IMG/VR virus record: IMGVR_UViG_3300042907_001080
Span: 124,001 to 188,000 of that record
Strand: one strand, 5' to 3'
Length of the DNA stretch: 64,000 bases
This document shows positions 1 through 64,000 of this stretch, piece by piece (position 1 is the first letter of the stretch; the number at the start of each line of letters is the position of its first letter). Both the position numbers and the translations under genes were made by a program. The notes beneath the pieces are model-generated. The model saw only the letters and a program-made list of their open reading frames with translations. It made no database searches and was not told the DNA's origin.

Positions 1-2
1 TC

Positions 3-3000
3 TATATTGGCCCTCCGGTGATTATTACCGGAGATGGTTTGAATGCCACAGCAGTGTGTCACATTGACGGTCAAGGCAGAGTAATAGCTGTGGTGGTCAC
101 CAATCGCGGTAAAAATTACGGTGTCATCAAAGTTGATGTTAGATATTTTTCTGTTTTAGTAAACAATGATGCAACTTTAAATAATTTCTGGAGTATATAT
201 TCTTGGGACGATCTACGTAAGACGTATTTCCGTAGTAGGTCACAGGCTTACGACACCACCAAGTATTGGAATAAAGTGGATTGGTTTAGATCCGGATATA
301 ATGATACTCAACGTGTTGTTAAAGAGTATTCTAACATTTATGAAGTTGTAGATAGCCTTGTGACGATTGGTGACATAATCAAAGTCAAAGAATATGCTGC
401 CGGCGGCTGGGCGAAATTCCAAAAAACTCAAGAAATAGGTCAAACGTTTTTAGACAAGTATCTATTGGTCGGTAGACAAAACGGTACAATACAATTTGAT
501 TCTATACTATATAACACCAGTGCAGTTGGAGTAGGATTCGATAATACACAGGCGTTTGATACCACAACCTATGACATTGAAAATTCACAAGAACTTAGAA
601 ATATTTTTGCAGCAGTAAAAGAAAATATTTTTGTAGGTGATTACGCAGTAGAATGGAACAAATTATTTTTTGCTTCAATAAGACATGTATTCAGCGAACA
701 ACAGTATGTAGATTGGGTGTTTAAAACCAGTTTCCTAAATGCCACGCATAACATTGGCACATTAGCAAGCCCACCGAATTACAAAAATGATAATTTATCA
801 AGTTATCAAGATTACATCAACGAAGTTAAACCATTTAGAACCACAGTTAGAGAGTATATCAGCCGTTATGATCAACCAGAATCATACGCATCGGCAGCGA
901 TCGATTTTGATTTGCCACCGTCGTATTCAATCTTTGACGGTCGTGCCAATCCTGTTAATGCATCATCACTAGAAATATCACAGTATCCATGGAAATGGTG
1001 GGCAGATAATAAAGGCTATGCAGTCACCGCTATAGAGGTATATCAGCAGGGCACAGAATATTTAACTCCGCCTAGAGTTTTGATAGAAGGAGACGGCACC
1101 GGCGCTACTGCTAGAGCATTTATCTCGAATGGTAAAGTGGCAGGCATACAAATGTTAACTCAAGGTTCAGGATATATCAAAGCTCCGACAGTGACATTGG
1201 TAGGAGGAAATTCATCTACTGCTGTACAGGCCAAAGCCACTGCAATCATAGGAAATTCTCAAGTTCGTATGTTTGATGTTGCTTTGAAATTTGATAGACT
1301 TTCAGCTAACGGCATCTATGAAAATTTTTCGCAGACACAGACATTTATTGCCGGTGGCAGCAGTGCTGTATTCTTTTTAAATTATGCACCGACTAATGAT
1401 AAAACTCGAATCAAGGTAACTAGAAAAATATTTGCCACGCAAAAAACACAAGTTGTGTTAGCTAGTGACTATCAGGTATCTCTGTATTATCAAGCCACCG
1501 GTGGTTATAATTTGCTTCGTGGAAAACTGATATTTAATACTGCTCCGACTATAAATGATGAAATTATAGTGACTTATGACAAGAACATTTTGTTATTGGA
1601 TGCTGTAAATAGAATAGAAAAGTCCTATAACCCAAAAACAGGAATGGCAGGCAAAGAAATAAATCAACTCATGACTGGTATTGATTTTGGCGGAGTGAGA
1701 ATACAAGGCACGACATTTGATGTCACCGGTGGTTGGGATGCCTTGCCTTGGTTCACCGACAGTTGGGATTCAGTAGAGATCAGCTCAGATTATTATCACG
1801 TAGCGGACGGAAGCACCGGATCAGTGACGTTACCATATATACCAGCAGCTGGACAGCAAATCAACATATATATCAAACGTAAAAACACAAACATCACTGT
1901 GCGTATAGATGATGAAAATTACTCATCGGCACAAGATTCAAGCACAGGTGTTAATCCTGCAGCAGAAATGCCAACGTTTGTAGGTGATGGCGTAAATGCT
2001 GTAGTATTAATAGGCCCGTATATCAGCACTCAAGATGGTGATATCCTTATTTTCCGTCCTACAGACAGTGATGGATCTGTAGTAATTACAGATGATAATA
2101 TACTTGATACCAAACTCAGCGGTGGCTCGTTGTCAGCTATAAGTTCTGCTTACGCCACAGCTACAGGCAAAACTGCAGAAGAGATATCTATCTTGGGCGG
2201 AACATTCATTGACAAAGATAACGTTCCGGCACCTGAAGAAAACATACCAGGACAAGTAATAGACAGTGTTTCGATAAAAGTATATAACAACAAAACATCC
2301 GGAGCAGCTGCGTTACAATCAAAGATTACTATTTCCAATGGTCAAGACACTGCGTTTGCTATAGGTCAGACAGTTTTAGAAAACTCCTCAGTATTTGTTT
2401 ATGTTGATAACACTGCAAAAGCGTTGAATCAACACTACACCATAGACCGTTCAGCTGCAACTGTGAATTTTATTTCAGCCCCAGCAATAGGCGAACTAGT
2501 GGAAATATTAAGCATAGGAATTGGCGGCCTCGGCATATTAGATTATCAAAGTTACATAGCAGATGGCACTACTGGATTATTTCTTACCAATGCAGACTAT
2601 GATGCTACTAGTGGTGTATTTGTTACACTAAATGGATCTCGAGTTGATGTAGGCTTCCGCAACAGCACAGATATCATAGATGCTGTAGGAAAAACTTTAG
2701 TTGAATTTGCAATAAAACCTCAGCTTGGCGATGTAATTAAAATAGCATGTCTAGCAGCATCGTCGGATGTGGATTCATTAGGACTGTCCCTAGTAAATGT
2801 AAATACTCAGACATTTTATTACGAAGGTAGCACACGCAGTTTTGATCTCGATGGATTTAGTGAATTAGCCAGAGGATCGTCTCTAAGTTCTGCGATTGTG
2901 GAAGTCAACGGGCAATTACTTAGAGGTCCAGACACTAACTACGTAATATATGACGGCACTAATAATCAGTTCATACTTGGAGTAGATCCGTTTGAATCAG

Positions 3001-4292
3001 GAGGCAGCATATTACCTTCTAATCTAAAAGTTTACATTAATGATGATCCCAGCACGTTTGTGATTGATTACACATTCAACGGTCCTACCAAGGAATTGAT
3101 CATCAAACCAGAAAAGCTATCACTGGGCGATAAAATCAAAATTGAAAACGATTTAAATGCACAGTATTTTATACAAGGAAATAATGTAATTATTGACAGT
3201 GAATTTGATTTTGGATTTCCTGGAGATTCTACAATATCCGATTCAACATATCCTGCAATCAATGTTACTTGGTTTGGTGAATATCCTTCTATGGATATTA
3301 TTCAAGATGAAATCAAAGGCGGCAAAGTGAATTATCAATTGGCTAGATCTCCTATATCGGCCAGTTATGTATGGGTATACTTAAACGGCATCAGACTTCA
3401 ACAAGAAAAAGATTACTTTGTGAGCCTGCCAAGAGCAGTGGTGTACCTCAATGTCACGACCACACTTGACGATGATATCAAAATAATTACTTTTGGAAAT
3501 GATATTTTTAAATTGCCCTCAGCTTACGAAATCCATAAAGACATGTTAAATGTATATCACTTTAACAGATTTTCAAAAGCATCATGCAAATTAACAAAAC
3601 CTTTGAGATATTTTGATACGACCATAGAAGTATCAGATGCTAGTTTGTTAGGGCATCCGATTATGTCTAGAAATTTACCAGGAACTATATTCATTGAGGG
3701 CGAACGCATTGAATATATGTTGAAGACAGGAAATGTGTTGAGCCAGCTGCGTAGAGGAGTGCAAGGAACATCGATCGCAGAAACATATGCTATAAACACT
3801 GTGGTTGCTGATGTAGGGTATAGTGAAACGATTCCTTACAATGAAACACAACAGCGGATTGATTTTACCAGCGACGGTAGCACATTACTGATTGGGCCAT
3901 TGGATTTTACTCCTGTAAAAGGCTCACGAAGCGGTCTCTGGTATAGAAAATCTATTCCGCTAACTTATGGACCGTGCGACCAACTTGAAGTTTTTGCAGC
4001 AGGCCGTAGATTAAAAAAAGATCCACAGGATGTATACACCGAAATTAATGGAGCGGCAAGTCCTGAGGCAGATCAAACACAAGAAGCTGAGTTTAGTGTG
4101 GACGGTGTTTCACAGCAAATTAGATTAACCGCTGCGTTACCTGCTGGAACTAGGGTTACCGTACTTAAACGACTAGGACAAACTTGGTATACGAGGGGCA
4201 ATACTACAGCAGCAGATGGTGTGAGTCTAATAGACAGTTTGACGCCGGTGGCTAGATTCATTGTGGAAAAGACCACTGACATCCCTGAATAA
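3..4292 (+). CDS. Very large virion structural protein (baseplate wedge-like), 5'-truncated by the window edge
   Basis: Frame is open from position 3 (>1424 aa). Beta-rich, with repeated 'GxGATA.A.I..G.V..I.....GSGY...P.V' motifs typical of baseplate proteins of large myoviruses. Lies upstream of the tail-fibre cluster. Confidence 0.7.
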   Translation, partial: YIGPPVIITGDGLNATAVCHIDGQGRVIAVVVTNRGKNYGVIKVDVRYFSVLVNNDATLNNFWSIYSWDDLRKTYFRSRSQAYDTTKYWNKVDWFRSGYNDTQRVVKEYSNIYEVVDSLVTIGDIIKVKEYAAGGWAKFQKTQEIGQTFLDKYLLVGRQNGTIQFDSILYNTSAVGVGFDNTQAFDTTTYDIENSQELRNIFAAVKENIFVGDYAVEWNKLFFASIRHVFSEQQYVDWVFKTSFLNATHNIGTLASPPNYKNDNLSSYQDYINEVKPFRTTVREYISRYDQPESYASAAIDFDLPPSYSIFDGRANPVNASSLEISQYPWKWWADNKGYAVTAIEVYQQGTEYLTPPRVLIEGDGTGATARAFISNGKVAGIQMLTQGSGYIKAPTVTLVGGNSSTAVQAKATAIIGNSQVRMFDVALKFDRLSANGIYENFSQTQTFIAGGSSAVFFLNYAPTNDKTRIKVTRKIFATQKTQVVLASDYQVSLYYQATGGYNLLRGKLIFNTAPTINDEIIVTYDKNILLLDAVNRIEKSYNPKTGMAGKEINQLMTGIDFGGVRIQGTTFDVTGGWDALPWFTDSWDSVEISSDYYHVADGSTGSVTLPYIPAAGQQINIYIKRKNTNITVRIDDENYSSAQDSSTGVNPAAEMPTFVGDGVNAVVLIGPYISTQDGDILIFRPTDSDGSVVITDDNILDTKLSGGSLSAISSAYATATGKTAEEISILGGTFIDKDNVPAPEENIPGQVIDSVSIKVYNNKTSGAAALQSKITISNGQDTAFAIGQTVLENSSVFVYVDNTAKALNQHYTIDRSAATVNFISAPAIGELVEILSIGIGGLGILDYQSYIADGTTGLFLTNADYDATSGVFVTLNGSRVDVGFRNSTDIIDAVGKTLVEFAIKPQLGDVIKIACLAASSDVDSLGLSLVNVNTQTFYYEGSTRSFDLDGFSELARGSSLSSAIVEVNGQLLRGPDTNYVIYDGTNNQFILGVDPFESGGSILPSNLKVYINDDPSTFVIDYTFNGPTKELIIKPEKLSLGDKIKIENDLNAQYFIQGNNVIIDSEFDFGFPGDSTISDSTYPAINVTWFGEYPSMDIIQDEIKGGKVNYQLARSPISASYVWVYLNGIRLQQEKDYFVSLPRAVVYLNVTTTLDDDIKIITFGNDIFKLPSAYEIHKDMLNVYHFNRFSKASCKLTKPLRYFDTTIEVSDASLLGHPIMSRNLPGTIFIEGERIEYMLKTGNVLSQLRRGVQGTSIAETYAINTVVADVGYSETIPYNETQQRIDFTSDGSTLLIGPLDFTPVKGSRSGLWYRKSIPLTYGPCDQLEVFAAGRRLKKDPQDVYTEINGAASPEADQTQEAEFSVDGVSQQIRLTAALPAGTRVTVLKRLGQTWYTRGNTTAADGVSLIDSLTPVARFIVEKTTDIPE

Positions 4293-4296
4293 ATAC

Positions 4297-4971
4297 ATGA
4301 TGGAACAAAAAGAGATAAAAATGCCTAAAAATCAAGATCAATCAGCTCAAAATACACAATCTCGACCCAACGAAACGGGCGGATTTAATTTTGAAGGTCA
4401 TATCAAGATTCACGATCCTGAGACCAAAGAAATTTTTGTAGACAAACGCAATGCTATTCACTATGAAAATATGAGTGTGGCCATGGTCAACAGTCTTAGT
4501 AATCAAGGATACGGTACAGTATATCAGATGATTTTTGGTACAGGCGGAACCACAGTCGATCCTACAGGTCTTATCACTTATCTTACACCCAATACTGTTG
4601 GTGTTAATTCTAGCCTCTATAATCAAACCTACCAAAAAGTAGTGGATCAAAATGCTATTGAAAACCAAGATCCTGTAAGAAATAAAATGGAAATTAGACA
4701 TATCAGCGGAGCGACTTATAGTGATATTGTGATCAGCTGCTTGTTAGATTATGGAGAACCATTAGAACAAGAAGCATTTGACAACAGTGTTGACATGAAT
4801 GGTGAATTTGTGTTTGATGAATTAGGATTAAAAAGCATCGGCCAAAACGGTGCTGAGGGAAAACTATTAACACATGTGGTGTTTCACCCTGTGCAGAAAA
4901 GTCTTAACAGACTGTTACAGATTGACTACACTATCCGTGTGCAGAGTTTAACCGGATTCACTGAGATATAA
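4297..4971 (+). CDS. Conserved virion/baseplate structural protein
   Basis: About 224 aa in the structural operon, preceded by TAAATA (4290-4295). C-terminal 'LLTHVVFHPVQKSLNRLLQIDYTIR' resembles phage baseplate/tail-fibre connector proteins. The start could alternatively be 4321. Confidence 0.55.
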   Translation: MMEQKEIKMPKNQDQSAQNTQSRPNETGGFNFEGHIKIHDPETKEIFVDKRNAIHYENMSVAMVNSLSNQGYGTVYQMIFGTGGTTVDPTGLITYLTPNTVGVNSSLYNQTYQKVVDQNAIENQDPVRNKMEIRHISGATYSDIVISCLLDYGEPLEQEAFDNSVDMNGEFVFDELGLKSIGQNGAEGKLLTHVVFHPVQKSLNRLLQIDYTIRVQSLTGFTEI

Positions 4972-4973
4972 TC

Positions 4974-7091
4974 ATGCCATACATAGTTAATTTTACAGAT
5001 AAAGAAAACAAAAGTCCTATCACGGTGTTTGATAATACTTCTAGTACAGACACTAGTCTCAAATTTCCAGGTCGTAATGTTACCGGCTACGGTCAGATTA
5101 TCGCAGAGAATTTTTTATCACTGCTAGAAAATTTTGCATCTACTAGTCAACCAGTTAACCCTGTAGAAGGACAGCTTTGGTATGATAGTACAAGTGGAAC
5201 ACAAACCCTAAAAATATGGGATAATACTGCATGGAAAGCAGCATCCGGAATACAAAAAGGAGTTAGTCAACCTTCAGTAGAAACTAGTAAAGTAGGAGAA
5301 TTATGGGTAGACACTACCAATCAACAACTACGGATATTCACAGGCACACGATGGATATTAGTTGGGCCGGTTGAGAGTTCAGTTGGTGGCTTGAGATATG
5401 GACCGGTTATAGAAAAAATATCAGATTCTGATAACTTAGATAGATTTATTTTAACATTTTATATTGCAGATATTCCTGTAATTATTTTTTCCAAAGACAG
5501 TTTTACACCGAAGACTTTGATCACTGGATTTGCTCTGATAAAATCAGGCATCAACATCAGTGCTCCTGCAACGTCAGGTGAAATTGCAAATTTTGTAGGG
5601 GGATTTTTACCTGTGCTAAATGGCACAGCAAGAAATGCTCAAGCATTGTTAGTAGGGGGAGTAGAAAAAGCTGCGGGAACATTCCTTAGATCAGATACCA
5701 TCAACACCACTAATTTTGAAATAAAGATCAAAAACAATAACGGTATCTCTATAGGTGCTGATGAGACATTCAAGTTATCAGCTACAACAACATCTAGTAA
5801 TATCTATAACTCTGCTGCAGGCAGTTCTATAGATCTACAGACAAATCGCAACGGTATTCCAGCAACGGTTTTAAGAATTGTTGACAACAAAGTTGGTATA
5901 AATCAAAGCAATCCACTAGAAGCGTTAGACATTCAAGGCAATGCAAAAATCACAGGTTCTTTTTTTACTACCAGTAGCTTAGCCAGCACCAATTTAAATA
6001 ACGGCAGTATTGTTACTCAAGGTGGAATTGCAGTTGCAAAAAACATAATTGTCGGCGACGGCATCGATGTTACCGGTCCACTGCAAACTGCGTTTATATT
6101 ACCAAAAATTACAAACACATATGATATAGGCACTGCAACAAGACGCTTCAATAATATACGTGCCAAAACAATCATCGCAGATACTATACAAGGAGTGCTT
6201 GACGGAAACATCAGTGGCAATGCTAACACTGCGACATCTCTCAGCACAATTACTAGTTTTCAATTAGCAGGTGATGTGATTTCACCGGCTGTGCAATTTG
6301 ACGGGCAAGTAGGCAGTTCTACTAAAATTCTTAATGCCACACTCACAGCAAATATTATTGCAGGTAAAGAAACTCCGGTGCCTAATCGTGGCAAAAAAGG
6401 CGATTTTATTTTAACCTACAGACCTAGTGAAAGCACTCTAGCTAGTTCTGGTCTTCTTAAACAAACCAGAGAAGTGTTTCTTGGTGATCTAGCAGTGCCG
6501 ATAGGAGCTATTCTGCCGTATGCAGGTATTACTGCTCCTGATGGTTACTTGTTTTGTGACGGTTCAGAAATTGAAAGGGTAAAGTTTACAGATCTGTTTG
6601 ATGTGATCGGCAATGTATATAATGGAGCCACACCATTACTAGGAGTAAACACATTTAGATTACCTGATCTTAGAGGTAGATTTGCACTTGGTAAGGATAA
6701 TATGGATAATGCTGGCACCGTGCCGACTATTGCAGGTCCTTATGTAGATGCTGGCGGCGGCGTTGCAGGCCGAGTTCCGGATGTGCAGGCCACAATACTT
6801 GGGGGGTCAGCAGGACAAAGTTCTGTAGCGTTGACATTGCCGAACCTACCAGAACACAGTCATACACTGTCAACTCCCACTCAAGACTATTCTGCAGTTG
6901 CACTTACAACAACACTCGATCCGTTAGCCACTTCCGGACCTGGCCCAACAGCCCCAGGTCAGGCACAATATCTCAAAGACAGCGGCGGAGTAAAAAAAGC
7001 CGTGGGAGTAACACTAGCAACACCAGTAGGTTTAATGAATCCTTTCTTGGCAATGAATTATATTATAAGATCTGGACCACCAGCTTTCTAA
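4974..7091 (+). CDS. Tail fibre protein with C-terminal phage tail-collar domain
   Basis: Tail-collar signature 'PIGAILPYAG..APDGYLFCDGS...FRLPDLRGRF...MNPFLAMNYIIR'. N-terminal 'GRNVTGYGQ..ENF..LLENFA...P..P.EGQLWYD' domain shared with the next three genes. Confidence 0.8.
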   Translation: MPYIVNFTDKENKSPITVFDNTSSTDTSLKFPGRNVTGYGQIIAENFLSLLENFASTSQPVNPVEGQLWYDSTSGTQTLKIWDNTAWKAASGIQKGVSQPSVETSKVGELWVDTTNQQLRIFTGTRWILVGPVESSVGGLRYGPVIEKISDSDNLDRFILTFYIADIPVIIFSKDSFTPKTLITGFALIKSGINISAPATSGEIANFVGGFLPVLNGTARNAQALLVGGVEKAAGTFLRSDTINTTNFEIKIKNNNGISIGADETFKLSATTTSSNIYNSAAGSSIDLQTNRNGIPATVLRIVDNKVGINQSNPLEALDIQGNAKITGSFFTTSSLASTNLNNGSIVTQGGIAVAKNIIVGDGIDVTGPLQTAFILPKITNTYDIGTATRRFNNIRAKTIIADTIQGVLDGNISGNANTATSLSTITSFQLAGDVISPAVQFDGQVGSSTKILNATLTANIIAGKETPVPNRGKKGDFILTYRPSESTLASSGLLKQTREVFLGDLAVPIGAILPYAGITAPDGYLFCDGSEIERVKFTDLFDVIGNVYNGATPLLGVNTFRLPDLRGRFALGKDNMDNAGTVPTIAGPYVDAGGGVAGRVPDVQATILGGSAGQSSVALTLPNLPEHSHTLSTPTQDYSAVALTTTLDPLATSGPGPTAPGQAQYLKDSGGVKKAVGVTLATPVGLMNPFLAMNYIIRSGPPAF

Positions 7092-7102
7092 CAGAGTAAA
7101 AC

Positions 7103-8917
7103 ATGGCATATCAAATAAACAAAACTGACGGCACAATTGTAGCAACTGTAGCAGACGGCCAGATCGACGATCTTTCCACTGATATCACTCTTATAGGAAA
7201 GAATTTCAGCGGTTTCGGCGAAGCATTTAACGAGAATCTTATTAAATTGCTAGAGCATTTTTCTAGTAATACAGCCCCCATACACCCCATTAAAGGTCAA
7301 ATATGGTTTGACGCTAGCCAGTCAAAATTAAAAGTTTACAACGGTATTACTTTTGTTCCGGTAAGTTCGGCTACGGTATCGAGCTCCCAACCAAGCACAC
7401 TGGCCACCGGTGACCTTTGGTATGACGATATCGGAAAACAACTATACTTTTTTGATGGGGTTACAGCGGTGTTACTTGCACCGGCGTATAGTAGTGTGCA
7501 AGGTCTTAGCGGACTGAGAGTAGATACTATTTTAGATACACTAAATCAAACTAGGGTAGTAACTAGTCTTTATAATAATGGTGTGTTACTGGGAATTTTT
7601 TCCAAAGACAGTTTTACACCCAAAGTAGGAATCATAGGATTTAATGGCAATATAGAACCTGGTTTCAATGCAGGCACATTATCTAATTTTAAAATACGTG
7701 CGACTTGTATAAACAGCGATAGTTTAGGCGGAGCTCCGGCAACCACCTATGTTAGAACTGACACTTCTAATAGCATAAATGGGCAACTGCAGATTACTAG
7801 TGATTTAGGTATCACAGTAGGTTCAGCAGGCCAGGCAAATCTATTTGTTAGTGCAGGAGATGTATTGATAAGCAATGCTGCAACTGATAGGAATATTCAG
7901 TTGAGTGTTCGAAAGGGTATTACACAAGAAGCAGCTATCACGATTAATGCAGCAACAAGAAACATCGATCTATATTCTGGATTTACCAACAGCACAGTGG
8001 TCGCCGGCGGCGATCTAATAGTCAATGGTAATCTCACAGTCGAAGGAACGACTACAACTATTAATACCACAACAGTGGCGATAGAAGACAAAAATATTGT
8101 TATAGCTAATGTGGTTAGTCCTACAAACATCACGGCCGATGGTGCAGGTATCACAATCAAAGCGTCTACAGATAAAACTATAACTTACAACAACAGTAGT
8201 AATTGGCTTGATATATCCGAGACACTGAATTTAGCCGCAGGACGAGCAGTATATATTGGCGGAACTAAGGTAATAGATGGCAACAGTCTGGGTTCGGCTA
8301 TTACAAGTATTCCAGGAGTTAGTTCCTTTGGTACACAGACTGTAGTTAACATAGGTCCGGGTGCTCCTGCAGTCACTCAGATGAGACTGGAAAATCACAG
8401 AATCAGCACGGTGAGTACGAATTTTGATATTGAGTTAGAACCAGACGGCTCAGGAAATGTTGCATTGATCGGGTCTCCAAGAATCACCGGCATGCAAGAT
8501 CCTGTGGCAGCTCAAGATGCTGCCACCAAAGAGTATACAGATAACAGGGTGGAATCAAGACCTGTGATTTTTACTATTGATTTATCCGATGGCAAATCTA
8601 ATACATATATTATTACAAACATATTGAATAATCTTGCTCCTGTGAGCGAGTATAGAGCATTCACATATGCTAGAATTTTATGTAATTTGATAAGCAATAA
8701 CGCTCAATCTTTAAGTATAAATTCATTGCCACCGTCAATTTCCACAGCAGCATTTTTAACCAATCTTGGTGGAGCCAGCAGCCAAGCAATCACAAACATT
8801 AGTTTCCCCACAGCAACTATAGCTGCGGCAAGTGTCTCGGTAACAAGAATTATCAAAGTATTTCGAATAATCGGAGGAGTGTGGACATGGCAGTCGGATC
8901 TACCACTACCTCCATAA
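7103..8917 (+). CDS. Tail fibre-like protein (paralog 2)
   Basis: Same N-terminal domain (MAYQINKTDG...GKNFSGFGE..NEN..LLEHF). Gly/Thr/Ser-rich beta repeats; 'QDAATKEY' fibre motif. Confidence 0.7.
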   Translation: MAYQINKTDGTIVATVADGQIDDLSTDITLIGKNFSGFGEAFNENLIKLLEHFSSNTAPIHPIKGQIWFDASQSKLKVYNGITFVPVSSATVSSSQPSTLATGDLWYDDIGKQLYFFDGVTAVLLAPAYSSVQGLSGLRVDTILDTLNQTRVVTSLYNNGVLLGIFSKDSFTPKVGIIGFNGNIEPGFNAGTLSNFKIRATCINSDSLGGAPATTYVRTDTSNSINGQLQITSDLGITVGSAGQANLFVSAGDVLISNAATDRNIQLSVRKGITQEAAITINAATRNIDLYSGFTNSTVVAGGDLIVNGNLTVEGTTTTINTTTVAIEDKNIVIANVVSPTNITADGAGITIKASTDKTITYNNSSNWLDISETLNLAAGRAVYIGGTKVIDGNSLGSAITSIPGVSSFGTQTVVNIGPGAPAVTQMRLENHRISTVSTNFDIELEPDGSGNVALIGSPRITGMQDPVAAQDAATKEYTDNRVESRPVIFTIDLSDGKSNTYIITNILNNLAPVSEYRAFTYARILCNLISNNAQSLSINSLPPSISTAAFLTNLGGASSQAITNISFPTATIAAASVSVTRIIKVFRIIGGVWTWQSDLPLPP

Positions 8918-8936
8918 TGAATCAGGAGCGGCATAA

Positions 8937-11039
8937 ATGGCCTATGTAATAAACAAGTTCAACAAGGAACAATTAGTGGTGTTGCAAGATGGCACCATTG
9001 ATACTACTACTAGTCTAGGATTGGTTGGTAGAAACTATGTAGGCTATGGCGAAATACAGAATGAAAATTTTGTGTTCCTCTTAGAAAATTTTGCTAATAC
9101 AGCTCCTCCATCAAGACCGTTGACTGGACAGATATGGTTTAATACCACAAACGACATAGCTCATGCCTATGATGGCACACAATGGAATCCTATAGGATCT
9201 GCTATTGTGAGTGCAACAGTCCCATCCAGTGCTAGCCCGGGATCGTTATGGTTCAAGACTCCTATCAATCAATTGTTTACATATACCGGTACATCATGGA
9301 GATTGATAGGTCCAGAGGCCGTAGAAGGATTTGGATCTACCAAAGCAAGATCAGGAACACTGGACGACAATACCGGTAATCCTCGTCCAGTGATATTCTT
9401 AGAAACCAATGGCGTGATATTTGCTATCTGCACTGCGGCAGCTTTTACTATCAACACAAACAATCAAGTTGAGGGGTTCGGCAACAGTCTATTGGTGGGA
9501 ATCAATCTTTCTAGCACAGCCAAGATCAATGGCAGTGTAACCGGCAATGCTGCCACAGCTGATCAGTTATCAACACCTAGACTAATCAATGGAGTACCAT
9601 TTACAGCTGCGTCAAATATCACAATCACAGCAAATACTACCAATACATTGAAAAAAGGTGATTATATTGTAGGATCAGATTTCAATGGTGCGGTGGAAAG
9701 AACATGGAACGTAGACGCATCGTCTGCCAATCTTATAGGCAAGATAGTTGCCAGAAATTCACAGGGCGGGTTTTCAGCAGGTATCATTACAGCAGATTTC
9801 GTTGGCAACCTTACCGGAAATGTCACAGCAACCAGCGGAACCAGCACATTTAACATAGTTCAGGCCACCCAATTTATTGGTGAACAGTTGTCCGGAAATG
9901 CAAACACTGCTACTAGATTAGCTACTGCTAGAACTATTAATGGTGTGAATTTTGATGGTTCTAACAATATCACAGTCACAGCTGATGCTGCAACCTTGAC
10001 GGGAAGCAGTCTTAATAATTCTGTGACACTGAGTGGACTCACACAGCTAGGAACACTGAGTTCGTTGAATGTCAGTGACACTGGAATATTGTTAGGCAGT
10101 GGAAATCAACTGAGGTTGTTTGTTCATTCGAGTGGTCCTACGATAAGATCTACTAGCGGAAAATTAAAATTTGATATGTTAGGAATAGGACCCGAGTTAT
10201 CGTTTATAGATGCTCCGGAATCATTGTCTTTAGGCGGTCCTAACGAGCCTGCAATTATTTCTGATAATACATCAAATTTAGGTATTCCAGGTCATAAATT
10301 TAAGAATGTGTATGCAACATATTTCAAGGGCACTAATGTTGAAGTTAATAGCATAACGTCGGCAGACCCTGGTAATGATATAACAGCTAACGGCAATTTA
10401 ATTGTAACTGGAAATTTAACAGTTCAAGGAAATGTAACAGCAGTCAATTCTACAGAACTTACAATCGAAGACAAATTAATAACATTGGCCAGCGGAGCAG
10501 CTACAGCAGCTGAAGCTAACGGTGCTGGTATATTTATTAATGGGTCTGGCGCTTCGGTTATGTATTCAAGCATTGGTAACAAGTGGGTTTTAAACAAAGT
10601 TTTAGATACAGGTAGTAATGATATTTTTACCACCGGGTTATTTAGAGGAACAGCAACAACTGCTCAGTATGCGGATCTAGCAGAAAATTATGTAGCTGAC
10701 AGAGAATATGAACCTGGCACAGTTTTGGAAATTGGCGGAGAATATGAAGTTACTTTAGCTCACCCAGAAACTAATAAAATTGCTGGTGTTGTTTCTACTA
10801 ATCCTGCGTATTTAATGAATTCCTTGTGTGCAGGCAACAATGTAGTTGCTGTAGCATTGCAAGGGCGAGTTCCGTGTAAAGTTACAGGAAAAATTAATAA
10901 AGGTGATATGTTAGTCAGCGCCGGTAACGGGTTTGCTAAAGCAACTAATCAACCGAAGTTCGGTAATATAATAGGTAAATCTTTAGAAAATTTTGACGGA
11001 ACTGAAGGAATTATTGAAGTTTTAGTTGGAAGAAACTAA
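8937..11039 (+). CDS. Tail fibre-like protein with putative C-terminal intramolecular chaperone domain (paralog 3)
   Basis: Shared N-terminal domain; 'ATARTINGVNFDGSNNIT' fibre repeats; C-terminal 'YADLAENY..D..YEPGTV..IGG..EVT...GVVST.PAY.MN...VAL.GRVPCKV' domain. Confidence 0.75.
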   Translation: MAYVINKFNKEQLVVLQDGTIDTTTSLGLVGRNYVGYGEIQNENFVFLLENFANTAPPSRPLTGQIWFNTTNDIAHAYDGTQWNPIGSAIVSATVPSSASPGSLWFKTPINQLFTYTGTSWRLIGPEAVEGFGSTKARSGTLDDNTGNPRPVIFLETNGVIFAICTAAAFTINTNNQVEGFGNSLLVGINLSSTAKINGSVTGNAATADQLSTPRLINGVPFTAASNITITANTTNTLKKGDYIVGSDFNGAVERTWNVDASSANLIGKIVARNSQGGFSAGIITADFVGNLTGNVTATSGTSTFNIVQATQFIGEQLSGNANTATRLATARTINGVNFDGSNNITVTADAATLTGSSLNNSVTLSGLTQLGTLSSLNVSDTGILLGSGNQLRLFVHSSGPTIRSTSGKLKFDMLGIGPELSFIDAPESLSLGGPNEPAIISDNTSNLGIPGHKFKNVYATYFKGTNVEVNSITSADPGNDITANGNLIVTGNLTVQGNVTAVNSTELTIEDKLITLASGAATAAEANGAGIFINGSGASVMYSSIGNKWVLNKVLDTGSNDIFTTGLFRGTATTAQYADLAENYVADREYEPGTVLEIGGEYEVTLAHPETNKIAGVVSTNPAYLMNSLCAGNNVVAVALQGRVPCKVTGKINKGDMLVSAGNGFAKATNQPKFGNIIGKSLENFDGTEGIIEVLVGRN

Positions 11040-11052
11040 TAGTATTTGAATA

Positions 11053-11060
11053 GATAAATA
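11053..11060 (+). promoter_or_regulatory. Late promoter-like GATAAATA
   Basis: Intergenic, upstream of a tail fibre gene. Confidence 0.6.
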
Positions 11061-11087
11061 TAAAACATAGCAGAGGTTCTTACTAAC

Positions 11088-12890
11088 ATGGCATATGAAG
11101 TCAACAAATTTAACGGTGTATTTTTAACGTCTGTAGCCGACGGCACCATCGACACCAATACCGACCTAAGGCTAGTAGGTAAAAATTACGCAGGTTACGG
11201 CGAAGTGCAGAATGAAAATTTTGTGCACCTATTGGAAAATTTTGCCAATACAACAGCACCACCAAAAGCCATAACCGGACAAATTTGGTTTGATACAGCA
11301 ATTAAAAAACTAAAATTTTATGATGGCGCTAAGTTTAAAACAGCCGGTGGTGCTGAAGCCAGCGCATCAGCACCTAGTGGATTATCTATCGGTGATTTTT
11401 GGTGGGACACAGCGGCTAAACAGTTGTATACATACACCGGGAATGATTTCACACTCATTGGTCCTATAGCTAGTCCCGATCTAGGCACATCAATTATTAG
11501 TCCGGCAGTGGTATATGGAACATTGGCTACTGCAGAAGGTCCTCATACTATACTTAAAGTCATAGCAGACAACAAAACCATAGCTGTGATCAGCAAGACT
11601 GCTTTTACTCTCGACACTAGTAAAAACCCCATTGACGATTTCACAGTGATTAAGAAAGGTGTAACATTAGTAAAATCACAGACTGGTGTTTCTACGGATG
11701 ATTTTACCTTTTGGGGCACCGCAAGCAATGCTACCAAGCTAGGCGGGTTCACCGCTGATCAATATATTAAAACAGGTGAAAGTGCATTTATTTCTGAAGT
11801 GAATTTTGGTGATCCTGGATTTCAATTGGGCGATGGCAACGATCTCAGAGTCAGGGTTGAAAACGGTACTGATGTAATTGTAGAAAATCGTTTAGGCAAT
11901 GATATAACATTTAGGATCACAGTAGACGATGTTATCGATGAGAGAGATATTGCGATTATAAAACGCACAGGCGTAGAACCTGGTATCTCTAATGCATACA
12001 CATTAGGATCAACTACAAAGCGGTGGAGCAATGTTTTTTCTACAGCATTCACCGGTGCATTAACCGGAGCAGTGACCGGAAACACCACAGGAGTTCATAC
12101 AGGTAATGTGTTAGCCAATGACAGTACAGTTCTGATAAACGCTACGACGAAAGAAATAGGATTTGCCGGTGCTAATATTATTGGTACTCTTACTGGGTCA
12201 GTTACTGGGTCTGCGTCAACAGCGGTAAATGCCAGTAAACTAAACAATTTAGATCCGAGTGCTGTTATACCTGGATTAGCAATTTCGACAATAGCTGTGC
12301 GAAACTCCAACGGCGATATATTAGCCAATCAATTTGTAGGTATAGCAGACAACGCTGATAGAACGTTCATCGATAGAACCAACGCAAGAATTGATCCTAC
12401 GTGGGCGGATGGCACAGCCAGCACTCAATATAGAACTGCAAGAATCACAGCCACAGCTTACAGTATAGCAGCTAGAGATGTCAGCGGTAACATCACCGCA
12501 AATATTTTTAATGGCACAGCCACAGCTGCTCGTTATGCAGATTTAGCTGAAAAATATCTTGCTGATAAAGAATACGAAGCAGGAACAGTGATGATAATAG
12601 GTGGAGAAAAAGAAGTTACAGCCGGTGATGTTAATACTCGTGCTATAGGAGTCGTTAGTGCAGATCCTGCTTTTATGATGAACAAAGATCTCGAAGGTGG
12701 GATATATGTTGCTCTCAAAGGAAGGGTTCCATGTAAGGCATACGGTTCAGTAACAAAAGGAGATAGACTGATAGCTGGCCCAAGCGGCACAGCTATGGCA
12801 GCCCACGGTAATTATGCCAATGTGTTTGCAGTTGCTCTAGAATCAACCGGAACACGAACTGGCAATATCATTGAAGTATTGGTGCTGTAA
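11088..12890 (+). CDS. Tail fibre-like protein with putative C-terminal chaperone domain (paralog 4)
   Basis: Shared N-terminal domain and the same 'YADLAEKY...GRVPCK' C-terminal domain as 8937-11039. Confidence 0.75.
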   Translation: MAYEVNKFNGVFLTSVADGTIDTNTDLRLVGKNYAGYGEVQNENFVHLLENFANTTAPPKAITGQIWFDTAIKKLKFYDGAKFKTAGGAEASASAPSGLSIGDFWWDTAAKQLYTYTGNDFTLIGPIASPDLGTSIISPAVVYGTLATAEGPHTILKVIADNKTIAVISKTAFTLDTSKNPIDDFTVIKKGVTLVKSQTGVSTDDFTFWGTASNATKLGGFTADQYIKTGESAFISEVNFGDPGFQLGDGNDLRVRVENGTDVIVENRLGNDITFRITVDDVIDERDIAIIKRTGVEPGISNAYTLGSTTKRWSNVFSTAFTGALTGAVTGNTTGVHTGNVLANDSTVLINATTKEIGFAGANIIGTLTGSVTGSASTAVNASKLNNLDPSAVIPGLAISTIAVRNSNGDILANQFVGIADNADRTFIDRTNARIDPTWADGTASTQYRTARITATAYSIAARDVSGNITANIFNGTATAARYADLAEKYLADKEYEAGTVMIIGGEKEVTAGDVNTRAIGVVSADPAFMMNKDLEGGIYVALKGRVPCKAYGSVTKGDRLIAGPSGTAMAAHGNYANVFAVALESTGTRTGNIIEVLVL

Positions 12891-13792
12891 TGACTAGCGG
12901 AACACAAATATTTGCTTCGCAGTATGTGGCCATACAGGACAAGGCCGAATCTTTGTTAGGCATAGGATCTGCTACTAGGGGATATGGGCAAGCAGTGCAA
13001 TCTTCGGATGTCTTCATCGGCAACTCGATCACCAAAGCACAGTGGGATCTATTGAGATTTGATATCATCAATATAAGATTACATCAAGACGGTGTGATGC
13101 CCAATGTGGTGCAAGTTAATGTCGGCGATGCAATTGGATTTGGACCAAGTTCTCCAAATACCAATTACGATATATTGTTAGAACAGGCTATTACAAATAG
13201 ATTCAATCTTGCCGACAATCAATCCGTAGTCTCAGCTAAAGCCACACAGACATTCAGTTCTCCGTGGACAACACAAGCCCAGACAGTATTGACCTGTAAC
13301 TTTGCTGATGCTACCACAGCCAGATATTTTTTCAATAGTGGTGGAAAAATCAGAATTACATCGGCGTTGACAGCTGGTGTATCAACCGCGCAGGTTACAG
13401 CTTGGGTAAACTTTTTGAACAGTGTTGGAACACGAAGCTTTGGTGCCGGCACGGATCCTACAGTTAATTACTACACTCTGACAAATTCTTATCAGACATT
13501 CTATCAAGATTCTCTCAGCAGCCCTTATTCTGCAAATAATTATAGACTTGAAGCCAAGACCGATGTAGCAAATAACTCCACAGGAACAGCTACGCAAGTT
13601 CAGATACGTATTACACTGACAGACACGTATACTGATCCTGGACCAGAACCTAGTCCACCTCCAGGAGATTCTGTATCGGGCACGTTGACAGTAAATGTGG
13701 CAGAAGTCAAAGCTTCTGGACTGCTACAGCCATCAGGCAATTTTACAGTTACAGGACCGACATATTCACTTTCAAGCATTGTAGCATCATAA
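12890..13792 (+). CDS. Virion structural protein (paralog A)
   Basis: Thr/Ser-rich, with 'GYGQ', 'W..LRFDIIN', 'ARYFFNSGGKIRI' and 'SSPY..NNYRL.A' shared with the next gene. Confidence 0.6.
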   Translation: MTSGTQIFASQYVAIQDKAESLLGIGSATRGYGQAVQSSDVFIGNSITKAQWDLLRFDIINIRLHQDGVMPNVVQVNVGDAIGFGPSSPNTNYDILLEQAITNRFNLADNQSVVSAKATQTFSSPWTTQAQTVLTCNFADATTARYFFNSGGKIRITSALTAGVSTAQVTAWVNFLNSVGTRSFGAGTDPTVNYYTLTNSYQTFYQDSLSSPYSANNYRLEAKTDVANNSTGTATQVQIRITLTDTYTDPGPEPSPPPGDSVSGTLTVNVAEVKASGLLQPSGNFTVTGPTYSLSSIVAS

Positions 13793-13797
13793 TCTCT

Positions 13798-13803
13798 TAA
13801 ATA
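13798..13803 (+). promoter_or_regulatory. Late promoter-like TAAATA
   Basis: 5 nt before the ATG at 13809. Confidence 0.5.
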
Positions 13804-13808
13804 TTCTC

Positions 13809-14789
13809 ATGCCAGCTGTTAACAGTACAATAGTCCAAGCAGACTACAATTCGATAAGAAACAAAATCGTTGCTGTGTTAGGCAACGGCAGTGGAAACTC
13901 TGGATATGGTCAACAGGTCAGAATAGTCTCTACAGAAGTTCTTGAAGGACAACGAGTCACCATTAACGAATGGGCAAATCTACGATTTGACATCATCAAT
14001 GCCTACAAGCACATCAACGGATCTAATCCGACTACGGCTGTGGTCGCAGACGGTGATACTATTAGATATACCAGTTCATTTACTCCTGATACCGGAACTC
14101 TCGACGTACCGCAAAAGCAATATGATGATTGGGCCGATAATATCACAACTAATAGATTTACGATAGCCACTAGTGAATCAGCTACCACAGCAGCGACCAC
14201 ATCAAGCAGAACCGGAGCATGGATCAGCCAGTGTGAATGCGTCATACAGTTTTATTGGACCAATGCCAATGATGCTAGATACTGGTTCAATAGTGGCGGT
14301 AAAATTAGGATCAGTGCGAGTCGAACCGGTGGGGTGCTTGGCACCCAGCAAAACACTAGTTGGACTAGTCTTCTCAGTGCTGCAGGTACACAGAACTTTG
14401 GCGGTGCTGTGCCTAGTGCAGGAACTTCTCCTAACGATGGCACCAATTGGTATAAAACCACTAATACTTTTCAAACATTTTATACAGCCACAGCCAGTAG
14501 CCCTTACGGATCTAACAACTATCGATTACAAGCTAGATGTGTTGATGTACCTTCGAACAGCGGAGGCACATCGGCTAGCGGTGAAATACGAGTGTTGTTC
14601 ACAGACGGATACACCGACTCGGGTGCAATAGGTCCTCCGTTTTTAAACCCACCCCCGGGTGATGACATAGATGGTACTCTCACAGTGAGTGTTTCGACAT
14701 TATTTGCCACGGGTATCATGGCTCCTAGCAGCGCAGTATTCACCGTAACTCAACCCACAGTTTCTATTGGGGCTGTCACTGGCTCGTAA
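13809..14789 (+). CDS. Virion structural protein (paralog B)
   Basis: Collinear paralog of 12890-13792 ('ARYWFNSGGKIRI', 'PPPGD...GTLTV'); preceded by TAAATA. Confidence 0.6.
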   Translation: MPAVNSTIVQADYNSIRNKIVAVLGNGSGNSGYGQQVRIVSTEVLEGQRVTINEWANLRFDIINAYKHINGSNPTTAVVADGDTIRYTSSFTPDTGTLDVPQKQYDDWADNITTNRFTIATSESATTAATTSSRTGAWISQCECVIQFYWTNANDARYWFNSGGKIRISASRTGGVLGTQQNTSWTSLLSAAGTQNFGGAVPSAGTSPNDGTNWYKTTNTFQTFYTATASSPYGSNNYRLQARCVDVPSNSGGTSASGEIRVLFTDGYTDSGAIGPPFLNPPPGDDIDGTLTVSVSTLFATGIMAPSSAVFTVTQPTVSIGAVTGS

Positions 14790-14813
14790 TTTATTTCACA
14801 CCACATAGTTCTC

Positions 14814-14821
14814 TATAAATA
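14814..14821 (+). promoter_or_regulatory. T4-type late promoter TATAAATA heading the GT/radical SAM operon
   Basis: Exact T4 late consensus in the intergenic gap. Confidence 0.7.
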
Positions 14822-14848
14822 AACTACGCAGTTTATCAAGGAGAACTC

Positions 14849-15199
14849 ATGAACGCACAGTTAAAAGCTGTATTGGATTTTGCCAATTATCAGCAGACTT
14901 TTTCAATCCACAAAAAAATTCTCAAAGAACGCACAGCTGCCAAACTGATGTACGGTTTCTCCGGCGGGCTGTTTGCCATTGATAGAAATCTGTTGACATT
15001 TGTTGAAATGCTGTGTAGCAAAGGCAGAGTTTCTGGAACGGTGCTGTTAGACGTCAATGAAAATCCCATATTGATAGAAAATCTAGAAGCTTTTCGTGAT
15101 GAAATCTTCAGCAGATATTTCGAAGTCACTAATGAATACTTTCAAGAATTTGATAAAATCAAGAAATCTAGATCTGTAGAAAAACTTATCACACAATGA
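14849..15199 (+). CDS. Hypothetical protein (first gene of the GT/radical SAM late operon)
   Basis: 116 aa, strong SD (AAGGAG), downstream of TATAAATA; ATGA overlap with the next gene. Confidence 0.6.
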   Translation: MNAQLKAVLDFANYQQTFSIHKKILKERTAAKLMYGFSGGLFAIDRNLLTFVEMLCSKGRVSGTVLLDVNENPILIENLEAFRDEIFSRYFEVTNEYFQEFDKIKKSRSVEKLITQ

Positions 15200-16056
15200 C
15201 CAATGGCATTTTAATTTTCGCACACAATAATCGTGAAGTAGATTATGGATTATTAGCAGTGATCAGCGGCGGTCTTGCAAAAAAACATCTTAATGTTCCA
15301 GTTTCATTGGTCACAGATCTCAGCACCAAGGAATGGTTGATTGAATCACATACATGGCAGCAGGTTGAAACAGTATTCGAGCATGTGATAATTGTAGATA
15401 AACCTGTCACAGATAATCAACGTGGATTACACGACGGTGTAATCAATAAAAAAATACCATTTTGTAATACCAATAGACACTCTGTATGGGACCTCACACC
15501 CTACGATAGAACGCTACTGATAGACAGCGATTTTTTGATATTCAGTGATAATCTAAACAAATATTGGAATGTGGAAGCTGACGTAATGATAGGTGATTCG
15601 ATCAACGATATCTACAGTGAAGAAAGATTAGGCTACCTTGATAGATATGTCTGTGAAACCAGCTGTAAAATGTATTGGGCAACCACAGTGATGTTCACGA
15701 AAAATCCACAATCTAAACTGTTTTTTGATACTGTGAATTTAGTCAAAGAAAATTACAAGCACTATGCTGATGTCTTCCGATTCGATCACAGACAATATCG
15801 AAATGACATAGCGTTTAGTGTTGCCAAACACATGCTAGATGGATTTGAGAACATGCACACACCAACACTCCCACCCGTGTTATCAGTCATGGACAAAGAC
15901 ATACTCACTGCTGTCGACAAAGACAAATTAACATTCTTGATTGATCATCGATTAGATGCCACATATTGTGCAGCATCTGTGACTGGAGTTGATATACATG
16001 TGATGAATAAACAAAGTATATTGAGACATCGACAACAGTTAATGGAGTTGATATGA
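15196..16056 (+). CDS. GT-A fold nucleotide-diphospho-sugar transferase-like protein
   Basis: DxD motif in 'TPYDRTLLIDSDF'; 'YRNDIAFS' and late 'HVMNK' resemble GT8-like enzymes. Confidence 0.65.
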   Translation: MTNGILIFAHNNREVDYGLLAVISGGLAKKHLNVPVSLVTDLSTKEWLIESHTWQQVETVFEHVIIVDKPVTDNQRGLHDGVINKKIPFCNTNRHSVWDLTPYDRTLLIDSDFLIFSDNLNKYWNVEADVMIGDSINDIYSEERLGYLDRYVCETSCKMYWATTVMFTKNPQSKLFFDTVNLVKENYKHYADVFRFDHRQYRNDIAFSVAKHMLDGFENMHTPTLPPVLSVMDKDILTAVDKDKLTFLIDHRLDATYCAASVTGVDIHVMNKQSILRHRQQLMELI

Positions 16057-16892
16057 ACTTTGGATATCTGTTGTTTGTAGCACACTATGATGACATTGAT
16101 TATCTCAAGTGCGCCTATGCTCTAGCTTTGAGTATAAAAACCACTCAAAAACCAGGGTATGACAGGGTGGCACTGGTAATTGACAACAAAGAATCACTTG
16201 CAAAATTATCAAGTCCGTGGGTGTTTGACACAGTGATCGAATGGGACCAAGAGAAATATTGGGATGGCAGATCATGGATGGACCAACTGTCTCCGTTTGA
16301 TCACACAGTATGCCTTGATGCTGATATGTTATTCCTACGAGATTACAGTCATTGGATTGATTATTTTATTGCCAACAGCGAATTGTATGTGGCCAATCAG
16401 GTCTATACCTATAGAGGCGAAACAATCACAGATCGCACATATAGAAAAACCTTTGACAGAAATTGTCTGCCGGATTTATACTCCATGTGGACTTTTTTCT
16501 CTAAAGGATCTGTGCTATGCCAAGAATTTTTTGAATTAGGTCGACAGATTATAAAAAATCCCCGCGAATTCGCCAATCAGTTTTTAAGTGAACACAGGCC
16601 TAAGGTAATTGGCACAGATGAAGCATTCGCATTGGCTGCTAACATACTAGACATCACTGACGACATTGCCTACGATTTACCATTTCCTCGAGTAGTGCAT
16701 ATGAAACCAATGCTGCAAAAATGGCCATGGCCGGCTGATACTTGGAGCGATCATGTGGGATTTTATCTTAATGCAGACGCTAGACTAAAGATAGGAAATT
16801 TTCAACAGAATGATATTGTGCATTACGTAGAGAAAAATTTAATCACAAATGAGTGTATACATATCTTGGAGACTAAAGCATGGAAACTATAG
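16053..16892 (+). CDS. GT-A fold (GT8-like) glycosyltransferase
   Basis: 'SPFDHTVCLDADML' DxD motif, 'GTDEAFA', 'VHMKP', 'HYVEK'; paralogous to the previous gene. Confidence 0.7.
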   Translation: MNFGYLLFVAHYDDIDYLKCAYALALSIKTTQKPGYDRVALVIDNKESLAKLSSPWVFDTVIEWDQEKYWDGRSWMDQLSPFDHTVCLDADMLFLRDYSHWIDYFIANSELYVANQVYTYRGETITDRTYRKTFDRNCLPDLYSMWTFFSKGSVLCQEFFELGRQIIKNPREFANQFLSEHRPKVIGTDEAFALAANILDITDDIAYDLPFPRVVHMKPMLQKWPWPADTWSDHVGFYLNADARLKIGNFQQNDIVHYVEKNLITNECIHILETKAWKL

Positions 16893-17497
16893 AAGATTTT
16901 GATAAATGGCTGAGAGAATACAAGCCACCAATTACACAGTATGTAGCGGTGTTTGATCCAAATACGGGTCAAGTTATCAGCGTGGGGCCAGATCATGCTT
17001 TTGCAGATCAAAAACATATAGTGCAGATATCACAAGAAATTGCTGAATCCATAATCACAGCTGAAATACAGATACACAACTGTCAAATAAATGTAGAGTC
17101 AGGACAGTTAGACATAGCTGAAAAAAAGACACTAAACAAATTAGATGATGTGTTGCATAGAATTCCTGATATCAAATATTCAGATCAAATTGAATCGGAT
17201 ATACATATAACATATAATTCAAAAAACAAATATTTGAAAATTCAACTGTCTACAGAATACGGCGGAACCAAAAAATACAAAGGCAACGACGGAACAAGAA
17301 AATTTATTTGGGATGGTAGCACCGATCTGGATTTTTTAATCACAGATTACAACGATCCCAACTTGATTTTTCAGATGTTTTCTGTTAAACTAAATGAACT
17401 AATAGGGCATAATGTAACAATTAAAAATATTGACTATGATAAGTTTAGTGTGTATACAAGACGCCTATTTAAAAATTATGTGATTGAATATAAATGA
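16880..17497 (+). CDS. Hypothetical protein
   Basis: 205 aa ORF translationally coupled on both sides. Confidence 0.6.
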   Translation: METIEDFDKWLREYKPPITQYVAVFDPNTGQVISVGPDHAFADQKHIVQISQEIAESIITAEIQIHNCQINVESGQLDIAEKKTLNKLDDVLHRIPDIKYSDQIESDIHITYNSKNKYLKIQLSTEYGGTKKYKGNDGTRKFIWDGSTDLDFLITDYNDPNLIFQMFSVKLNELIGHNVTIKNIDYDKFSVYTRRLFKNYVIEYK

Positions 17498-18411
17498 AAG
17501 TAATTGAATTTGATGTAGTTTTTTTAAGTTACGACGAACCTAACGCAGATCTGCATTATGCTGACTTGTGTAATAAAGTACCTTGGGCTAAACGTATTCA
17601 CGGAGTCAAAGGATCAGACCACGCCCATAAAGCCGCAGCAGAAGCCAGTGAAACAGATTGGTTTATCACTGTTGATGCTGATAATATTGTAGATCCTAGA
17701 TTTTTTAATATCGACCTTGACATGAGTGATCCCAAGATACAGGTCTATGGTTGGTGCGGCCGCAATGCAATTAATGGTCTTCGATATGGCAACGGTGGAT
17801 TGAAAATCTGGCGTAAAGATTTTGTTCTTAACATGAAAACGCATGAAAACTCCAACAGTGATCGCGGCCAAGTAGACTTTTGTTGGGAAGATGGGTATAG
17901 AAATTTTCCATTGACGTTCAGTGAAAGCGTTATCACAGGATCACCATTCCAAGCATGGAGAGCAGGATTCCGTGAAGGTGTTAAGATGACTTTGCTAGAC
18001 GGGGTCAAAGTTCCTCCTATGGAAATTAAAGAACGCATATGGTGGCACAATATCCATAGACTGCGCATGTGGTCAACTGTGGGTGCTCACGAAGAAAACG
18101 GAATTTATGCAGTATATGGTGCTAGATTAGGAACATGGATGGCTAATTGCACACAGTGGAATTATGTCGATGTTCGAGATTTTGAAATACTCAGAGATAT
18201 ATGGAATCAATACGGTAAACCGTATGAAGATGTAAACGGTGATGGTCTAGTAGATGAGATTAAAAATTTAGGCGAAAAAATAAAAATGAGTTTGGGATTA
18301 GATTGGCCGTTTCTTGATGCGCAGCAAAGTAAATTTACTTTAGATTTGTATAATGAAACCATGAATCTCAACGACACTTATTTTAAGATGCCGGTGCCAG
18401 CCAATGTATGA
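17494..18411 (+). CDS. GT-A-like glycosyltransferase/nucleotidyltransferase family protein
   Basis: 'DVVFLSYDEPNAD', 'RIHGVKG', 'FITVDADN' (DxD), 'NGLRYGNGG.K', 'AWRAGFRE'. Confidence 0.6.
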   Translation: MKVIEFDVVFLSYDEPNADLHYADLCNKVPWAKRIHGVKGSDHAHKAAAEASETDWFITVDADNIVDPRFFNIDLDMSDPKIQVYGWCGRNAINGLRYGNGGLKIWRKDFVLNMKTHENSNSDRGQVDFCWEDGYRNFPLTFSESVITGSPFQAWRAGFREGVKMTLLDGVKVPPMEIKERIWWHNIHRLRMWSTVGAHEENGIYAVYGARLGTWMANCTQWNYVDVRDFEILRDIWNQYGKPYEDVNGDGLVDEIKNLGEKIKMSLGLDWPFLDAQQSKFTLDLYNETMNLNDTYFKMPVPANV

Positions 18412-20713
18412 TATTTTTTATGTTTCAAAAGGCGAAGGAAATACTAAAGATTGGAATGCAATAAAGTCTAGGTATCCCCTTGCTCAAAAATTAACAAACA
18501 TAAAGTCTTACGAAGAAATTCGATCTAAATCTTTTACAAAAATGTTCTGGGTAATCTGGGACGATATAAATCTTACAGAATTTAATTTATTAGATTATAA
18601 AGCCACTAAGTGGGATGACATGTATGTTCACGTTTTTAAAAACGGAGAACACTATGATGGTATTTGTTTGTTTCCTAAATCGTTGACGATTTCTCAGCGT
18701 GAATTTCATCATAGATTTTTTACAGCTAAAAAAGAAATTGATATTGTTGCTAGTATTCCAAAACAATATAAAACATACAGTCCTAATACATTCAACGAAT
18801 ACCAACACATAACCGACGACATGTTTTGGCTAGTATGGCCAGAAGTTACTGTAACTGACAAATCAATTTTTGACATATATTTTAGTCATCATAATAGTTA
18901 TGACCGCAGAGAAAATCATGTATTTAAAAATCTCTGCAATAGTGTTGAATCTTATCTCAGCGGAGTAATCCTTTGCAGCAAATATAAACCTTTATCAAAT
19001 CGAGAGTTTGATAAACAGTATGCTGTAGATAAAAAAGAGCACAACAAAGTTGTCAGCAAATATCAATACCCAGTTTATAAAATTAATTCTTATGCTGATT
19101 ATTTAGAGATTATTGACAATGAAAAACAACAAATGTTTTGGTGTCAGTGGCCTAGTATAGAAATTATTGACGATACAATATTTGATTTTTATCTTGATCC
19201 TAACAATGGTGCATTAGATTATGATAGGCAAGAAAATCATGTATTTAAAAATTTATGCAATGATAAAGAATCATATCTAAGCGGAGTTGTTTTATTTTCT
19301 AAATCTAAAATTATTTCTAAGAAAGAATTTGATAGAAAATATTTAATTGACAAAAAAGAACATACCCGCATAGTTAGTAGGTATAGATATAATCGATACA
19401 ATATTTCCAGTTACGAAGAATATAAACAAATTATAGAAACAGAAACTCAACCTTTATTCTGGGGTATCTGGCCCGAAATAGCTGTTACAGATAATTCTGT
19501 TTTTGATTTATATTTTGATCCCAATGACGGAAAATACGATCAAGATAGAAAAACAAATCATATGTTTAAAAATTTGTGTAACGATAAAGAAACTTATCTT
19601 TGTGGATTAGTATTGTTTTCAACAACACAAGTTATTTCACAGAAAGAATTTAATAGAAGATATTTAATAGATAAAAAAGAACATGCAGAAGTTGTAAGCC
19701 GTTACAGATATAATAGATATGTGTTATCGTCATATGACGAGTATACCGACATTGTTAAAAAAGAAACCCAACCACTATTTTGGGGAATCTGGCCCGAAAT
19801 AGATATTATCGACGAATCGATATTTGATTTATATTTTGATCCCAATGACGGAAAATACGAACACGATCGAAAAGAAAATCATACATTTAAACACTTATTC
19901 AATGAAAAAGAAATTTTTGTTAACGGTGTAGTGTTATTGTCTAAAGATAAAATAATTGGTCAAAGAGAATTTAAACACAGATTTTTAATTGAGAAAAAAG
20001 AACATGATAGATTAGTATCTAAACATTCTTTATATGATGTTGTTTTTATTTCTTATAACGAACCCAATGCCGATGAAAACTGTAACAAGTTATTAGAAAT
20101 GTGTCCAAGAGCAAAACGTATTCACGGAGTTAAAGGAATTCACCAGGCGCATATACAAGCAGCTAAAATGTGCAATACTGACATGATATGGATCGTTGAC
20201 GGTGATGCTATTGTCGAAAATGATTTTAATTTTAATTTAGTTATGAGTAGTTACGACATAGACTGTGTTCATGTTTGGAAAAGCCGCAATCCTATTAACA
20301 ATCTAGAATACGGCAACGGAGGTGTTAAGTTATTACCAAGACAATTAACAATATCTGTTGATGTTAATTCGCCCGATATGACCACTAGCATATCGAAAAA
20401 ATTTAAAGCTATGAATACTGTGTCTAACACGAATTCATTTAACACAGATGAATTTGCTACATGGAGATCAGCATTTAGAGAATGTTGTAAACTAGCTAGT
20501 CGTGTAATCGAAAGACAATACGAGGAAGAAACTACACATCGTTTAGATGTATGGTGCTCAGTTGGTGTTGATAAACTATTTGGCAAATATGCAATTAAAG
20601 GTGCTCAGGCAGGTAGAGAATACGGCGAAACTAACAAAAACAATCCAGAGGCCCTTAAGAAAATTAATGACTTTGATTGGTTAAAGGAACAGTTCAGTGG
20701 AATACAATCGTAA
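18404..20713 (+). CDS. Repeat-expanded GT-A-like protein: about 5 degenerate ~107-aa units plus a C-terminal domain paralogous to 17494-18411
   Basis: C-terminal 'DVVFISYNEPNAD..RIHGVKG..WIVDGDA..YGNGGVK..WRSAFRE'. Internal repeats 'FW..WP.I...D..IFD.YF.......YDR..NH.FKNLCN..E.YL.G..L.....KKEH..VVS'. Confidence 0.7.
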   Translation: MYDIFYVSKGEGNTKDWNAIKSRYPLAQKLTNIKSYEEIRSKSFTKMFWVIWDDINLTEFNLLDYKATKWDDMYVHVFKNGEHYDGICLFPKSLTISQREFHHRFFTAKKEIDIVASIPKQYKTYSPNTFNEYQHITDDMFWLVWPEVTVTDKSIFDIYFSHHNSYDRRENHVFKNLCNSVESYLSGVILCSKYKPLSNREFDKQYAVDKKEHNKVVSKYQYPVYKINSYADYLEIIDNEKQQMFWCQWPSIEIIDDTIFDFYLDPNNGALDYDRQENHVFKNLCNDKESYLSGVVLFSKSKIISKKEFDRKYLIDKKEHTRIVSRYRYNRYNISSYEEYKQIIETETQPLFWGIWPEIAVTDNSVFDLYFDPNDGKYDQDRKTNHMFKNLCNDKETYLCGLVLFSTTQVISQKEFNRRYLIDKKEHAEVVSRYRYNRYVLSSYDEYTDIVKKETQPLFWGIWPEIDIIDESIFDLYFDPNDGKYEHDRKENHTFKHLFNEKEIFVNGVVLLSKDKIIGQREFKHRFLIEKKEHDRLVSKHSLYDVVFISYNEPNADENCNKLLEMCPRAKRIHGVKGIHQAHIQAAKMCNTDMIWIVDGDAIVENDFNFNLVMSSYDIDCVHVWKSRNPINNLEYGNGGVKLLPRQLTISVDVNSPDMTTSISKKFKAMNTVSNTNSFNTDEFATWRSAFRECCKLASRVIERQYEEETTHRLDVWCSVGVDKLFGKYAIKGAQAGREYGETNKNNPEALKKINDFDWLKEQFSGIQS
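18770..20030 (+). repeat. Intragenic tandem repeat, 321-nt (107-aa) period
   Basis: 'agaaaatcatgtatttaaaaat' at 18910 and 19231; 'tttgatttatattttgatcccaatgacggaaaatacga' at 19502 and 19823. Both offsets are 321 nt. Boundaries are approximate. Confidence 0.85.
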
Positions 20714-22130
20714 TATAAAAGGCAACGAACTTAAAGAGATTAACGGTAGATATGAATCTCGATATCTTGCTGATGCTGACTACGTGTATAAAGAACTAAA
20801 CAAAGTTAGTCCGAGCTTTTGTCTTGCTAAATGGTATAATGTTAGTCTACACATTCCTACGGGAAAAACACATAGTTGTTATCATCCTAGGACACATCAA
20901 GTTCCTTTAGAAGAAGTTCGAATTGATGTTAGTGCATTACATAATACAAAATATAAAAAAGAACAACGCAAATTAATGTTAGCTGGAGAACGTCCTAAAG
21001 AATGTGAATTTTGTTGGCAGATAGAAGATAGTGGTACGCAGTTAAGTGATCGTGCATATCGAAGTAAAGATGTTTACGAACACGGTTTAATAGAAGAAGC
21101 ACAGTTAGTAGAAAATCCTAATCCACGCTACGTTGAAGTAAATTTTAATCAAGCCTGTAATTTTAAATGTAGTTATTGCAGCCCTCATCTAAGTACAGCA
21201 TGGCACAACGATATTCAACATAACGGTGCGTTTATTTTAAAAGATCGTTGGCACAATGATATTAATTGGATGAAGAGTCTTAACATAGATAACGGGCCAA
21301 ACAATCCTTACTTGCTAGCGTTCTGGGAATGGTTGCCACAGATATATCCAACACTACATACATTCCGTATGACTGGCGGTGAGCCATTGATGGATAAGAA
21401 CACGTTCCGTATGTTTGACTATGTTAAAGAACATCCTAAAGAAGATCTGCATCTAAGTATTACTAGTAACTGTTGTCCGCCGGGTGATCAGTGGGCTAAA
21501 TTTATGACTAGTCTTAAAGAGATTACAGATGTAGATGCAATTGATCATTTTATGTTGTATTGTAGTTTAGACTCTTGGGGTAATCAAGCAGAATATATTC
21601 GCAACGGTATGGATTTTAATCTACTGTATAATAATGTATGTGATTATTTGCAAAATAGTGATAAACACAGTTTAACATTTATTATAACTTTTACCGCATT
21701 AAGTTATACAGGATTTTATTCTTACATAGAAAATATTTTAAAACTTAGAAAACAATATAACAAAGGACGTCAATTAGTTTGGTTTGATGTTCCACAGTTA
21801 TTAGATCCTGATTTTTTAAATCCTAAATTATTACCAGAAATGGTTAGTGAATTAGAACGCACTATAGAATTTATGAAATACAATCCTGAAACACGCTGGA
21901 ACGAATTTAAAGGATTTAGTGATTTTGAAATTAGTAAGGTTCAGCGTTTAATTGATTGGATTAAATCGGATACAGGTTTTAATCGTGAGCTGGCGATGGA
22001 AAATTTTTATTTGTTCTTTAGCCAGCATGATGCACGTAGAGATACAAATTTTTTAAATACTTTTCCAGAGTTAGAAAATTTCTGGAAAGAATGCGAGGTA
22101 AAATGCAAGAAAGCAATACACAAGCAATGA
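20697..22130 (+). CDS. Radical SAM protein with N-terminal Cys-rich (twitch/SPASM-like) domain
   Basis: CxxxCxxC 'CNFKCSYC', 'TGGEP'; N-terminal 'FCLAKW...HSCYH...CEFCW'. Confidence 0.9.
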   Translation: MEYNRNIKGNELKEINGRYESRYLADADYVYKELNKVSPSFCLAKWYNVSLHIPTGKTHSCYHPRTHQVPLEEVRIDVSALHNTKYKKEQRKLMLAGERPKECEFCWQIEDSGTQLSDRAYRSKDVYEHGLIEEAQLVENPNPRYVEVNFNQACNFKCSYCSPHLSTAWHNDIQHNGAFILKDRWHNDINWMKSLNIDNGPNNPYLLAFWEWLPQIYPTLHTFRMTGGEPLMDKNTFRMFDYVKEHPKEDLHLSITSNCCPPGDQWAKFMTSLKEITDVDAIDHFMLYCSLDSWGNQAEYIRNGMDFNLLYNNVCDYLQNSDKHSLTFIITFTALSYTGFYSYIENILKLRKQYNKGRQLVWFDVPQLLDPDFLNPKLLPEMVSELERTIEFMKYNPETRWNEFKGFSDFEISKVQRLIDWIKSDTGFNRELAMENFYLFFSQHDARRDTNFLNTFPELENFWKECEVKCKKAIHKQ

Positions 22131-22807
22131 CGATTTTCATATACGGTGATAGTTTTAGCATGTCTAGTGAAGTGAGATGCACTTCGTGGATTGATCAATT
22201 ACATGGAAAACATCAACTAATAAATCGATCAATTGCAGGTGCAAGCAATCATTATATATTTTTAAGATTCATGGAAGACTTAGACCGTATAACACCTGAC
22301 GATTTAGTTGTTTTTTGTTGGTCTGAGAATCAAAGATATTATCAGAAAGATTCTAAGAAGACACAAGAAATTCACCAGTTGTATCATAAACACTTTTATA
22401 ATCAACGTCTTCTTGAAATGCAGTCTGATATGTATTTGGATAAGATCGAAGCGGTTGTTAAAGAACGAAAGATCCGCATGTTGTTTTTCTGGGCTTTCCC
22501 TTCCGGATACGGTGATTCGAGCAATTGGGTATCTACTAAATTTGTATCCGAGGATAGCTTAGTTTATTCGCACACATTTGAAAACGAAGTTAGGCCAGCT
22601 CTGATATATTTCTCTAGAATAGAAATACCAAAAAAATATTTAAACACAGAAGAAAAACTGCTTGAGTTTGCCTCTAAAGATATGAGACCTAATCATATGG
22701 CTAACCAAAAATTGCACGACGAACTATTTAAAATAGTAGATGATGTTTTTCATCATAGACTAGCAGGTCAAATTAATTTAAAAAACAGGTTACATAATGA
22801 GTCATAA
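22127..22807 (+). CDS. SGNH/GDSL hydrolase-like protein
   Basis: Block I 'IYGDSFS', 'AGASN', C-terminal 'DMRPNH'. ATGA overlap supports the start at 22127. Confidence 0.6.
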   Translation: MTIFIYGDSFSMSSEVRCTSWIDQLHGKHQLINRSIAGASNHYIFLRFMEDLDRITPDDLVVFCWSENQRYYQKDSKKTQEIHQLYHKHFYNQRLLEMQSDMYLDKIEAVVKERKIRMLFFWAFPSGYGDSSNWVSTKFVSEDSLVYSHTFENEVRPALIYFSRIEIPKKYLNTEEKLLEFASKDMRPNHMANQKLHDELFKIVDDVFHHRLAGQINLKNRLHNES

Positions 22808-24155
22808 ATTACAATATATTAAAAACGTAAGAGATAGATTAAACAAAGTCGGTACGGGATTCTGTGCAATGAAGTGGTTGCACCAAACTCTGTATCTACA
22901 CACCGGTGATAATCACAGTTGCTATCATCCGCGCCCACATCATATTGGTTTAGATGAAATTGCAGCAGATCCTAGTGCATTACACAATACAAAATGGAAA
23001 AAAGAACAGCGTAAAACCATGTTAGAAGGCGGTCGCCCTAACGAATGCCAATATTGTTGGAATATTGAAGATCTACCAGGCGAGCATATCAGTGACAGAA
23101 TGATACATAGTTCCAGTGATTTCAGCGAACCACTGATTGAAAAACTAGCAGAATTACCTTGGGATGCTCCGGTTAATCCTCGTTACTTAGAAGTGAGTTT
23201 TGGTAACGGATGTAATTATCGTTGCGGTTATTGCTGCCCACAAGCAAGCACCATGTGGACAGAAGAAATCAAGAAGCATGGCAATTACGATCTAACCTAT
23301 AATCAGTATGGCATTGAGTTTATGACCAACGGAACATACTACGGTCCTAAAGACGAAAATCCCTACATTGAAGCATTCTGGAAATGGTGGCCAAGTTTAA
23401 AAAATGACTTACATACTCTGCGTATTACTGGCGGCGAACCTCTAATGAATCCAGGGGCTATGCAGTTTTTTGATTTGCTAGAAACAGAACCAAGTCCTCA
23501 TTTAGAAATTACATTAAACAGTAATCTAGGTGTAACCTTTGATCGTGTTGACAGACTTATTCAAAGAGTAACTAGTCTTGTTCGTCAAAAGAAGATCCGT
23601 AAATTTAGTTTCTTTACAAGCATTGATAGTTGGGGCGAGCAAGCAGAATATATGCGTACAGGACTTAAATGTGATCACTGGGAACGCAATATGATAGAAG
23701 TAATCAAGGCAGGTGCTACTGTAAATTTGATGTGTACCTATAATGTCTTGTGCGTTACTAACTTTCAACAACTATTAGAAAAGGTAATCGAATGGCGCGA
23801 GAAGTTTGGATTTGAGTCAGTGTCTTTTGATACACCGTACTTGAAAGAACCACCACATTGGATGATTAACATTCTCACAGATGATTTTATAGCACATCAA
23901 GAACGTCAATTACAATTTATTGTAGACAATAAAAAATGGTTCACCGACGTCGAATATGAAAAAATGCTTCGTGTTACAGACTATATGAAAGAGAATCCGG
24001 TAAGCAAAGAAAAGATTCATGCTGGCAGAAGAGACTTTTATAGTTTTTTTAAAGAAAATGACAAACGTCTAGGTACAGATTTACTAAAGACATTTCCAGA
24101 ATACACAGAATTTTATAATCTGTGCAAACAAATTTACGAAAATTATGACAAATAA
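22797..24155 (+). CDS. Radical SAM protein (close paralog of 20697-22130)
   Basis: 'CNYRCGYC', 'ITGGEPL'; N-terminal 'FCAMKW..HSCYHPRPH..SALHNTKWKKEQRK..CQYCW'. Confidence 0.9.
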   Translation: MSHKLQYIKNVRDRLNKVGTGFCAMKWLHQTLYLHTGDNHSCYHPRPHHIGLDEIAADPSALHNTKWKKEQRKTMLEGGRPNECQYCWNIEDLPGEHISDRMIHSSSDFSEPLIEKLAELPWDAPVNPRYLEVSFGNGCNYRCGYCCPQASTMWTEEIKKHGNYDLTYNQYGIEFMTNGTYYGPKDENPYIEAFWKWWPSLKNDLHTLRITGGEPLMNPGAMQFFDLLETEPSPHLEITLNSNLGVTFDRVDRLIQRVTSLVRQKKIRKFSFFTSIDSWGEQAEYMRTGLKCDHWERNMIEVIKAGATVNLMCTYNVLCVTNFQQLLEKVIEWREKFGFESVSFDTPYLKEPPHWMINILTDDFIAHQERQLQFIVDNKKWFTDVEYEKMLRVTDYMKENPVSKEKIHAGRRDFYSFFKENDKRLGTDLLKTFPEYTEFYNLCKQIYENYDK

Positions 24156-25347
24156 ATCCACTTACTGTGTGAATCCATACATGAATCTAAGTATTCATCC
24201 TAAAGGCATAGTTAAAACATGCTGCATGAGTACTCGAGAATTGGTTACTGACTCAGGGAAGACTACCATTAATAATGCTAGTATTTTGGAGTTTTGGAAT
24301 AGTAAAGATCGTCAACAAATGATTAGCAATCTTAATAACGGGGTTAAAATACCGGAATGCACATTTTGCTGGCAAGAAGAGGAAGCCGGCAAGGAAAGCA
24401 AACGAATTAGAGACAATAAAACGTATGCAAGTATTATTACTGATAGTGACATGTTACCAGTAGTTGTAGACCTAAGTATGGGAAATCTATGCAATATAAA
24501 ATGTAGGATATGTAGCCCAACACACTCTACTCCTTGGATGATTGAAGAAGCTAGTATACATTTTCCAAATAATAAACAAGCATATTTAAAACAACCGAGG
24601 TGGCAAACTGTTAAAGATAGTTTTGATTACGAAAATAAATTTCTGTGGGATGATATTACTGCATTATTGCCCAATGTAACTAAATTTGATTTTGCCGGAG
24701 GCGAACCTTTTTATATCGAAAAACACTGGAGTATTGTAAACAAATGCGTTGAGGAAGGGTGGAGTAAAAAACAACACATTCATTATAACACTAATGGCAC
24801 TATCTACCCAGAGAAATATATGTCATTGCTAGAAGAGTTTAGACTTGTGGATATACAAATCAGCAGTGATGGTGTCGGTAAGAAATTTGAATATTGCCGT
24901 CATCCAGCTGTTTGGGAAGAAGTAGAAGAAAATATTGATAAGTTTATTTCTGCAAAAAATAATAGCAAAACTGAATGGTTGCTATCTGCTTGTATTTCTG
25001 TTTCAGCATTTAATGTATATGATTTTTTTGAAACATTTGAGCATTATGCCAGCAAGGGCATCGGTATATATGTTAATATGGTGCACGATCATCATAGTAT
25101 CAAAGTGTTGCCTTGTGAATTAAAACAATCAATAATTAATAGACTCAATGCATCTGAATCTAAATATCTGCCACAACAGTGGAACAATGATAGAAATATG
25201 GTTATACAATACCTATCTAACACAGAATTTTTTGAATCAGACTGGATTAATTTTTGGGCAGAACTCGAAAAGCGAGATACAATAAGAAAAGAATCTTTCA
25301 AAGAGATCTTTCCTGAATATTTCAACGAAATTAAAAAATACTTATAG
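24145..25347 (+). CDS. Radical SAM protein with N-terminal twitch/SPASM-like domain
   Basis: 'CNIKCRIC', 'AGGEPF', 'YNTNGT'; N-terminal 'C..P...VKTCC...CTFCW'. Confidence 0.9.
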   Translation: MTNKSTYCVNPYMNLSIHPKGIVKTCCMSTRELVTDSGKTTINNASILEFWNSKDRQQMISNLNNGVKIPECTFCWQEEEAGKESKRIRDNKTYASIITDSDMLPVVVDLSMGNLCNIKCRICSPTHSTPWMIEEASIHFPNNKQAYLKQPRWQTVKDSFDYENKFLWDDITALLPNVTKFDFAGGEPFYIEKHWSIVNKCVEEGWSKKQHIHYNTNGTIYPEKYMSLLEEFRLVDIQISSDGVGKKFEYCRHPAVWEEVEENIDKFISAKNNSKTEWLLSACISVSAFNVYDFFETFEHYASKGIGIYVNMVHDHHSIKVLPCELKQSIINRLNASESKYLPQQWNNDRNMVIQYLSNTEFFESDWINFWAELEKRDTIRKESFKEIFPEYFNEIKKYL

Positions 25348-25355
25348 GATATAAT

Positions 25356-26582
25356 ATGTGGAATGATGCAGTAACACAGGTTCATTGGGAACCAACAGAC
25401 AAATGTAACAGTGGATGTTCTATGTGTCCAAGATATGATTCAAAAGGTTTTGAGATAAGCACATTAGAAAATAAAGAATGGACTTTAGAAAGTTTTAAAA
25501 AAGCATGGTCTGTAAAATTTTTATCGCAATTGCAAAAGATACTTGCTTGTGGTAACTTTGGTGATCCTTGCGCCTGTAGAGAATTTGTAGACATATATGA
25601 ATACTGCAGAGAAATCAATCCAGGCATGGGGCTTGCCTGTAACACTAACGGTAGCCTTAGAAATCCAGCATGGTGGAGTCGGTTAGGGGCTGTGATGCGT
25701 GAAGATCAAAATCTAGGTAACTACTGTACGTTTAGTCTAGATGGACTTGAAGACACAAATCATCTTTATCGTCGAAATACCAACTGGAAAAAAATCATGG
25801 AAAACGCCAAAGCATTTATTGATGCTGGCGGTGTTGCTCATTGGGATTTTATTGTATTTGAGCACAATGAACATCAAGTTGAGGAAGCTAGAGAACTAGC
25901 ACGTTCTATGGGCTTTAAGAACTTTAACGTTAAAAGAACTACCCGTTGGGCAAAATACAAAGACGGTGTTGGGTCATATCCTGTTTATTCCAAAGGCATA
26001 CACTTGTATGATCTTAAACAACCCAATGAAGATAAATTCAAACACAACTTTGAAGATTCGCAATACTTCAAGCAGAGCAAATATCAAAGTATCACGCTGA
26101 ATGATTTTAAAAATATGGTAGGTATCAAGAATGGGGACATGAGATTTGTAAATGGAAAATGGGAAACTATTGATCTAGATTCACTTAACATAGCGTGCCG
26201 CGCAGTCAAAGATGCTAGAATGCATCAACCGCACAATGAAATATTTGTAAGTGCAGGAGGACATGTTGCTCCTTGTTGTTTTTTAGGTTCCGAGCCTATG
26301 ATAGATACCAAAGTTAAAGACCGAGACGAAAATTATATCAGTATGATTAATGCTCAAGGTGGACTACATAGACTTAATATGCATATCAACGATATCTACG
26401 ACATACTGCAATTAGATATTTTCCAGAAATGGATTCCCGACACGTGGGATAACGAAAATGGTAATACTTCAATGCGTCCAGCGAAATGCGGACAATGCTG
26501 TGGTGTAGAATTTAATGGTCTCGATTTTGGAGAACTTGGAAACAAAAAAGATTCATACATTATCAAGGAAAACAATGAATAA
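25356..26582 (+). CDS. Radical SAM protein with C-terminal SPASM-like Cys cluster
   Basis: 'CNSGCSMC', 'GNFGDP', 'NTNGS', 'FSLDGL'; C-terminal 'VAPCC...CGQCC'. Confidence 0.9.
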   Translation: MWNDAVTQVHWEPTDKCNSGCSMCPRYDSKGFEISTLENKEWTLESFKKAWSVKFLSQLQKILACGNFGDPCACREFVDIYEYCREINPGMGLACNTNGSLRNPAWWSRLGAVMREDQNLGNYCTFSLDGLEDTNHLYRRNTNWKKIMENAKAFIDAGGVAHWDFIVFEHNEHQVEEARELARSMGFKNFNVKRTTRWAKYKDGVGSYPVYSKGIHLYDLKQPNEDKFKHNFEDSQYFKQSKYQSITLNDFKNMVGIKNGDMRFVNGKWETIDLDSLNIACRAVKDARMHQPHNEIFVSAGGHVAPCCFLGSEPMIDTKVKDRDENYISMINAQGGLHRLNMHINDIYDILQLDIFQKWIPDTWDNENGNTSMRPAKCGQCCGVEFNGLDFGELGNKKDSYIIKENNE

Positions 26583-27774
26583 TTTATGTGTCTTACCTTT
26601 TAATAGCATAAGCATAGATGCAGTCGGGCAATTTAGAGCTTGTTGTAGCAGTGGAACCAATGGATTCAAATTATATGCCAAGGATTTAACTCCTGAAGAA
26701 TTCATTAATAATAAAAAAATTGTAGAACTAAGACAGGATTTTTTAAATGGACAAAAGCCTAGTAACTGTGATCGATGCTGGAACATGGAGGCTATCGGGA
26801 ATCCTAGTTTTAGACACGTAGCAAATGAAAATCAATCTTATGGAATAAAAAATAACAAGACGATTGAATTTAAAAGTCACATAGGTTTTGAAAATATACA
26901 GTATCTTGATATTACACTAGGAAATAAATGTAATCTCGCCTGTCGAATGTGCAGTCCTTATAGCAGTTCTTTAGTTGCCAAACAATGGAATATCATTAAT
27001 AAATCACAGGGTCACAAGGAAATCATCGAATTTGATAGATCTACCAAAGACAAAATACTTGACACAATCAACAAATCTGTTAACTTAACAGAAATATACA
27101 TGTTGGGAGGAGAACCACTGGTATCTGAATTTCACGATGAGATTGTTGAACTGCTCATTGCGAACGGTAGATCAAAAAATTTAATCTTGCATTACAATAC
27201 AAACCTACAAATTGATGCTGAACGTAAATTAGAAGTATGGGAAAAATTTAGAAATATAGATTTAAGCATCAGTATAGACGGCCATGGTGATACTTATGAG
27301 TATATAAGGTGGCCTGGAAATTGGGCTAAATTACATAAAAATATAAACCTTGTAATTGATTATTCTAAACAGAATAAGAATATACTACCTGGAATAGCCA
27401 CCACTGTGCAAAATTTAAATGTTGATAACTTAGACCAACTTATTGATAGCATGCATGAACTATCAGATAATAAACTCAGCTTTTATTTTATTCCGGTAGT
27501 TCAATTCAATGAGCTTGACATAACACCCTTGCATGTTTTGGAAGAGTCACACAGCAAATTACAAAAGTATAGAAATACATCGTTGCATCGAGCAGATGAA
27601 TTATTAAATATGATTAAGGAAGCAATAGATAAATCTAAAAATGTGGACTCTAAAAGGGTGGTCGAATTTTTTAAAATGCAAAAAAACTATGATATGATAC
27701 GTAATCAAAATTTATTCAAAATCAAACCTCATTTTATAGAATACGCAAAACAATTCAAGGTAAACACATGGTAA
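26575..27774 (+). CDS. Radical SAM protein with N-terminal twitch/SPASM-like domain
   Basis: 'CNLACRMC', 'LGGEPL', 'YNTN', 'SIDG..YEYIRWP'; N-terminal 'CVLPF..RACC..CDRCW'. Confidence 0.9.
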   Translation: MNNLCVLPFNSISIDAVGQFRACCSSGTNGFKLYAKDLTPEEFINNKKIVELRQDFLNGQKPSNCDRCWNMEAIGNPSFRHVANENQSYGIKNNKTIEFKSHIGFENIQYLDITLGNKCNLACRMCSPYSSSLVAKQWNIINKSQGHKEIIEFDRSTKDKILDTINKSVNLTEIYMLGGEPLVSEFHDEIVELLIANGRSKNLILHYNTNLQIDAERKLEVWEKFRNIDLSISIDGHGDTYEYIRWPGNWAKLHKNINLVIDYSKQNKNILPGIATTVQNLNVDNLDQLIDSMHELSDNKLSFYFIPVVQFNELDITPLHVLEESHSKLQKYRNTSLHRADELLNMIKEAIDKSKNVDSKRVVEFFKMQKNYDMIRNQNLFKIKPHFIEYAKQFKVNTW

Positions 27775-28610
27775 AACTTACTATCAAAGAAAATACATTT
27801 AATGTAAAAAGAATCGTAGCATTCGGTTGCAGTTTTACAGCCGGGACCGAAATACTAGATTATCAATTAAATCCCTATTTTGTAGATTTAAAAAATAAAT
27901 TAGATGCGTATCAGTGGTGGGAAAAACTTAAAAAAGATCCAGATCAGATGAAGCTACAGCTAGAAATTCGAAAACAAGAACCCAACCATTCTTGGCCGGC
28001 ACATCTAGCTTCTTACTTGGGTGTGAACTTTATAAATTATGCAAAGCCTGGTAATAGTAATGAACTCATGTGTTGGCAGATAGAACAAAAATTAAATTCG
28101 GGAGAAATTACCGATGACGATTTAATTTTGGTCGGAACAACCGGAACCCAGCGATCTATGTTTTTCTCTAGTACCTATCCAGAACCTGTGCCGTTTTTAC
28201 TTTCAAATATCGAATCGTACAAAGTCGAACTATCAGAACATATAACAAAATATTTCACAGACGATAGACTCTTGTGGAATTATTATAGAGATTTAAAAGT
28301 ATTCGAATCAATAAAACAGAAAATAAATGGCAGATTGTTTGTGATCCCTATGGAACAAATTCGTGAAGAATTATGTCTTTGGCCCAGCACACACGCTTAC
28401 GGCACATATCGGGTAGCGTCACTTGAGAATGCTTTATTTTTTAACAAAATAATAAATCAATTACATAATTCTCAACTATTTGCAACTACAGATTGTTGTT
28501 TATACGATTTTAAAACGGAAAAAACTACATTACCACATGGACATTTAAATGAGGATGCTCATAAATCTTTCGCCGAACAGCTTTACAAAGAGCATGTTAT
28601 TATCAACTAA
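27768..28610 (+). CDS. SGNH-like hydrolase-fold protein
   Basis: 'VAFGCSFTAG', 'NYAKPGNSN', C-terminal 'PHGHLNEDAH'. Confidence 0.55.
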   Translation: MVKLTIKENTFNVKRIVAFGCSFTAGTEILDYQLNPYFVDLKNKLDAYQWWEKLKKDPDQMKLQLEIRKQEPNHSWPAHLASYLGVNFINYAKPGNSNELMCWQIEQKLNSGEITDDDLILVGTTGTQRSMFFSSTYPEPVPFLLSNIESYKVELSEHITKYFTDDRLLWNYYRDLKVFESIKQKINGRLFVIPMEQIREELCLWPSTHAYGTYRVASLENALFFNKIINQLHNSQLFATTDCCLYDFKTEKTTLPHGHLNEDAHKSFAEQLYKEHVIIN

Positions 28611-28611
28611 C

Positions 28612-28632
28612 CAGAATAGAGAAATTGTTCTG
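28612..28632. terminator. Possible hairpin at the convergent strand switch
   Basis: cagaata-N7-tgttctg between two convergent stop codons; weak stem, no U-tract. Confidence 0.25.
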
Positions 28633-29298
28633 CTATAATTTAATTAATGGATTTGTTATTATTGCACATAGATCAAGTTTCCAGAGTCCGTTGTGTTCGA
28701 TATTAAAATAGACTAATTCTAAATGATGTTCTTTGGCAAATCTGTTGGCACACTTGTTAATATGTTCATACATACAATCGTCGACAAATATAATACCGGG
28801 CTTCATGTTCGCATAACAATATTCTAAGTCAGTTTTTAAAACTTCGTCCTTATGGCTACCATCGAGTATTATACAACTCATTTGAGAAATATCAACATTA
28901 TGCACTACATCTGTAATTAACGTAATATTATCGCACTCTTTTTTATACAATTTTTGAATATGTCTAAAAGATGCGGGCTCTAACATAAGTTCGGGATACT
29001 TCGATCGTAGGTGCATTAAATGATCTGAGAGACCTTTCATTGCGAAGTATTCTTCAAAGTTGCTAGGGTCAACGGTTGTTATTGAATTGCTTGGGAATTC
29101 TTTTGCTAGTATATATGTAGTGCCGCCTGCAAATGTTCCAATTTCTAATATTTGTGTTAACTTATAATCATTGATTGCTTTGATAATAGGTGTTAACTTA
29201 TTCATGGGCATCAACGACATTGGTCGAGATGTTAAAATCTCTATTACTTCTTTTTCTACAGATGAATCATCGACTCTATACATAAGTAAATCTAACAA
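28633..29298 (-). CDS. Class I SAM-dependent methyltransferase (Methyltransf_24-like)
   Basis: 'ILEIGTFAGG' motif I, 'ILDGSH', 'KPGIIFVDD'. Confidence 0.8.
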   Translation of the reverse strand: MLDLLMYRVDDSSVEKEVIEILTSRPMSLMPMNKLTPIIKAINDYKLTQILEIGTFAGGTTYILAKEFPSNSITTVDPSNFEEYFAMKGLSDHLMHLRSKYPELMLEPASFRHIQKLYKKECDNITLITDVVHNVDISQMSCIILDGSHKDEVLKTDLEYCYANMKPGIIFVDDCMYEHINKCANRFAKEHHLELVYFNIEHNGLWKLDLCAIITNPLIKL

Positions 29299-29311
29299 TG
29301 CTTTTAATCAT

Positions 29312-29617
29312 CTAGAACAATTTATTAGTTTCGCTGGCAATATCAGTTTTCAAGCGGGTCACATCAACTTTAAAATCGATCTTTTTGATTTCATCCTTGT
29401 ATTCTTGGAGTGTGTTAAGCAATACGTCAGCGATGCTTTCGGAAGTTTGTTTAGTCAATTCATTTTTTACATCGATTTCCCATACTCTGCCATCTATAAA
29501 ATCCAGTCGTACTGAATCCAGATAGGCTACCGGCATGGTATTCATGTAGAGATCTTCAAAAACCTCCGGCCATTCTTTTACAAGATGGCGCGGAGGTTTG
29601 AACAAGGGATTAGGCAT
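29312..29617 (-). CDS. Hypothetical protein
   Basis: 101 aa, coupled to the upstream gene. Confidence 0.6.
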   Translation of the reverse strand: MPNPLFKPPRHLVKEWPEVFEDLYMNTMPVAYLDSVRLDFIDGRVWEIDVKNELTKQTSESIADVLLNTLQEYKDEIKKIDFKVDVTRLKTDIASETNKLF

Positions 29618-30260
29618 CAGCAGTTTCTTCTACCTTTTTAACTTTTTTAACAGTGGGATCGAGTTCTTCCGCTTCTTTGCGTAATCTTGCTGCTTCTTTA
29701 TACATAGCATCAGCTTGGCTACGATATGATTTTGCTAGATCCTTGTCAGTTAGTACAGCATCGGTTGCGGCCTGCGCTCGTATAGGAGCAGGTATATCTG
29801 AATCTACCGCAGGAATCGTATCATTTACTGTGGCTGCATTTTTAACTTCAGCTTTAGCAGACGGAGCACCTGCTACAAATGTGCATAGATCATCTACGGT
29901 GCAGTTTTTCTGTTCTGCTATCAGCGTGTTAAGATTAGCCAACAGCACAGTATCGTTGGTAGTAGGTGTCATCATTACAGCATCTGTGGCTACTTTAATC
30001 AATCTGCCATCTGCTTGCATGGCCCGCAACATAGGTCTACCATCCGGGAATGGGCGTATGTGCATGATTTCGCCAAACTCAAATGCATCCTGCGCTTGTT
30101 CTGTTTCTACCAAAGTCATAATCGAATCATGATATTGATCTGGCAGTTGAGCTACAGGTAATACTAGAGCCATGTTTGACTCTCCGGGCAACGTTCTAAA
30201 CACTACCAATACCTTGGCACCTGTGTTTTGAATTCTACCTATGTGTTTAAGGCTTTTCAT
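29610..30260 (-). CDS. Hypothetical phage protein
   Basis: 216 aa with a coiled-coil C-terminus. Confidence 0.65.
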   Translation of the reverse strand: MKSLKHIGRIQNTGAKVLVVFRTLPGESNMALVLPVAQLPDQYHDSIMTLVETEQAQDAFEFGEIMHIRPFPDGRPMLRAMQADGRLIKVATDAVMMTPTTNDTVLLANLNTLIAEQKNCTVDDLCTFVAGAPSAKAEVKNAATVNDTIPAVDSDIPAPIRAQAATDAVLTDKDLAKSYRSQADAMYKEAARLRKEAEELDPTVKKVKKVEETADA

Positions 30261-30500
30261 TTAGGCTTCCTTTTTAGATACAGCTTCAAGGAAGGAATTT
30301 AGTTTGTTGAAACTTTTACCAACTGCTTCCAATTCTGCTGCTTTGAACGCTCCTCTGCTTGTTGCAACTTCGATGATATTTTTTACGGCTAACAGATCGC
30401 TGATATTTAAATCAGGACCTTGTGCTGCAGGTGCTTCTGTTGCCGCAGGCGCTGCTTGGGCTGGTGTCTCTACGACTTGATCTTTAACTTCTTCTGACAT
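30261..30500 (-). CDS. Hypothetical protein
   Basis: 79 aa; SD AAGGAG and TAATG overlap support the start at 30500. Confidence 0.65.
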   Translation of the reverse strand: MSEEVKDQVVETPAQAAPAATEAPAAQGPDLNISDLLAVKNIIEVATSRGAFKAAELEAVGKSFNKLNSFLEAVSKKEA

Positions 30501-30769
30501 TAGTTTCTCCTTAGATGTGGGCATGCAAGCATGAAATAGGTTAATTCTTTTTGATCTTCAAAACCTACGAAATGCGAAGATCTTAAATTTCCACTCTGGT
30601 CTAGAGCAGGTTTTTTGCAGATATAATATCTGCCCTTGAGTTTGACTTTGATCCAATCTTCGATGCCTTCAAATATTTCAGATTCTGAAATATTCAATTC
30701 AGTGAAATGTGGGGCCACAGTCTTCAGCTTTCGCTGTTGTAGTACGTCCATTGGATTAAGGTCAAACAT
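30500..30769 (-). CDS. Hypothetical protein
   Basis: 89 aa, 8 nt downstream of TATAAATA. Confidence 0.6.
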   Translation of the reverse strand: MFDLNPMDVLQQRKLKTVAPHFTELNISESEIFEGIEDWIKVKLKGRYYICKKPALDQSGNLRSSHFVGFEDQKELTYFMLACPHLRRN

Positions 30770-30777
30770 AGTGAAAA

Positions 30778-30785
30778 TATTTATA
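30778..30785 (-). promoter_or_regulatory. Late promoter TATAAATA
   Basis: Exact consensus, intergenic. Confidence 0.65.
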
Positions 30786-30793
30786 CAGGGGGA

Positions 30794-31192
30794 TTACTCG
30801 GGGGTAGATTCTTGGCTAAGTCTTTTACTCATGGCTCGATTGTGTCCTAGCTTTCTAACATCTCCACTAAGAAGATATAACTCAAATGCAGCTTTTTCTT
30901 TCATTACTATAATGTGTTTTTTATTAACAAAGAAAGGAGAATCAATGTAGTTATCTAACCAAAGCAGCACCTGCGGAGTGAATGCAAATTCTTTGGGAAA
31001 TTCTATTTTGTAGGTTTTAATTTTGGCATATTTCTCAATGAATTCGAGAGCCTGTTCAGTTAATCTTAAACCACCTTGATCTTTTTTCCTAAAACTCCAC
31101 CACCATACAGCTTTGTAGTCTTTGATGTTTTTTTCATTAACCGGTAATTCTGCTGCCTGCAAGAACGCCTTGGTGTAGGCATCTTTGTTCAT
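30794..31192 (-). CDS. Hypothetical protein
   Basis: 132 aa from the ATG at 31192; tightly packed. Confidence 0.6.
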   Translation of the reverse strand: MNKDAYTKAFLQAAELPVNEKNIKDYKAVWWWSFRKKDQGGLRLTEQALEFIEKYAKIKTYKIEFPKEFAFTPQVLLWLDNYIDSPFFVNKKHIIVMKEKAAFELYLLSGDVRKLGHNRAMSKRLSQESTPE

Positions 31193-31193
31193 G

Positions 31194-31478
31194 TCATTTA
31201 ATCTCTTCACCTGCAGTGAGTTTATATACAGCAAAGTCTTTGGTCTTGAACAATCGATTTAATTTCTTTGCCAGATTATGTGCATGACCTGGATTTGAAA
31301 ATGAGACTTTTTTATATTTTGGTCCGGGATAGCTGGCTACCAAACTACCGCTCTTGAGATTGAAAGGTTGGCCGTTATAGAACACAGCCCAGATAGCTTC
31401 TGAATCGAGAATTTGCTCAACCTTGTAGGTTTCTTTGTTAGCATATTCTAAAAGAATTTTAGGTTTGGGTCTACTCAT
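31194..31478 (-). CDS. Hypothetical basic protein
   Basis: 94 aa; SD (TAGGA) and upstream TATAAATA. Confidence 0.65.
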   Translation of the reverse strand: MSRPKPKILLEYANKETYKVEQILDSEAIWAVFYNGQPFNLKSGSLVASYPGPKYKKVSFSNPGHAHNLAKKLNRLFKTKDFAVYKLTAGEEIK

Positions 31479-31505
31479 ATACGTGTTCCTAATTAACCAC
31501 GTATA

Positions 31506-31513
31506 TATTTATA
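31506..31513 (-). promoter_or_regulatory. Late promoter TATAAATA
   Basis: Exact consensus, intergenic. Confidence 0.65.
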
Positions 31514-31518
31514 TCTTT

Positions 31519-31767
31519 TTAGAACTTGCCGCCGTCGAATTTTACGTCTATTTGAGTGGTTGATTCTTTGATTGCTGCCAGCATTTGATGTATTTCGCCC
31601 ACAGTCTTGCTTAGTTTAGCAGACATGAGTGCCAGTTCTGTGGTCAGATCACGTGCTTCTTGTAAACTAATGCGTATTTCTTTTTGTTGACTGCGTTCAG
31701 CTACTTGAATTCTCTGCAACAGTTTCTGTATAGTGGGCAGTGTATCTGGTAGATTATTTTGCAACAT
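31519..31767 (-). CDS. Hypothetical coiled-coil protein
   Basis: 82 aa. Confidence 0.55.
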   Translation of the reverse strand: MLQNNLPDTLPTIQKLLQRIQVAERSQQKEIRISLQEARDLTTELALMSAKLSKTVGEIHQMLAAIKESTTQIDVKFDGGKF

Positions 31768-32230
31768 TAGCCAATACCTGTTTCATTTCTAATTCTGTTT
31801 TGAACGGACCTTTATATGGATATCGTTCCAGTGTGATTTTTTTTGGACAAAAACTTTTAACCCATCCTTTGTCAAATTTTATACAGTAGTAACCTGCACA
31901 GTATAGACTCTTGGAATCGCTGCTCTTGGTGAATAGCGGCAGTTTCTTACGAATATCAAACATGGCATTGTGAGGTTCGGCACTGGTGGAGTATCCATGA
32001 ACCTCATTAGGTAGAGCTGTGTCGGCTTCCTTGACAATTTTTACTGTGAAAAACTTTTTACCAAACTGACGAGTTAGACTGTCTTTGGTTTCGTAAATTT
32101 TCACACCCGACTCGTTGCTCATAAAAAATCTATTGTCGTCGTCTTTTCTCAGAGTGGCAATCTTCTCACCGTTCTCCTCTACGATCCAAAATTTATTTGC
32201 TATGATAGGTTTAGCATGTATATCTGTCAT
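31754..32230 (-). CDS. Hypothetical protein
   Basis: 158 aa, ATGA-coupled to the RNase H gene. Confidence 0.65.
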   Translation of the reverse strand: MTDIHAKPIIANKFWIVEENGEKIATLRKDDDNRFFMSNESGVKIYETKDSLTRQFGKKFFTVKIVKEADTALPNEVHGYSTSAEPHNAMFDIRKKLPLFTKSSDSKSLYCAGYYCIKFDKGWVKSFCPKKITLERYPYKGPFKTELEMKQVLANVAK

Positions 32231-33213
32231 TGTGTATACCTCGCATTAAGTGGTTCTGCATAACTCTGTGCCTGATCAGCAATCTTTTTCAAGTCCCACA
32301 AATTACAGAACTTGATCAATCTTATACCTACTTGACTCACATTCTTTTGTTCGGCGGTTGCAGTAGAAATGGTATTTGTAATTATTTCTTTGATGTTATC
32401 TGGCTGATGACTTAGATCAATCAGTCGACGATTGCGTTCATAATCTTCTAAGACTCTATGTTCTTTGCCTTCGTGATCGGACCATCTCTGTAACATGAGA
32501 TTGTTCCACGCAAATCCTTTGCTTTTACGATCTTCGAACGCTTCACTAAGACCCACTTTTTTGCTTGTGCCTTTAGTACGCACACCTGGATACGCTGAGA
32601 AGACATTATCACTGGTATCACCACGCATGCATTTTTCGAACAACAGCCATTCTGGGTTAGGTGCAGGCTTAGGCTCTTGTGTTTTTTTGTCAATGATGGG
32701 CTTGCCTTTGTCATCAAAAATTCCTTTGTCAGTGATAACATGTTCCATAACACCATTGTATTGTGTGACATTGGGTGCAATCAATTGAACGAAGTCTGTG
32801 TCTGTGCTGATGATCACATGTTTGTCATTTGGATGTGTTTGTATCCACCCTGCAATTAAATCATCAGCTTCTAGTTGCGGATTTTGCAAAACAGTGCAGT
32901 TAGTCTTTTCTGCAATAAATTCTTTGAACGTGTCAAATGCTTCCCAGAAGATTTTGTCTTCTTCTTGTTCTTTTTCTGTGTGTGCGGCACGAGCATCTGA
33001 ACGATTACGCTTGTAAGGAGCATAGTAGTCCTTGCGCCACGATCTACCCTCTAAACAGAAGATAACATGACTACCTTCGAACTGCTGCCATGCTTTGCGA
33101 ATACTGTTTAATGTGATGTGAAATGCCATGCCTAGTTTGATATCAGCGTCACCGTTGATAACGTGACGAGCACGAAAGAATGTGTTTGCTGTATCAACTA
33201 AGATATAATTCAT
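32227..33213 (-). CDS. rnh: T4-type RNase H / 5'-3' (flap) exonuclease
   Basis: FEN/PIN acidic motifs 'ILVD', 'WRKDYY..YK.NR', 'LEADDLIA', 'ISTDTDF.QL', 'GDTSDNV...PGV', 'YERNRRLIDL'. Confidence 0.9.
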   Translation of the reverse strand: MNYILVDTANTFFRARHVINGDADIKLGMAFHITLNSIRKAWQQFEGSHVIFCLEGRSWRKDYYAPYKRNRSDARAAHTEKEQEEDKIFWEAFDTFKEFIAEKTNCTVLQNPQLEADDLIAGWIQTHPNDKHVIISTDTDFVQLIAPNVTQYNGVMEHVITDKGIFDDKGKPIIDKKTQEPKPAPNPEWLLFEKCMRGDTSDNVFSAYPGVRTKGTSKKVGLSEAFEDRKSKGFAWNNLMLQRWSDHEGKEHRVLEDYERNRRLIDLSHQPDNIKEIITNTISTATAEQKNVSQVGIRLIKFCNLWDLKKIADQAQSYAEPLNARYTQ

Positions 33214-33653
33214 AGATTATCTTTCTTCACTGTTTTAATATCAATTACGCCTGTGTTTACAGGACCGCCGAAATCGCCATCGACTACTACATTGGCACAC
33301 AGTTCACGGAACCAACGATCTATAATTTCTTCGTCTTTGTCTCCGTCCTCACCATATCCCTCTTGCTTTAATTTTAACACAAAAAGGTCGTTCCAGTCAA
33401 GCTCAAAAAAGCCATTACGAACATTATCTTTGTTGACATGTGTTTCGATTACGCCTACCCACGGTTCTTTTTTACGTGTTGCACGTTCTTTTGGAGATAA
33501 TTTGGCCTGTGCCTCTGCTTCTGTAGCACGTTCGGCAGCTTCAGTGGCTGCTTTGGCTGTTTCAGAGGCTTGTGCTGCAATGCCTATTGATCGTTCTGCT
33601 TCTGCTCTGATCTTGTCAATACCAAATAATTTTTCAATCCATTTATTCATCAT
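33210..33653 (-). CDS. Hypothetical phage protein
   Basis: 147 aa, ATGA overlaps at both ends. Confidence 0.65.
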   Translation of the reverse strand: MMNKWIEKLFGIDKIRAEAERSIGIAAQASETAKAATEAAERATEAEAQAKLSPKERATRKKEPWVGVIETHVNKDNVRNGFFELDWNDLFVLKLKQEGYGEDGDKDEEIIDRWFRELCANVVVDGDFGGPVNTGVIDIKTVKKDNL

Positions 33654-34504
33654 GTTCCCCATTCATTTTTAAACAATGGCACCTGCAATCTGTCTGAATA
33701 TCTCAGTCCATGTTTCATTGCCAGTTCTGCTACTCTGCGGTTATTTAGTGTGTATACACTTTCAACCCCGCCCACAGGCATGAGATAAACATTACCAGTG
33801 AAACCTTCTGCACGATAGATATCCACAGCTTCTAGAGCTTCTTCTGCATCACCTTCAGTGGCCACTACTAATTTGAGATATACATGACCAGCTTCTTGAT
33901 ATTCACAGACTATGTCTGGGCGTATAGCTTCACTAGGCTGTTCTCCTGAACAACTGAGTTTGGCACTGACCGAGAATGTAACTTCTCTACTGGCAAAAGG
34001 AGGATTCTGTGCCCATTCTTGTAGATATTTTTTAAACTCCGGAGTTAGCTTTTGAGTACCGTTGGTTTCAAAAGTAATTTCTTTAAGACCTGTCATACTC
34101 AGATGATTCAACAGATCCGGATAAGCACGTTGCCAACCTAACAACGGTTCACCGCCAGTGATAACCAAGTGTTCATCTTCCCAACGCTTGTAAGGTAATA
34201 TTTCCATGATGCGTTCTGCAATCGCATCAGTTGTTAGCATGGGCGAAAGATCTTTGAATCTAGGATCCCAGCTGGCATAGCTATCACAACCTGTGCTTAC
34301 TAATGGTAAGTCTTGATATTTAAAAAACTTCTTAATATCGGCCGCAATAAAATCACGCTCCTTGCTTTGTTCACCACGTGACATACCAAAGCCGTCACAA
34401 GTAAAGTTACATCCAAACGTGCGTAAGAACACACTAGGGACACCCATATATCGGCCTTCGCCTTGTATGCTGTAAAAAAGTTCTGCTATTTTTATTTTGC
34501 TCAT
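33650..34504 (-). CDS. queE: 7-carboxy-7-deazaguanine synthase (radical SAM)
   Basis: 'ELFYSIQGEG...G.PSVFLRTFGCN', 'GCDS', 'VITGGEPLL', 'FETNGT', 'SAKL', 'YLMP', 'RLQV.L'; lies near folE, queD-like and dpdA. Confidence 0.9.
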   Translation of the reverse strand: MSKIKIAELFYSIQGEGRYMGVPSVFLRTFGCNFTCDGFGMSRGEQSKERDFIAADIKKFFKYQDLPLVSTGCDSYASWDPRFKDLSPMLTTDAIAERIMEILPYKRWEDEHLVITGGEPLLGWQRAYPDLLNHLSMTGLKEITFETNGTQKLTPEFKKYLQEWAQNPPFASREVTFSVSAKLSCSGEQPSEAIRPDIVCEYQEAGHVYLKLVVATEGDAEEALEAVDIYRAEGFTGNVYLMPVGGVESVYTLNNRRVAELAMKHGLRYSDRLQVPLFKNEWGT

Positions 34505-34509
34505 AGTTT

Positions 34510-34538
34510 ATTATACACTCTTTTTTTGTAATTGCCAA
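34510..34538 (-). promoter_or_regulatory. Sigma70-type promoter for queE (probably leaderless)
   Basis: TTGGCA-17 nt-TATAAT; ATG is 5 nt after the -10 box. Confidence 0.65.
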
Positions 34539-34675
34539 GAGCCATTGCCCTGATCTAGCCATTCTAATGTGTCGCCTTCGCCCCAACCTTGCAGATCCAA
34601 TACTTCCTGTGGTATTGGCATAATGAGATCACCAGTATCGGGATCTTCTTCAAGAGTAACTGTCCATCGAGTCAT
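34511..34675 (-). CDS. Small AbrB/MazE-like (swapped-hairpin) protein, 54 aa, absent from the ORF track
   Basis: MTRWTVTLEEDPDTGDLIMPIPQEVLDLQGWGEGDTLEWLDQGNGSWQLQKKSV; 'L..P.P.E.L...GW.EGD.LEW' pattern; ATGA overlap. Confidence 0.7.
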   Translation of the reverse strand: MTRWTVTLEEDPDTGDLIMPIPQEVLDLQGWGEGDTLEWLDQGNGSWQLQKKSV

Positions 34676-34854
34676 GTTATCATTCCTGGTTGTGATCTAC
34701 GCTTACGACATTCTTGTTTTACTTCATTAGGAACATCAGGATGCCATTCGGATATACTGCAATCGTATACCTTATATTCTGGCACGTCTACTTGAGAAAG
34801 AAAGAGAATCCAAAGCACACAGGCAACAACAAACCCAATGATGTATTTCTTCAT
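34672..34854 (-). CDS. Small membrane-anchored protein
   Basis: N-terminal hydrophobic helix followed by 'YDCSISEWHPDVP..VKQECRK'. Confidence 0.6.
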   Translation of the reverse strand: MKKYIIGFVVACVLWILFLSQVDVPEYKVYDCSISEWHPDVPNEVKQECRKRRSQPGMIT

Positions 34855-35057
34855 ATTCTGTCGCTTAACAATATTTTGCACAGCATGGCATCATGTTCGT
34901 GATAAAATTTAAATGTCATTTGATCTGTTTCTGGATGACTAGTGTATCGATCGCCTGGCAAGCCAAAGTGTTCCAACACCATGGCACAGGTTTCATTCCA
35001 CCAAAATCCAGTTTGTTCTTTTTTCCAAGGAACTAAAATTGTTTTTAGATCAGACAC
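34851..35057 (-). CDS. Hypothetical protein
   Basis: 68 aa, GTG start. Confidence 0.55.
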   Translation of the reverse strand: MSDLKTILVPWKKEQTGFWWNETCAMVLEHFGLPGDRYTSHPETDQMTFKFYHEHDAMLCKILLSDRI

Positions 35058-35067
35058 AATATCTCAC

Positions 35068-35445
35068 TCATTTTTTATAATTACCTTTTTCTGGAATAAC
35101 ATGTCTGACACCGCCTGTGGGGTCTTCCATGTCACCTTTGCGTCGAGGAATCAAATGAACATGTGGATACGGCACAGTCTGTCCAGCAGCTTCGCCCCAA
35201 TTAAGGCCAATATTGAATCCATCCCACTCACCATTTTTAACCTTTGCCTGCCCTACTCTCAGAGCATCAGCAAAACAATCTTCAATAACTCCCACAGCTG
35301 AATATTTAGGCACAAACAACAAGTGACCGTCTGTTACAGGATACTTGTCTTTAAAAACAACCACATGAAAGTCGTCTTGTACAACATCGTTCCATGGTGC
35401 CTGCCCTGCATCACGTGCATCGTCTAACGAATAATGTAAGTTCAT
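35068..35445 (-). CDS. HIT family nucleotide hydrolase
   Basis: 'DKYPVTDGHLLFVPK', 'GFNIGLNWGEAAGQTVPYPHVHLIPRRKGD'. Confidence 0.9.
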   Translation of the reverse strand: MNLHYSLDDARDAGQAPWNDVVQDDFHVVVFKDKYPVTDGHLLFVPKYSAVGVIEDCFADALRVGQAKVKNGEWDGFNIGLNWGEAAGQTVPYPHVHLIPRRKGDMEDPTGGVRHVIPEKGNYKK

Positions 35446-35669
35446 CGTTTATATTCCTTTCTTTCTGTAGGTAGGTCATCTTCTCGTACAACAAACTCAC
35501 GGCCGCCTAGACTGCCTGCAAATGCTTTAGTGCGTTCCATATAAACTAATCGTAGTTTAAGAGTTTGAAATGCAACATCTAAAAATGCCTTGGGCTTATA
35601 ACCTAGAACATGCATATCAAAATCTTTACCTGCGTCAGTGCAATGAACTTTAATCTTAGAATCGATCAT
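35442..35669 (-). CDS. Hypothetical protein
   Basis: 75 aa, ATGA overlaps. Confidence 0.55.
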   Translation of the reverse strand: MIDSKIKVHCTDAGKDFDMHVLGYKPKAFLDVAFQTLKLRLVYMERTKAFAGSLGGREFVVREDDLPTERKEYKR

Positions 35670-36205
35670 TTTGTCCACCAATCTTCCCAAGGAAAATCAA
35701 TCCATACATCCTTCTCTGCCTTGTTAACTTCCATGCCAACGAAATCCATCTTAACATTGCACTTGCTGGCGAGATTATCTACTAACACAGCAAATTTAAC
35801 ATTGTTATTCCACACTTCTTCCCAGGCTGGATCATCTGGAAAGCAACCACTTGGCCAATCTTTCATGATCCAGTTAAGTGTGGTGCCTTGATCGTTGATA
35901 TCATCTACAATTAAAATGTTTTTAAAAGCAGTATCGCTATCAACTGCACGATCCTTGGACAACGGTCCTAGAGCATCTTCAGCCATCCATAAATTACTCT
36001 CCGGACCAATCTCACTATCTCGTAGACTTACATTGAGAGTATGTAACGGAATATTAAAATATTGACTGATCATAACAGCAGGAATCAATCCCCCTCGAGT
36101 AATTCCTACAATATAATCGGGCCTCCACGTTCCTATAGCAAGCTCTCTACAAATCTTGCCGACTAGTCCGGTTACTTCATGCTGGTTGATTTTGAGTTTG
36201 TTCAT
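35666..36205 (-). CDS. Type I phosphoribosyltransferase (Gpt/Hpt-like purine PRTase)
   Basis: 'VGITRGGLIPA', PRPP loop 'ILIVDDINDQGTT', C-terminal 'WIDFPWE'. Confidence 0.85.
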   Translation of the reverse strand: MNKLKINQHEVTGLVGKICRELAIGTWRPDYIVGITRGGLIPAVMISQYFNIPLHTLNVSLRDSEIGPESNLWMAEDALGPLSKDRAVDSDTAFKNILIVDDINDQGTTLNWIMKDWPSGCFPDDPAWEEVWNNNVKFAVLVDNLASKCNVKMDFVGMEVNKAEKDVWIDFPWEDWWTK

Positions 36206-36644
36206 TTCTATCCTTGAGATATTGTTCGTGTTGTATCCATTTGTTGTTGACTAAAAATCCCCATTCACGTTTATGCGGGCCAGGCATGAATAGGGTCCAA
36301 GCAGTTATTCCAGGTTGAAGTTCGATGCGATGATAGCTATTAGAACCACAAATACGGAAGTGACCAGGACCCCGCCAATGCTTGGTCTCTCCAATCATTT
36401 GGCCATTTTCGAAATTAGGAGTATATTCATAGTATCCACCTTTTAGTATCAGTGTAGCATAGGGCCACGGATGATCATGAACATCGTCAGGATCACCTTT
36501 GAGGAATTTATGTAAAAATACGTTGAATGGAAAACGATCTCTTTCTTTCAAGAAGAGATAATACCGTTCGAGATACGGTTCGTTATTAACACGATCATAA
36601 ATGATACGCTTGCGGCCCAGTCGTTCAAGCAGTTTCAAAAACAT
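36177..36644 (-). CDS. Cupin-fold protein
   Basis: 'HDHPW....IL.GGY.E' and 'YHRIEL' metal-binding cupin motifs. Confidence 0.75.
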   Translation of the reverse strand: MFLKLLERLGRKRIIYDRVNNEPYLERYYLFLKERDRFPFNVFLHKFLKGDPDDVHDHPWPYATLILKGGYYEYTPNFENGQMIGETKHWRGPGHFRICGSNSYHRIELQPGITAWTLFMPGPHKREWGFLVNNKWIQHEQYLKDRNEQTQNQPA

Positions 36645-37044
36645 TATTAACTTCTTCCTTGAGATATCTTATCAGTTCTTTATCTGTGGGCGATACACTA
36701 TAATTGTTCTTGTAAAAAATCTCATAGCTGTCGCTGCCGTATTTTCCAATGCCATATAACATTGTAGCATCATTTCCGTCCCAAGTCAAATAGTCTTGAC
36801 TCATTCTAATCAATCGAGTATAACGAACATTAACCATTCCGAGTGGTTGGATTATGCTTTTGACAAACTCTTCGTCTGCTTGTAGCAATGCCAGTGCTGT
36901 AGGAAACCAATATAGAAATTCTGGCAGAGTGGTCTTCACAGCTTTGCGACCAGTTTGATTTAACATAATTACCCCAACAAAATGCTGCCAAGCATTGTCA
37001 ACTTGTTGTTGCACCATTAGATCGTCACGTAGAGGTTTAATCAT
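36625..37044 (-). CDS. MBD4-like HhH-GPD DNA glycosylase
   Basis: 'W...V..IMLNQT', 'FPT', 'IQPLGM', HhH 'LYGIGKYGSDSYEIF' and catalytic-Asp region 'PTDKEL..YL', paralleling the MBD4 glycosylase domain. Confidence 0.8.
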   Translation of the reverse strand: MIKPLRDDLMVQQQVDNAWQHFVGVIMLNQTGRKAVKTTLPEFLYWFPTALALLQADEEFVKSIIQPLGMVNVRYTRLIRMSQDYLTWDGNDATMLYGIGKYGSDSYEIFYKNNYSVSPTDKELIRYLKEEVNNVFETA

Positions 37045-37259
37045 TCTACATCCTCGTCAAACCATTCATCAACTTGACGTTCTGCTTCTTCTCGGGTCAT
37101 TGCATGAACAAAGATTCTAGCAGGTTCTCCGACAGTGTGCTGAATATTAAACTTTATCACACCAGCGGGGATAAGATTCCAATCTCGTTCTACAACAAAC
37201 TCTTGTAGATGCTTCATTCTGTGTATTAAATTATCTGTAAGATCTTTGGCTGTGTTCAT
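37041..37259 (-). CDS. Hypothetical protein
   Basis: 72 aa from the ATGA-overlapping start. Confidence 0.55.
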   Translation of the reverse strand: MNTAKDLTDNLIHRMKHLQEFVVERDWNLIPAGVIKFNIQHTVGEPARIFVHAMTREEAERQVDEWFDEDVE

Positions 37260-37450
37260 TGCTGTCCCCGAACTATATTCTTGTTCTCTGTTTCGGCATC
37301 TTGACGCAGTTGATCTTCCATCCACAACATTTTTTGATGTTGATACATTTCTTCTGAAAGTCCATGCCATCCACAGCATTTACCAGTCGGGCTTCGGCCG
37401 CATCCGCATTTACCAAATTCTTCTGCATTTTCTTTAACTCTTATTTGCAT
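37256..37450 (-). CDS. CDGSH-type iron-sulfur/zinc-finger-like small protein
   Basis: '[15 protein letters not shown]' follows the C-x-C-x2-S...C-x-G-x-H pattern. Confidence 0.6.
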
Positions 37451-37458
37451 AATATTCC

Positions 37459-37944
37459 TTAAGTTGGGAAGGGCCACGCTTTACTTGGCTCTGGTCGAGT
37501 TTTTAATTTTACATTCTCTTCAATAACGTCACCTGTTATTTCATCACACAGGTCAACTTGATACGGTGCAATGATATGCACTGCACAATCTTCTTCTGAC
37601 CAATCATGTTCGCCGTCATAGAGCCAACCTGCACCACCTTCGTAGTAGAGTTCTTTGAGTTCTTGTTGCTCTAATTCGCTAATGTCATCACTGAATTCCC
37701 ACTCAACACTGACACTGTCGTCAAACTCACAACCCCAACCACAATCGGTTCGAGCATAGGCAACAGGATCACCTTCCCAGGGAAGATTGCAATCTAAATC
37801 ACCTTCAACAAAGCCTTGTCCCCAACGATAGGTTTCGTCAATGTTAAACCAACTGATGCTATCATCTGGATTCTTACGATACATTTCTACATGGTAGACA
37901 ATGCTTTTCTTTTCCAGTGGTTTGATTACATATACTTGACTCAT
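37459..37944 (-). CDS. Hypothetical acidic protein
   Basis: 161 aa, Trp/Glu/Asp-rich. Confidence 0.6.
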   Translation of the reverse strand: MSQVYVIKPLEKKSIVYHVEMYRKNPDDSISWFNIDETYRWGQGFVEGDLDCNLPWEGDPVAYARTDCGWGCEFDDSVSVEWEFSDDISELEQQELKELYYEGGAGWLYDGEHDWSEEDCAVHIIAPYQVDLCDEITGDVIEENVKLKTRPEPSKAWPFPT

Positions 37945-38118
37945 TTAAATTCCCTTGTAAGCATCAAGAATAAGAGCACCGCCAATTGTAAATCCTACAA
38001 TAGCAAGTCCGTAGTTACCGTTAACTAACGCACTCAATCCAGATAGTAAGTTTAGTCCGCCGATTGTAAGGCTAATTTCTTTTCTGTTACGGCCAACCCA
38101 TATAAAAAATTTATCCAT
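37945..38118 (-). CDS. Small membrane protein (57 aa), absent from the ORF track
   Basis: MDKFFIWVGRNRKEISLTIGGLNLLSGLSALVNGNYGLAIVGFTIGGALILDAYKGI; SD AAGGA; abuts both neighbours. Confidence 0.6.
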   Translation of the reverse strand: MDKFFIWVGRNRKEISLTIGGLNLLSGLSALVNGNYGLAIVGFTIGGALILDAYKGI

Positions 38119-38231
38119 TATATTTCCTTAATAAAGTATTTTGATGCAGGGTATTGCACCTGCAACCACTCTAACAAGCCCGCTTCAACTGGTAAGCGAA
38201 CGCTATCAAACTTGTTAGTAATGTATCTCAT
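38118..38231 (-). CDS. Microprotein (37 aa), absent from the ORF track
   Basis: MRYITNKFDSVRLPVEAGLLEWLQVQYPASKYFIKEI; ATGA overlap with the folE stop and TAATG overlap downstream. Confidence 0.55.
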   Translation of the reverse strand: MRYITNKFDSVRLPVEAGLLEWLQVQYPASKYFIKEI

Positions 38232-38974
38232 CGTGGCGAAAATTCTTGCTGCATTTTAATATTGTCAAAGAATTCTTTCTTTGTTCCTGGATCATCTTTA
38301 AATGCACCTTTGAGTACAGTGGTCTGTGTTAGACTCGAATGCGCCATAATGCCACGATTCTCACAGCAACCGTGAGTGGCTTGTATGTATACTCCGATGT
38401 TTTCACTATCTGTAGCTCGACTTATTTCTCTTGCAATATCATTGCAGAGTTCTTCCTGGAGAGTGCCACGCCTAGCGCACCACTGAGCAATACGAGTATA
38501 CTTGCTAAGGCCAATAAGTTTGTTGGCAGCAATGATACCAATATAAGCCACCCCAGATACAGGCTGGTGATGATGACTACACATACTACGCAATTCACTT
38601 CTAACAACCAACATTCCTTCATATCTATCCTCACTATCATTCGGAAACGCTGTTGCATCTGGAGCAGGGTCGTATCTACCTGACATGATTTCATTAAAAT
38701 ACATTTTAGCAAGTCTACGTGCTGTGCCTTTACTGTTGGGATCATTTTCACGATCAATAAGCAAACTGTCTAGCACTTGTTCAAATGCAGGAGTTGCTTC
38801 GTCAATTAATTTTTCTAAGTCGCCGTCATGCAGATAATCACTGATGTTGTCACCGGCCCAGAAACGCTTGCCTTCACGTTTCATCTTAAAACGAATGTGA
38901 TCACCTAGATATGCTTCTTTATATCCGCCATCGCCTGCCATTGCGTCCAGGCCTGTTTCTGTTTTATTTGTCAA
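38228..38974 (-). CDS. folE: GTP cyclohydrolase I
   Basis: 'TARRLAKMY', 'SMCSHH', 'IGLSKY.RI', 'LQEEL', 'ATHGC...RG'; TTG start with SD GGAG. Confidence 0.93.
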   Translation of the reverse strand: MTNKTETGLDAMAGDGGYKEAYLGDHIRFKMKREGKRFWAGDNISDYLHDGDLEKLIDEATPAFEQVLDSLLIDRENDPNSKGTARRLAKMYFNEIMSGRYDPAPDATAFPNDSEDRYEGMLVVRSELRSMCSHHHQPVSGVAYIGIIAANKLIGLSKYTRIAQWCARRGTLQEELCNDIAREISRATDSENIGVYIQATHGCCENRGIMAHSSLTQTTVLKGAFKDDPGTKKEFFDNIKMQQEFSPR

Positions 38975-39013
38975 TTTATTCTCCGAGTTAATGACGTGGA
39001 TGTCATATAATAG

Positions 39014-40078
39014 TTATTTTAACATCTCTAATAGTTTATTACAACTAAAAAAGTTTTCTTGTAGTATAGCTACCTGTTTATTTAGGCTAGGCAGTCGAGT
39101 TTCGTAATTATCCATATGCTGGATTATTTCTCTACAAATATCTGGACGATATACAGTATATGCATCGTAGCTCTCAGTCCATTTGCTAGGATACTTAAAT
39201 GTATCTAAAGCCATTTCACTATAGCTGAGTCTATCAGGAACCATAGGAATGGCACCTACAATAGCACCTTCATACCAACTGATGCCTAGGGTTTCTTGCA
39301 GGTTTGCACTAAACACCAATTTGGCTTCGCCTAGCAAATTATGATATTCGTTTTTTGTTAGTTGTTGATCTTGACAGACGACAAATTCATATTGCGGTAA
39401 GTGTTCTTTCAAGTCACGAAAGATTTCAACCTGTTTCTCTGGAGCGATACGATGCGGGAACAAGATAAGATCACGTTTAGTCATGTTTTTATACATTGTT
39501 AACGTGTCCTCCATATACTCCATAGGCCAACCTGTGCGCACAATCTTAGTATCATATAGTTTTTTTGCTGGAGTAAATCCTAACAAATTTTCACAAAACA
39601 TGTCAATATGAAACTGTGTAGCAAAGTAGTTGTGATCAAACGCATGATAGAAACTTTGTTCAGCATTTCTAACCCAGGGTTTATTTCCTACAAGGCGTCC
39701 TAAGAAGTCTTGCGGATCATATGAGCCAGCATGCCAAAGACCATGTGTAGTTACTGGAATTCCCAGTAGCTCACTCATATACTTTAAATTTATGATACCA
39801 GGATGCCAAGCATCAGTAAAGATAAAGTGATCGCCGGGATGAATGGATCCGTTACAAAATAACCTACCCATTTGTTCAATTTGACTAGCCTTGTAGATAT
39901 TCGTGCCGCCAAAGTTGAGAAATGCTCCAGGAGTGGTAGCACTAGGAATGTCCGTAGGACCTGATATAATGTTGACATGGTGCCCTGCTTTTTTAAGGAT
40001 TGCCGGCACGTGAGTTTTCCACTGACCCGTATATCTAGTCTCTACTGCTTCAAGATCAATGAGAAAAACTCGTGCCAT
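39014..40078 (-). CDS. GT-B (GT4-like) glycosyltransferase within the deazaguanine locus
   Basis: C-terminal 'FPHRIAPEKQ', E-x7-E motif 'QETLGISWYEG', 'VPDRLSYSE'. Confidence 0.8.
   Translation of the reverse strand: MARVFLIDLEAVETRYTGQWKTHVPAILKKAGHHVNIISGPTDIPSATTPGAFLNFGGTNIYKASQIEQMGRLFCNGSIHPGDHFIFTDAWHPGIINLKYMSELLGIPVTTHGLWHAGSYDPQDFLGRLVGNKPWVRNAEQSFYHAFDHNYFATQFHIDMFCENLLGFTPAKKLYDTKIVRTGWPMEYMEDTLTMYKNMTKRDLILFPHRIAPEKQVEIFRDLKEHLPQYEFVVCQDQQLTKNEYHNLLGEAKLVFSANLQETLGISWYEGAIVGAIPMVPDRLSYSEMALDTFKYPSKWTESYDAYTVYRPDICREIIQHMDNYETRLPSLNKQVAILQENFFSCNKLLEMLK
39016..39044 (-). promoter_or_regulatory. Possible sigma70-type promoter for folE
   Basis: TTGTAA-17 nt-TAAAAT. Confidence 0.4.
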
Positions 40079-40081
40079 TAA

Positions 40082-40306
40082 TTAACCTCTTTTTTGAAAG
40101 TGTGGTCTGTTGCCTTGATATGGACGTCTTGGCCGTTTGCTGGCAAGATAGGATCCATAGTTTTGACTATCCCTGCGATAGAGATCTGCAGGATTAAAAT
40201 CGCAGAGTTGAAATCTGCACCAATCGTGGTAGGCCTCGAGGTCCTCCCACACCTTTACAACGTCAGGACGATTTTCAAAGTACCTGTAGTCCTTGTAGTT
40301 TTTCAT
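40082..40306 (-). CDS. Hypothetical protein
   Basis: 74 aa, SD AAGGA. Confidence 0.6.
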   Translation of the reverse strand: MKNYKDYRYFENRPDVVKVWEDLEAYHDWCRFQLCDFNPADLYRRDSQNYGSYLASKRPRRPYQGNRPHFQKRG

Positions 40307-40317
40307 CGATGTTCCTT

Positions 40318-40707
40318 TTAGTATTTGATGAATGAACCATTTTCTCCGTCTTCGGAGACCTCAATCCAAATCTCGCGACCTGGATACTTTTTGCTAATGA
40401 CGTCATATAAGTCGCCTGACATCATTTCACAACTCTTATAATCTAAACTTAGTGTAGCATCTTTGTAGAGATTTAGCAACCATCGTTTAAACTGAATAAA
40501 CTCAATATCACGATCATCGTGTGTAACGCCAATCCAAACTTTGAAGTGAAAGATGTGACGATGCGGATAACCTAGAAAACTTACATCATATTCATCACCT
40601 GTAGCAAGTGCTGGGTCTGTAAGTGCAGCTGGATATTTGTGCATACCTTCTTTCTGAAAGGTAACCCAAATCATTTTGTTAGGTCTAACGTCTTGTCGAA
40701 TGTTCAT
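40318..40707 (-). CDS. queD: QueD/PTPS-like T-fold protein (probable 6-carboxytetrahydropterin synthase)
   Basis: 'EGMH', 'HRH.FHF', 'RDIEF..FK', 'SCEM', 'VSEDGENG' are consistent with the PTPS/QueD fold; context next to folE. Confidence 0.65.
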   Translation of the reverse strand: MNIRQDVRPNKMIWVTFQKEGMHKYPAALTDPALATGDEYDVSFLGYPHRHIFHFKVWIGVTHDDRDIEFIQFKRWLLNLYKDATLSLDYKSCEMMSGDLYDVISKKYPGREIWIEVSEDGENGSFIKY

Positions 40708-41078
40708 CTTAGTTGTTCCATGGTTATAATTTTAGATAATTCTTCACCGAGATCTTTATCTTCAGTGACCACATGTAGACTGTGTCGATTCTCATCGTTC
40801 TTTCGGTCATACTTGGTAGTTTCAATGATAGTACCGCCACTAGCGCCATAGACATTTAGTCGAAAACCTTGTGATGCAATGTTTGGGCCTTCGCTGTCAA
40901 CTGAAATAAGCTGATTACTGTAATCTTCTTCGTCGTTCATTAGCCAGTTGCGAATTTTTTGTTTAAATGTTAATTTCATAGGTTTCTTTTCTACTACACT
41001 TCTTGCACGATTAATTTTATTAGCACCGCGGATTCTTGGAACCTTTGTCACCGATGCTACTGCGTAGCCACCACTCAT
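40704..41078 (-). CDS. Hypothetical protein
   Basis: 124 aa, ATGA-coupled. Confidence 0.6.
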   Translation of the reverse strand: MSGGYAVASVTKVPRIRGANKINRARSVVEKKPMKLTFKQKIRNWLMNDEEDYSNQLISVDSEGPNIASQGFRLNVYGASGGTIIETTKYDRKNDENRHSLHVVTEDKDLGEELSKIITMEQLR

Positions 41079-41608
41079 TTGATAATCTCATCTTTACCAT
41101 ATTGATCCCAACTAGTAAACTTATTTCTATCTAGTAGGTCATGGAGGTTATGGCACCACACTCCGTGATTAGTTGCTTTAAAGTCTTTGTCATCAATTTT
41201 CAGCGTAGCGTTATAGCCTAGTTGATTAATATAAGGTAATTTTACACTAATCTGCGGAATAAATCTACGCTTTTCGGTAAGACCACTTTCAAGCAATCCT
41301 TCCGTTTCACGAACATCAAAGTCTAAGGTACACCAAAATTCGTCCTCTGCATCTAAGCAGACATAGATCATATCTTCCCAAGGACGCCATGTTTCTGTAT
41401 CGTTAACACCATTAGTCTTAAAACTTTGATTAGCACCAAAGTAAATATGTTTGCACCTGTTGTTACGAGCCAATTCCATAATAATATATGGATCATGCAC
41501 ACCTACAACAAACAGTGTTTTCATTCCGTAGGCAGGAGTATGTTCAATCTCTACGCCGGTGAAGAAGGTAATGCTATCAGCAACACCTGAATCGTAATTT
41601 CTTTTCAT
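41075..41608 (-). CDS. Hypothetical enzyme-like protein in the dpd locus
   Basis: 177 aa alpha/beta pattern ('FFTGVEIEHTPAYGMKTLFVVG', 'HIYFGANQSF'). Confidence 0.65.
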   Translation of the reverse strand: MKRNYDSGVADSITFFTGVEIEHTPAYGMKTLFVVGVHDPYIIMELARNNRCKHIYFGANQSFKTNGVNDTETWRPWEDMIYVCLDAEDEFWCTLDFDVRETEGLLESGLTEKRRFIPQISVKLPYINQLGYNATLKIDDKDFKATNHGVWCHNLHDLLDRNKFTSWDQYGKDEIIK

Positions 41609-41751
41609 TTTTTAAATAAATTTTGAATTGATCGGATTAGATTAAGAAATCGAAAATGATAGTCGGTTAAGAATGGAGTTCGATGCGGACAACGACCTTG
41701 TTGCCAATCACAGTTAACTGTGATTTCTTGCCTGCATGTGTCGCATTTCAT
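41605..41751 (-). CDS. Cys-rich microprotein (48 aa), absent from the ORF track
   Basis: MKCDTCRQEITVNCDWQQGRCPHRTPFLTDYHFRFLNLIRSIQNLFKK; ATGA overlaps at both ends. Confidence 0.6.
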   Translation of the reverse strand: MKCDTCRQEITVNCDWQQGRCPHRTPFLTDYHFRFLNLIRSIQNLFKK

Positions 41752-41975
41752 AGTTCTAGTCCATTTCTTCTTGCTTCTTGTTCTGCCTGCGCTTCTTGCA
41801 TCACTGCTTCGTGCTTGTGTTTAAGTATAACAATATCATCCTTTAAACGCAACCTTTGTTTCTTCAATTCTTCTATTTTTAGGTCATCAAAGATACCAGT
41901 TTTTTCCATACTGTCTATCTGTTTGTCCAAAGCACGGTGAGCTTCTTCTAGATGCTTGATTCTATTTTGATACAT
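41748..41975 (-). CDS. DUF465/YdcH-like coiled-coil protein
   Basis: 'L...H..LD..I........DD..I..LKK.RL.LKD.I' pattern. Confidence 0.7.
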   Translation of the reverse strand: MYQNRIKHLEEAHRALDKQIDSMEKTGIFDDLKIEELKKQRLRLKDDIVILKHKHEAVMQEAQAEQEARRNGLEL

Positions 41976-41984
41976 ATCAACTCC

Positions 41985-43595
41985 TTATTCTACAACCAAA
42001 CTGTTTAATTCGTCATCGTCTGGATTGGCAAAATCAATTTCGCCTGCTTTCTTGCCATCATCGAAATCAAATAAGTTACCAAATGTGTTAGCAGCAGGAC
42101 CGCCTTGTAAACGTGAACCTTCTAGTGATTTCAAGAACTGCGCACCAGTTTCAATCATATCAAACGCTTCTGCTTTGGTTTTGGTATTGAATAGTTCTTC
42201 AACAAATGTACCGAAGTAAAGAATTTTATTTGGAACCCAATCGCTGAATTCAATTTCTTTCTTGCCTTCAATGCTCTTCATACGCCAGTCTGGAGTAAAC
42301 CTAGCACATTCAATATCCATTAACTGTTGAGCACGTTGCACCGCTTTGATATGACATTCGACATTATGCCCCATCATTAGTGCGTAACTGAAACTATCCC
42401 AACTAGTCTTGTTTGGAATCTTACCTAGCTTGTTAAGTCTCGGAACTTCGTGATAGTGTTCTGGATTCAAGTGATTAAACTTAACATCTCCGAGTTCGGC
42501 ATCTGTCTTACGAACACCGTAATTGTAATATGCAATATCGCCCATGGTCAAACGGCTTCCGAATTCACTTTCAAAAGGAAACGGAATATCAAATCGTCCT
42601 GAAAGTGCTTTATTATCAGGAGCCTTGTCCATGATCACTGACCAACGCTTGTTGGTATGTTGTGCATTTGTGTAAACAAGTCCGTGAGCAGTAGCAATGA
42701 ACGGGCTTGCACAGTCAAAACTGATTGTGAGTTCTGGATTGATGTGTTTACGGATCTGACGTTGAATTTGAGTTAGATAGCATGACCAATCTAATTGTGC
42801 TGTGCCCAAGAAGTGAATCCAGTTCTTGCCGTCTAGCATTCCTTCGTCACGCATGGTCATTAGACGTTTGAGTGTGATATCCATCTTACACATATTAGCA
42901 CCACCAAATGCCCAACCTTCTGCTTCTTTTCCTGCAAATGGTCCTTTGGGATCGCTGAACTCTACAACGCCACGATACCACTTTTCTGCAGTATCCCAAT
43001 CACCGCCTTGCAATACATTAAGCCACTTGGTAGCTCCCAACCGATTATCTAGAAAATACTTGTTATTATAACGAGTCTTTTCTAAACAGTCTTCGAATGT
43101 TTTCAATCCAGTCTTCGGACTGTGGATGTGATCACAGGCCCATGTAGGCACGTCTAACATCATTGACCAATCAGCAGTTGCTTCTAGCCATTCAAGAATC
43201 TTTTGACGTGTCTTGGTAGCTTCTGCACCTTCAAAGTTCAACCAATCAAACTTGAGAACACCTTTACCGATCTGATAACCACCGGAGTCGCCTAAAATCA
43301 TTGTTTGTCCGCGATCACGCTGTTGTATCATGGATTCTTGATCCTGTGCTTTGATAACATCAAGTTGAGCGTGTCCTGCTGAATACAGAGCATACTTATA
43401 GGTAAAGTATCCTTGATCTGGATTAAGAAAGTTCATTCCTTCAATTCCTTGATCAAAGCCTGCAGGAATACGATCCTTTGGTACAAACTCTTCTAGTCGC
43501 TGTTTTGCAACATAGGTAGAATAAAAAGAACTAATTGCCGGCAGATATACTGCATAGTCCTTTTGTAATGGTGTTAGATTAACTGGTGGTTTCAT
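41985..43595 (-). CDS. dpdA: DpdA-like DNA 7-deazaguanine transglycosylase (TGT superfamily)
   Basis: TGT motifs 'DSGGYQI', 'MMLDVP', 'LNVLQG', 'GWAFGG', 'IHFLG', 'SFDCASP'; adjacent to replication genes and near folE, queD-like and queE. Confidence 0.85.
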   Translation of the reverse strand: MKPPVNLTPLQKDYAVYLPAISSFYSTYVAKQRLEEFVPKDRIPAGFDQGIEGMNFLNPDQGYFTYKYALYSAGHAQLDVIKAQDQESMIQQRDRGQTMILGDSGGYQIGKGVLKFDWLNFEGAEATKTRQKILEWLEATADWSMMLDVPTWACDHIHSPKTGLKTFEDCLEKTRYNNKYFLDNRLGATKWLNVLQGGDWDTAEKWYRGVVEFSDPKGPFAGKEAEGWAFGGANMCKMDITLKRLMTMRDEGMLDGKNWIHFLGTAQLDWSCYLTQIQRQIRKHINPELTISFDCASPFIATAHGLVYTNAQHTNKRWSVIMDKAPDNKALSGRFDIPFPFESEFGSRLTMGDIAYYNYGVRKTDAELGDVKFNHLNPEHYHEVPRLNKLGKIPNKTSWDSFSYALMMGHNVECHIKAVQRAQQLMDIECARFTPDWRMKSIEGKKEIEFSDWVPNKILYFGTFVEELFNTKTKAEAFDMIETGAQFLKSLEGSRLQGGPAANTFGNLFDFDDGKKAGEIDFANPDDDELNSLVVE

Positions 43596-44333
43596 TTAAG
43601 CAGCCTGTGCTGGGATAATATATTTGTAAGTTGCTAGTCCGCTATCTAGAGTGATCTGAATAGCACCTTCATTGCTCAACGACATCTTAGCAGTGTTGGT
43701 ATCTGAAATCTTAAGTATGCTCAAGATCGGAGCAACTGGCCAAGTCCAACCGCGATCTAATTTGCCTGCAACATTCTGTGCAAACACAAACTCACCACCG
43801 TGTGTTGATGCATCACCGAATGTAAATTTAAGATTACCGCCTTCAGTTTTAGCAAGGAATGTGGGATGCTCTGAGTTAGCACCTGCTTGAAAGTTAAAAC
43901 GAATCACAGAAGTCACTGATGGTTCGATTTCAACATCCCACTTAACACCACGAAACTTCACAGTCTTCATCTTTTCATTGATGATTTCTTGATTCATGAA
44001 GCGATAGTCGTTCTTGAAGTCGCCGTCTTTGTTTTCAAAGTGTAGACCTACTGGCAAAGTTTCGCCATTGCGTTCTGCTGTGGTGATACTGATCTTTGCA
44101 CCTTCTTTGTATTCTGCACCTTCCAACAGATATTTCAACTTGTTCAGTTGCGGCATGCCAAACACACCAATCATATCTGGATACGGATTAGCAGTTTCTG
44201 CTTCCATGATCACTGAACGGTCATCTGCCATTGAGTTAATAGTTGTGCCTTTGTCTGTGCCTGTGACTTTAACTGTGGTCAAGAAGCCGAGGTTCTGTGT
44301 GTGGCTAACGATGTCTTGTAAAATATCTTTCAT
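43596..44333 (-). CDS. Putative DNA sliding clamp (gp45/PCNA-like)
   Basis: 245 aa two-domain beta-alpha pattern ending 'GAIQITLDSGLATYKYIIPA'; directly downstream of the polymerase; clamp loader is in the window. Confidence 0.7.
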   Translation of the reverse strand: MKDILQDIVSHTQNLGFLTTVKVTGTDKGTTINSMADDRSVIMEAETANPYPDMIGVFGMPQLNKLKYLLEGAEYKEGAKISITTAERNGETLPVGLHFENKDGDFKNDYRFMNQEIINEKMKTVKFRGVKWDVEIEPSVTSVIRFNFQAGANSEHPTFLAKTEGGNLKFTFGDASTHGGEFVFAQNVAGKLDRGWTWPVAPILSILKISDTNTAKMSLSNEGAIQITLDSGLATYKYIIPAQAA

Positions 44334-44356
44334 TAAGAATTCTCCTGTATATTAAG

Positions 44357-44385
44357 ATTATATTTAGATCTTGAGAAAAAATCAA
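44357..44385 (-). promoter_or_regulatory. Sigma70-type promoter with overlapping late TAAATA, upstream of clamp-dpdA
   Basis: TTGATT-17 nt-TATAAT; TAAATA at 44361-44366. Confidence 0.6.
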
Positions 44386-44393
44386 CCTAGAAA

Positions 44394-47063
44394 TCACTCA
44401 AAATCAAACAGTTTGTTAAATGTATTATCCGACCTTGTTGAACTGATGTCCCATTCCAAAACACCAATAAGGTTTCCTAACTTCTCATCTATCACAGTGG
44501 TTTCCATTTCTGCATCGTTGAAAGGAAGATCCTTGAACCACTGCGGCAATCTCAGTTCATCCACAGGATAGGCCACGGAAGTATGCCCCATAGGATTGTC
44601 TTTGATCTTGCATACAATTACTTTCATGCCATCTACAATCTGCATGGAGTATTTGTCATCCATCATACGCCGGAGAGTGTTCCAATTCAATGAAGCTCTA
44701 ACATGCCCGGGCATGTTAGTCTTGCCTGCTTTTTTTTCTTTGGCAGCGTATTCTGTGATATTGTTGGCTCGCTTAGGCGAGCCCTTTTCCCAACCCGGTC
44801 GAGTTTTAAATTCTGTGCGAAAATCAGTGATATATTGCAGGATCTCTTCTTTGGTCACACCAGTTAGTGTCTTAGTCAGCACCTCACTCAAGAAGTCTTG
44901 TATAACAACCGGGGTATCTGAACGCTTGAGATCAAGCCCCATCGCTTTAATTTTTCCTGGTTTGCCTTCTGTGTCTGCTCGTTTGCCTTCTTTGTCGTAG
45001 TAGAGAACTGCGTATCGCTTTTTGGTGATGAACAGTCCTTTGCTTGCAACAATTTCGCGACCTGCTTTGATGACCTCGGCTCTGGTTCGAGGGACATGAA
45101 ATGCGTCCTGCATGAATTTGACAAATGTGCCATTGACCGTATCTCCTATGGTATCGTAAAGTTCGACCACTGATTCTCTGTTCCAGGGAATCAGTCCCTT
45201 CTCAATGTCTTTTTTCAAGGTAGTATACGCTGAAAAATAACAAGAGTCTGTGTCACCGTAGATTACTGCTCGACCGATGTGATCATACTCTCCAGTGATA
45301 ATTTCGTTTACTTTTGATGCCATGTGTTTGGCAATTTGTCTTCCGGTGAGAGTTGTGGACTGTCCAATTCTGTTATCAAAGAATCTACAGCCTGGATTTA
45401 AAATTGCACCATACAGACTGTTTAGTAGAATCTTCTTGACCAACTGTCGCTTGTCCCAGTATTCTTCTTCAATCTTGTTGCCGGCCTGGATACATTCTCG
45501 CAGTTTGGCCTGCATTTCTTTACGTTCTTTATACCAACGTGCTAGCAGTCCGGATATAACACCCTCAGTTTCATATGTGAATATAGTGCCGTTGGCTGAG
45601 ATCATCCAAGGTTGATTGCTGTCAAATATAAGATCATAGGCCTGAGCCGCACTTAGCGTATCCGAGCCGCCACCTTCCCAATCGACAGTGACTTCACGAC
45701 CCACTTCTCGATTCATCACAGCGGAATATTCAAGACTACCAAATATGCCTTCCCAAGCGGACGCAAATGATTTTCCTTTTGACATTTCTGCTGCAATAAA
45801 ATCCTTGGTCCCATCCTGTCTCAACTGACCTACGATGGTTTCAGGACCCATATTCAAAGCCCGAATAGCACTAGGATACAGTGAGTTAATATCTAGCGAG
45901 CCGATCCACTCATGTATACCTTTCTTGGGATATGCAACGTAGGCACCAGCAGCTTGAGTGTCTCCGTGCTCTTCCATTTTTTTGCGATTAGGAACTATCA
46001 TACCTCTGCGATGAGCTTCGTTGATGATAGCTTGTTCAGTCACAGCCACTGCACCCATAGTAGTTGCTAACAGCACTGTGTTTTCGTGTGCAATTGTATT
46101 GGCTAAGTCAATAAATTTCAGTTTCTTATCTAGATCATCTAACAGTTTACAATCGTTGATATTGTATTCAACGAATGTTTTAAAATCGTTGTTGTATAAT
46201 TGATCCAATGTGCCTTCATACTGAGTCTTTCTCTGACCTAGTTCATATTCGGCAATAGCATCTAATCGATAGGTGTGACGTTCTTCATAGGTATACTTGC
46301 GATAAAGTTCAAGACTGTCTATATGCACACGGCCAATGAAGTCATATGTAGTGGCAGTTTTACCGAACTTTTCATATTCTCGTTTCTTAGGCAAACAATT
46401 CCATAGACAAAAACGTTTGGTATCTTCTTTACTGAGAACCTTGGTAACACGATTAACAGTATATGGAATATCAAAGCCTTCCGAGTTCCAACCACTCAGC
46501 ACATCAGCATCTTGTATGAGATCCAAGAATGTGTTTAGCATGTCTGCTTCGTTGTCAAACAGCATGGTATTGGGAAATTCTTCAACCTGCTTGGTGGCTT
46601 CTGCCATGCTGAGTGTTTTGGGAGGTATGGCTAGACACACCATGGTCTCCATCCATTGTAGGTAGACAGCAATCGCAGTAATTGGCATGAACGCATCATC
46701 TGGTGATGCATAGCCACGTTCTGGATCAAAGTCTACCTCAATATCGAAAAACGCTACATTTAGCTTAGGTGCATCTTGATTGAGATAATTGTCTTCTAAA
46801 CAACGATATATGGGATTAATATCGCTTTCGTGAAGTTTTTTGTTTGAATGTATGGCAAGTTCTTTGCGATGTTCTTTGACATTCTTTGAACTTACACGGC
46901 TAAGAGGTTCACGCTTAATGGATTGGAACTTGCCTTTGGGGTCGTTGTAATAGAATATATGTCTGGCAGGATAGTCTTTGAAATGCCTCTGCCCTTTGTC
47001 GTCACGCTCAACAACACGTATCATGTCATCGTCGCGATCGTAGTATGCGTCCACGAAACTCAT
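44394..47063 (-). CDS. Family B DNA polymerase (gp43-like)
   Basis: ExoI 'FFDIEV', ExoII 'GWNSEGFDIPY', ExoIII 'YNINDC'; polymerase motifs 'LDINSLYPS', 'KILLNSLYG', 'YGDTDS', 'KKRYA'. Confidence 0.97.
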   Translation of the reverse strand: MSFVDAYYDRDDDMIRVVERDDKGQRHFKDYPARHIFYYNDPKGKFQSIKREPLSRVSSKNVKEHRKELAIHSNKKLHESDINPIYRCLEDNYLNQDAPKLNVAFFDIEVDFDPERGYASPDDAFMPITAIAVYLQWMETMVCLAIPPKTLSMAEATKQVEEFPNTMLFDNEADMLNTFLDLIQDADVLSGWNSEGFDIPYTVNRVTKVLSKEDTKRFCLWNCLPKKREYEKFGKTATTYDFIGRVHIDSLELYRKYTYEERHTYRLDAIAEYELGQRKTQYEGTLDQLYNNDFKTFVEYNINDCKLLDDLDKKLKFIDLANTIAHENTVLLATTMGAVAVTEQAIINEAHRRGMIVPNRKKMEEHGDTQAAGAYVAYPKKGIHEWIGSLDINSLYPSAIRALNMGPETIVGQLRQDGTKDFIAAEMSKGKSFASAWEGIFGSLEYSAVMNREVGREVTVDWEGGGSDTLSAAQAYDLIFDSNQPWMISANGTIFTYETEGVISGLLARWYKERKEMQAKLRECIQAGNKIEEEYWDKRQLVKKILLNSLYGAILNPGCRFFDNRIGQSTTLTGRQIAKHMASKVNEIITGEYDHIGRAVIYGDTDSCYFSAYTTLKKDIEKGLIPWNRESVVELYDTIGDTVNGTFVKFMQDAFHVPRTRAEVIKAGREIVASKGLFITKKRYAVLYYDKEGKRADTEGKPGKIKAMGLDLKRSDTPVVIQDFLSEVLTKTLTGVTKEEILQYITDFRTEFKTRPGWEKGSPKRANNITEYAAKEKKAGKTNMPGHVRASLNWNTLRRMMDDKYSMQIVDGMKVIVCKIKDNPMGHTSVAYPVDELRLPQWFKDLPFNDAEMETTVIDEKLGNLIGVLEWDISSTRSDNTFNKLFDFE

Positions 47064-47074
47064 TTTTTCTCCTA

Positions 47075-47119
47075 TGCAATTTTAGGCTTGCAAATACCAA
47101 TGTGCGGTTTATGGCCCGC
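47075..47119 (-). promoter_or_regulatory. Twin hairpin in the polymerase 5' leader (putative translational operator)
   Basis: On the - strand: GCGG-GCCATAAA-CCGC, then TGCAA-GCCTAAAA-TTGCA abutting the SD TAGGAG. Confidence 0.55.
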
Positions 47120-47136
47120 CTACCTTCTTACTTTAT

Positions 47137-47427
47137 TTAATTAATTAGCATTCTTGCTAGGCCGAATGTGTCAATTGCGGTTAGCAAGATGTAGTTAGCC
47201 AACATGCCAAACGATTTCCGAGTATAAGCAGCCCAAGCATACATGGCACAGCCAGCGATCCAAATAGGATACAACACAAGTAAAGGCGGATTGGGAACTG
47301 TAAGCGCCATAGTGATTGAGCAGCCGATACTAACAGCCCAGGCAAGCAGCTCAACAACAAAACGGAAGCGATTGCTGTGCCAGTCATCTCTGATCCAATC
47401 AAAAGTTGGTTTTAATAATTCATTCAT
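47137..47427 (-). CDS. Small integral membrane protein (about 3 TM)
   Basis: 96 aa with three hydrophobic segments. Confidence 0.65.
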   Translation of the reverse strand: MNELLKPTFDWIRDDWHSNRFRFVVELLAWAVSIGCSITMALTVPNPPLLVLYPIWIAGCAMYAWAAYTRKSFGMLANYILLTAIDTFGLARMLIN

Positions 47428-47684
47428 TCAGGAAGTTTTTTAGTAACACCGAGAATCATTTCAATCTCGCTCCACTCTGCCTCATGGTCTTTCCAATTGT
47501 CTTTGTGTGCGATACGTATGGCTTTGTTGATCCAACTGGGTTTGATTTGTAATTCTTCTGCGACAGCTTTAACAGTTTCTTTAAGACCTTCATTGAGATC
47601 TTCTACTTCACGAAGCACATTAGATCCTTCGTTGATTAATCTTTCGAGTTTGGCTTTTTCTTCCGGTCCATACATTTTTGACAT
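47424..47684 (-). CDS. T4 DsbA/GapR-like dsDNA-binding protein
   Basis: 86 aa helical pattern 'L..LI.E....L.E...L...LKE.....AEE......I.K..R..H'; strong promoter and SD. Confidence 0.55.
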   Translation of the reverse strand: MSKMYGPEEKAKLERLINEGSNVLREVEDLNEGLKETVKAVAEELQIKPSWINKAIRIAHKDNWKDHEAEWSEIEMILGVTKKLPE

Positions 47685-47704
47685 TTGTTCTCTCCTATAC
47701 GACT

Positions 47705-47733
47705 ATTATATAGTCATAAAAAAAGCCAGTCAA
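47705..47733 (-). promoter_or_regulatory. Sigma70-type promoter
   Basis: TTGACT-17 nt-TATAAT upstream of the dsbA-like/polymerase genes. Confidence 0.8.
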
Positions 47734-47750
47734 TGATAGACTGGCTTTTT
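47718..47750. terminator. Intrinsic terminator (bidirectional-type)
   Basis: aaaaagccagtc-aatgata-gactggcttttt, with A/T tracts on both sides. Confidence 0.85.
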
Positions 47751-47767
47751 AACACTTTTTGGTTGAA

Positions 47768-48625
47768 TTACTTTTGTGCTTCGCTTAGTACATCATACAT
47801 TTCAAATACGCCACCGTTGCGTTCATAGACCAACCCTGCGTATAAGTCTGCTTTCATGCCTTCGCCTAGTTTGTTACGAGCTACACGCTCTGCCCATGTA
47901 AACAGAGCTTTGTCTACAGGATCAATTTGTTGCTGGCCGCCACTTTCTTGAACCAGTTGAACCATTTGTTTGAAAGATAATTTTGTTTCTACTGATTCAG
48001 CAACTACTTTCTTAGAAGTTGTTACTGATTCATTTTTCTTACCAAAGTATTTGGCCTGCTTGTCGCTCATACCTTTCTTGCTAGCTGGCTTGTCGCCGCC
48101 CTTTTCACCGGCAGCTTTCTTCATTGGCTCTTTCTTGTCGCCGTCTTTGTCGAGGTCTAGGAAATCTGGCTTAGATCCTTCTGCCATTTTTTCTTTCTTG
48201 GCCATTTTCTTTTTCTTATCAGCAGCTTCATCTTTCTTGGCTTCTACCATTTTCATGAATTTGCTTTTAAATTCTGGTTCTACACTTTCTTTTTTGGCTT
48301 TTTTCTTTGGCTTGTCTTCGTCATCAGCTTCTTTTTCTTCACTGCCACCATAGGCCTTGCTGCTCTTGTGAACAATGCCTGTTTTTGTTTTTTCAACAGT
48401 GCCAGTAGCAATGTTTTTCTTATCGCCTACTTTCATGTCGTCCGCTTCTTTAACGTCTTCTTCAGCTTTTTTCTTAGCTTCAGCAACGTAGGTAGTGCGG
48501 CCACTTAGAACACGCAGTTGTGCGTCTTCATTTAATTGCACAGATTTTGGCAGCTCTGGTGCTTTTGGAGTATCGATTTTGCCGTCGATACTTTCTATTT
48601 TGCTGATTAACGATTTGAAGTCCAT
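47768..48625 (-). CDS. Lys/Glu-rich putative internal head/scaffold-associated protein
   Basis: Low-complexity K/E segments, many [ILV]xE sites, 'KPDFLDLDKDGDKKEPMKKA' module; late promoter upstream. Confidence 0.55.
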   Translation of the reverse strand: MDFKSLISKIESIDGKIDTPKAPELPKSVQLNEDAQLRVLSGRTTYVAEAKKKAEEDVKEADDMKVGDKKNIATGTVEKTKTGIVHKSSKAYGGSEEKEADDEDKPKKKAKKESVEPEFKSKFMKMVEAKKDEAADKKKKMAKKEKMAEGSKPDFLDLDKDGDKKEPMKKAAGEKGGDKPASKKGMSDKQAKYFGKKNESVTTSKKVVAESVETKLSFKQMVQLVQESGGQQQIDPVDKALFTWAERVARNKLGEGMKADLYAGLVYERNGGVFEMYDVLSEAQK

Positions 48626-48651
48626 GTTCACATTCCTAAAAGTGTATTATG

Positions 48652-48659
48652 TATTTATC
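48652..48659 (-). promoter_or_regulatory. Late promoter-like GATAAATA
   Basis: Overlaps the upstream stop codon and precedes 47768-48625. Confidence 0.55.
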
Positions 48660-48840
48660 TTTTTACCAAAGACCCACCAGTTAACAGATTAGTTCCCTTG
48701 AGATCTAATGCGTTTTTTGCGGTTCCGTCTTTGTTTTTTGCCGTTTTTCCGGGTTTATTTTTGTATACCGCACCTATAGCTACGTTACCAGCACTGGTAG
48801 CGCCTGCTGTTGCTGATTCTACAATTTCACGTATTTTCAT
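48655..48840 (-). CDS. Small putative internal head protein
   Basis: Starts MKIREIVE, then 'SATAGATSAGNVA'. Confidence 0.55.
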   Translation of the reverse strand: MKIREIVESATAGATSAGNVAIGAVYKNKPGKTAKNKDGTAKNALDLKGTNLLTGGSLVKR

Positions 48841-48844
48841 ACTA

Positions 48845-49165
48845 TTATTTATTCTTCTTAGCACGACCTGCTTTCATGTTAGCTAGCCAGTGCGCTAGTT
48901 GTCCTTTGCGCCCGCCTTGTTTCGCAGTTTTACGTAGACTACTTACTGATGCTTTGGTATTAATGCCGTGTCGTTTGCTGTCGCCTTTGTCCTGAGGATT
49001 CTTGCCATCCGCAAAGTTTTCTCCTACACCTCCACCATCTCCTCCACCATCTCCACTATAACCTACAGCATAGCCATAACCGCCGTAAGGACCCGGACCG
49101 TAAGCAGCCCAACGTGGCTTTTTACGTTTCTTTTTTCTTTCAACTATAAATTCACTTGCTCTCAT
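48845..49165 (-). CDS. Putative internal head protein, Gly/Tyr-rich and basic
   Basis: Starts MRASEFIVE; 'ENFADGK.P..KG.S.R' and 'AHW.ANMK.GR' modules. Confidence 0.6.
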   Translation of the reverse strand: MRASEFIVERKKKRKKPRWAAYGPGPYGGYGYAVGYSGDGGGDGGGVGENFADGKNPQDKGDSKRHGINTKASVSSLRKTAKQGGRKGQLAHWLANMKAGRAKKNK

Positions 49166-49239
49166 ACTGGGCTATAAGGATTCTTTGGAGTGTCGTATCC
49201 GTCATCATCTGGATACACTGGATAATTGTTTGGGTTCAT
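49162..49239 (-). CDS. 25-aa micropeptide, absent from the ORF track
   Basis: [25 protein letters not shown]; exactly fills the gap, with ATGA overlaps at both ends. Confidence 0.6.
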
Positions 49240-49562
49240 ACTGAAAAACTTGATCCACACCCGCAGGTAGATTGTGCATTGGGATTACTAATAACAAACT
49301 GACTGCCCATGGCTTCTTCTTTGTAATCAATAACAGCACCTTGTAGATATTGCATACTCATTGCATCAACAAACACGTTGTATTGTTCGTTGATAGGAAA
49401 TTCAAAGTCGTCTTCGTTCTTTGTTTCGTCAAAGGTAAAGCCATAACTGAAGCCACTGCAACCGCCACCTTGCACAAAGGTGCGCAATGCCAGCTTGGGA
49501 TTATTTTCTTCTAGCAGCAAATCCATAATCTTTGATTTCGCTGATTGTGTTATTTCAACCAT
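49236..49562 (-). CDS. A-type Fe-S carrier (ErpA/IscA/HesB family)
   Basis: '[17 protein letters not shown]', 'VDAMS..YL.GA.IDY', '[13 protein letters not shown]'. Confidence 0.93.
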
Positions 49563-49770
49563 TTTGTTTTCCAATAGGCTTTTCGCCTGTTAAGTAAGGC
49601 AAACTAAACCATAGCTTAAACCATTCTTCGGTGCCTGGTCTTATATCATGTTTTTTCATAAGTTCACCTTTTTCATTACCAGTTATACTTATGTTACTGC
49701 CAGCATATGGTTGATATCCTTGATATTCTGTGATACCAGCTAATTTTTTCAGTTCATCTAGTTCTGACAT
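49555..49770 (-). CDS. Hypothetical protein
   Basis: '[13 protein letters not shown]...[13 protein letters not shown]'; SD AAGGAG. Confidence 0.6.
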
Positions 49771-50122
49771 TTTTAGCTGCTCCTTTGCGATTGGCATTGG
49801 GGTCTTCACGACGTTTGCGAGCAGCAGCAGTGGCACGACCTTTCTTGCCTAGTGCGTGAGCCTTGCTCTGTGGTAGACACTTAGGCTTGCCTTCTTTCTC
49901 ACTGTCTCTAGCACAGTCGCCACGTATCTTGCCATCTGGTCCAAAGCGGACCCATTTGTCTTTGAACCACTGACGCAGATTTTCATCTATGGGTGCTATG
50001 TCTTCTGATTTTTTACGACCTTGGCAGTGAGCTCGTTGACTAAACCCTTTGGGGTTAGAACAGTTTATGGACTTTTTATATTTTTTAGTCCACTTCTCAG
50101 TGACAAACTCATATGCTCTCAC
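49754..50122 (-). CDS. Putative internal head protein, basic and Cys-containing
   Basis: Starts MRAYEFVTE; modules 'KW.KKYKKSINCSNPKGFSQRAHC' and 'LRQWFKDKWV...KPKCLP'. Confidence 0.6.
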   Translation of the reverse strand: MRAYEFVTEKWTKKYKKSINCSNPKGFSQRAHCQGRKKSEDIAPIDENLRQWFKDKWVRFGPDGKIRGDCARDSEKEGKPKCLPQSKAHALGKKGRATAAARKRREDPNANRKGAAKNVRTR

Positions 50123-50499
50123 TTCTTCTTGCCCTTGCCATAATTAGCAGCACCTGCTTTGCGACACTGTACCAATCGTCCTGACGCATAGGCACTGGGC
50201 CAAACCTTGGACGAAGCTTTGATCTTGTGATAGCAGGCATCTTTCTTGCCTTCTTCAAGTTGGTCTTCTGAGACCATGTCTCCGTGACATATAGGGCATA
50301 CACCTGCTTCTATGTAGTCTTGAAGACTTTTACCTTCCGCTACATCTTGCTCCATAGGAATCAAATCTTTCTTATGTTTAGTGTCGCCCTGTTTCTCTGC
50401 CCGCTTTTTATCTTTGTGAGCGCCAGCACCTGCGCTTTTAGAATTTTTAGCAACAAAGTTTCTAGGCCGGCTGGCTGGTATAATGTCTTTGGCTCTCAT
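50119..50499 (-). CDS. Putative internal head protein
   Basis: Modules 'RNFVAK...AGAHKDKK', 'CPIC' and 'DACYHKIK..KVWPSAYASGRLVQCRK', separated by VAE/LEE. Confidence 0.6.
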   Translation of the reverse strand: MRAKDIIPASRPRNFVAKNSKSAGAGAHKDKKRAEKQGDTKHKKDLIPMEQDVAEGKSLQDYIEAGVCPICHGDMVSEDQLEEGKKDACYHKIKASSKVWPSAYASGRLVQCRKAGAANYGKGKKK

Positions 50500-51641
50500 A
50501 CTGTAATACCTCTTGATCGTATTCCGCCCTTGCTTTTGATTTTACCTAGCTCTTCGAGCGCATGACGAATTTGTTCCATGTTCATTTTCAGTTCTTCAAA
50601 CTGACGAGCCATGATTTGCCATTCACCCGGACTGGCGTTTTCTGCCCGAGCTGCAAGATCTTTTAATTGACCAGCAGCACGTAGCATACGATATTTTAAT
50701 TTAGCAGGATTGCTGCCAGTACCATATATCATTGGATCCATGGGATCGCTGGGATCCATTTCAATTGGAGCTTCTTTGACTTCTTCTTTCTTTTTAGGAT
50801 ATCCGTGTTTGATATTTAACGTATATCCCTGCAGTCCTTGTTTATCTAAAACTCCGCTGATAAATTTTTCTGCTTCTCTAGCATTATCGAATTTATCACC
50901 TAAATTATATTTTCTAACCTCGCCGTCAATCATTACATAGGCAATGGTGATAGGCTTAACAGGTTCTTCTGCTGCCTGAGCAGGACTTCCTAAAAGATTG
51001 GCGGCGGCCAATGCTGCACCAGCAGCTTTGCTTTTCCAGCCTTCTTCTACTTCGCCCTTGATTCCCATGCCTTTTCTCACAGCAGCGAACAACGGTTTGG
51101 ACAACTCGCCTGCGCCAGTGGATTCTTGGAATGCTTCGAAATCATTATTAGCTGCTGCTGCTCTTGCACCGCTGGCGCTGACTCCTGCTACACCTTCGGC
51201 ACCGTCTTCACGGTCTCCGCTGCTGGCAAAATCAATTACGTCAAACTTATAAAAACCATGTGCTTTGCCTTCGACACCGTTGTATTGTGTGAGAAGGCTT
51301 TTCATGTCTTCTAGGCGATCTGAGCCTGCTACGAAGGTAACTGCGTTGTAACCCTGCTCATGTAGGTAGCTGGCCACCTTGCCGATGGTGTTTAATGCTG
51401 CATTCTCTACAACATCCTTGGCATACTGGGGGAACATTTCCTTAATGAATTTGATCTTGGTAGCATAGTCCAATGGGTTTTTCTTTTTGTCTTGACTTTG
51501 GCTGACAAAAATTTTCATTTCTCCGCCTTGGCTTTTCATGGTATCTAATACCTGTTTGTGACCAATGGTAGGTGGATTCATTCTGCCAAAGCAGAATGTC
51601 ACATGTTTGGTTCCGGCTTCGAACAATTCATTTAACAGCAT
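50496..51641 (-). CDS. Cytidylyltransferase-like (HIGH) nucleotidyltransferase with modular C-terminal extension
   Basis: 'FGRMNPPTIGH', 'KNPL', 'VAGSDR', 'VSAS.AR'; N-terminus MLLNELFE. Confidence 0.8.
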   Translation of the reverse strand: MLLNELFEAGTKHVTFCFGRMNPPTIGHKQVLDTMKSQGGEMKIFVSQSQDKKKNPLDYATKIKFIKEMFPQYAKDVVENAALNTIGKVASYLHEQGYNAVTFVAGSDRLEDMKSLLTQYNGVEGKAHGFYKFDVIDFASSGDREDGAEGVAGVSASGARAAAANNDFEAFQESTGAGELSKPLFAAVRKGMGIKGEVEEGWKSKAAGAALAAANLLGSPAQAAEEPVKPITIAYVMIDGEVRKYNLGDKFDNAREAEKFISGVLDKQGLQGYTLNIKHGYPKKKEEVKEAPIEMDPSDPMDPMIYGTGSNPAKLKYRMLRAAGQLKDLAARAENASPGEWQIMARQFEELKMNMEQIRHALEELGKIKSKGGIRSRGITV

Positions 51642-51976
51642 TAATCGTAGTCGCCTTTTTCTATGTGTTTTTCTTGCTCACCGGCAATACGTTTGGCCAA
51701 GTCTATGAGCTTGTCTTTGGGAAACTTTTGTTCCGCATCGTCGATATCGTATTTGTCGCAATAATGACCCATGCACTTTTCTAATGGTCGGATGTAGACC
51801 TTGAATACATTGGGATTGCCTCTGTGCTCGCGATGACGTTTCACCGCAGGGAAAAAATACTGGTCCAGCATTTTTGAATCGTTGTCGATGAAAAATTTTA
51901 AATCATCCAACCAATCGATTTCTTGTTGTTCGTCTTTGGGTGCGCCAATGGCACTGAACATTTCTTTTAATAACAT
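51641..51976 (-). CDS. Hypothetical protein
   Basis: 111 aa starting MLLKEMF; TAATG overlaps. Confidence 0.6.
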   Translation of the reverse strand: MLLKEMFSAIGAPKDEQQEIDWLDDLKFFIDNDSKMLDQYFFPAVKRHREHRGNPNVFKVYIRPLEKCMGHYCDKYDIDDAEQKFPKDKLIDLAKRIAGEQEKHIEKGDYD

Positions 51977-53052
51977 TACCAGCTCCGGCAAGACCAGTAT
52001 CTGGCTTTATGACGAGGTCCTGGATTAGCACAATTATGACGAGCACGGAATGATTTTCTACGTGCAGGATTGGATTTTTTGATACGCATTTTCTTGTCAC
52101 CGAAGTTTACTTTGACAATGTTACCATTAGGCTTGCGAACATATACTTTGGATTTCTTGACATCACCAGCCATCTTTTTACCTAATGGAACTTCGCGGCC
52201 TTGATACTTTGCTTCGTCAACATCTCCTTCTGCTACACCTTCTTCGTATTTCTGTGCTTTCATATAATCACGAGCTGTGTCAATATAGTCCACAGCTTTG
52301 GTGATCTTACTCTGCACCCATTCTGGAAGATTGTCGTCCGCTTGTAGAATACTGTATAGTTCTTCGGCAGCACTGTCTATGGTGCGTAGATCATCCTTGG
52401 CCATGTCGCCTTCGCGATCATATTCGCCGTAGTTCACAGGTGCATCTGGATTCTCGGGACCGTGATCTTCTTTTTTTAGATACTTGTCCTTGATACGACC
52501 TTTTTCTTCTTCGTCAGCACCCTCACGCCCTGCTTTCTGTAGTGCTTCAAATCCATCTTTGCCGTATTTTTTAATACCTGTATATCTTTGTAATCCGCTT
52601 TCACCTATCTTTGTGCAGTCGTTCTTGCCGACTCTGCGATAGCCTTTCCAACAGGCCTTGCCGTGTGTGCCTTTGACTTTGTCTTCTACTAGTTCACCTT
52701 CTAAGAATTGTAAGCCTTCATTAGTCAGCATCTCTAGTGCGGTGTCATCTAATTCGATTACAATGCCATCTTCTAGAATATCTACAATAGTAGTGGCAAT
52801 CTCGTGATCTTCTGAAAAGCTGATACCAAACTCGTCACCTACTTCAAATGATTCTGCAAATCCTTTAGATTTGGCCTCTTTTTCGAGATCTGTTTTTCTT
52901 TGTGTAATTGCACTGCTGATTTCTGGATCGGTGCTAGCCACAGGATCTTTTTCAAGATCTGCCAGGGCTTTGCGTTTGGCCTGAAGATCTTCAGGATTTT
53001 TTAATGCTGTTTCGCTTACTATAGCGTCTAATTTAGATAACAGGTCTCTCAT
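51976..53052 (-). CDS. Modular putative internal head protein
   Basis: Modules separated by xxE sites; C-terminal 'KVNFGD..M.IK...P.RRKSFRARHNC...KARYWSC'; late promoter and SD. Confidence 0.6.
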   Translation of the reverse strand: MRDLLSKLDAIVSETALKNPEDLQAKRKALADLEKDPVASTDPEISSAITQRKTDLEKEAKSKGFAESFEVGDEFGISFSEDHEIATTIVDILEDGIVIELDDTALEMLTNEGLQFLEGELVEDKVKGTHGKACWKGYRRVGKNDCTKIGESGLQRYTGIKKYGKDGFEALQKAGREGADEEEKGRIKDKYLKKEDHGPENPDAPVNYGEYDREGDMAKDDLRTIDSAAEELYSILQADDNLPEWVQSKITKAVDYIDTARDYMKAQKYEEGVAEGDVDEAKYQGREVPLGKKMAGDVKKSKVYVRKPNGNIVKVNFGDKKMRIKKSNPARRKSFRARHNCANPGPRHKARYWSCRSW

Positions 53053-53076
53053 AGTATTCCTCTCGAGGTCATACTA

Positions 53077-53084
53077 TATTTATC
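53077..53084 (-). promoter_or_regulatory. Late promoter-like GATAAATA heading the internal-protein cluster
   Basis: Intergenic; context GACGATAAATA also occurs at 61427-61437. Confidence 0.65.
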
Positions 53085-53096
53085 GTCTCAAACAGT

Positions 53097-53462
53097 TTAG
53101 TGATTATACCGAACTTCGGTGATTATGCCCTGTTCCAGCTGATACGCCACACGTATGAACACAAATTTACCAGTGAATGTGCAGGCAGCGTTAGTAGTAA
53201 CAGGTGTGCTATCTATAGCAGTTAACACAGTGTCTGAACTATCGAGAACTACATCAACCCAGTCGTTGACACCGGGATTTAGGTCTAGAGTGGCCTGTAT
53301 TTTAATGCTGCCCTTGAAATTATTCAGCTCAAAAGTCATAGTATGCACACCGTTACCGTTTTTGTAATAGCCTGCACCTATGTGTTTTTCGCCGTATTGC
53401 CACGTAGAGGGCTGACTATCGTCAGTGATATTTGATAATAATACTATGGTTTCTCTGCTCAT
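53097..53462 (-). CDS. Hypothetical beta-rich late protein
   Basis: About 121 aa, 4 nt after GATAAATA. Confidence 0.6.
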   Translation of the reverse strand: MSRETIVLLSNITDDSQPSTWQYGEKHIGAGYYKNGNGVHTMTFELNNFKGSIKIQATLDLNPGVNDWVDVVLDSSDTVLTAIDSTPVTTNAACTFTGKFVFIRVAYQLEQGIITEVRYNH

Positions 53463-53465
53463 CAA

Positions 53466-54149
53466 CTATTTATCGCATACTATAAAGTTATATACTCTGC
53501 CCACAACGTCAGCACCACGCAGTTTCATCATTAGCAGTGTGGATTCATCTTCAACTAATACATATCTACGGTCCCAATTCCAATCTGTGGTCAAGAACCA
53601 ACGTTCGATCGCAGGAGTGCAGGTTATTCTAGGGGCTTGTGATTTCAGCCAGGCTAGATATTTCTGTTTGCCTTCACGATCTTTGGCCATTTTATGCGGC
53701 ATGAGATACACGCGATAGCGATATCTGTCCTTGGGCAGTTTACTCACTGTGATACAGTTCTGTGAATTATTCAACACATCGAGATTGTTGATGTTGGGTT
53801 CAAATCTATGCACCAAGTAATCTTGGCTAGCTAGGCTGAGTTTTTCGTAGAACTCAGGATCGTTGGTATAAACATCTAGTCTATTCCTTTCAACCCTTGT
53901 TGCGTATGCATCTTCGTCGTAGGAACTAAAAAAGTCACAAACGCTGCTTATTATTTCTTTATTAGCTGTGGCCCTACGCCAATTATCATAATGATATCCG
54001 CTGTCACTGTTAGAATTTTCTAACCAGTCCTTGATATTTGAAATAGGCTGTGTGCGAAATATCACACAGCCGTCTATTTGCAGGCTGATTTTATATAACC
54101 ATTTGTTGTAGAACTTACGACTGGTCGATTTGGTTTTCAGTTGTAGCAT
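53466..54149 (-). CDS. Hypothetical protein
   Basis: About 227 aa overlapping the clpA 3' end. Confidence 0.6.
   Translation of the reverse strand: MLQLKTKSTSRKFYNKWLYKISLQIDGCVIFRTQPISNIKDWLENSNSDSGYHYDNWRRATANKEIISSVCDFFSSYDEDAYATRVERNRLDVYTNDPEFYEKLSLASQDYLVHRFEPNINNLDVLNNSQNCITVSKLPKDRYRYRVYLMPHKMAKDREGKQKYLAWLKSQAPRITCTPAIERWFLTTDWNWDRRYVLVEDESTLLMMKLRGADVVGRVYNFIVCDK
53467..53474 (-). promoter_or_regulatory. Late promoter-like GATAAATA
   Basis: 4 nt before the ATG at 53462. Confidence 0.55.
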
Positions 54150-56472
54150 CTTGTTCTTGTGTATTTGCTGCTTCAGCAATTCGTTGCGCCCTAAGAGCTT
54201 TTCTTTCTTCCTTGGTCAACGGTTTTGGTATCTCAACCACTGTGAAATCCAATTTGTCATCGATGATATCCACGGTAACTCTTCCACCATTTACTAGATC
54301 ACCGAACAGCACTCTGCGACTTAGTGGGCTCTTGATTTCATTGTCGATGATTCGTGCCAATGGTCTAGCACCCATCTTCTTGTCGTAGCCTCGATCTGCT
54401 AGCCAACGTGTGGCCTTGGCGTTAACCACGATCTCAATGCCTTTGTCTTTTAATTGACTGTTGAGATCAGCCACAAACTTCTTGACGATCTGGATCACAG
54501 TATCGCCACTGAGTTTAGAGAACTTGATTACAGCATCTAGTCTATTGCGGAATTCTGGGCTGAAATGTTTCTTAATGGCTCTGTCATCTTCGCCATCACG
54601 TTCTAGTTCGCCAAATCCGATGGTGTTGAGTTCGTTGTCAGCGGCTCCGAGATTTGACGTCATAATCAAAATAGTATTACGACCGTCTGCTACTTTGCCA
54701 TTGGATCCGGTGATAAAACCATTGTCCATGAACGCTAGAAGAATATTCATAACATCCGGATGAGCTTTTTCAACTTCGTCTAATAGTAAGATAGCGTTGG
54801 GTGTTTCTTGTAGTTTGGTGATCAACATACCAGCATTATCTTCGTAACCAACATAACCCGGAGGAGCACCAATTAATCTTGCTACTGAATGCTTTTCCTG
54901 ATACTCACCCATGTCAAATCGGATTAACTGCATACCCATTTTATCTGATAATTGTTTAGCAGTTTCGGTTTTGCCACAGCCTGTGGGTCCCAAGAATAGG
55001 AATGACCCAATAGGCTTGTTAGGTGCCTTCATGCCAGCCTGACTCACAAAGATTTTATCTAACAATGTATCTACAGCATTATCTTGTCCGTAGACCACAC
55101 CCTTCATCTGAGTGTCTAACTCTGAAAGATTTTTGCTTTCTTTTTGCGCCACGGTTTCTAATGGCATGTTAATCATCTTACTGAGTTCGTAGGTGACCTG
55201 TTCGATGTCTACAATCTGTGTAACACCTTCCATGCCCTCATCATCTTTGAGCTTATATCTAGCACAGGCACAGTCAATAATATCAATAGCCTTGTCAGGC
55301 AGTTTTTTATCACTCATATATTTGACACTGAGCTTAACTGCTTGTTCGATGGCTGCATCGGATATTTTTACATTGTGATGTTGCTCGTAGTATTTCTTTA
55401 GACCTTTAAGGATCTTCACAGCCATTTCTGGTGTAGGCTCTTCAACGGTCACACGTTGGAATCGACGCATCAGCGCACGATCGCCTTCGAAGTGCTTGCG
55501 ATATTCTTCCCATGTGGTAGATGCTATCAGCTTGAGAACACCTTTGGTAAGTATGGGTTTCAACATATTGGCCATGTCGTTTGAACTGCCATTTGCAGCA
55601 CCCGCACCGTTCATCATGTGTGCTTCGTCGATGAACAAGATGATCTTGCCTTTTTTCTCTAGTGCAGCCAACACCGCTTTAACTCGTTCTTCGAAATCAC
55701 CACGATACTTTGATCCTGCTAGGAGAGCACTGATGTCCAAAGTATAGACTTGATGGTCCTTGATAAATTTAGGAACCTTGCCTTCGTGAATCTTACGAGC
55801 AATGCCCTCAGCAATAGCAGTTTTACCCACTCCGGGATCACCTACCATTAACACGTTGGCCTTGTTTCGACGTGCCAATACCAATTGTATTTTTTCTATT
55901 TCGTCATCACGGCCTATTACAGGATCAAGTTTTCGCTGTTTGGCCTTGAGACTGAGATTGGTACAAAACTGATTCAATATTCGATCTATTTGATTTGAGT
56001 TCACTATTCTTGTTTCAACTTCGGCGTCTTCGGTAACCTGCACATTTTCTTGGAAATACTTTACAAACTTTTCTTTAGTCACCCCGGCCTTGGTAAGAAA
56101 GTAGTAACCGAAACTGTTTTTCTCTGACAGCACACTGATAATGATATCTGCTATCTCCATGCGCTGTCTACCGCTAAACAACACCTGTGTAAAGCAACGA
56201 TTCAACACACGTTCTACGCTGTTGGTCTTTTTAGGTTTTGCGTTGGCATTGGTAGTTTTAATATCATTGAGATTGTTTTTTAAGTAGTGTTCTATATTTG
56301 TTTTAACAAATTTAGCATCAGCACCAAAACTTTCTAATAGTTTATAAGAATCCTCATCATCCATAATGCCATAGATAATATGTTCAATGGTTATGTACTC
56401 GTGACTCAAAGTCTTGGCCATCTCTATAGATTTTTCAAAAATTTCTTGTAGGCTCTTACTGGGTTCAATCAT
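54115..56472 (-). CDS. clpA: ATP-dependent Clp protease ATPase subunit ClpA
   Basis: N-domain 'HEYITIEH'; Walker A 'GDPGVGKT' and 'GPTGCGKT'; Walker B 'LFIDEAH' and 'LLDEVEKAH'; pore loops 'KYRG' and 'GYVG'; IGF loop 'TIGFG'; no ClpB middle domain. Confidence 0.92.
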   Translation of the reverse strand: MIEPSKSLQEIFEKSIEMAKTLSHEYITIEHIIYGIMDDEDSYKLLESFGADAKFVKTNIEHYLKNNLNDIKTTNANAKPKKTNSVERVLNRCFTQVLFSGRQRMEIADIIISVLSEKNSFGYYFLTKAGVTKEKFVKYFQENVQVTEDAEVETRIVNSNQIDRILNQFCTNLSLKAKQRKLDPVIGRDDEIEKIQLVLARRNKANVLMVGDPGVGKTAIAEGIARKIHEGKVPKFIKDHQVYTLDISALLAGSKYRGDFEERVKAVLAALEKKGKIILFIDEAHMMNGAGAANGSSNDMANMLKPILTKGVLKLIASTTWEEYRKHFEGDRALMRRFQRVTVEEPTPEMAVKILKGLKKYYEQHHNVKISDAAIEQAVKLSVKYMSDKKLPDKAIDIIDCACARYKLKDDEGMEGVTQIVDIEQVTYELSKMINMPLETVAQKESKNLSELDTQMKGVVYGQDNAVDTLLDKIFVSQAGMKAPNKPIGSFLFLGPTGCGKTETAKQLSDKMGMQLIRFDMGEYQEKHSVARLIGAPPGYVGYEDNAGMLITKLQETPNAILLLDEVEKAHPDVMNILLAFMDNGFITGSNGKVADGRNTILIMTSNLGAADNELNTIGFGELERDGEDDRAIKKHFSPEFRNRLDAVIKFSKLSGDTVIQIVKKFVADLNSQLKDKGIEIVVNAKATRWLADRGYDKKMGARPLARIIDNEIKSPLSRRVLFGDLVNGGRVTVDIIDDKLDFTVVEIPKPLTKEERKALRAQRIAEAANTQEQDATTENQIDQS

Positions 56473-57308
56473 TACATATTTCCTTGTTTGATCTGTTGTA
56501 TTAGGTCGATTTGCTCGGGTTGTAGAATTTTTGGGATTGATACTTTAATTTTTATCAATAAGTTACCTCGCTGCCTTGTGCGCATATTGGGCAAACCTTC
56601 ACCTCTGCAACTCATTACTGTATCCGGTTGTGTACCGGGTGGCAAGTTCATTGATAATGTTTTACGATCTAGTGTTTGTATTTCTATACTAGCTCCCAGC
56701 AATGCATCCCATACACTTACTTCTCGTTCTACGATCAACGATGTGCCTTCTCGTCGGTATATGGGGTGTTCACGCACTATGACATTAACCAATAAATCTC
56801 CTGGTTTGAGACTGGGTATTGAATCATCACCCATGCCTTCGTATCTAATTTGTTGTCCATGCTCTATGCCCGGAGGAATCTGAATGTTGATCATCTTATT
56901 CTTACCAGGGATTGAAACTTCAGCGGTAAAGTCTTTGCCGTTAAGCACATCTTCTAAGGTAATTTCTACATTGATGTTTAGGGATCTATTTCTGCGTTGA
57001 GGCTGGCGACCAAATCCGCCAAAGCCAAAGTTACCGAAAATGTCATGCATATTACCAGTGTCGAAATGAAACTCAAACGGATTTTGACCTCTACCCATGC
57101 CCGGCTGTGCATTAGGATCACCGCCAAGGTCTATGATTTGTTTTTTCTGGGGGTCGCTAAGAAATTCGTAAGCCTGTGATATTTCTTTGAACTTCTTTTC
57201 ATCACCGCCTCGATCTGGGTGATATTTCATGGCCATGCTTCGGTATGCCTTTTTTATTTCGGCATCACTGGCGTTTCGTTTTAGTCCTAGGGTAGCGTAG
57301 TAATCCAT
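56472..57308 (-). CDS. Class B J-domain co-chaperone (DnaJ/CbpA-like, no zinc finger)
   Basis: J domain with HPD ('KYHPDRGG'), G/F linker, DnaJ_C repeats; no CxxCxGxG. Confidence 0.9.
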   Translation of the reverse strand: MDYYATLGLKRNASDAEIKKAYRSMAMKYHPDRGGDEKKFKEISQAYEFLSDPQKKQIIDLGGDPNAQPGMGRGQNPFEFHFDTGNMHDIFGNFGFGGFGRQPQRRNRSLNINVEITLEDVLNGKDFTAEVSIPGKNKMINIQIPPGIEHGQQIRYEGMGDDSIPSLKPGDLLVNVIVREHPIYRREGTSLIVEREVSVWDALLGASIEIQTLDRKTLSMNLPPGTQPDTVMSCRGEGLPNMRTRQRGNLLIKIKVSIPKILQPEQIDLIQQIKQGNM

Positions 57309-57314
57309 GTTTAT

Positions 57315-57343
57315 ATTATATGATAAAAAAAGGACTGTGTCAA
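57315..57343 (-). promoter_or_regulatory. Perfect sigma70 consensus promoter for dnaJ-clpA (probably leaderless)
   Basis: TTGACA-17 nt-TATAAT; ATG is 6 nt after the -10 box, with no SD. Confidence 0.85.
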
Positions 57344-57354
57344 GCAGTCCTTTT
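57325..57354. terminator. Intrinsic terminator after the lysis operon
   Basis: aaaaggactg-tgtcaag-cagtcctttt with a T7 tract on the - strand. Confidence 0.85.
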
Positions 57355-57378
57355 ATTTAATTAGAAATTTACTGAGCT

Positions 57379-57603
57379 TTATTTTTTCTTTTCAGGAACT
57401 GCTGTGCCTTCATGTTTTTCACGCACTTTGACTTCTTTGCAGTTTTGTTTTGGTTTGTTGGTCTTAGGATCTATTACAGGCTTACCATCTTTGCCCTGTT
57501 GATCCACACAGACTTTTTTAGTTTTTGGTTTGGTATCATCGGCTGCATATATAGGGAATGACATCGCTAATGCAAGTCCTGCTACAAAAATAATGTTCTT
57601 CAT
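57379..57603 (-). CDS. Small secreted/periplasmic protein
   Basis: Sec signal 'MKNIIFVAGLALAMSFPIYA'; Lys-rich mature part with two Cys. Confidence 0.7.
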   Translation of the reverse strand: MKNIIFVAGLALAMSFPIYAADDTKPKTKKVCVDQQGKDGKPVIDPKTNKPKQNCKEVKVREKHEGTAVPEKKK

Positions 57604-57604
57604 A

Positions 57605-57727
57605 TTAGTCTCCTTTTTTAGCTATCATAGCTTGAATTTTTTCTTGAATAATCTTTGCCCAAAATGGCTGTGGAAAATTCCATCCTACAAATGCTCCTAC
57701 TGCTATCCATAGTAATGTATCTAACAT
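57605..57727 (-). CDS. 40-aa single-TM microprotein, absent from the ORF track
   Basis: MLDTLLWIAVGAFVGWNFPQPFWAKIIQEKIQAMIAKKGD; SD AAGGAG upstream. Confidence 0.65.
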   Translation of the reverse strand: MLDTLLWIAVGAFVGWNFPQPFWAKIIQEKIQAMIAKKGD

Positions 57728-57739
57728 ATCCTGCTCCTT

Positions 57740-58282
57740 TTAAATTTCCGGCTGCTCTGGCTGTGCAGGCATTGGTTTGCCACTGCTAGAAACGCCTACT
57801 GATGGTTTAGCCGCTGGCGTTCCGAATCCTGGACTGCCACCAAAGCTGCTCGGTGCTGGAGTAGTAGATGTGCTTCCAAAGCTGCCTCCGAAACTGCCAC
57901 TTGATGCTGGAGCACTGAAGCTTCCTGCCTGTGCACCAAATCCTGGTTGAGGTGCGCCATATGTTGTTGTGACGCTCTGTGCCACTGGTTGCATGCCGCC
58001 ATTGTTTGCTCCATTTAGTTTTTCTTGTGTGCGACCAAATGCCGCAATACCTAAAACAGCACCCATTGCGATGTGAAACAAACCAGCACCTTGTAGTGTT
58101 AATGGATTCCATTGAGTGATTGGAGTATGAGTTGCTGTTTGTAACAAACTCCATAGTACTGGGAATAAGATCATGTCAAACATACATACCAACATATACA
58201 TCCAACCCATCATTGGACGCCACTTGCTGTTCATCCAATCTTCTTTCTTTTGTTCGCTTTCGCTTTTCACTGCTTCTGACAT
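57740..58282 (-). CDS. Putative holin (3TM/GTA-holin-like) with Gly/Ser/Pro-rich tail
   Basis: 'KWRPMMGW.Y' and 'MGAVLGIAAFGRT.EK' motifs; TM helices; lysis-cassette context. Confidence 0.7.
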   Translation of the reverse strand: MSEAVKSESEQKKEDWMNSKWRPMMGWMYMLVCMFDMILFPVLWSLLQTATHTPITQWNPLTLQGAGLFHIAMGAVLGIAAFGRTQEKLNGANNGGMQPVAQSVTTTYGAPQPGFGAQAGSFSAPASSGSFGGSFGSTSTTPAPSSFGGSPGFGTPAAKPSVGVSSSGKPMPAQPEQPEI

Positions 58283-58308
58283 AGTTCGCTCCTATTTGTC
58301 TTTACTAT

Positions 58309-58872
58309 TTAAAACCAAAGGTATAAACCGTTTAGGCTTAATAATATTCCAAATCCTGCTACAGCAAAGCTGCCCCAGAACATGGCCATACTAACTGCAA
58401 GAATACTTGCTGATAACACAACGATTGCTAATTGATATGCTGTTGATGCATAACCGATCCATGGACTAGACTTTTTAGCCTCTTCACGTGCTGCTTCCAT
58501 GGCACGAGCCTTTTCGGCAATTTCTTTCTTGTCAGCATCCATGCGTTCTTTTTCAGCCATGAACTCTGCTTTGATCTTTGGATCGGCTGTTGTCTTAGCC
58601 GCAATTTCGTAGCTAACACCGCGACCTGCTTTGGCTTGATACTGTGCCCAAGTATTGTTAGCACCTAGTGTATTGTTTAATACTGTGCTGGACAACTTGC
58701 CGCCGTACCATGCGTTAACTGCTAACAACAAAGCAAATACGGAAATAACCATACCTGCTTTGTCTTTTAATTTTGCTTCACGCTCTGAACGTGAGCCAAC
58801 TGGTGGCTTTGGTGCGTCTGGATCTTTTGGTTGTTTGTTAACTAAATTTAATACTGAATCTATTAATGCCAT
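58309..58872 (-). CDS. DUF4337-like membrane protein
   Basis: TM, then 'N.WA.YQAK', coiled coil, 'Q.AIVV.SASIL' and two TMs. Confidence 0.6.
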   Translation of the reverse strand: MALIDSVLNLVNKQPKDPDAPKPPVGSRSEREAKLKDKAGMVISVFALLLAVNAWYGGKLSSTVLNNTLGANNTWAQYQAKAGRGVSYEIAAKTTADPKIKAEFMAEKERMDADKKEIAEKARAMEAAREEAKKSSPWIGYASTAYQLAIVVLSASILAVSMAMFWGSFAVAGFGILLSLNGLYLWF

Positions 58873-58896
58873 TTTTCGCTCCTACTTAATGTCCTA

Positions 58897-59523
58897 TTAT
58901 TTAACTGATTCGAAGATTTTCTTCTGTTCTCGATACCATTCCTGCCACATTCTCAATTTTTCTGCATTTTCGTGGCAGGCACCGTAGTTTTCAACGACTC
59001 TGTCGAGGAGCCGACTGGCTTCAATTCCGCTGGGGGTTCCATCAGTTGCGGCGGCACGTTCGGGAACTTCATTACGACTGGCGCTGTCGTGCAAGCTGAC
59101 AGTAGACTTAGGCAAAGTACACTGAGCATCCAATTGCTTACCCGCAACTTCTTTGATAATTTCTCTGTTGACATAGACATTTTCCTTGACTACTTTAATT
59201 TTTTCTACAATTTTAGTTTCTATTACTGTGTTTACTTGCTGACTCTTTTCTTCAGCGGCTTTTACTTTTGCTTCTAATTCTTTAACACGTTCGCGCCAAG
59301 CCATTTCTGTTCCATGGCTTCCGAACAAATAACTACCTGCTACCAGTAATACAACTCCAACTAGTTCTGCAGGTAGTTTGTATTGAGATATTAGAGGAAT
59401 CCATGTAACCAACTTGCTGGCCACATACAATCCAACTCCAACAGCAATCAATAGGTAAGTGATCCAGAGAAAAAAACTATCTGGAATCAGCGCCAGCACC
59501 CATTGAATCTGCCACACGATCAA
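58897..59523 (-). CDS. Inner-membrane spanin (Rz-like)
   Basis: N-terminal TMs and periplasmic coiled coil; follows the endolysin and contains an embedded lipoprotein ORF. Confidence 0.7.
   Translation of the reverse strand: MIVWQIQWVLALIPDSFFLWITYLLIAVGVGLYVASKLVTWIPLISQYKLPAELVGVVLLVAGSYLFGSHGTEMAWRERVKELEAKVKAAEEKSQQVNTVIETKIVEKIKVVKENVYVNREIIKEVAGKQLDAQCTLPKSTVSLHDSASRNEVPERAAATDGTPSGIEASRLLDRVVENYGACHENAEKLRMWQEWYREQKKIFESVK
58953..59129 (-). CDS. Embedded outer-membrane lipoprotein spanin (Rz1-like)
   Basis: Alternative frame inside the Rz-like gene: MLSVLCLSLLSAC (lipobox LSAC) followed by Pro-rich 'PVVMKFPNVPPQLMEPPAELKP'. Confidence 0.75.
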   Translation of the reverse strand: MLSVLCLSLLSACTTAPVVMKFPNVPPQLMEPPAELKPVGSSTESLKTTVPATKMQKN

Positions 59524-60149
59524 TGTGCTCCGAATATATGCAGAGCGTGTTCGTAGTGTTTGATTCTATCCTCAAGACCAATAGTGCCACCGTTGATACG
59601 CTTGGTCAATGTGAGAATATCACCCTTATCTGCCCATTGGTTGAGATTGTTTTGATCCCAGAAGAAGCATGCGCTTTGTACAGCACCTTCAAATGTCTGA
59701 AGATATTCTGATGCTTCTTCTACAGGTACCTCAATACTGGCCGCAAAGAATGTATAGTTGTCTTTGCCAGTGAGCTGTATCAGCCCACGACCGCAGTATT
59801 TGAATCCGTCGCCACTTGCTTCGTCTCCGTTACCCATGCGATTAGCATATACTCTGTTGGCAATTTTTTCGGGCTTGTTAGCGTATGCGGCTGCAATAGC
59901 ATCATCTGGAAAGTATTTGGGAAACACTTTTCTAAGACTGGCTGCTTTGTAGTTTAAATTTTCTTTGAGGAACACAAATCCACCGCTTTCGTGAGCGCAT
60001 TGTGCTAGGAAAGCTGCCACACGCTGTGGAGTATTGATATCATATTCTGGAAGTATGGCATTTAGTGCATCATACCAGTTCTGTAGATACGGATTCTTTG
60101 GCAGCATTTCTTTCAGCTGCTCTTTGGTAAAATCAAATGTAAAGCTCAT
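59520..60149 (-). CDS. Glycoside hydrolase family 19 endolysin
   Basis: 'AAFLAQCAHESGGF', 'ENLNY', 'GDGFKYCGRGLIQLTGKDNY', 'TKRINGGTIGLEDR'. Confidence 0.92.
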   Translation of the reverse strand: MSFTFDFTKEQLKEMLPKNPYLQNWYDALNAILPEYDINTPQRVAAFLAQCAHESGGFVFLKENLNYKAASLRKVFPKYFPDDAIAAAYANKPEKIANRVYANRMGNGDEASGDGFKYCGRGLIQLTGKDNYTFFAASIEVPVEEASEYLQTFEGAVQSACFFWDQNNLNQWADKGDILTLTKRINGGTIGLEDRIKHYEHALHIFGAH

Positions 60150-60151
60150 TA

Positions 60152-60904
60152 TCAGATCCTTTTTAATAACATTGAACGTTCGCCGTTGTTGAACACGAAT
60201 GTGTCACCTACTTTGTTTATAGTGTAGTCTCCTAACACCTTTGTAAGCCAAAATGCTTCGCTGGTAGCTGCTTGATCTACACTGTATCCATCTGTGATGC
60301 CTTCTAAGATAGATTCTGTGTTGCCGTCTTTGACAATTTCTAATCGCACTTGAGAACCAAACGGTTTAATTATAGTTATCACGTTGCCGTCGAGATTCAG
60401 ATCGTCCATCAATGTCTTTGAAAAGAATCTTTTTACATCTTCGGTGCGATTTTTATTTATAAAATCTCGATATTCATTGACACTTGAGGGAATCTTATCC
60501 TTGAGATTGCCTGTGCTGGCTTCATGCACATGATTTTGTTTATAGTATTTAAATTTAAATTCATCTAATCCAGTAAGTCTTTTCACACCATAGGTTAGTT
60601 CCTGAATGTGTTCTGCTAGTTTAGGTGTCCTGCCAATTTCTACAAATACAGAATATTCGCCGTTGTTGTCCTCGCCACTACTGACATCTGCATCTAGCAC
60701 GAAATTGTAGCCCTTTTCGATAAACTCCATGAGATCCTTGGCAGGAGATCGATCTTTGACTTTGAAGCTGACTACGCAGACATCTTGATCCTCGCCCATT
60801 TTTGATCTAAAGGCATCTACTTCAAATACATCGTGGACCATCTCTTTCAGGTCTGTGGGTCTCAGCCCTTCGTTAAGCTGCTGGTTGTTCTGCTGGTTGT
60901 GCAT
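60152..60904 (-). CDS. Hypothetical phage protein
   Basis: About 250 aa ('SKMGED', 'VLDADVSSGE'); start with SD AGGA. Confidence 0.65.
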   Translation of the reverse strand: MHNQQNNQQLNEGLRPTDLKEMVHDVFEVDAFRSKMGEDQDVCVVSFKVKDRSPAKDLMEFIEKGYNFVLDADVSSGEDNNGEYSVFVEIGRTPKLAEHIQELTYGVKRLTGLDEFKFKYYKQNHVHEASTGNLKDKIPSSVNEYRDFINKNRTEDVKRFFSKTLMDDLNLDGNVITIIKPFGSQVRLEIVKDGNTESILEGITDGYSVDQAATSEAFWLTKVLGDYTINKVGDTFVFNNGERSMLLKRI

Positions 60905-61412
60905 TTGCCATATCCTGTGCTTGTTGTTCTGCTGGATCGATCGAAGCATTGATGCTGTTGGCATTTACGATGTCTTCAATCTTATTCTTATCAAGTTCTG
61001 TGTAGCCTCGGTTGATATCACTCATGAGTTTCTTGGGCATGCTAATCTTTATCATCCATATGTCTTTGTGATCGATTTTGCCTTTGCGTGTGCCTGGCCT
61101 AATATCATCCGGAGTTTTGATCTTCCGCACTGTCGCAATCTTGCTTTCTGCTACTTGCACTCTACACCCGTATTCTAACAGACGTTTTCCGCCTGCGGGT
61201 TCAGGTAGCTGATCGTGTGGCCACATAAATGTGCATTCCACATAATATCTGCTTTCTCTCGGACCTTCTACAATTTCTCCGTCGATCCAGTTATCGAACA
61301 CGTATACATCTAATTCATCTAGTACACGCTCGAAGTCTTTGAGCAGTTGTAGGCTGTTGTTAGACCCGTAGATCTGTTCAATATTGCTGATTATGTCTTT
61401 GATATCTGCCAT
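60873..61412 (-). CDS. Hypothetical late protein
   Basis: 179 aa, SD GGAG, upstream GATAAATA. Confidence 0.65.
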   Translation of the reverse strand: MADIKDIISNIEQIYGSNNSLQLLKDFERVLDELDVYVFDNWIDGEIVEGPRESRYYVECTFMWPHDQLPEPAGGKRLLEYGCRVQVAESKIATVRKIKTPDDIRPGTRKGKIDHKDIWMIKISMPKKLMSDINRGYTELDKNKIEDIVNANSINASIDPAEQQAQDMANAQPAEQPAA

Positions 61413-61426
61413 AGTATCTCCCGTTG

Positions 61427-61482
61427 TATTTATCGTCAAAATACAAACATAACATATAACTTTTAGATCCGGGAGTTAAATA
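61427..61482. promoter_or_regulatory. Divergent pair of late promoter-like motifs
   Basis: GATAAATA on the - strand (61427-61434) and TAAATA on the + strand (61477-61482). Confidence 0.55.
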
Positions 61483-61552
61483 CACATGTGTTCGGTCACG
61501 GACACTACGGTTTGAGGTCCGTGCCTAACACTTACAGGAGGGCTAACCTTAT

Positions 61553-62293
61553 ATGAAGCGAAAAAGAGCGCAAGTTCAGCAAAACGAGCAATATGATCCA
61601 CGATTTAACACAAACGTAATAAATATTGATCATAGGTTAAATGAAAAACGCAGAAGAGTACAGATTTATCCCAAGAGTCTAAGCCAAGAGACTTATCTAC
61701 TTAAACTAAACGATCCCAACAAAATGATTGTATTCGCCATCGGTCCAGCCGGTACGGGTAAAACCATGCTGGCGGTTCAGTGGGCCATAGATCAACTCAA
61801 ATATGGATCTGCAGATAAAATCATAATTACTCGACCTGCTGTGAGTGTTGATGAAGAACACGGATTCTTGCCCGGGGACCTAAATGAAAAAATGGCCCCT
61901 TGGACCAAGCCAATATTTGATGTAATCGCAGAAAATTTCAACGCCAGAGAGATAGAAAATTTTATCAAAGAAGGAGTGATAGAAACCAGTCCTTTGGCAT
62001 ATATGCGAGGTAGAACTTTTAAAAACGCAGTGGTTGTAGCTGATGAGATGCAGAATGCTACACCTAGTCAGATGAAGATGTTGCTGACGAGACTAGGACA
62101 GAACAGCAAGATGGTAGTTACAGGAGACCTACAACAGGCTGATCGTCCTAGCAACAATGGCTTACTAGAATTTTTGGGATTGTATAATAACTTCCAGGGC
62201 CACAGATATGTGGATCTAGTAAAATTTGATGTGCAGGATGTTGAACGTCACGAAGCTGTTAAGGAGATATTAGCAATCTACGGCGACGATTAA
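61553..62293 (+). CDS. phoH: PhoH-family ATPase
   Basis: 'GPAGTGKT', 'ITRPAV', 'GFLPG', 'LAYMRGRTF', 'DEMQN', 'LTRLG', 'TGD..Q.D'. Confidence 0.95.
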   Translation: MKRKRAQVQQNEQYDPRFNTNVINIDHRLNEKRRRVQIYPKSLSQETYLLKLNDPNKMIVFAIGPAGTGKTMLAVQWAIDQLKYGSADKIIITRPAVSVDEEHGFLPGDLNEKMAPWTKPIFDVIAENFNAREIENFIKEGVIETSPLAYMRGRTFKNAVVVADEMQNATPSQMKMLLTRLGQNSKMVVTGDLQQADRPSNNGLLEFLGLYNNFQGHRYVDLVKFDVQDVERHEAVKEILAIYGDD

Positions 62294-62532
62294 TCTTTAG
62301 GGAGGTAGGGGGTCAAGCGATCCCCTAACATTCTTTTATAAAACTCGATCATGTCATCATATCCTGCATCAGGATTGAGCCCGTTTTTGATCACAGTTTT
62401 CTTTTCAAAGTCTAGTATAACCTTGGAAGTCTGGATATCTGTGGTTCTGTAGTGCCTTTTGAATTCAGTGACTTCGTCGTATTTGCCATCAGGCTTCTTG
62501 ATGTATTTCACTATCATGTATCTATTATCCAT
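62290..62532 (-). CDS. Hypothetical protein
   Basis: 80 aa. Confidence 0.6.
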   Translation of the reverse strand: MDNRYMIVKYIKKPDGKYDEVTEFKRHYRTTDIQTSKVILDFEKKTVIKNGLNPDAGYDDMIEFYKRMLGDRLTPYLPKD

Positions 62533-63019
62533 TTACGCTATTTCCTTCTTGATCTATTTCCATCCAGGTGTGATCGCCCATGTATTTTACTCGAGCCTGA
62601 TATTCATAGTCTTCTGGAGCACTACTGGACCAATCGTTGGGACCATGTTGTGTTAGCAATGTATATTGCTTTCTCTTGTCCCATGCTAGCCAATAGATAT
62701 TACCCATTACCGGTTGAAACTGATACACCGCAGCATGAACAGCATCTGTGATATCTAATCTACGCTTGATAGCCTGCGCCTGTTTTTCTAACACATTAAC
62801 CAATTCCACAATTCGATCGTATTCCTGCTGTGCATACATCCTAGCATGATTGATCATTAGATCTTTCTGCTTGGTTACCGGAACTAACTCGAATTTAACT
62901 CCTCCGGCTTCCGTGGGATATTCTGATACGTTTCTATTGAAGAAAGGCACCATTGTTCCACCTATATCGGCATCAAAACTATTTCTGCCTTTGGCAAGAT
63001 TAGATTTTTTATCCGCCAT
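62525..63019 (-). CDS. DUF2452-like protein
   Basis: Coiled coil plus 'A.YQFQPV.G.IYW...P.DW...D.TW' pattern. Confidence 0.55.
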   Translation of the reverse strand: MADKKSNLAKGRNSFDADIGGTMVPFFNRNVSEYPTEAGGVKFELVPVTKQKDLMINHARMYAQQEYDRIVELVNVLEKQAQAIKRRLDITDAVHAAVYQFQPVMGNIYWLAWDKRKQYTLLTQHGPNDWSSSAPEDYEYQARVKYMGDHTWMEIDQEGNSVNG

Positions 63020-63932
63020 TAATCTTTGATAATTTTACCAGAGTAGATGCTAAATTAATTTCTGGATCGATGATCAATGTGTGATCTACCAGAGCCTGCT
63101 TAATGACATGCAAAGCCTTGTCCTGATGTTCTTCTGATCCAAAAATATCTAAATGGTTGTATAGCCACACATATACTTCTTGCATCTCTTCAGCACGTAG
63201 TTTACCGCACAACATCTTACGTGCTTCTTGGATCTTTCCTGCTCTGAACAACTCGACCATATCAAACTTCCACTCTGCAGATCCTACATCTTCCTTAGTA
63301 GCACTGTGCAGTTTGGCATCGTTGGTATTTTGTTGCAATAAATTTAGACATTTACGCAGATCAGGATATGTGGTAGACACATACATATCTAGGGTATCTA
63401 AATCAAATTCAACGTTTTCTTCAACCAACACAGTGGCAGCTCTAGCGGTAAACTCTGTTTGATCAAGTTTTGAGAAATGCCATTGTTGGCAACGACTGTG
63501 CAATGCTGGCACAATCATATTAGGATTATTACAGGTTAAAATAAAGCGAGCATAATTGCTGTATTCTTCTATGATGCCTTTTAACGAATCCTGCGCCTGC
63601 GGACTAAGACGATCTGCTTCGTCTAACAGCACCACCTTAAAGGCACCCCAAGCGATACTGCTGATAAATGGCACTATCTTGTTGCGTATGAAATCAATAC
63701 CTGTTTCTCTACTGGCGTTTACTTCTAGCACATCAGCATCGAGAATTTCGATTTCGTTGACCAGAATCTTAGCCATGGTGGTTTTACCAATGCCTGGAGG
63801 CCCGCTTAACAGTAGATGAGGAATGCTTTTTTCAGCCACCCATGTTTCGACCTGTTTACGTTGTGCAGAGTCACGCCATACATACCCTTCCATCTTTTTA
63901 GGACGATACTTCTCAACCCATAGTTCTTTCAT
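63009..63932 (-). CDS. Clamp loader AAA+ subunit (gp44/RFC small-subunit-like)
   Basis: 'LWVEKYRP', 'GPPGIGKTT', 'NAS', 'LDEAD', 'FILTCN', 'SRC', 'DLRK.LN.LQ'. Confidence 0.93.
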   Translation of the reverse strand: MKELWVEKYRPKKMEGYVWRDSAQRKQVETWVAEKSIPHLLLSGPPGIGKTTMAKILVNEIEILDADVLEVNASRETGIDFIRNKIVPFISSIAWGAFKVVLLDEADRLSPQAQDSLKGIIEEYSNYARFILTCNNPNMIVPALHSRCQQWHFSKLDQTEFTARAATVLVEENVEFDLDTLDMYVSTTYPDLRKCLNLLQQNTNDAKLHSATKEDVGSAEWKFDMVELFRAGKIQEARKMLCGKLRAEEMQEVYVWLYNHLDIFGSEEHQDKALHVIKQALVDHTLIIDPEINLASTLVKLSKINGG

Positions 63933-64000
63933 TCTTTTGCCTTGTTAATAATGTCTTGTGTAATTATACTATTTTCTGCATCATACAGCGAGAGGTTATG

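Follow-up and report, generated by a model that had tools for sequence, protein, structure and literature searches.

The 64,000-nt stretch analyzed here (the window; positions 124,001 to 188,000 of IMG/VR record IMGVR_UViG_3300042907_001080) belongs to an uncultured lake jumbo phage and carries a set of predicted sugar-transferring enzymes, followed by an array of radical SAM enzymes, just after its tail-fibre genes. Four paralogous tail-fibre genes (4974-7091, 7103-8917, 8937-11039 and 11088-12890, all on the plus strand), assigned to PHROG tail-fibre and tail-collar families, share an N-terminal region of 130-300 aa, and the last two also share a C-terminal region of ~130 aa. They are followed by two Ser/Thr-rich paralogues that are 42% identical to each other and that we have referred to as F1 (12890-13792, plus strand, 300 aa, 23% Ser+Thr) and F2 (13809-14789, plus strand, 326 aa, 24% Ser+Thr). 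F1 is a virus-only protein without any PHROG hit, while the nearest Atlas clusters of F2 are all viral and have no known fold. At the position of F2 relatives carry proteins of 650-1277 aa with a Gly_rich_2 domain, and in one relative the 672-aa protein found there matches F2 over about half its length. The tail fibres contain 17-21% Ser+Thr, and the upstream proteins as a whole 17-24%, against 10% in the replication-side genes. However, Ser/Thr richness is common in tail fibres and cannot be taken as specific evidence.

An exact TATAAATA, a motif that resembles the late promoters of T4, is located at 14814-14821 (plus strand), 27 nt before a run of 13 plus-strand genes, and is followed by AAGGAG and by the ATG at 14849. 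The window contains only four copies of this motif against 5.3 expected by chance, so that the count alone means nothing, although three of the four are located in short intergenic gaps. In addition, a TAAATAA core was found at the same distance from the start codon in 14 relatives, including relatives whose surrounding spacer has diverged. The 13 ORFs (14849-15199, 15196-16056, 16053-16892, 16880-17497, 17494-18411, 18404-20713, 20697-22130, 22091-22807, 22797-24155, 24145-25347, 25356-26582, 26515-27774 and 27768-28610) overlap by 4-68 nt or are 8 nt apart, and a convergent ORF (28633-29298, minus strand) ends 22 nt after the last of them.

The first gene of the run (a116, 14849-15199) codes for a 116-aa protein that gave no family hit but is conserved in relatives and in Ralstonia phage RsoM2USA. 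The next two code for GT8-like transferases, GT8a (15196-16056) and its distant paralogue GT8b (16053-16892; 23% identity, E 1e-5). Neither had a Pfam hit (PF01501 included). However, a profile built from 25 homologues of both families matched glycogenin-1 and -2 at E 1.3e-7 to 3.5e-6 over the nucleotide-binding half (profile positions 5-116), including the DxD, of which the second Asp (D112) is invariant; the full motif is DSD in GT8a and DAD in GT8b. An invariant His and a nearly invariant Lys are found near the C-terminus, although they were not aligned to the GT8 motif. A model from the nearest Atlas cluster of GT8a aligned with a GT8/Nucleotid_trans cluster at TM 0.63. The following gene (b205, 16880-17497) codes for a 205-aa protein without credible family hits, which is the least conserved member of the core (30-90% identical in relatives).

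Two GT-A-like proteins come next. The first (17494-18411), with an invariant DxD, is unusually conserved and stays 87-93% identical where its neighbors are 40-70% identical. The second (18404-20713) has five ~105-aa repeats (DNA period of 321) followed by a GT-A-like domain at residues ~537-769, and its length varies from 344 to 973 aa among relatives. The support for the GT-A-like assignment is only weak: Glyco_tranf_2_3 gave 17.8 bits (E 0.0037) against a cut-off of 27, the profile found nothing in the PDB, and a poor structural model (pLDDT 57.8) had as best Foldseek hits exclusively GT2/GT-A enzymes, but at E 1.5e-3 or worse and with TM below 0.36.

Five proteins with a CxxxCxxC motif are found in the rest of the run. 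Four of them, R1 (20697-22130), R2 (22797-24155), R3 (24145-25347) and R4 (26515-27774), belong to the N-terminal-twitch radical SAM family NF033640, with 307.5, 294.7, 285.5 and 288.5 bits, respectively (cut-off 170). The fifth, Rc (25356-26582), with an N-terminal CxxxCxxC, scored only 37.1 bits, has a Cys-rich C-terminus instead and is therefore not a member of this family. Four of the five, including Rc (40.6 bits), passed the PF04055 cut-off of 29.5 bits with 30.4-40.8 bits, while R1 (CNFKCSYC motif) stayed below it at 21.9 bits but is covered by NF033640. R2, with an AlphaFold model of pLDDT 94.7, is the core type shared with RsoM2USA ORF349, and its Cys at 23, 42, 84, 87, 139, 143 and 146 (the CxxxCxxC and an N-terminal four-Cys auxiliary-cluster motif) are invariant across 51 homologues, the same pattern being found in the four paralogues. 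The SPASM model matched residues 8-76 of R3, and R4 is 24% identical to the radical SAM proteins of Vibrio phage KVP40. The same part of the run contains two weakly SGNH-like proteins, one (22091-22807) with a GDS and the other (27768-28610) with a GCS motif. The G-x-S of block I is invariant and an HP/H motif lies near the C-terminus, but Lipase_GDSL gave 19 bits (E 0.0017, for the second protein) against a cut-off of 23.6, and the family profile retrieved mainly SGNH/GDSL hydrolases from the PDB only at E 0.009-0.1. The convergent gene codes for a class I SAM methyltransferase (Methyltransf_24, 29.1 bits against a cut-off of 26.3) with a weak similarity to a putative sugar O-methyltransferase model.

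The gene content given in the preliminary description, i.e., one motif ahead of the run, two GT8-like, two GT-A-like (one repeat-expanded), five CxxxCxxC and two SGNH-like proteins plus a convergent methyltransferase behind very Ser/Thr-rich structural proteins, was thus confirmed, although its designation of the cluster as late-expressed is an inference and not an observation. One point had to be corrected. The methyltransferase is not part of the plus-strand operon but the last gene of the convergent minus-strand unit, and it was absent from every non-identical relative examined.

The comparison with related phages, one of the checks suggested beforehand, showed that the order fibre array, F1, a116, GT8a, GT8b, GT-A, radical SAM is conserved across divergent uncultured phages, even in clades where the GT-A-like protein is only 40-50% identical, and that the module always follows the tail-fibre array and an F1-type protein. 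The only cultured carrier is RsoM2USA, the only one among 50,697 phage records with the GT-A-like gene. Its ORF355-347 have the order F1-like, a116, GT8a, GT8b, b205, GT-A, N-twitch radical SAM and second GT-A, and ORF355-348 lie beside virion genes confirmed by mass spectrometry. This phage has one radical SAM gene, no repeat expansion and no TATAAATA upstream, and all the genes are annotated as hypothetical and are not discussed in the corresponding paper. Downstream of the core there is an island of low GC (31-36% against 39-43% in the flanks) that in 26 relatives measures 2.7-9.6 kb and contains 1-6 radical SAM genes, and the gene content of which differs even when F1 is 93-95% identical; in this it behaves like a glycan-diversity locus. 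In relatives the same slot holds typical nucleotide-sugar enzymes: an NDP-sugar epimerase/dehydratase together with a 2OG-Fe(II) oxygenase (in two relatives, L241 and L247), and also a UDP-glucose/GDP-mannose dehydrogenase, a B12-radical SAM and DUF6492. None of the 14 cluster proteins has a transmembrane segment, and no flippase, polymerase or priming polyprenyl-phosphate transferase was found in the cluster.

Our best reading, which we put forward only tentatively, is that the cluster is a soluble, cytoplasmic glycosylation system belonging to the tail-fibre module of a large lineage of T4-like jumbo phages. The conserved core (a116, the two GT8-like transferases, b205, the GT-A-like transferase, the repeat-bearing second GT-A-like protein and at least one N-twitch radical SAM enzyme) would build a glycan on a virion fibre-type protein, most likely the F1/F2 family encoded immediately upstream and possibly the fibres themselves. 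The variable right-hand part, with further radical SAM enzymes, SGNH-like acyl-transferases or esterases and a methyltransferase, would tailor the sugars or their nucleotide-activated donors, so that closely related phages display different glycans. What the sequences show is the gene content, its synteny and its variability, while late expression, the function of the motif as a promoter, the acceptor, the glycosylation of any virion protein and the chemistry of every step are inferred. The interpretation offered in the preliminary description, a pathway building a radical-SAM-tailored, acylated or methylated glycan on the virion or else remodelling the host surface, is partly supported. A glycan or sugar pathway is supported by the match to glycogenin (a protein-glycosylating GT8), by the invariant DxD motifs in both transferase families and by the enzymes found in the slot in relatives. 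The virion as target is favored, but only inferred, from the synteny, from the conserved T4-late-like core and from the absence of membrane components, which indicates that the acceptor should be cytoplasmic and argues against host-surface remodelling. Acylation or methylation of the glycan and the role of the radical SAM enzymes remain suppositions. As to timing, only fragments of relatives appeared in metatranscriptome contigs, which carry no direction or timing and for which DNA carry-over is not excluded. The virion mass spectrometry of RsoM2USA covered only the major bands and did not report ORF355.

For the radical SAM enzymes, sequence and fold searches do not separate a sugar or nucleotide substrate (viperin, BlsE, MoaA, AprD4) from a peptide one (SkfB, SuiB, anSME), and no radical SAM enzyme is known to act on a protein-bound glycan. 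It also speaks against our reading that bacterial homologues sit in Bdellovibrionota next to housekeeping genes, with GT2 in only 4 of 60 neighboring genes. The twitch-type enzymes could instead act directly on the polypeptide of F1/F2, the fibres or a116/b205, by cross-linking, epimerization or oxidation as RiPP maturases and anSME do, with the sugars being added separately by the glycosyltransferases. SkfB, SuiB and anSME are among the best structural and sequence neighbors, NCBIfam gave weak hits to peptide maturase models, twitch and SPASM auxiliary clusters are typical of peptide-modifying radical SAM enzymes (PMC9012708), and tandem paralogues could each address a different site. However, no short precursor with a leader and no RRE-like domain was noticed among the called ORFs, on inspection rather than by a dedicated search, the candidate substrates have few Cys (1-3), viperin, BlsE and MoaA score about equally, and the slot holds nucleotide-sugar enzymes in relatives, so that we consider this alternative unlikely. 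Somewhat less likely still is the remodelling of the LPS, O-antigen or capsule of the host, for superinfection exclusion or to prevent re-adsorption of progeny, as was proposed for the GT8-rich hypervariable regions of pelagimyophages (PMC7029224). GT8 enzymes are common in LPS synthesis and the island is low in GC and hypervariable like O-antigen loci, but the lack of membrane components and the conserved linkage to F1 and the fibres speak against it, and a late start, as the late-type motif suggests, would leave little time to rebuild an envelope.

A diffusible sugar- or nucleotide-derived metabolite, such as an antimetabolite or signal, appears more doubtful. MoaA, viperin and QueE models gave weak hits, all the proteins are soluble, and the same radical SAM family is expanded in predatory Bdellovibrionota away from any structural genes. 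On the other hand, four transferase-like proteins, one of them repeat-expanded, and the strict linkage to fibre genes fit a polymer on an acceptor better, and there is no exporter or immunity gene. Modification of the phage DNA bases is very unlikely. T4-like phages glycosylate DNA and radical SAM enzymes take part in some thymidine hypermodification pathways, but the cluster lies in the morphogenesis unit behind a late-type motif, contains no kinase, hydroxymethylase or base-exchange enzyme, and includes SGNH-like proteins that do not fit, while likely DNA-modification genes (QueE-like, FolE) are located with the replication genes. 

A more far-reaching possibility, which we hold with less confidence than our best reading but with more than any of these alternatives, is that the NF033640 enzymes, a family for which we could find no characterized member, are sugar- or glycan-tailoring enzymes, and that a globally abundant lineage of aquatic jumbo phages uses interchangeable arrays of them to give a dedicated fibre-associated virion glycoprotein (F1) strain-specific, radical-modified glycans. 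This would be the first radical-SAM-dependent modification of a virus particle and would suggest a function for the large tandem arrays of the family in Bdellovibrionota.

Some of these features have precedents. The hypervariable region of the pelagimyophages, T4-like phages of SAR11, also lies next to the tail-fibre module, is rich in GT8 glycosyltransferases, and similar genomes differ there by radical SAM cassettes (PMC7029224). That study was descriptive and assigned the genes to host O-chain modification, without defining the conserved module, identifying the radical SAM family or noting the absence of membrane components. One marine contig binned as a Rickettsiales MAG (L120) and many IMG/VR contigs related to it carry the same ordered module found here. 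In mycobacteriophages, phage-encoded soluble glycosyltransferases beside structural genes are reported to O-glycosylate Ser/Thr-rich parts of virion proteins in the cytoplasm (Freeman et al., 2023); there glycosylation is demonstrated, but those clusters reportedly have no radical SAM enzymes, use different transferase families and modify the capsid and tail tube rather than a fibre-associated protein. The clade-specific clusters of the Megavirinae make rare sugars and attach them to surface fibrils (PMC10117803), as was invoked by analogy in the preliminary description, but these are eukaryotic viruses with unrelated enzymes and no radical SAM array. Finally, in Gram positive bacteria soluble GT8 and GT2 enzymes (GtfA/B, GlyD and GlyE) act in sequence in the cytoplasm to glycosylate serine-rich repeat adhesins, Ser/Thr-rich fibrillar proteins, in a system that is export-coupled and has no known radical SAM enzymes, and GlyE was among the fold hits of the GT-A-like protein.

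The window derives from an uncultured freshwater jumbo phage. Its DNA polymerase, encoded at 44394-47063(-), is 50% identical to that of Sinorhizobium phage Phosso and 47% to that of Agrobacterium phage Atu_ph07, both T4-like jumbo phages. Identical copies of the cluster region were found in IMG/VR on contigs of up to 281 kb, and related contigs reach 352–357 kb. The first scan of this database gave 510 confirmed matches, the 80 kept being 86–100% identical, whereas a megablast search of the 14.5-kb cluster against 50,697 deposited phage records found nothing. The sequence of the GT-A-like gene of the cluster is present in lake water metagenomes released from 2020 to 2024, and in a word-limited search at least 8,000 of the 90%-identity clusters of its protein matched at E 1e-5 or better.

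The gene content reported in the preliminary description, i.e., a run of glycosyltransferase-like, radical SAM and SGNH-like genes behind the tail-fiber genes, followed by a convergent methyltransferase, was confirmed. Upstream of the run we found a very large virion protein and four paralogous tail-fiber genes (4974-12890) that hit PHROG tail-fiber families. The four paralogs share an N-terminal 130–300 aa while their C-terminal parts are shuffled (8937-11039 and 11088-12890 share a 50%-identical C-terminus), and relatives carry different numbers of fiber genes. They are followed by two paralogous proteins of 300 and 326 aa, here called F1 and F2, that are 42% identical and contain 23–24% Ser+Thr, against 10% in the replication-side genes. 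After a gap of 59 nt that holds TATAAATA (14814) and AAGGAG come 13 plus-strand genes with overlapping or nearly abutting ends. The number of copies of the motif in the window is at chance level (four found, 5.3 expected), and the case for a function is positional. A TAAATAA core is located at the same distance from the start codon in 14 relatives whose surrounding spacer has diverged. In Ralstonia phage RsoM2USA, which carries a minimal version of the cluster, the motif is absent.

Five of the proteins carry CxxxCxxC. Four of them are clear members of NCBIfam NF033640, radical SAM enzymes with the twitch auxiliary-cluster domain at the N-terminus (285–307 bits, cut-off 170), and seven Cys are invariant across 51 homologs. 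The fifth (25356-26582) has the cluster at its extreme N-terminus and a Cys-rich C-terminus. The two GT8-like proteins (GT8a and GT8b) have no Pfam hit, but a profile of both families matched glycogenin at E 1.3e-7 over the nucleotide-binding half, including the DxD. The protein at 17494-18411 and the C-terminal third of 18404-20713 belong to a virus-only, GT-A-like family with an invariant DxD. The evidence for the fold is weak in this case, since the profile of the family found nothing in the PDB, hhalign found no link between the GT-A-like and the GT8-like families, and the AlphaFold model was poor, so that its fold matches are only suggestive. The N-terminal two-thirds of 18404-20713 consist of five repeats of ~105 aa, and the length of this protein ranges from 344 to 973 aa among relatives. 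The two SGNH-like proteins are distantly linked to each other through shared relatives and keep a G-x-S block and a C-terminal His motif; the top PDB hits of their profile are mainly SGNH enzymes, including the alginate acetyltransferase AlgX, but only at E 0.009–0.1. Searches against Pfam, PHROGs and NCBIfam found nothing for the 116-aa protein a116, GT8a, the GT-A-like protein and SGNH-like protein 1, and for the 205-aa protein b205 only a spurious, sub-threshold hit to C2_DCK_4th, while GT8b had one PHROG family of unknown function. Single-sequence searches of the PDB were uninformative. The methyltransferase passes the Methyltransf_24 cut-off and lies on the other strand, as the last gene of a convergent minus-strand unit of small unknown genes. 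This unit has its own exact copies of TATAAATA, in short intergenic gaps at 30778-30785(-) and 31506-31513(-), and may also be late.

Comparison with relatives separated a conserved core from a variable island. F1/F2, a116, GT8a, GT8b, b205, the GT-A-like protein, the repeat protein and one radical SAM enzyme of the R1/R2 type (two of the N-terminal-twitch enzymes of the window) are always present in relatives, while everything between there and the conserved convergent genes 29312-29617 and 29610-30260 changes. In the 26 relatives whose island fits in the retrieved flank, it measures 2.7–9.6 kb with one to six radical SAM genes, and in the window 10.9 kb with five. The content differs even where F1 is 93–95% identical. 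The island (18000-28000) is also compositionally distinct, with 31–36% GC against 39–43% in the flanks and the rest of the window. In different relatives the same slot holds an NDP-sugar epimerase/dehydratase together with a 2OG-Fe(II) oxygenase, a UDP-glucose/GDP-mannose dehydrogenase, DUF6492 and a B12-binding radical SAM, or DUF6473. These classical nucleotide-sugar enzymes are the strongest evidence that the locus handles sugars. The GT-A-like protein (17494-18411) stays 87–93% identical in relatives (loci L037-L082) whose flanking genes are 40–70% identical. These loci were retrieved with peptides from this same protein, so the set is biased, but the contrast within each locus is real.

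The synteny is deep. A search of IMG/VR with a 43%-identical homolog from L120, a marine contig binned as a Rickettsiales MAG, brought 80 further loci, nearly all of them with the same order, i.e., fiber paralogs, F1, a116, GT8a, GT8b, GT-A-like and then one to six radical SAM genes. A few loci have the transferase core with no radical SAM gene or only one. Ralstonia phage RsoM2USA carries a minimal version (ORF355-348) beside virion genes confirmed by mass spectrometry, and is the only one of 50,697 phage records with the GT-A-like gene; a scan of IMG/VR with its GT-A-like protein found no relatives. In this phage the GT-A-like gene is ORF350, the radical SAM gene is ORF349 and the counterpart of F1 is ORF355. 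F1 therefore belongs to the module. At this position relatives carry proteins of 650–1277 aa with a Gly_rich_2 domain, and in one the F2-like part covers about half of a 672-aa protein, which ties the F family to fibers. A possible connection of F2 with “rSAM target Cys-rich repeat” proteins, found among Atlas clusters, was rejected because its score (0.70) is at chance level and F2 has only three Cys. Contigs binned as Bacteroidota, Bdellovibrionota, Flavobacteriales or Rickettsiales MAGs (L083, L088, L106, L120 and L133) carry the phage-type gene order, and L120 and L133 include the GT-A-like gene; they are probably phage contigs placed in the wrong bin.

None of the 14 cluster proteins has a hydrophobic segment long enough to span a membrane (maximum Kyte-Doolittle 19-residue mean 1.34, and 1.44 for F2), and there is no flippase, polymerase or priming transferase. 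The acceptor should therefore be cytoplasmic and, together with the linkage to the fibers and the late-type motif, this favors a virion protein over the host envelope. The interpretation put forward in the preliminary description, a phage-encoded pathway building an unusual glycan on the virion or remodeling the host surface, is supported only in part. That the locus is a sugar pathway is supported by the analysis and a virion target is favored, but late timing and the chemistry of the pathway are inferred from sequence alone. No RNA run was listed for this phage, and four metatranscriptome runs contained only short contigs of relatives, 80–95% identical, that carry no direction or timing.

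The role of the radical SAM enzymes could not be narrowed down by structure or sequence. A confident model of R2 (pLDDT 94.7) matched only the generic radical SAM core, with SkfB, SuiB, viperin, anSME, BlsE and MoaA all aligning at TM 0.33–0.37 by query, so that peptide substrates could not be separated from sugar or nucleotide substrates, and profile searches gave the same picture. Our literature search found no paper on this family. The four paralogs are only 17–27% identical to one another and each has closer relatives in other phages or in bacteria than within this phage, indicating that they are old subfamilies and not recent duplicates. The radical SAM genes of phage KVP40 are only 24% identical and sit in a different context, so they are not a model for this cluster. 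Bacterial homologs are concentrated in the predatory Bdellovibrionota (L087, L096, L115, L127, L152 and other chromosomal loci), where they also form tandem arrays of up to nine radical SAM paralogs (in L152), seven of them N-twitch-like. These arrays are flanked mostly by housekeeping genes, such as recA and the arginyl-tRNA synthetase gene, and their neighbors gave no pathway context. In a tree, phage and bacterial copies are interleaved.

In a study of pelagimyophages, GT8 genes and radical SAM cassettes were noted in the hypervariable region beside the tail fibers and a modification of the host O-chain was proposed (PMC7029224). The co-occurrence is therefore not new. What was not described there is the ordered module that includes F1, the identity of the radical SAM family, the nucleotide-sugar enzymes in the same slot, the absence of membrane components and the cultured representative, RsoM2USA. 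Functional analogs are the glycosylation of mycobacteriophage virions, the cytoplasmic GT8/GT2 glycosylation of serine-rich adhesins and the fibril glycosylation of Megavirinae (PMC10117803), none of which is known to use radical SAM enzymes. We consider the locus a phage glycosylation island, with a real chance of new chemistry. Phage-encoded glycosylation of virions is known from only a few systems, none of them known to involve radical SAM chemistry, while the module is highly abundant and deeply conserved next to the host-recognition genes, yet every gene is annotated as hypothetical. If the product sits on the fibers, it could affect adsorption, host range, particle stability or escape from host defenses in major freshwater and marine phage populations. 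The module also gives a genetic context for a whole radical SAM family of unknown function, and RsoM2USA provides one cultured system for its study.

Likely DNA-modification genes lie elsewhere, in the replication-side module. At 33650-34504(-), 38228-38974(-) and 35666-36205(-) we found a QueE-like radical SAM (phrog_2076, E 6.6e-54), a FolE-type GTP cyclohydrolase I and a phosphoribosyltransferase-like protein. This looks like a 7-deazaguanine pathway, although the NCBIfam scores are below the curated cut-offs, and it gives the window a sixth radical SAM gene. A tRNA-Glu (anticodon TTC) is located at 36512-36587(+), inside a region of minus-strand genes, and overlaps the mechanically called ORF 36177-36644(-), which is therefore probably not a gene. 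Finally, the 785-aa protein encoded at 54115-56472(-) is a strong match to a phage ATP-dependent (Lon-like) protease family (phrog_4871, E 4e-249).

What the first reader, a model, noticed from the sequence alone, without database searches (positions are those of the whole stretch)
33650..43595. 7-deazaguanine pathway with a QTMAN/GTDC1-like glycosyltransferase: candidate glycosylated deazaguanine DNA base
Seen: a GT-B gene (39014-40078) lies directly upstream of folE, between it and queD-like, in the locus with queE and dpdA. Its motifs FPHRIAPEKQ, QETLGISWYEG and VPDRLSYSE recall, from memory, the DUF3524/GTDC1 family (HRW..DK, HEFFG.S.LE, P.RL.YPE). Established: human GTDC1 (QTMAN) mannosylates queuosine, a 7-deazaguanine, in tRNA; FolE+QueD+QueE make CDG; DpdA inserts deazaguanines into DNA. 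Inference: the phage may carry a sugar-hypermodified deazaguanine not among the known dPreQ0/dG+/dPreQ1/dADG/dCDG/dDG set.
Basis: partly seen in the sequence, partly recalled or inferred. Interest (0 to 1): 0.85.

Follow-up and report, generated by a model that had tools for sequence, protein, structure and literature searches.

The report
Sugar transferase tied to deazaguanine DNA
A phage gene for a sugar-adding enzyme sits, in many unrelated phages and some bacteria, inside the gene set that replaces guanine in DNA with 7-deazaguanine, which predicts a sugar-bearing modified G that nobody has yet described chemically.

Summary
ORF 39014-40078 (-) is a real glycosyltransferase: the AF2 model has pLDDT 95.7, a GT-B fold, GT4-type retaining motifs (EX7E) and conserved catalytic residues. 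It lies between folE and a 'queD-like' gene, in one minus-strand block with queE and a very divergent TGT-fold DpdA.

Two corrections are needed. The 'queD-like' gene is DpdL, the proposed CDG decarboxylase (motif LxxxHRHxF), and the window holds no canonical QueD. The claimed kinship to GTDC1/QTMAN is not specific: there is no PF12038 match, and QTMAN-like clusters are only some among many GT4 structural neighbours.

This GT subfamily is almost always next to DpdL and/or DpdA. That holds in five cultured phage lineages (Phosso, PA5oct, ACP17, BUDD/X1, BCSR5) and in 75 of 80 diverse IMG/VR loci. It also holds in 59 of 66 rows of the GT tree and in alphaproteobacterial islands ordered YhhQ-like transporter-GT-DpdA. 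DpdL and DpdA also occur without the GT (phiST, which carries dDG; Vibrio phage 2.275.O), so the GT looks like an add-on tailoring enzyme.

The most likely role is glycosylation of a 7-deazaguanine base destined for, or already in, DNA. Acceptor atom, sugar and order of steps are unknown. I found no paper describing this. PA5oct and ACP17 make it directly testable.

The parts
39014..40078 (-). GT4-type (retaining, GT-B fold) glycosyltransferase, 354 aa; founding member here of a virus-dominated subfamily linked to DpdL/DpdA
   Evidence: AF2 pLDDT 95.7, pTM 0.92. Foldseek PDB top hits are the GT4 enzymes BshA, MshA, glycogen synthase and PglA, E down to 7e-11. BFVD top hit is the ACP17 homologue, TM 0.89. 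E262-x7-E270, R210 and K215 are conserved across 58 relatives. 39 of 58 relatives hit PF00534.
40318..40707 (-).
   Evidence: Carries motif LGYPHRHIF = LxxxHRHxF (definition in PMC10516641). Hits phrog_17812 at 3e-30. Is 55% identical to the ACP17 homologue and 31% to the phiST homologue.
41985..43595 (-). Divergent DpdA-like guanine transglycosylase (TGT superfamily), 536 aa
   Evidence: Invariant D103-S-G-G-x-Q108, D148, Q196-G197, H261-x-L-G264 and D294 in 51 homologues. AF2 pLDDT 84.9. The nine best Foldseek PDB hits are all tRNA-guanine transglycosylases, E 1.5e-7 to 2e-4. hhalign against ACP17/BUDD/BCSR5 DpdA gives 96% probability, E 5e-9. 43% identical to the PA5oct protein next to its GT.
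38228..38974 (-). GTP cyclohydrolase I (FolE)
   Evidence: Pfam PF01227 1e-38; NCBIfam FolE 2e-39.
33650..34504 (-). QueE-like radical SAM (CDG synthase)
   Evidence: Pfam Radical_SAM 32 bits, above cutoff. Five NCBIfam QueE models at about 1e-12, below their cutoffs. 32% identical to annotated QueE of BUDD and PA5oct.
41075..41608 (-). p177, unknown protein found only in GT-bearing phages
   Evidence: tblastn against 50,697 phage records hits only PA5oct-like phages (48%) and ACP17 (30%, between FolE and DpdA). No family or Atlas match. Syntenic in nearly all IMG/VR relatives whose locus reaches its position.
40082..40306 (-). p74, small basic ORF always between DpdL and GT in the window's phage group
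   Evidence: Present in 79 of 80 close IMG/VR loci; pI 9.4; no family hit.
40704..41078 (-). p124, unknown, variably present
   Evidence: Synteny table; no family hit.
35666..36205 (-). Purine phosphoribosyltransferase-like protein (possible deazapurine base salvage to nucleotide)
   Evidence: Pfam Pribosyltran 2e-13. Weak XPRT/HGPRT NCBIfam hits. A homologue lies next to QueE in PA5oct. A PRTase also lies beside a GT relative in L095.
35068..35445 (-). HIT-family nucleotide hydrolase/transferase
   Evidence: Pfam HIT 1.4e-10; syntenic in most close relatives.
36625..37044 (-). Small HhH-GPD (EndoIII/MutY-like) protein; membership in the module uncertain
   Evidence: Pfam HhH-GPD 4.7e-8; present in only part of the relatives.

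Best explanation
The ORF is a catalytically intact GT-B glycosyltransferase of the GT4 (retaining, EX7E) type. It acts as an add-on tailoring enzyme of a 7-deazaguanine DNA-modification module.

Proposed flow:
- FolE and QueE, with a QueD from the host or from outside the window, make 7-carboxy-7-deazaguanine (CDG).
- DpdL, the proposed CDG decarboxylase, gives 7-deazaguanine.
- The divergent TGT-fold DpdA exchanges this base for G in DNA.
- The GT transfers a sugar from a nucleotide sugar onto the deazaguanine. This happens either on the DNA after insertion, as T4 glucosyltransferases do on hmC, or on the free base before DpdA inserts it.

Virion DNA would then carry a sugar-bearing deazaguanine that blocks restriction.

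Shown here: fold, catalytic motifs, identity of the neighbouring genes, and very strong, lineage-independent gene linkage. The dependence is one-way: the GT needs the deaza genes, not the reverse.

Inferred: that the acceptor is the deazaguanine base, that the product ends up in DNA, the donor sugar, the atom of attachment (CDG carboxylate, N2 as in huimycin, or a ring carbon) and the order of steps.
For: Fold and motifs.

Linkage in cultured phages: the GT abuts DpdA and/or DpdL with QueE and FolE nearby in ACP17, PA5oct (FolE not in the locus read), BUDD and BCSR5. In Phosso it abuts DpdL and FolE, with QueE close and the DpdA homologue about 170 kb away. The GT gene overlaps or abuts DpdA in PA5oct and ACP17.

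Phage collection: GT in 22 records, DpdL in 28, both in 17, out of 50,697.

Metagenomes:
- 80 of 80 close IMG/VR loci are syntenic.
- 75 of 80 loci from a more diverse sample have DpdL within 9 kb, and 78 of 80 have at least one deaza gene.
- 5 of 8 distant representatives (31-35% identity) are linked, 2 lie on short contigs, and 1 is unlinked.
- 59 of 66 rows in the GT tree carry DpdL and/or DpdA.

Bacterial islands: a Vut_1/YhhQ-like transporter (family of queuosine-precursor transporters), then the GT, then DpdA.

One-way dependence: phiST has DpdL and a DpdA, makes dDG and has no GT. Vibrio phage 2.275.O has the window-type DpdA with QueF, QueC and FolE and no GT.

PA5oct DNA resists G-containing restriction sites and is hit by nucleases that sense modified G; its chemistry is unsolved (PMC12191111). 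ACP17 dpdL plus dpdA alone gave no dDG in E. coli (PMC10516641).

Precedent: the glycosyltransferase HuiG is proposed to put GlcNAc on N2 of a preQ0 derivative (PMC7439116).
Against: There is no chemical evidence anywhere for a sugar on a DNA deazaguanine.

7-deazaguanine and CDG offer no ordinary hydroxyl acceptor. The queuosine diol used by QTMAN cannot be made here: no QueC motif in the window, and no QueF, QueA or QueG was seen.

The nearest solved structures (BshA, MshA, LmbT, SenB) use small-molecule acceptors, and the T4 DNA glucosyltransferases are not among the top 50.

The family is acidic (median pI 5.7), which gives no sign of DNA binding.

The failure of the phiST dpdL+dpdA pair in E. 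coli, although phiST has no GT, means the ACP17 failure is not informative.

Some relatives lack any deaza context: L090, and PhiXhv-15 with GlmS and a deacetylase.
Confidence: 0.5

Rival explanations
1. The GT does not touch the base. It glycosylates a protein or another target, or serves mainly as a partner of DpdA needed for base exchange (loosely as DpdB assists bacterial DpdA). The DNA then carries only dDG or dCDG.
For: Tight adjacency and overlap with DpdA would equally suit a physical partner. The base lacks an obvious acceptor. The family is acidic.
Against: The catalytic set for nucleotide-sugar transfer is conserved across 58 divergent members (E270 invariant; R210, K215, E262 and H116 at 90% or more), so transferase chemistry is under selection. 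DpdA homologues work in clusters without the GT. In phages the closest pairing is with DpdL, in 75 of 80 loci.
Confidence: 0.2
2. The GT makes a soluble glycoside, not a DNA base. This could be a pterin glycoside from FolE plus a T-fold enzyme plus a GT (as in cyanobacterial biopterin glucoside, from my own knowledge), or a free deazapurine glycoside like huimycin.
For: FolE, a T-fold protein and the GT are adjacent in the window and in many loci. The nearest solved GT4 structures act on small molecules. HuiG is proposed to glycosylate a free preQ0 derivative. A PRTase and a HIT protein lie in the block.
Against: DpdL lacks the catalytic Cys of PTPS/QueD. Bacterial islands keep GT plus DpdA plus a transporter without FolE or DpdL. 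The gene sits among replication genes (PolB, clamp) as DNA-modification modules do. A soluble glycoside has no obvious benefit for a lytic phage.
Confidence: 0.12
3. The module modifies tRNA, not DNA. The TGT-like enzyme inserts a deazaguanine at tRNA position 34 and the GT glycosylates it, a true QTMAN analogue.
For: The DpdA fold matches are all tRNA-guanine transglycosylases. QTMAN_N clusters are among the structural neighbours.
Against: No PF12038 match. No route to queuosine in the window. The only tRNA call in the window is an antisense ARAGORN hit without Rfam support. PA5oct, which has the same DpdA-GT pair, has G-modified DNA. The ACP17-type homologues are treated as DpdA in PMC10516641.
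Confidence: 0.05
4. An ordinary GT4 for cell-envelope or host-surface sugars, or a glucosyltransferase for a hydroxymethyl-pyrimidine, that merely happens to lie here.
For: Some JGI records name relatives 'glycosyltransferase involved in cell wall biosynthesis'. A 27% relative in PhiXhv-15 sits with GlmS and a deacetylase.
Against: Linkage to DpdL/DpdA holds across many unrelated lineages and across bacteria. No thymidylate-synthase-like hydroxymethylase was found among the non-structural ORFs scanned. T4 GTs are not among the top structural hits.
Confidence: 0.04

Closest known systems
Phage 7-deazaguanine DNA modification with DpdL and DpdA3 (Cellulophaga phage phiST, dDG; Cui et al. 2023, PMC10516641)
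   Same: FolE, QueE, DpdL (LxxxHRHxF), no QueC, a distant TGT-fold DpdA, placed beside the DNA polymerase.
   Different: phiST has no GT and its DpdA is 259 aa, only weakly alignable to the window's 536-aa protein (46% hhalign probability). The window lacks QueD. It adds the GT, p177, a PRTase and a HIT protein.
T4 alpha- and beta-glucosyltransferases (glucosyl-hmC)
   Same: A GT-B enzyme encoded by a phage as an add-on to a base-replacement pathway. This is the model for post-replicative sugar transfer to a modified base.
   Different: No detectable sequence or top-50 structural relation. The acceptor there is a hydroxymethyl on a pyrimidine; here there is no hydroxymethylase and the base would be a deazapurine.
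QTMAN/GTDC1 (tRNA-queuosine alpha-mannosyltransferase; Pfam PF12038 + PF00534)
   Same: A GT4-type GT-B enzyme that decorates a 7-deazaguanine derivative after a TGT enzyme has inserted it. QTMAN_N clusters appear among structural neighbours, TM 0.70-0.74.
   Different: No PF12038 match. Plain GT4 clusters are equally near or nearer. The QTMAN acceptor is the cyclopentenediol of queuosine in tRNA, which this pathway cannot make.
HuiG of the huimycin cluster (and the dapiramicins)
   Same: A glycosyltransferase in a FolE/QueD/QueE-type cluster that is proposed to put a sugar directly on a 7-deazaguanine base, at N2 (PMC7439116; bioRxiv 10.64898/2026.04.15.718813).
   Different: Its product is a soluble secondary metabolite of actinomycetes, with a beta-N-glycoside and no DpdA.
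BshA / MshA (GT4, bacillithiol and mycothiol synthesis)
   Same: Best solved structural matches: retaining GT4 with EX7E and R..K motifs.
   Different: 11-13% identity, TM about 0.6-0.67, unrelated pathway and context.
Bacterial Dpd restriction-modification islands (DpdA-K; dPreQ0/dADG)
   Same: Chromosomal islands in which a DpdA marks self DNA with a deazaguanine. The alphaproteobacterial GT-DpdA islands have an integrase or resolvase, a HEPN protein and a CoiA-like nuclease nearby.
   Different: No PADLOC Dpd model matches any tested component. No DpdB/C-K were recognised. The island adds a GT, sometimes DpdL, a Vut_1 transporter and a two-component system.

Membership tests
GT-B fold, GT4-type retaining glycosyltransferases (Pfam Glycos_transf_1 clan) | Two Rossmann-like domains with an inter-domain cleft (GT-B fold) | tested here: met
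   AF2 model pLDDT 95.7. 183 PDB matches at E<=0.001, and those listed are GT-B enzymes, mostly GT4 or GT5.
GT-B fold, GT4-type retaining glycosyltransferases (Pfam Glycos_transf_1 clan) | C-terminal EX7E motif and the R-x4-K phosphate-binding motif | tested here: met
   E262-TLGISWY-E270 and R210-IAPE-K215. E270 is invariant; R210, K215 and E262 are conserved in 90% or more of 58 relatives. A profile hit to the GT4 enzyme 8xsg spans this region, E 2.5e-4.
GT-B fold, GT4-type retaining glycosyltransferases (Pfam Glycos_transf_1 clan) | Pfam PF00534 match above the gathering score | tested here: not met
   The window protein has no PF00534 hit at E<=1. 39 of 58 relatives hit it weakly, best 1.3e-8. 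This is a divergent subfamily.
GT-B fold, GT4-type retaining glycosyltransferases (Pfam Glycos_transf_1 clan) | Nucleotide-sugar-dependent transferase activity | not testable with these tools
   Needs an enzyme assay.
QTMAN / GTDC1 (DUF3524) | N-terminal QTMAN_N (PF12038) domain | tested here: not met
   No PF12038 hit for the window GT at E<=1. PF12038 is not among the 25 families most often hit by 58 relatives. No NCBIfam hit.
QTMAN / GTDC1 (DUF3524) | Closest structural relatives are QTMAN proteins | tested here: inconclusive
   Atlas structure search, run with a close relative's model: QTMAN_N sets at TM 0.70-0.74, generic GT4 sets at 0.72-0.77. N-domain features: Gtf3_N and Glyco_transf_4 come first, QTMAN_N is rank 12 with score 0.89. 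No QTMAN structure was among the top 50 PDB hits.
QTMAN / GTDC1 (DUF3524) | Acceptor is queuosine (cyclopentenediol) in tRNA | tested here: not met
   No QueC-type motif in the window. No supported tRNA gene. Activity itself is not testable here.
Phage DNA glucosyltransferases (T4 alpha-GT / beta-GT type) | Sequence or structural kinship to T4 AGT/BGT | tested here: not met
   Not among the top 50 PDB or BFVD matches.
Phage DNA glucosyltransferases (T4 alpha-GT / beta-GT type) | Co-occurring hydroxymethyl-pyrimidine pathway | tested here: not met
   No thymidylate-synthase-like or hydroxymethylase domain in the 30 window ORFs scanned by Pfam. The ORFs at 1-28 kb were not scanned.
7-deazaguanine DNA modification module (DpdA-based) | TGT-superfamily transglycosylase with the catalytic Asp residues | tested here: met
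   Invariant D103, D148 and D294 with DSGGxQ, QG and HxLG motifs. The nine top Foldseek hits are TGTs. hhalign 96% to ACP17-type DpdA.
7-deazaguanine DNA modification module (DpdA-based) | CDG supply: FolE, QueD, QueE | tested here: inconclusive
   FolE and QueE are present. No canonical QueD (CxxxHGH) in the 64-kb window. It may be host-encoded or lie outside the window.
7-deazaguanine DNA modification module (DpdA-based) | DpdL signature LxxxHRHxF | tested here: met
   LGYPHRHIF at residues 53-61 of the stop-to-stop reading frame, 45-53 of the 129-aa ORF. Homology to ACP17 and phiST DpdL.
7-deazaguanine DNA modification module (DpdA-based) | Modified G actually present in virion DNA | not testable with these tools
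   Only indirect evidence, and only for the relative PA5oct: restriction resistance and END nuclease targeting (PMC12191111).

The most novel reading that the evidence does not exclude
These phages, and a set of alphaproteobacterial islands, carry the first sugar-bearing purine in natural DNA: a glycosylated 7-deazaguanine made by a dedicated GT4 subfamily working with DpdL and DpdA. The linkage may be unusual (an ester on CDG, an N2-glycoside, or a C-glycoside formed on the electron-rich pyrrole ring after decarboxylation). Sister clades may elaborate it further with an extra radical SAM enzyme or a second GT. In bacteria the same pair, together with a nuclease, would be a new self-marking restriction-modification type.
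Probability: 0.4. Interest if true: 0.9.

Novelty: new variant of a known kind. Interest (0 to 1): 0.75.

Why it matters
Eight 7-deazaguanine derivatives are known in phage and viral DNA (PMC10516641), and none carries a sugar. Sugar hypermodification is so far a pyrimidine story: glucosyl- and arabinosyl-hmC, base J, and T derivatives.

A glycosylated deazapurine would add a new chemical class of DNA base. It would explain the unsolved G modification of the therapeutic-candidate jumbo phage PA5oct. It could explain why dpdL plus dpdA alone failed in E. coli. It would also give a new handle on restriction evasion, on sensing by Type IV and END nucleases, and on enzymatic DNA labelling.

The family is large (1152 clusters at 50% identity) and very abundant in metagenomes, so the modification would be ecologically common. 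Cultured phages with the gene exist, so the prediction can be tested within weeks.

Tried and rejected
**Searches that found nothing**
- Direct family searches of the GT (Pfam, PHROGs, NCBIfam, PADLOC) and a sequence search of the PDB gave nothing useful. Only profiles and the fold worked.
- A megablast of 9 kb against 50,697 phage records found no match, so the phage itself is not in that collection.
- p177 remains unknown: the Atlas search gave scores of 0.73 or less.
- The island proteins F6 and F12 had no Pfam, PADLOC or PDB sequence matches.
- Promoter and terminator scans did not exceed shuffled controls.
- Rfam found no preQ1 riboswitch or tRNA in 33-44.5 kb. The ARAGORN tRNA-Glu lies antisense inside an ORF and is probably false.
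- Six literature searches found no paper linking a glycosyltransferase to DpdA-type DNA modification. One further search ('DpdL') was swamped by unrelated acronyms. The 2024 MMBR review and the supplements of Cui 2023 are not held.
- The first search for related loci attempt with the 58-sequence alignment failed for lack of a conserved stretch.

**Ideas considered and dropped**
- GTDC1/QTMAN membership is rejected as specific kinship.
- The cupin 'cysteine dioxygenase-like' p155 (36177-36644) was considered as a hydroxylase that would create an acceptor. It occurs in 107 unrelated phage records, such as mycobacteriophages, and in none of the listed GT-bearing isolates, so it was dropped.
- Protein charge (pI) did not discriminate a DNA acceptor from a small-molecule acceptor.

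Full report
**What is there**

Bases 33650-47063 of the window are one minus-strand block. In order of transcription it reads:
- PolB (44394-47063)
- a 245-aa ORF at the sliding-clamp position (43596-44333; its homologue is annotated as a sliding clamp in Phosso)
- a 536-aa protein (41985-43595)
- a 75-aa ORF
- p177 (41075-41608)
- p124 (40704-41078)
- a 129-aa T-fold protein (40318-40707)
- p74 (40082-40306)
- the 354-aa glycosyltransferase candidate (39014-40078)
- FolE (38228-38974)
- several small ORFs
- an HhH-GPD protein (36625-37044)
- a cupin-like protein (36177-36644)
- a phosphoribosyltransferase (35666-36205)
- a HIT protein (35068-35445)
- QueE (33650-34504)

The coordinates and gene order of the finding are correct.

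**The glycosyltransferase**

Single-sequence searches of Pfam, PHROGs, NCBIfam, PADLOC and the PDB gave nothing for this protein. It nevertheless has a very large family. The word-index search saturated at 8000 hits. The exhaustive search of 50%-identity representatives gave 1152 clusters at E<=1e-3 and 266 at E<=1e-30.

An alignment of 58 members (28-92% identity to the window protein) shows these conserved positions:
- Invariant: Q66, G118, E140, P185, E270, P281.
- At 90% or more: R210 and K215 (the R-x4-K nucleotide-sugar phosphate motif), E262 (with E270 this forms EX7E), H116, and many aromatic and acidic residues of the N-terminal domain.

With this alignment AlphaFold2 gives pLDDT 95.7 and pTM 0.92, with two Rossmann-like domains. 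Foldseek against the PDB returns GT4 or GT5 retaining enzymes: BshA, MshA, glycogen synthase, PglA, GlgM, LmbT and SenB. E-values go down to 7e-11, TM is about 0.6-0.67 and identity 9-16%. Against viral models the best hit is the ACP17 homologue at TM 0.89. A profile of the family hits the GT4 glucosyltransferase 8xsg over the R..K-EX7E region at E 2.5e-4. Scanned one by one, 39 of 58 members hit Pfam Glycos_transf_1. The protein is therefore a real, apparently active GT-B/GT4-type glycosyltransferase that forms its own divergent, virus-dominated subfamily.

**Is it GTDC1/QTMAN-like?**

Not specifically. PF12038 (DUF3524, now QTMAN_N) is not hit by the window protein at E<=1 and is not among the 25 families most often hit by the 58 relatives.

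The ESM Atlas structure search was run with a close relative's model. It lists two sets of QTMAN_N-bearing bacterial clusters among the nearest models (TM 0.70-0.74), but plain GT4 clusters score 0.72-0.77. A feature search with the N-terminal domain alone puts Gtf3_N and Glyco_transf_4 first and QTMAN_N at rank 12, with score 0.89 and few shared features. I file this as 'membership not supported, analogy possible'.

**The neighbours**

FolE is unambiguous.

QueE is a radical SAM protein whose best NCBIfam hits are five QueE models, all below their cutoffs. It is about 32% identical to annotated QueE of BUDD and PA5oct.

The 'queD-like' gene is not QueD. It has LGYPHRHIF, exactly the LxxxHRHxF signature by which Cui et al. 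defined DpdL. DpdL is the proposed, still unproven, CDG decarboxylase, in which QueD's catalytic Cys is replaced by Leu. The protein hits phrog_17812 and is 55% identical to the ACP17 homologue and 31% to the phiST homologue. No ORF in the 64 kb carries CxxxHGH or a QueC-type SGGxDS motif.

The 536-aa protein has no library hit. Four lines of evidence place it in the TGT superfamily:
- In 51 homologues the residues D103-S-G-G-x-Q108, D148, Q196-G197, H261-x-L-G264 and D294 are invariant. These correspond, from my knowledge of TGT, to the DSGGFQ, LD, QG, LGVG and FDC active-site motifs.
- Its AF2 model has pLDDT 84.9.
- The nine best PDB matches of that model are all tRNA-guanine transglycosylases, E 1.5e-7 to 2.3e-4, after which E jumps above 1e-3.
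- hhalign relates the family to the ACP17/BUDD/BCSR5 DpdA group at 96% probability, E 5e-9.

It aligns only weakly to the 259-aa DpdA3 of phiST (46% probability), so I call it DpdA-like without a subfamily name.

*Cultured phages.* In the 50,697-record phage collection the GT is found in 22 records and DpdL in 28, and 17 records have both. Those 17 fall into five lineages:
- Sinorhizobium phage Phosso
- the PA5oct group
- Acidovorax phage ACP17
- Xanthomonas phages BUDD and X1
- Burkholderia phage BCSR5

In ACP17 and BUDD the GT abuts DpdA and/or DpdL, with QueE and FolE within a few kb. The same holds in BCSR5, except that its DpdL lies about 3 kb from the GT. PA5oct is the same except that FolE is not in the locus read. 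In Phosso the GT abuts DpdL and FolE, with QueE close and the DpdA homologue about 170 kb away. In PA5oct and ACP17 the DpdA stop overlaps the GT start.

*Metagenomes and genomes.*
- 80 IMG/VR loci close to the window (GT 77-100% identical) all keep the order PolB-clamp-DpdA-p177-DpdL-p74-GT.
- Of a second set of 80 IMG/VR loci fished with distant members, 75 have DpdL within 9 kb and 78 have at least one of DpdL, DpdA, FolE or QueE. The two without any are cut by contig ends.
- Of eight distant representatives (31-35% identity), five are linked, two lie on short contigs (2.7 and 7 kb), and one 113-kb contig shows nothing within 7 kb.
- In a tree of 66 GT sequences, 59 have DpdL and/or DpdA nearby, spread over all major branches.
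- In one-genome-per-species bacterial and archaeal assemblies, 45 loci were found. Those binned to odd taxa with phage synteny are probably phage contigs.
- About 30 of those loci are chromosomal islands of Alphaproteobacteria (Magnetospirillum, Methylobacterium, Pelagibacterium, Devosia, Ochrobactrum, Sulfitobacter, Shimia and others). In these the GT is always beside the window-type DpdA, often preceded by a Vut_1/YhhQ-like transporter (E 1e-5, just under cutoff), sometimes with DpdL, and without FolE or QueE.

*Direction of dependence.* The dependence runs one way.
- phiST has QueD-QueE-FolE-MazG-DpdL-ATPase-DpdA3 and no GT, and its DNA carries dDG in place of all G.
- Six other DpdL phages also lack the GT.
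- Vibrio phage 2.275.O has the window-type DpdA with QueF, Vut_1, QueC, an amidotransferase and FolE, and no GT.

The GT thus behaves as an optional tailoring gene of deazaguanine modules. It is neither a core part of them nor an unrelated passenger.

**Mechanism**

Steps I regard as shown:
- a GT4-type enzyme with an intact catalytic set;
- a CDG-oriented pathway (FolE, QueE, no QueC);
- DpdL;
- a TGT-fold transglycosylase;
- conserved co-location, often with overlapping reading frames.

Steps that are inferred:
- that the GT's acceptor is the deazaguanine;
- that the product is in DNA;
- which sugar is transferred;
- which atom receives it;
- whether transfer precedes or follows insertion.

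I commit to glycosylation of the deazaguanine base that DpdA puts into DNA, with a slight preference for action on DNA after insertion, by analogy with T4.

The main difficulty is chemical. 7-deazaguanine and CDG have no alcohol. Candidate sites are the CDG carboxylate, N2 (the site proposed for HuiG in huimycin and seen in the dapiramicins) or a ring carbon.

Three observations fit the idea, though none proves it:
- The tight GT-DpdL pairing in phages suggests the GT uses the DpdL product.
- ACP17 dpdL plus dpdA gave no dDG in E. coli, and the authors noted that other enzymes may be needed. The phiST pair also failed, so this is weak.

Evidence against includes the small-molecule acceptors of the nearest solved structures, the acidic charge of the family and the few relatives in other contexts. 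The rivals, with my weights, are:
- a GT that acts on something other than the base, or mainly as a DpdA partner (0.2);
- a soluble pterin or deazapurine glycoside (0.12);
- a tRNA system (0.05);
- an unrelated envelope or pyrimidine GT (0.04).

**Known or new**

The searchable library has no paper that connects a glycosyltransferase with DpdA-type DNA modification. The only papers touching these phages leave the chemistry open. I could not read the 2024 MMBR review or the Cui 2023 supplements, so prior mention in a table cannot be excluded.

I rate this a new variant of a known kind: a 7-deazaguanine DNA-modification module with a dedicated glycosyltransferase. It is directly testable in cultured phages.

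Noticed in passing
window 40318-40707 (-): The 'queD-like' gene is DpdL (LGYPHRHIF). No canonical QueD (CxxxHGH) and no QueC-type motif exist anywhere in the 64-kb window, so CPH4 synthesis must come from the host or from outside the window.
   Followed up: yes
window 35068-35445 and 35666-36205 (-): A HIT protein and a purine phosphoribosyltransferase-like protein sit in the same block. A PRTase homologue also lies next to QueE in PA5oct. Another lies beside a GT relative together with a Nudix and an ATP-grasp protein (L095). This recalls the tubercidin route, in which a PRTase acts on CDG, and hints at a nucleotide-level branch.
   Followed up: partly
window 41075-41608 (-): p177 has no recognisable family. 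In 50,697 phage records it occurs only in GT-bearing phages (PA5oct group, ACP17), so it may be another component of the pathway.
   Followed up: partly
L108-L139 (bacterial genome contigs), e.g. L129:6330-11085, L121:5078-13477: Alphaproteobacterial chromosomal islands carry a MASE1 histidine kinase plus LuxR regulator, a Vut_1/YhhQ-like transporter, the GT, sometimes DpdL, the window-type DpdA, an unknown 585-aa protein and a second GT4. An integrase or resolvase, a HEPN protein and a CoiA-like nuclease lie nearby. This may be a self-marking defence system. No PADLOC model matches.
   Followed up: partly
L147:4866-10026 (and L149-L168): A separate phage clade has QueD-QueE-FolE-DpdL, then a 456-aa extra radical SAM enzyme (CX3CX2C), then the GT, all co-directional and overlapping. 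In L152 the radical SAM gene carries an intein. This suggests further chemistry on the base before the sugar is added.
   Followed up: partly
L004-L083 versus window 41985-43595: Among close relatives the GT stays 77-100% identical while the DpdA ranges from 33 to 100% identity (for example L050: GT 79%, DpdA 33%). The transglycosylase gene seems to have been exchanged between otherwise similar phages.
   Followed up: no
L086 (Xanthomonas phage PhiXhv-15) 4669-7903: A 27%-identical GT relative lies with GlmS and a BshB/LmbE-like deacetylase and no deazaguanine genes. This is a different, possibly amino-sugar, pathway in jumbo Xanthomonas and Erwinia phages.
   Followed up: no
L144 (Vibrio phage 2.275.O) 6908-13934: The window-type DpdA also occurs with QueF, a Vut_1 transporter, QueC, an amidotransferase and FolE but no GT. 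This DpdA family therefore also serves preQ1/G+-type pathways.
   Followed up: yes
window 36625-37044 (-): A 139-aa HhH-GPD (EndoIII/MutY-like) protein lies inside the block. It is too short for a full glycosylase. It is of interest because host END nucleases use an inactive EndoIII domain to sense modified bases.
   Followed up: no
window 36512-36587 (+): ARAGORN calls a tRNA-Glu(ttc) antisense inside the cupin-like ORF. Rfam finds no tRNA there, so it is probably a false positive.
   Followed up: yes
window 50496-62293: The phage also encodes a cytidylyltransferase-like protein (381 aa), a ClpB-like double AAA+ chaperone (785 aa), DnaJ, a DUF4337 protein, a holin-like protein and PhoH. Relatives reach 353 kb, so this is a jumbo phage. 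It is absent from the 2025 phage collection at the DNA level.
   Followed up: no
L099-L107, L117, L120, L138-L143: Contigs binned as Crocinitomicaceae, Neomarinimicrobiota, Pacearchaeota, Methanobacteriota, Fischerella and other MAGs carry the phage synteny (DpdA-DpdL-GT-FolE-QueE). They are probably phage contigs mis-binned into MAGs.
   Followed up: no

What the first reader, a model, noticed from the sequence alone, without database searches (positions are those of the whole stretch)
36625..37044. Stand-alone MBD4-like DNA glycosylase beside the base-modification genes
Seen: a 139-aa minimal HhH-GPD domain with LYGIGKYGSDSYEIF and PTDKEL, closer in pattern to eukaryotic MBD4 than to Nth/MutY (no Fe-S Cys motif). 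Established: MBD4 excises T/U opposite G. Inference: it repairs mismatches opposite modified G, processes DpdA intermediates, or discriminates unmodified host DNA.
Basis: partly seen in the sequence, partly recalled or inferred. Interest (0 to 1): 0.6.

Follow-up and report, generated by a model that had tools for sequence, protein, structure and literature searches.

The report
Phage stand-alone MBD4-type DNA glycosylase
A large uncultured aquatic phage carries a real, intact 139-residue copy of the DNA-repair domain known from animal and plant MBD4; it most likely removes mispaired T or U opposite G, and it is an optional repair gene rather than a working part of the neighbouring 7-deazaguanine genes.

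Summary
The ORF at 36625-37044 (-) is real. It is an MBD4-type HhH-GPD glycosylase domain: Pfam HhH-GPD is above cut-off, and a family profile scores 3e-36 against MBD4 but only 1e-12 against EndoIII/MIG. The AF2 model has pLDDT 94 and TM 0.85-0.87 to MBD4 over the full length. The catalytic Asp, the Gln and Tyr that bind the flipped pyrimidine, and the Tyr at the position of the lyase Lys are all conserved. There are no cysteines, so no Fe-S cluster.

The link to deazaguanine does not hold. Neither the 281-kb genome nor a 98%-complete relative has a TGT/DpdA. The gene occupies at least five different slots in a variable PolB-to-FEN stretch. Only 7 of 28 well-flanked related loci sampled by QueE carry it. 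Close homologues also sit in phages without any Que genes.

Elsewhere it lies beside Fpg/Nei (three separate clades), DNA ligase, Dam or replication genes. In the whole Xp12 clade it opens the 5-methylcytosine operon.

Best reading: a monofunctional G:T/G:U mismatch glycosylase used for phage base excision repair. It is a new, uncharacterised phage branch of a known family, of moderate interest.

The parts
36625..37044 (-). Gene for the 139-aa stand-alone MBD4-type HhH-GPD DNA glycosylase (protein P0001)
   Evidence: ORF and translation. Pfam HhH-GPD above cut-off. MBD4 is the best PDB match by sequence, profile and fold. AF2 pLDDT 94.1.
37003..37017 (-). Codons for M10-V11-Q12-Q13-Q14. V11/Q12 match MBD4 V448/Q449, the backbone NH and Gln side chain that bind the flipped T/U/5hmU.
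   Evidence: Alignment to MBD4. Residue roles from PMC3479182, where Q449A is inactive. The motif is [hydrophobic]-Q-[E/Q] across all phage clades. MAFFT slips by one residue in the QQQ run.
36943..36963 (-). Codons for L28-N29-Q30-T31-G32-R33-K34, the minor-groove wedge loop (MBD4 466-472). N29 is invariant. The MBD4 Arg468 position is Gln, and the Gly471 position is Arg.
   Evidence: Position 468 also varies in eukaryotic homologues (K/R/C/V/Q). Position 471 is Gly in eukaryotes but Arg/Trp/Tyr in the phage clades.
36730..36759 (-). Codons for L96-YGIGKYGSD-105, the helix-hairpin-helix hairpin. Y102 matches MBD4 Y540; by my own recollection of EndoIII K120, this is the place of the lyase Lys of bifunctional HhH enzymes.
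   Evidence: G98, G100, Y102 and D105 are invariant in 28 diverse homologues and in 177 family members.
36682..36684 (-). Codon for D121, the counterpart of the catalytic Asp560 of MBD4
   Evidence: Aligned. Invariant. Role from PMC3479182.
37041..37379 (-). Upstream ORF of 112 aa with no family match. Its stop overlaps the glycosylase start by 4 nt.
   Evidence: no Pfam or PHROG hit. Present in 69 of 80 close loci.
36177..36644 (-). Downstream gene of 155 aa (phrog_4786, labelled 'cysteine dioxygenase'). Its start overlaps the glycosylase 3' end by 20 nt.
   Evidence: Context only, not shown to work with the glycosylase.
35666..36205 (-). Phosphoribosyltransferase gene, next in the same-strand run
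   Evidence: Pfam Pribosyltran 1.9e-13. Context only.
33650..34504 (-). QueE-like radical-SAM gene (7-deazaguanine precursor pathway)
   Evidence: phrog_2076 at 6.6e-54 and Radical_SAM. Context only.
38228..38974 (-). GTP cyclohydrolase I (FolE) gene
   Evidence: Pfam 1e-38. Context only.
32227..33213 (-). Flap endonuclease / 5'-3' exonuclease gene. It is the direct neighbour of the glycosylase in several relatives.
   Evidence: Pfam 5_3_exonuc_N 1.1e-19. Gene orders of L120, L122, L128 and L145.
44394..47063 (-). Family-B DNA polymerase gene, the other end of the variable stretch in which the glycosylase moves
   Evidence: Pfam DNA_pol_B 1.5e-34. In L116 the glycosylase lies one gene (c47, 180 aa) after PolB; L190 and L212, from loci without the lineage's markers, place it two genes after PolB.

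Best explanation
The gene most likely encodes a monofunctional, cluster-less HhH-GPD glycosylase of the MBD4 type. It would flip a pyrimidine out of duplex DNA into a pocket made by V11/Q12, Y102 and D121, and cut the glycosidic bond of T, U or a 5-substituted U mispaired with G. That is the product of deamination of C, 5mC or 5hmC. The resulting abasic site would then be handled by an AP endonuclease, probably the host's, and by the phage's own polymerase, flap endonuclease and ligase.

In this phage lineage it is an optional repair gene within the replication and nucleotide-metabolism region. The lineage has no UDG-family enzyme of its own.

Shown here: family, fold and conserved catalytic and base-binding residues; sporadic and mobile gene distribution; repeated pairing with other repair genes elsewhere. 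Inferred: the actual substrate and the benefit to the phage.
For: Family and fold.

Residues: D121 (= D560), Y102 (= Y540), N29 and G69 are invariant across 177 family members, and the Q449-equivalent Gln is present in every clade. The roles of these residues are documented in PMC3479182.

Monofunctional: Tyr, not Lys, sits in the HhH hairpin.

Repair context: Fpg/Nei lies within 1-4 genes of the homologue in L194, L203, L321 and L323/L324, which belong to three separate clades of the tree. An ATP-dependent DNA ligase lies two genes away in L084. FEN is the direct neighbour in L120/L122/L128/L145, and PolB lies one to two genes away in L116/L190/L212.

Xp12 clade: the gene is the first of the conserved run glycosylase, MazG-like PRA-PH, dCMP-methylating TS homologue, dCMP deaminase. 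From my own knowledge, this mirrors the linkage of vsr with dcm and of Mig with M.MthTI. Cyanophage S-TIM54 has the glycosylase and a C5-cytosine DNA methylase.

The window lineage has no UDG-superfamily gene.

MBD4 reads the orphan G through N1/N2 via backbone carbonyls, so a C7-modified guanine opposite would not be expected to block it. This last point is inference.
Against: There is no biochemical data for any phage member.

The window lineage shows no route to 5mC or 5hmC: no C5 methylase, no ThyA-family enzyme and no dCMP deaminase. The special need for G:T repair seen in Xp12 therefore does not obviously apply here.

The pocket residue Gly471 of MBD4 is Arg here, and Trp or Tyr in other phage clades. 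H561/K562 are K/E. Specificity may therefore differ from MBD4.

The Arg468 wedge is Gln, though this position also varies in eukaryotic homologues.

No clear phage AP endonuclease was found.

Spontaneous deamination is slow relative to a lytic cycle, so the selective benefit is not self-evident.
Confidence: 0.6

Rival explanations
1. Modification-aware policing enzyme. In phages whose DNA carries a fully substituted base, the glycosylase excises the canonical or unfinished pyrimidine (C, U, T or 5hmU). It would do this either to clear wrongly incorporated bases from phage DNA or to damage unmodified host DNA. The bulky residue at the MBD4 Gly471 position would act as a gate against the phage's own modified base.
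For: The gene lies within three genes of base-modification enzymes in three separate clades. These are FolE/QueE/PRT here, the 5mC operon in the Xp12 clade, and a 5-hmdU DNA kinase, TS homologue or DNA alpha-glucosyltransferase in L105-L107 and L163-L164. The pocket position 471 differs systematically between eukaryotes (Gly) and phages (Arg/Trp/Tyr). The MBD4 pocket can hold cytosine (PMC3479182).
Against: Many homologues sit in phages with no visible modification genes within 6-8 kb. The residues that bind a uracil-type ring are all kept. Modification genes and repair genes share the same genome module anyway, so adjacency is weak evidence. In the window lineage the modified base would be a purine, which this pocket is not built for.
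Confidence: 0.15
2. One reading: a dedicated partner of the 7-deazaguanine system. It would repair mismatches specifically opposite deazaguanine, process DpdA base-exchange intermediates, or tell deazaG-DNA from host DNA.
For: It is translationally coupled to the phrog_4786 gene and followed by the phosphoribosyltransferase gene, within the same-strand run that also holds FolE and QueE. This synteny is kept in about 80 close relatives and in L086 at 54% identity.
Against: The lineage has no TGT/DpdA. The gene's position within the stretch is not fixed. Only 25% of well-flanked QueE-sampled loci have it. Homologues occur in phages without Que genes. MBD4-type recognition of the orphan G does not touch position 7.
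Confidence: 0.07
3. General uracil-DNA glycosylase substitute or counter-measure. The enzyme would mainly remove U from phage DNA whatever the partner base, covering for the missing UDG or countering host cytosine deamination of phage DNA.
For: There is no UDG-family gene in six records of the lineage. From my own knowledge, MBD4 excises U as well as T, and PMC3479182 shows thymine and 5hmU held in the same pocket. The gene is accessory, as expected for an arms-race or niche gene.
Against: MBD4-type enzymes depend on the mismatched G, and the loop residues that pack against it are conserved (N29, L68, G69). No host deaminase defence is known for these uncultured hosts.
Confidence: 0.13

Closest known systems
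Glycosylase domain of eukaryotic MBD4 / plant MBD4L (PDB 4e9e, 4evv, 1ngn, 6vjw)
   Same: Same length and fold: TM 0.85-0.87 in both directions and 31-33% identity. Same cluster-less HhH-GPD core. Same catalytic Asp, the same Gln and Tyr for the flipped pyrimidine, and the same Asn/Leu/Gly wedge-loop residues.
   Different: No methyl-CpG-binding domain and no linker: the phage protein is the bare domain. Arg468 is Gln, Gly471 is Arg, and His561/Lys562 are Lys/Glu. It is encoded by a phage, and in the tree it falls in a stand-alone aquatic clade apart from most eukaryotic sequences.
Uncharacterised homologue of Xanthomonas phage Xp12 (QNN97216.1) and its clade
   Same: Same family, with 26% identity over 92% of the length and the same GKY..DS and D-x-x-L-x-x-Y motifs. 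Also a phage-borne stand-alone protein.
   Different: The Xp12-clade gene heads the conserved 5-methyl-dCMP operon, which contains a MazG-like PRA-PH, a TS homologue and a dCMP deaminase. It carries an N-terminal extension and has Trp at the Gly471 position. The window gene has no such partners.
Mig.MthI / thermostable thymine-DNA glycosylase (PDB 1kea) and EndoIII/MutY
   Same: Same HhH-GPD superfamily. Mig has the same presumed G:T/G:U substrate class.
   Different: Far weaker match: profile E 8e-12 to 1e-5 against 3e-36 for MBD4, and TM 0.62-0.74. Those enzymes are about 80 residues longer and carry a 4Cys Fe-S cluster, whereas the phage protein has no cysteine.
Host defence HhH glycosylases Dag1/Dag2 that attack 7-deazaguanine phage DNA (bioRxiv 10.1101/2025.10.29.685425)
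   Same: HhH-superfamily glycosylases in the phage-host conflict over deazaguanine DNA.
   Different: Those are bacterial, integron-borne and purine-directed, and Dag1 appears bifunctional. The window protein is phage-encoded, of the MBD4 pyrimidine type, and lacks a lyase Lys.

Membership tests
MBD4-type glycosylase domain (branch of HhH-GPD) | HhH-GPD fold with a helix-hairpin-helix and a downstream catalytic Asp | tested here: met
   Pfam PF00730 at 33.8 bits, above 26.2. AF2 pLDDT 94 and TM 0.85-0.87 to MBD4. D121 aligns to D560 and is invariant.
MBD4-type glycosylase domain (branch of HhH-GPD) | Clearly closer to MBD4 than to any other HhH-GPD branch | tested here: met
   Profile E 3e-36 (127 bits) for MBD4, against 1e-12 for EndoIII, 8e-12 for MIG and 1e-5 for MutY. 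Eukaryotic MBD4/MBD4L proteins appear among the best 150 of 1.84 billion representatives.
MBD4-type glycosylase domain (branch of HhH-GPD) | Gln449 and Tyr540 contacts to the flipped uracil-type base (Q449A is inactive) | tested here: met
   Q12 and Y102. Y is invariant and the [hydrophobic]-Q-[E/Q] motif is present in all clades. Roles from PMC3479182.
MBD4-type glycosylase domain (branch of HhH-GPD) | No Fe-S cluster, and no lyase Lys in the hairpin (monofunctional) | tested here: met
   Zero cysteines in 139 residues. The hairpin reads GIGKYG, with Tyr at the Lys position.
MBD4-type glycosylase domain (branch of HhH-GPD) | Arg468 wedge filling the gap left by the flipped base | tested here: not met
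   It is Gln30 here and Leu/Cys in relatives. The position is also K/R/C/V/Q among eukaryotic homologues, so it is not family-defining.
MBD4-type glycosylase domain (branch of HhH-GPD) | Excision of T/U/5hmU opposite G | not testable with these tools
   Needs an enzyme assay.
MBD4 protein proper (methyl-CpG-binding domain protein 4) | N-terminal methyl-CpG-binding domain joined to the glycosylase domain | tested here: not met
   The protein is 139 aa and is all glycosylase domain. The automatic JGI name 'methyl-CpG-binding domain protein 4' is therefore a misnomer for the phage proteins.
DpdA-type 7-deazaguanine DNA modification system | A TGT-family transglycosylase (DpdA) in the same genome | tested here: not met
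   PF01702 finds nothing in the 281-kb record, in a 98%-complete 353-kb relative, or in three further relatives, while all 14 control genomes score.
DpdA-type 7-deazaguanine DNA modification system | Co-inheritance of the glycosylase with the deazaguanine genes | tested here: not met
   17 of 80 QueE-sampled loci carry it, and 7 of 28 with enough flank. Homologues occur without Que genes.
Nth / MutY / Mig branch | C-terminal Cys-X6-Cys-X2-Cys-X5-Cys iron-sulfur loop | tested here: not met
   No cysteine in the sequence. NCBIfam nth and mutY models score 18-21 bits against cut-offs of 212-287.

The most novel reading that the evidence does not exclude
Phage MBD4-type glycosylases are tuned to the phage's own non-canonical DNA. 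The bulky Arg/Trp/Tyr at the Gly471 pocket position would shut out the phage's modified pyrimidine, so the enzyme cuts only the canonical or unfinished base. This would let the phage police its own substituted genome or wreck unmodified host DNA. Under this reading the recurrent placement beside 5mC, 5hmU-kinase, glucosyltransferase and deazaguanine genes reflects function rather than shared module.
Probability: 0.12. Interest if true: 0.75.

Novelty: new member of a known kind. Interest (0 to 1): 0.4.

Why it matters
The MBD4 glycosylase domain is usually treated as a eukaryotic repair enzyme tied to CpG methylation. Here a bare version of it proves to be common in aquatic phages: 5476 hits to this one protein. 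About 267 clusters at 50% identity score at the MBD4 level, with stand-alone viral and eukaryotic members side by side. By contrast, a motif-based scan of 185,579 prokaryote species genomes found it on only ten contigs, all metagenome- or single-cell-derived.

This gives a set of small natural G:T/G:U-type glycosylases with varied pocket residues for enzymology and sequencing tools. In the Xp12 clade it offers a testable phage parallel to the vsr-dcm logic, in which a genome made wholly of 5mC carries its own T:G repair enzyme.

For this window it also corrects the picture. The deazaguanine genes work without DpdA, and the glycosylase is not one of their parts.

Tried and rejected
- PHROGs gave no family for the protein.
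- Megablast of the region against cultured phages found nothing.
- Literature searches for phage MBD4-like enzymes found no description. These covered MBD4 with bacteriophage, 'MBD4-like' with phage, XP12 with glycosylase, MetaGPA with glycosylase, and deazaguanine with HhH. The papers on glycosylated 5-hydroxycytosine and on diaminopurine were read and are not relevant.
- A 5mC or 5hmC route in the window lineage was sought and not found: PF00303, PF00145 and PF00383 were all negative.
- A phage BER partner was sought. There is no Fpg and no ExoIII-type enzyme, and only a sub-threshold EndoIV-like hit.
- C-terminal extensions of longer homologues (P0143, P0150, P0158) were tested against the PDB as possible informative fusions, with no match.
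- The promoter and terminator scan of the operon gave nothing above shuffled expectation.
- The deep order of the phage and eukaryotic branches could not be resolved: 141 columns, many forks under 80% support, and no outgroup.
- Several representative proteins came from contigs of about 1 kb and gave no context.
- Reads tools, complex prediction and the second fold job were not needed.

Full report
**Observation**

Its start overlaps the stop of the upstream 112-codon ORF by 4 nt. Its 3' end is overlapped by 20 nt of the next gene (phrog_4786, labelled 'cysteine dioxygenase'), which in turn overlaps a phosphoribosyltransferase gene. The gene is not a chance frame: 5476 homologues were found in metagenomes, and the top 120 are at least 85% identical.

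**Family**

- Pfam HhH-GPD is above its curated cut-off.
- Against solved structures, MBD4 glycosylase domains score 7e-18 and MutY 0.1.
- A profile of 28 diverse homologues scores 3e-36 for MBD4, 1e-12 for EndoIII and 8e-12 for MIG.
- The AlphaFold2 model (pLDDT 94.1) matches 16 MBD4 chains at TM 0.82-0.87 over the full length of both proteins, and MutY at 0.66.
- The protein has no cysteine, so no Fe-S cluster.

**Active site**

Residue roles come from PMC3479182.
- The catalytic Asp560 is D121.
- Tyr540 is Y102; by my own recollection of EndoIII, this is the hairpin position where bifunctional HhH enzymes have the lyase Lys.
- Val448/Gln449, which bind O4, N3 and O2 of the flipped T or 5hmU, are V11/Q12. 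The Q449A mutant of MBD4 is inactive.
- D, Y, N29 and G69 are invariant in 177 family members.

Differences from MBD4: the Arg468 wedge is Gln, but that position is also K/R/C/V/Q among eukaryotic homologues. Pocket residue Gly471 is Arg here, and Trp or Tyr in other phage clades. His561/Lys562 are Lys/Glu.

MBD4 reads the orphan guanine through N1 and N2 with backbone carbonyls. By inference, a substituent at C7 of guanine should not interfere.

**The genome**

The window is bases 124001-188000 of a 281,658-bp IMG/VR virus record. It has a family-B polymerase whose nearest cultured relatives are jumbo phages, Sinorhizobium phage Phosso at 50% and Atu_ph07 at 47%.

Present in the genome:
- FolE and QueE in the window.
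- QueD and a weak QueC-like frame elsewhere.
- ThyX.

Absent:
- TGT/DpdA, including in a 98%-complete 353-kb relative.
- A ThyA-family enzyme.
- A C5 DNA methylase.
- dCMP deaminase.
- A UDG-family enzyme.
- Fpg.
- An ExoIII-type AP endonuclease.

A recent preprint describes a Vibrio phage with full 7-deazaguanine substitution in which only distant folE, queC and queD homologues, and no dpdA, were reported. A DpdA-less route is therefore plausible here, but it is a separate matter from the glycosylase.

**Is the glycosylase part of the deazaguanine module?**

Among 80 close IMG/VR loci the order QueE ... HIT, PRT, phrog_4786 gene, glycosylase ... FolE, glycosyltransferase is kept. It also holds in a misbinned 'archaeal' MAG contig at 54% identity. 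That is one lineage, however, and three results argue against a functional tie.

1. In marine relatives the gene sits in at least five different slots of the same roughly 12-kb stretch between PolB and FEN. That stretch also carries 2OG-Fe oxygenases, ClpP, an epimerase, an exoribonuclease and a MoxR/VWA pair.
2. I sampled 80 loci by QueE instead of by the glycosylase. Only 17 had the glycosylase, and of the 28 loci with at least 6 kb upstream and 3 kb downstream only 7 had it.
3. Homologues of 46-59% identity lie in contigs with none of these genes nearby. Cyanophage S-TIM54 (50% identity) has no FolE or TGT anywhere in its genome.

The distribution is thus independent of the deazaguanine genes in both directions.

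**Where else it lives**

- All cultured-phage hits other than S-TIM54 are Xp12-like phages of Xanthomonas and Stenotrophomonas, plus a Janthinobacterium phage.
- In Xp12, which is known to replace C with 5mC (PMC7653180, listed), the gene overlaps the start of a MazG-like PRA-PH gene. That gene is followed by the thymidylate-synthase homologue and the dCMP deaminase.
- The same run is kept in nine IMG/VR relatives down to 53% identity and in a MAG fragment. It lies 3-5 kb away in a further member.
- S-TIM54 carries a C5-cytosine DNA methylase.
- A freshwater clade places the gene beside DUF6378 and either a 5-hmdU DNA kinase, a TS homologue or a DNA alpha-glucosyltransferase with further glycosyl- and methyltransferases.
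- In three other clades of the tree the neighbour is Fpg/Nei (L194, L203, L321, L323/L324).
- Other neighbours are an ATP-dependent DNA ligase, Dam with the clamp loader and RegA, an AEP primase with a UvrD helicase, and Toprim with DnaB.
- One copy lies between cellular transporter genes in a Ca. Actinomarina single-cell contig.

**Size and shape of the family**

A profile search of 1.84 billion representatives gave 267 clusters at E <= 1e-30, 2459 at 1e-10 and 8363 at 1e-3. The best 150 mix short stand-alone proteins from metagenomes with long proteins that carry the domain at the C-terminus. The long proteins that I looked up are eukaryotic: Acrasis, Chlorokybus and legumes.

A motif-based scan of one genome for each of 185,579 prokaryote species found only ten loci. 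All are on MAG or single-cell contigs, and at least one (L086) is clearly viral.

In an unrooted tree of 177 domains the window protein falls in a stand-alone aquatic clade (SH-aLRT 94). The Xp12 clade is well supported (99). Most long eukaryotic proteins group elsewhere. The deep order is unresolved.

**Interpretation**

The conserved chemistry, together with repeated pairing with Fpg/Nei, ligase, FEN and polymerase genes, points to a base-excision repair glycosylase for deaminated cytosines (G:U, G:T, G:5hmU).

- In the Xp12 clade this fits the need created by a genome made of 5mC, because UDG cannot see T. From my own knowledge, this mirrors the linkage of vsr with dcm and of Mig with M.MthTI.
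- In the window lineage the likeliest value is as the phage's only uracil/thymine-type glycosylase.
- The recurrent closeness to modification genes of several chemistries, together with the Gly471-to-Arg/Trp/Tyr change, keeps open a more novel role as a modification-aware enzyme. I rate that low without assays.

**Novelty**

JGI pipelines already label these proteins 'methyl-CpG-binding domain protein 4', which is a misnomer because there is no MBD. I found no paper that describes phage members. I therefore file this as a new, uncharacterised phage branch of a known enzyme kind, of moderate interest.

Noticed in passing
window 33650-40078 (-); G000 221129-221467 and 243294-243632: A 7-deazaguanine precursor gene set without any DpdA/TGT. 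FolE, QueE, a phosphoribosyltransferase, a HIT protein, a phrog_4786 protein and a family-1-like glycosyltransferase (39014-40078) are syntenic across the lineage. QueD and a weak QueC-like frame lie elsewhere. The set may feed a nucleotide-level route to modified G, as suggested for Vibrio phage VP1, or serve tRNA queuosine supply.
   Followed up: partly
window about 32200-47100; loci L086, L115, L116, L120, L128, L134, L145: The stretch between PolB and the flap endonuclease is a hot spot of gene turnover. It carries 2OG-Fe(II) oxygenases, ClpP, an NAD epimerase, an Rv2179c-like exoribonuclease and a MoxR AAA plus VWA/metallopeptidase pair in varying order.
   Followed up: partly
L003 5932-8537 (Xp12); L096-L104, L093, L318: The conserved run MBD4-like glycosylase, MazG-like PRA-PH, thymidylate-synthase homologue, dCMP deaminase (plus DHFR) occurs in the whole Xp12-like clade. 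The glycosylase is annotated only as hypothetical or 'ENDO3c'.
   Followed up: yes
L105/L106/L162 (89-5485), L107 (501-5691), L163, L164: Freshwater viral contigs place the glycosylase at the head of apparent pyrimidine hypermodification clusters. These contain DUF6378, an inositol-phosphate-synthase-like protein, an FkbM methyltransferase, a 5-hmdU DNA kinase, a DNA alpha-glucosyltransferase, GT25 and GT10 transferases, and a TS homologue.
   Followed up: partly
L194, L203, L321 (4286-6438), L323 (4648-6540), L324: Fpg/Nei and the MBD4-like gene lie within one to four genes of each other in several unrelated viral contigs, one of them 211 kb long. This looks like a small phage base-excision repair cassette.
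   Followed up: partly
L087 8001-8387: A 52%-identical copy lies in a 93.6-kb Ca. Actinomarina single-cell contig, between a CbiM cobalt transporter gene and an EamA transporter gene. This is a cellular setting, yet the copy nests inside a phage clade in the tree, which suggests transfer between phage and host.
   Followed up: no
L086 (PAOW01000007.1), L085, L084, L088/L089: Contigs filed in MAGs of Methanobacteriota, Neomarinimicrobiota and Rickettsiales. L086 carries T4-like phage genes (PolB, FEN, the whole Que stretch) and looks like a misbinned viral contig. L084, L085 and L088/L089 show only runs of small unannotated ORFs and were not examined further.
   Followed up: no
L161 3151-4368 (-) (cyanophage S-TIM54): S-TIM54 encodes a C5-cytosine DNA methylase about 2 kb from a true-looking ThyA and a flap endonuclease. 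It is the only cultured phage outside the Xp12-like group with a glycosylase hit.
   Followed up: partly
window 28633-29298 (-); G000 188738-188983; G000 218436-218849: A Methyltransf_24 class-I methyltransferase lies in the window. Just outside it is a short PRA-PH/MazG-like frame. Further off, a 361-aa frame gives a sub-threshold EndoIV-family (AP_endonuc_2) hit. None was examined further.
   Followed up: no
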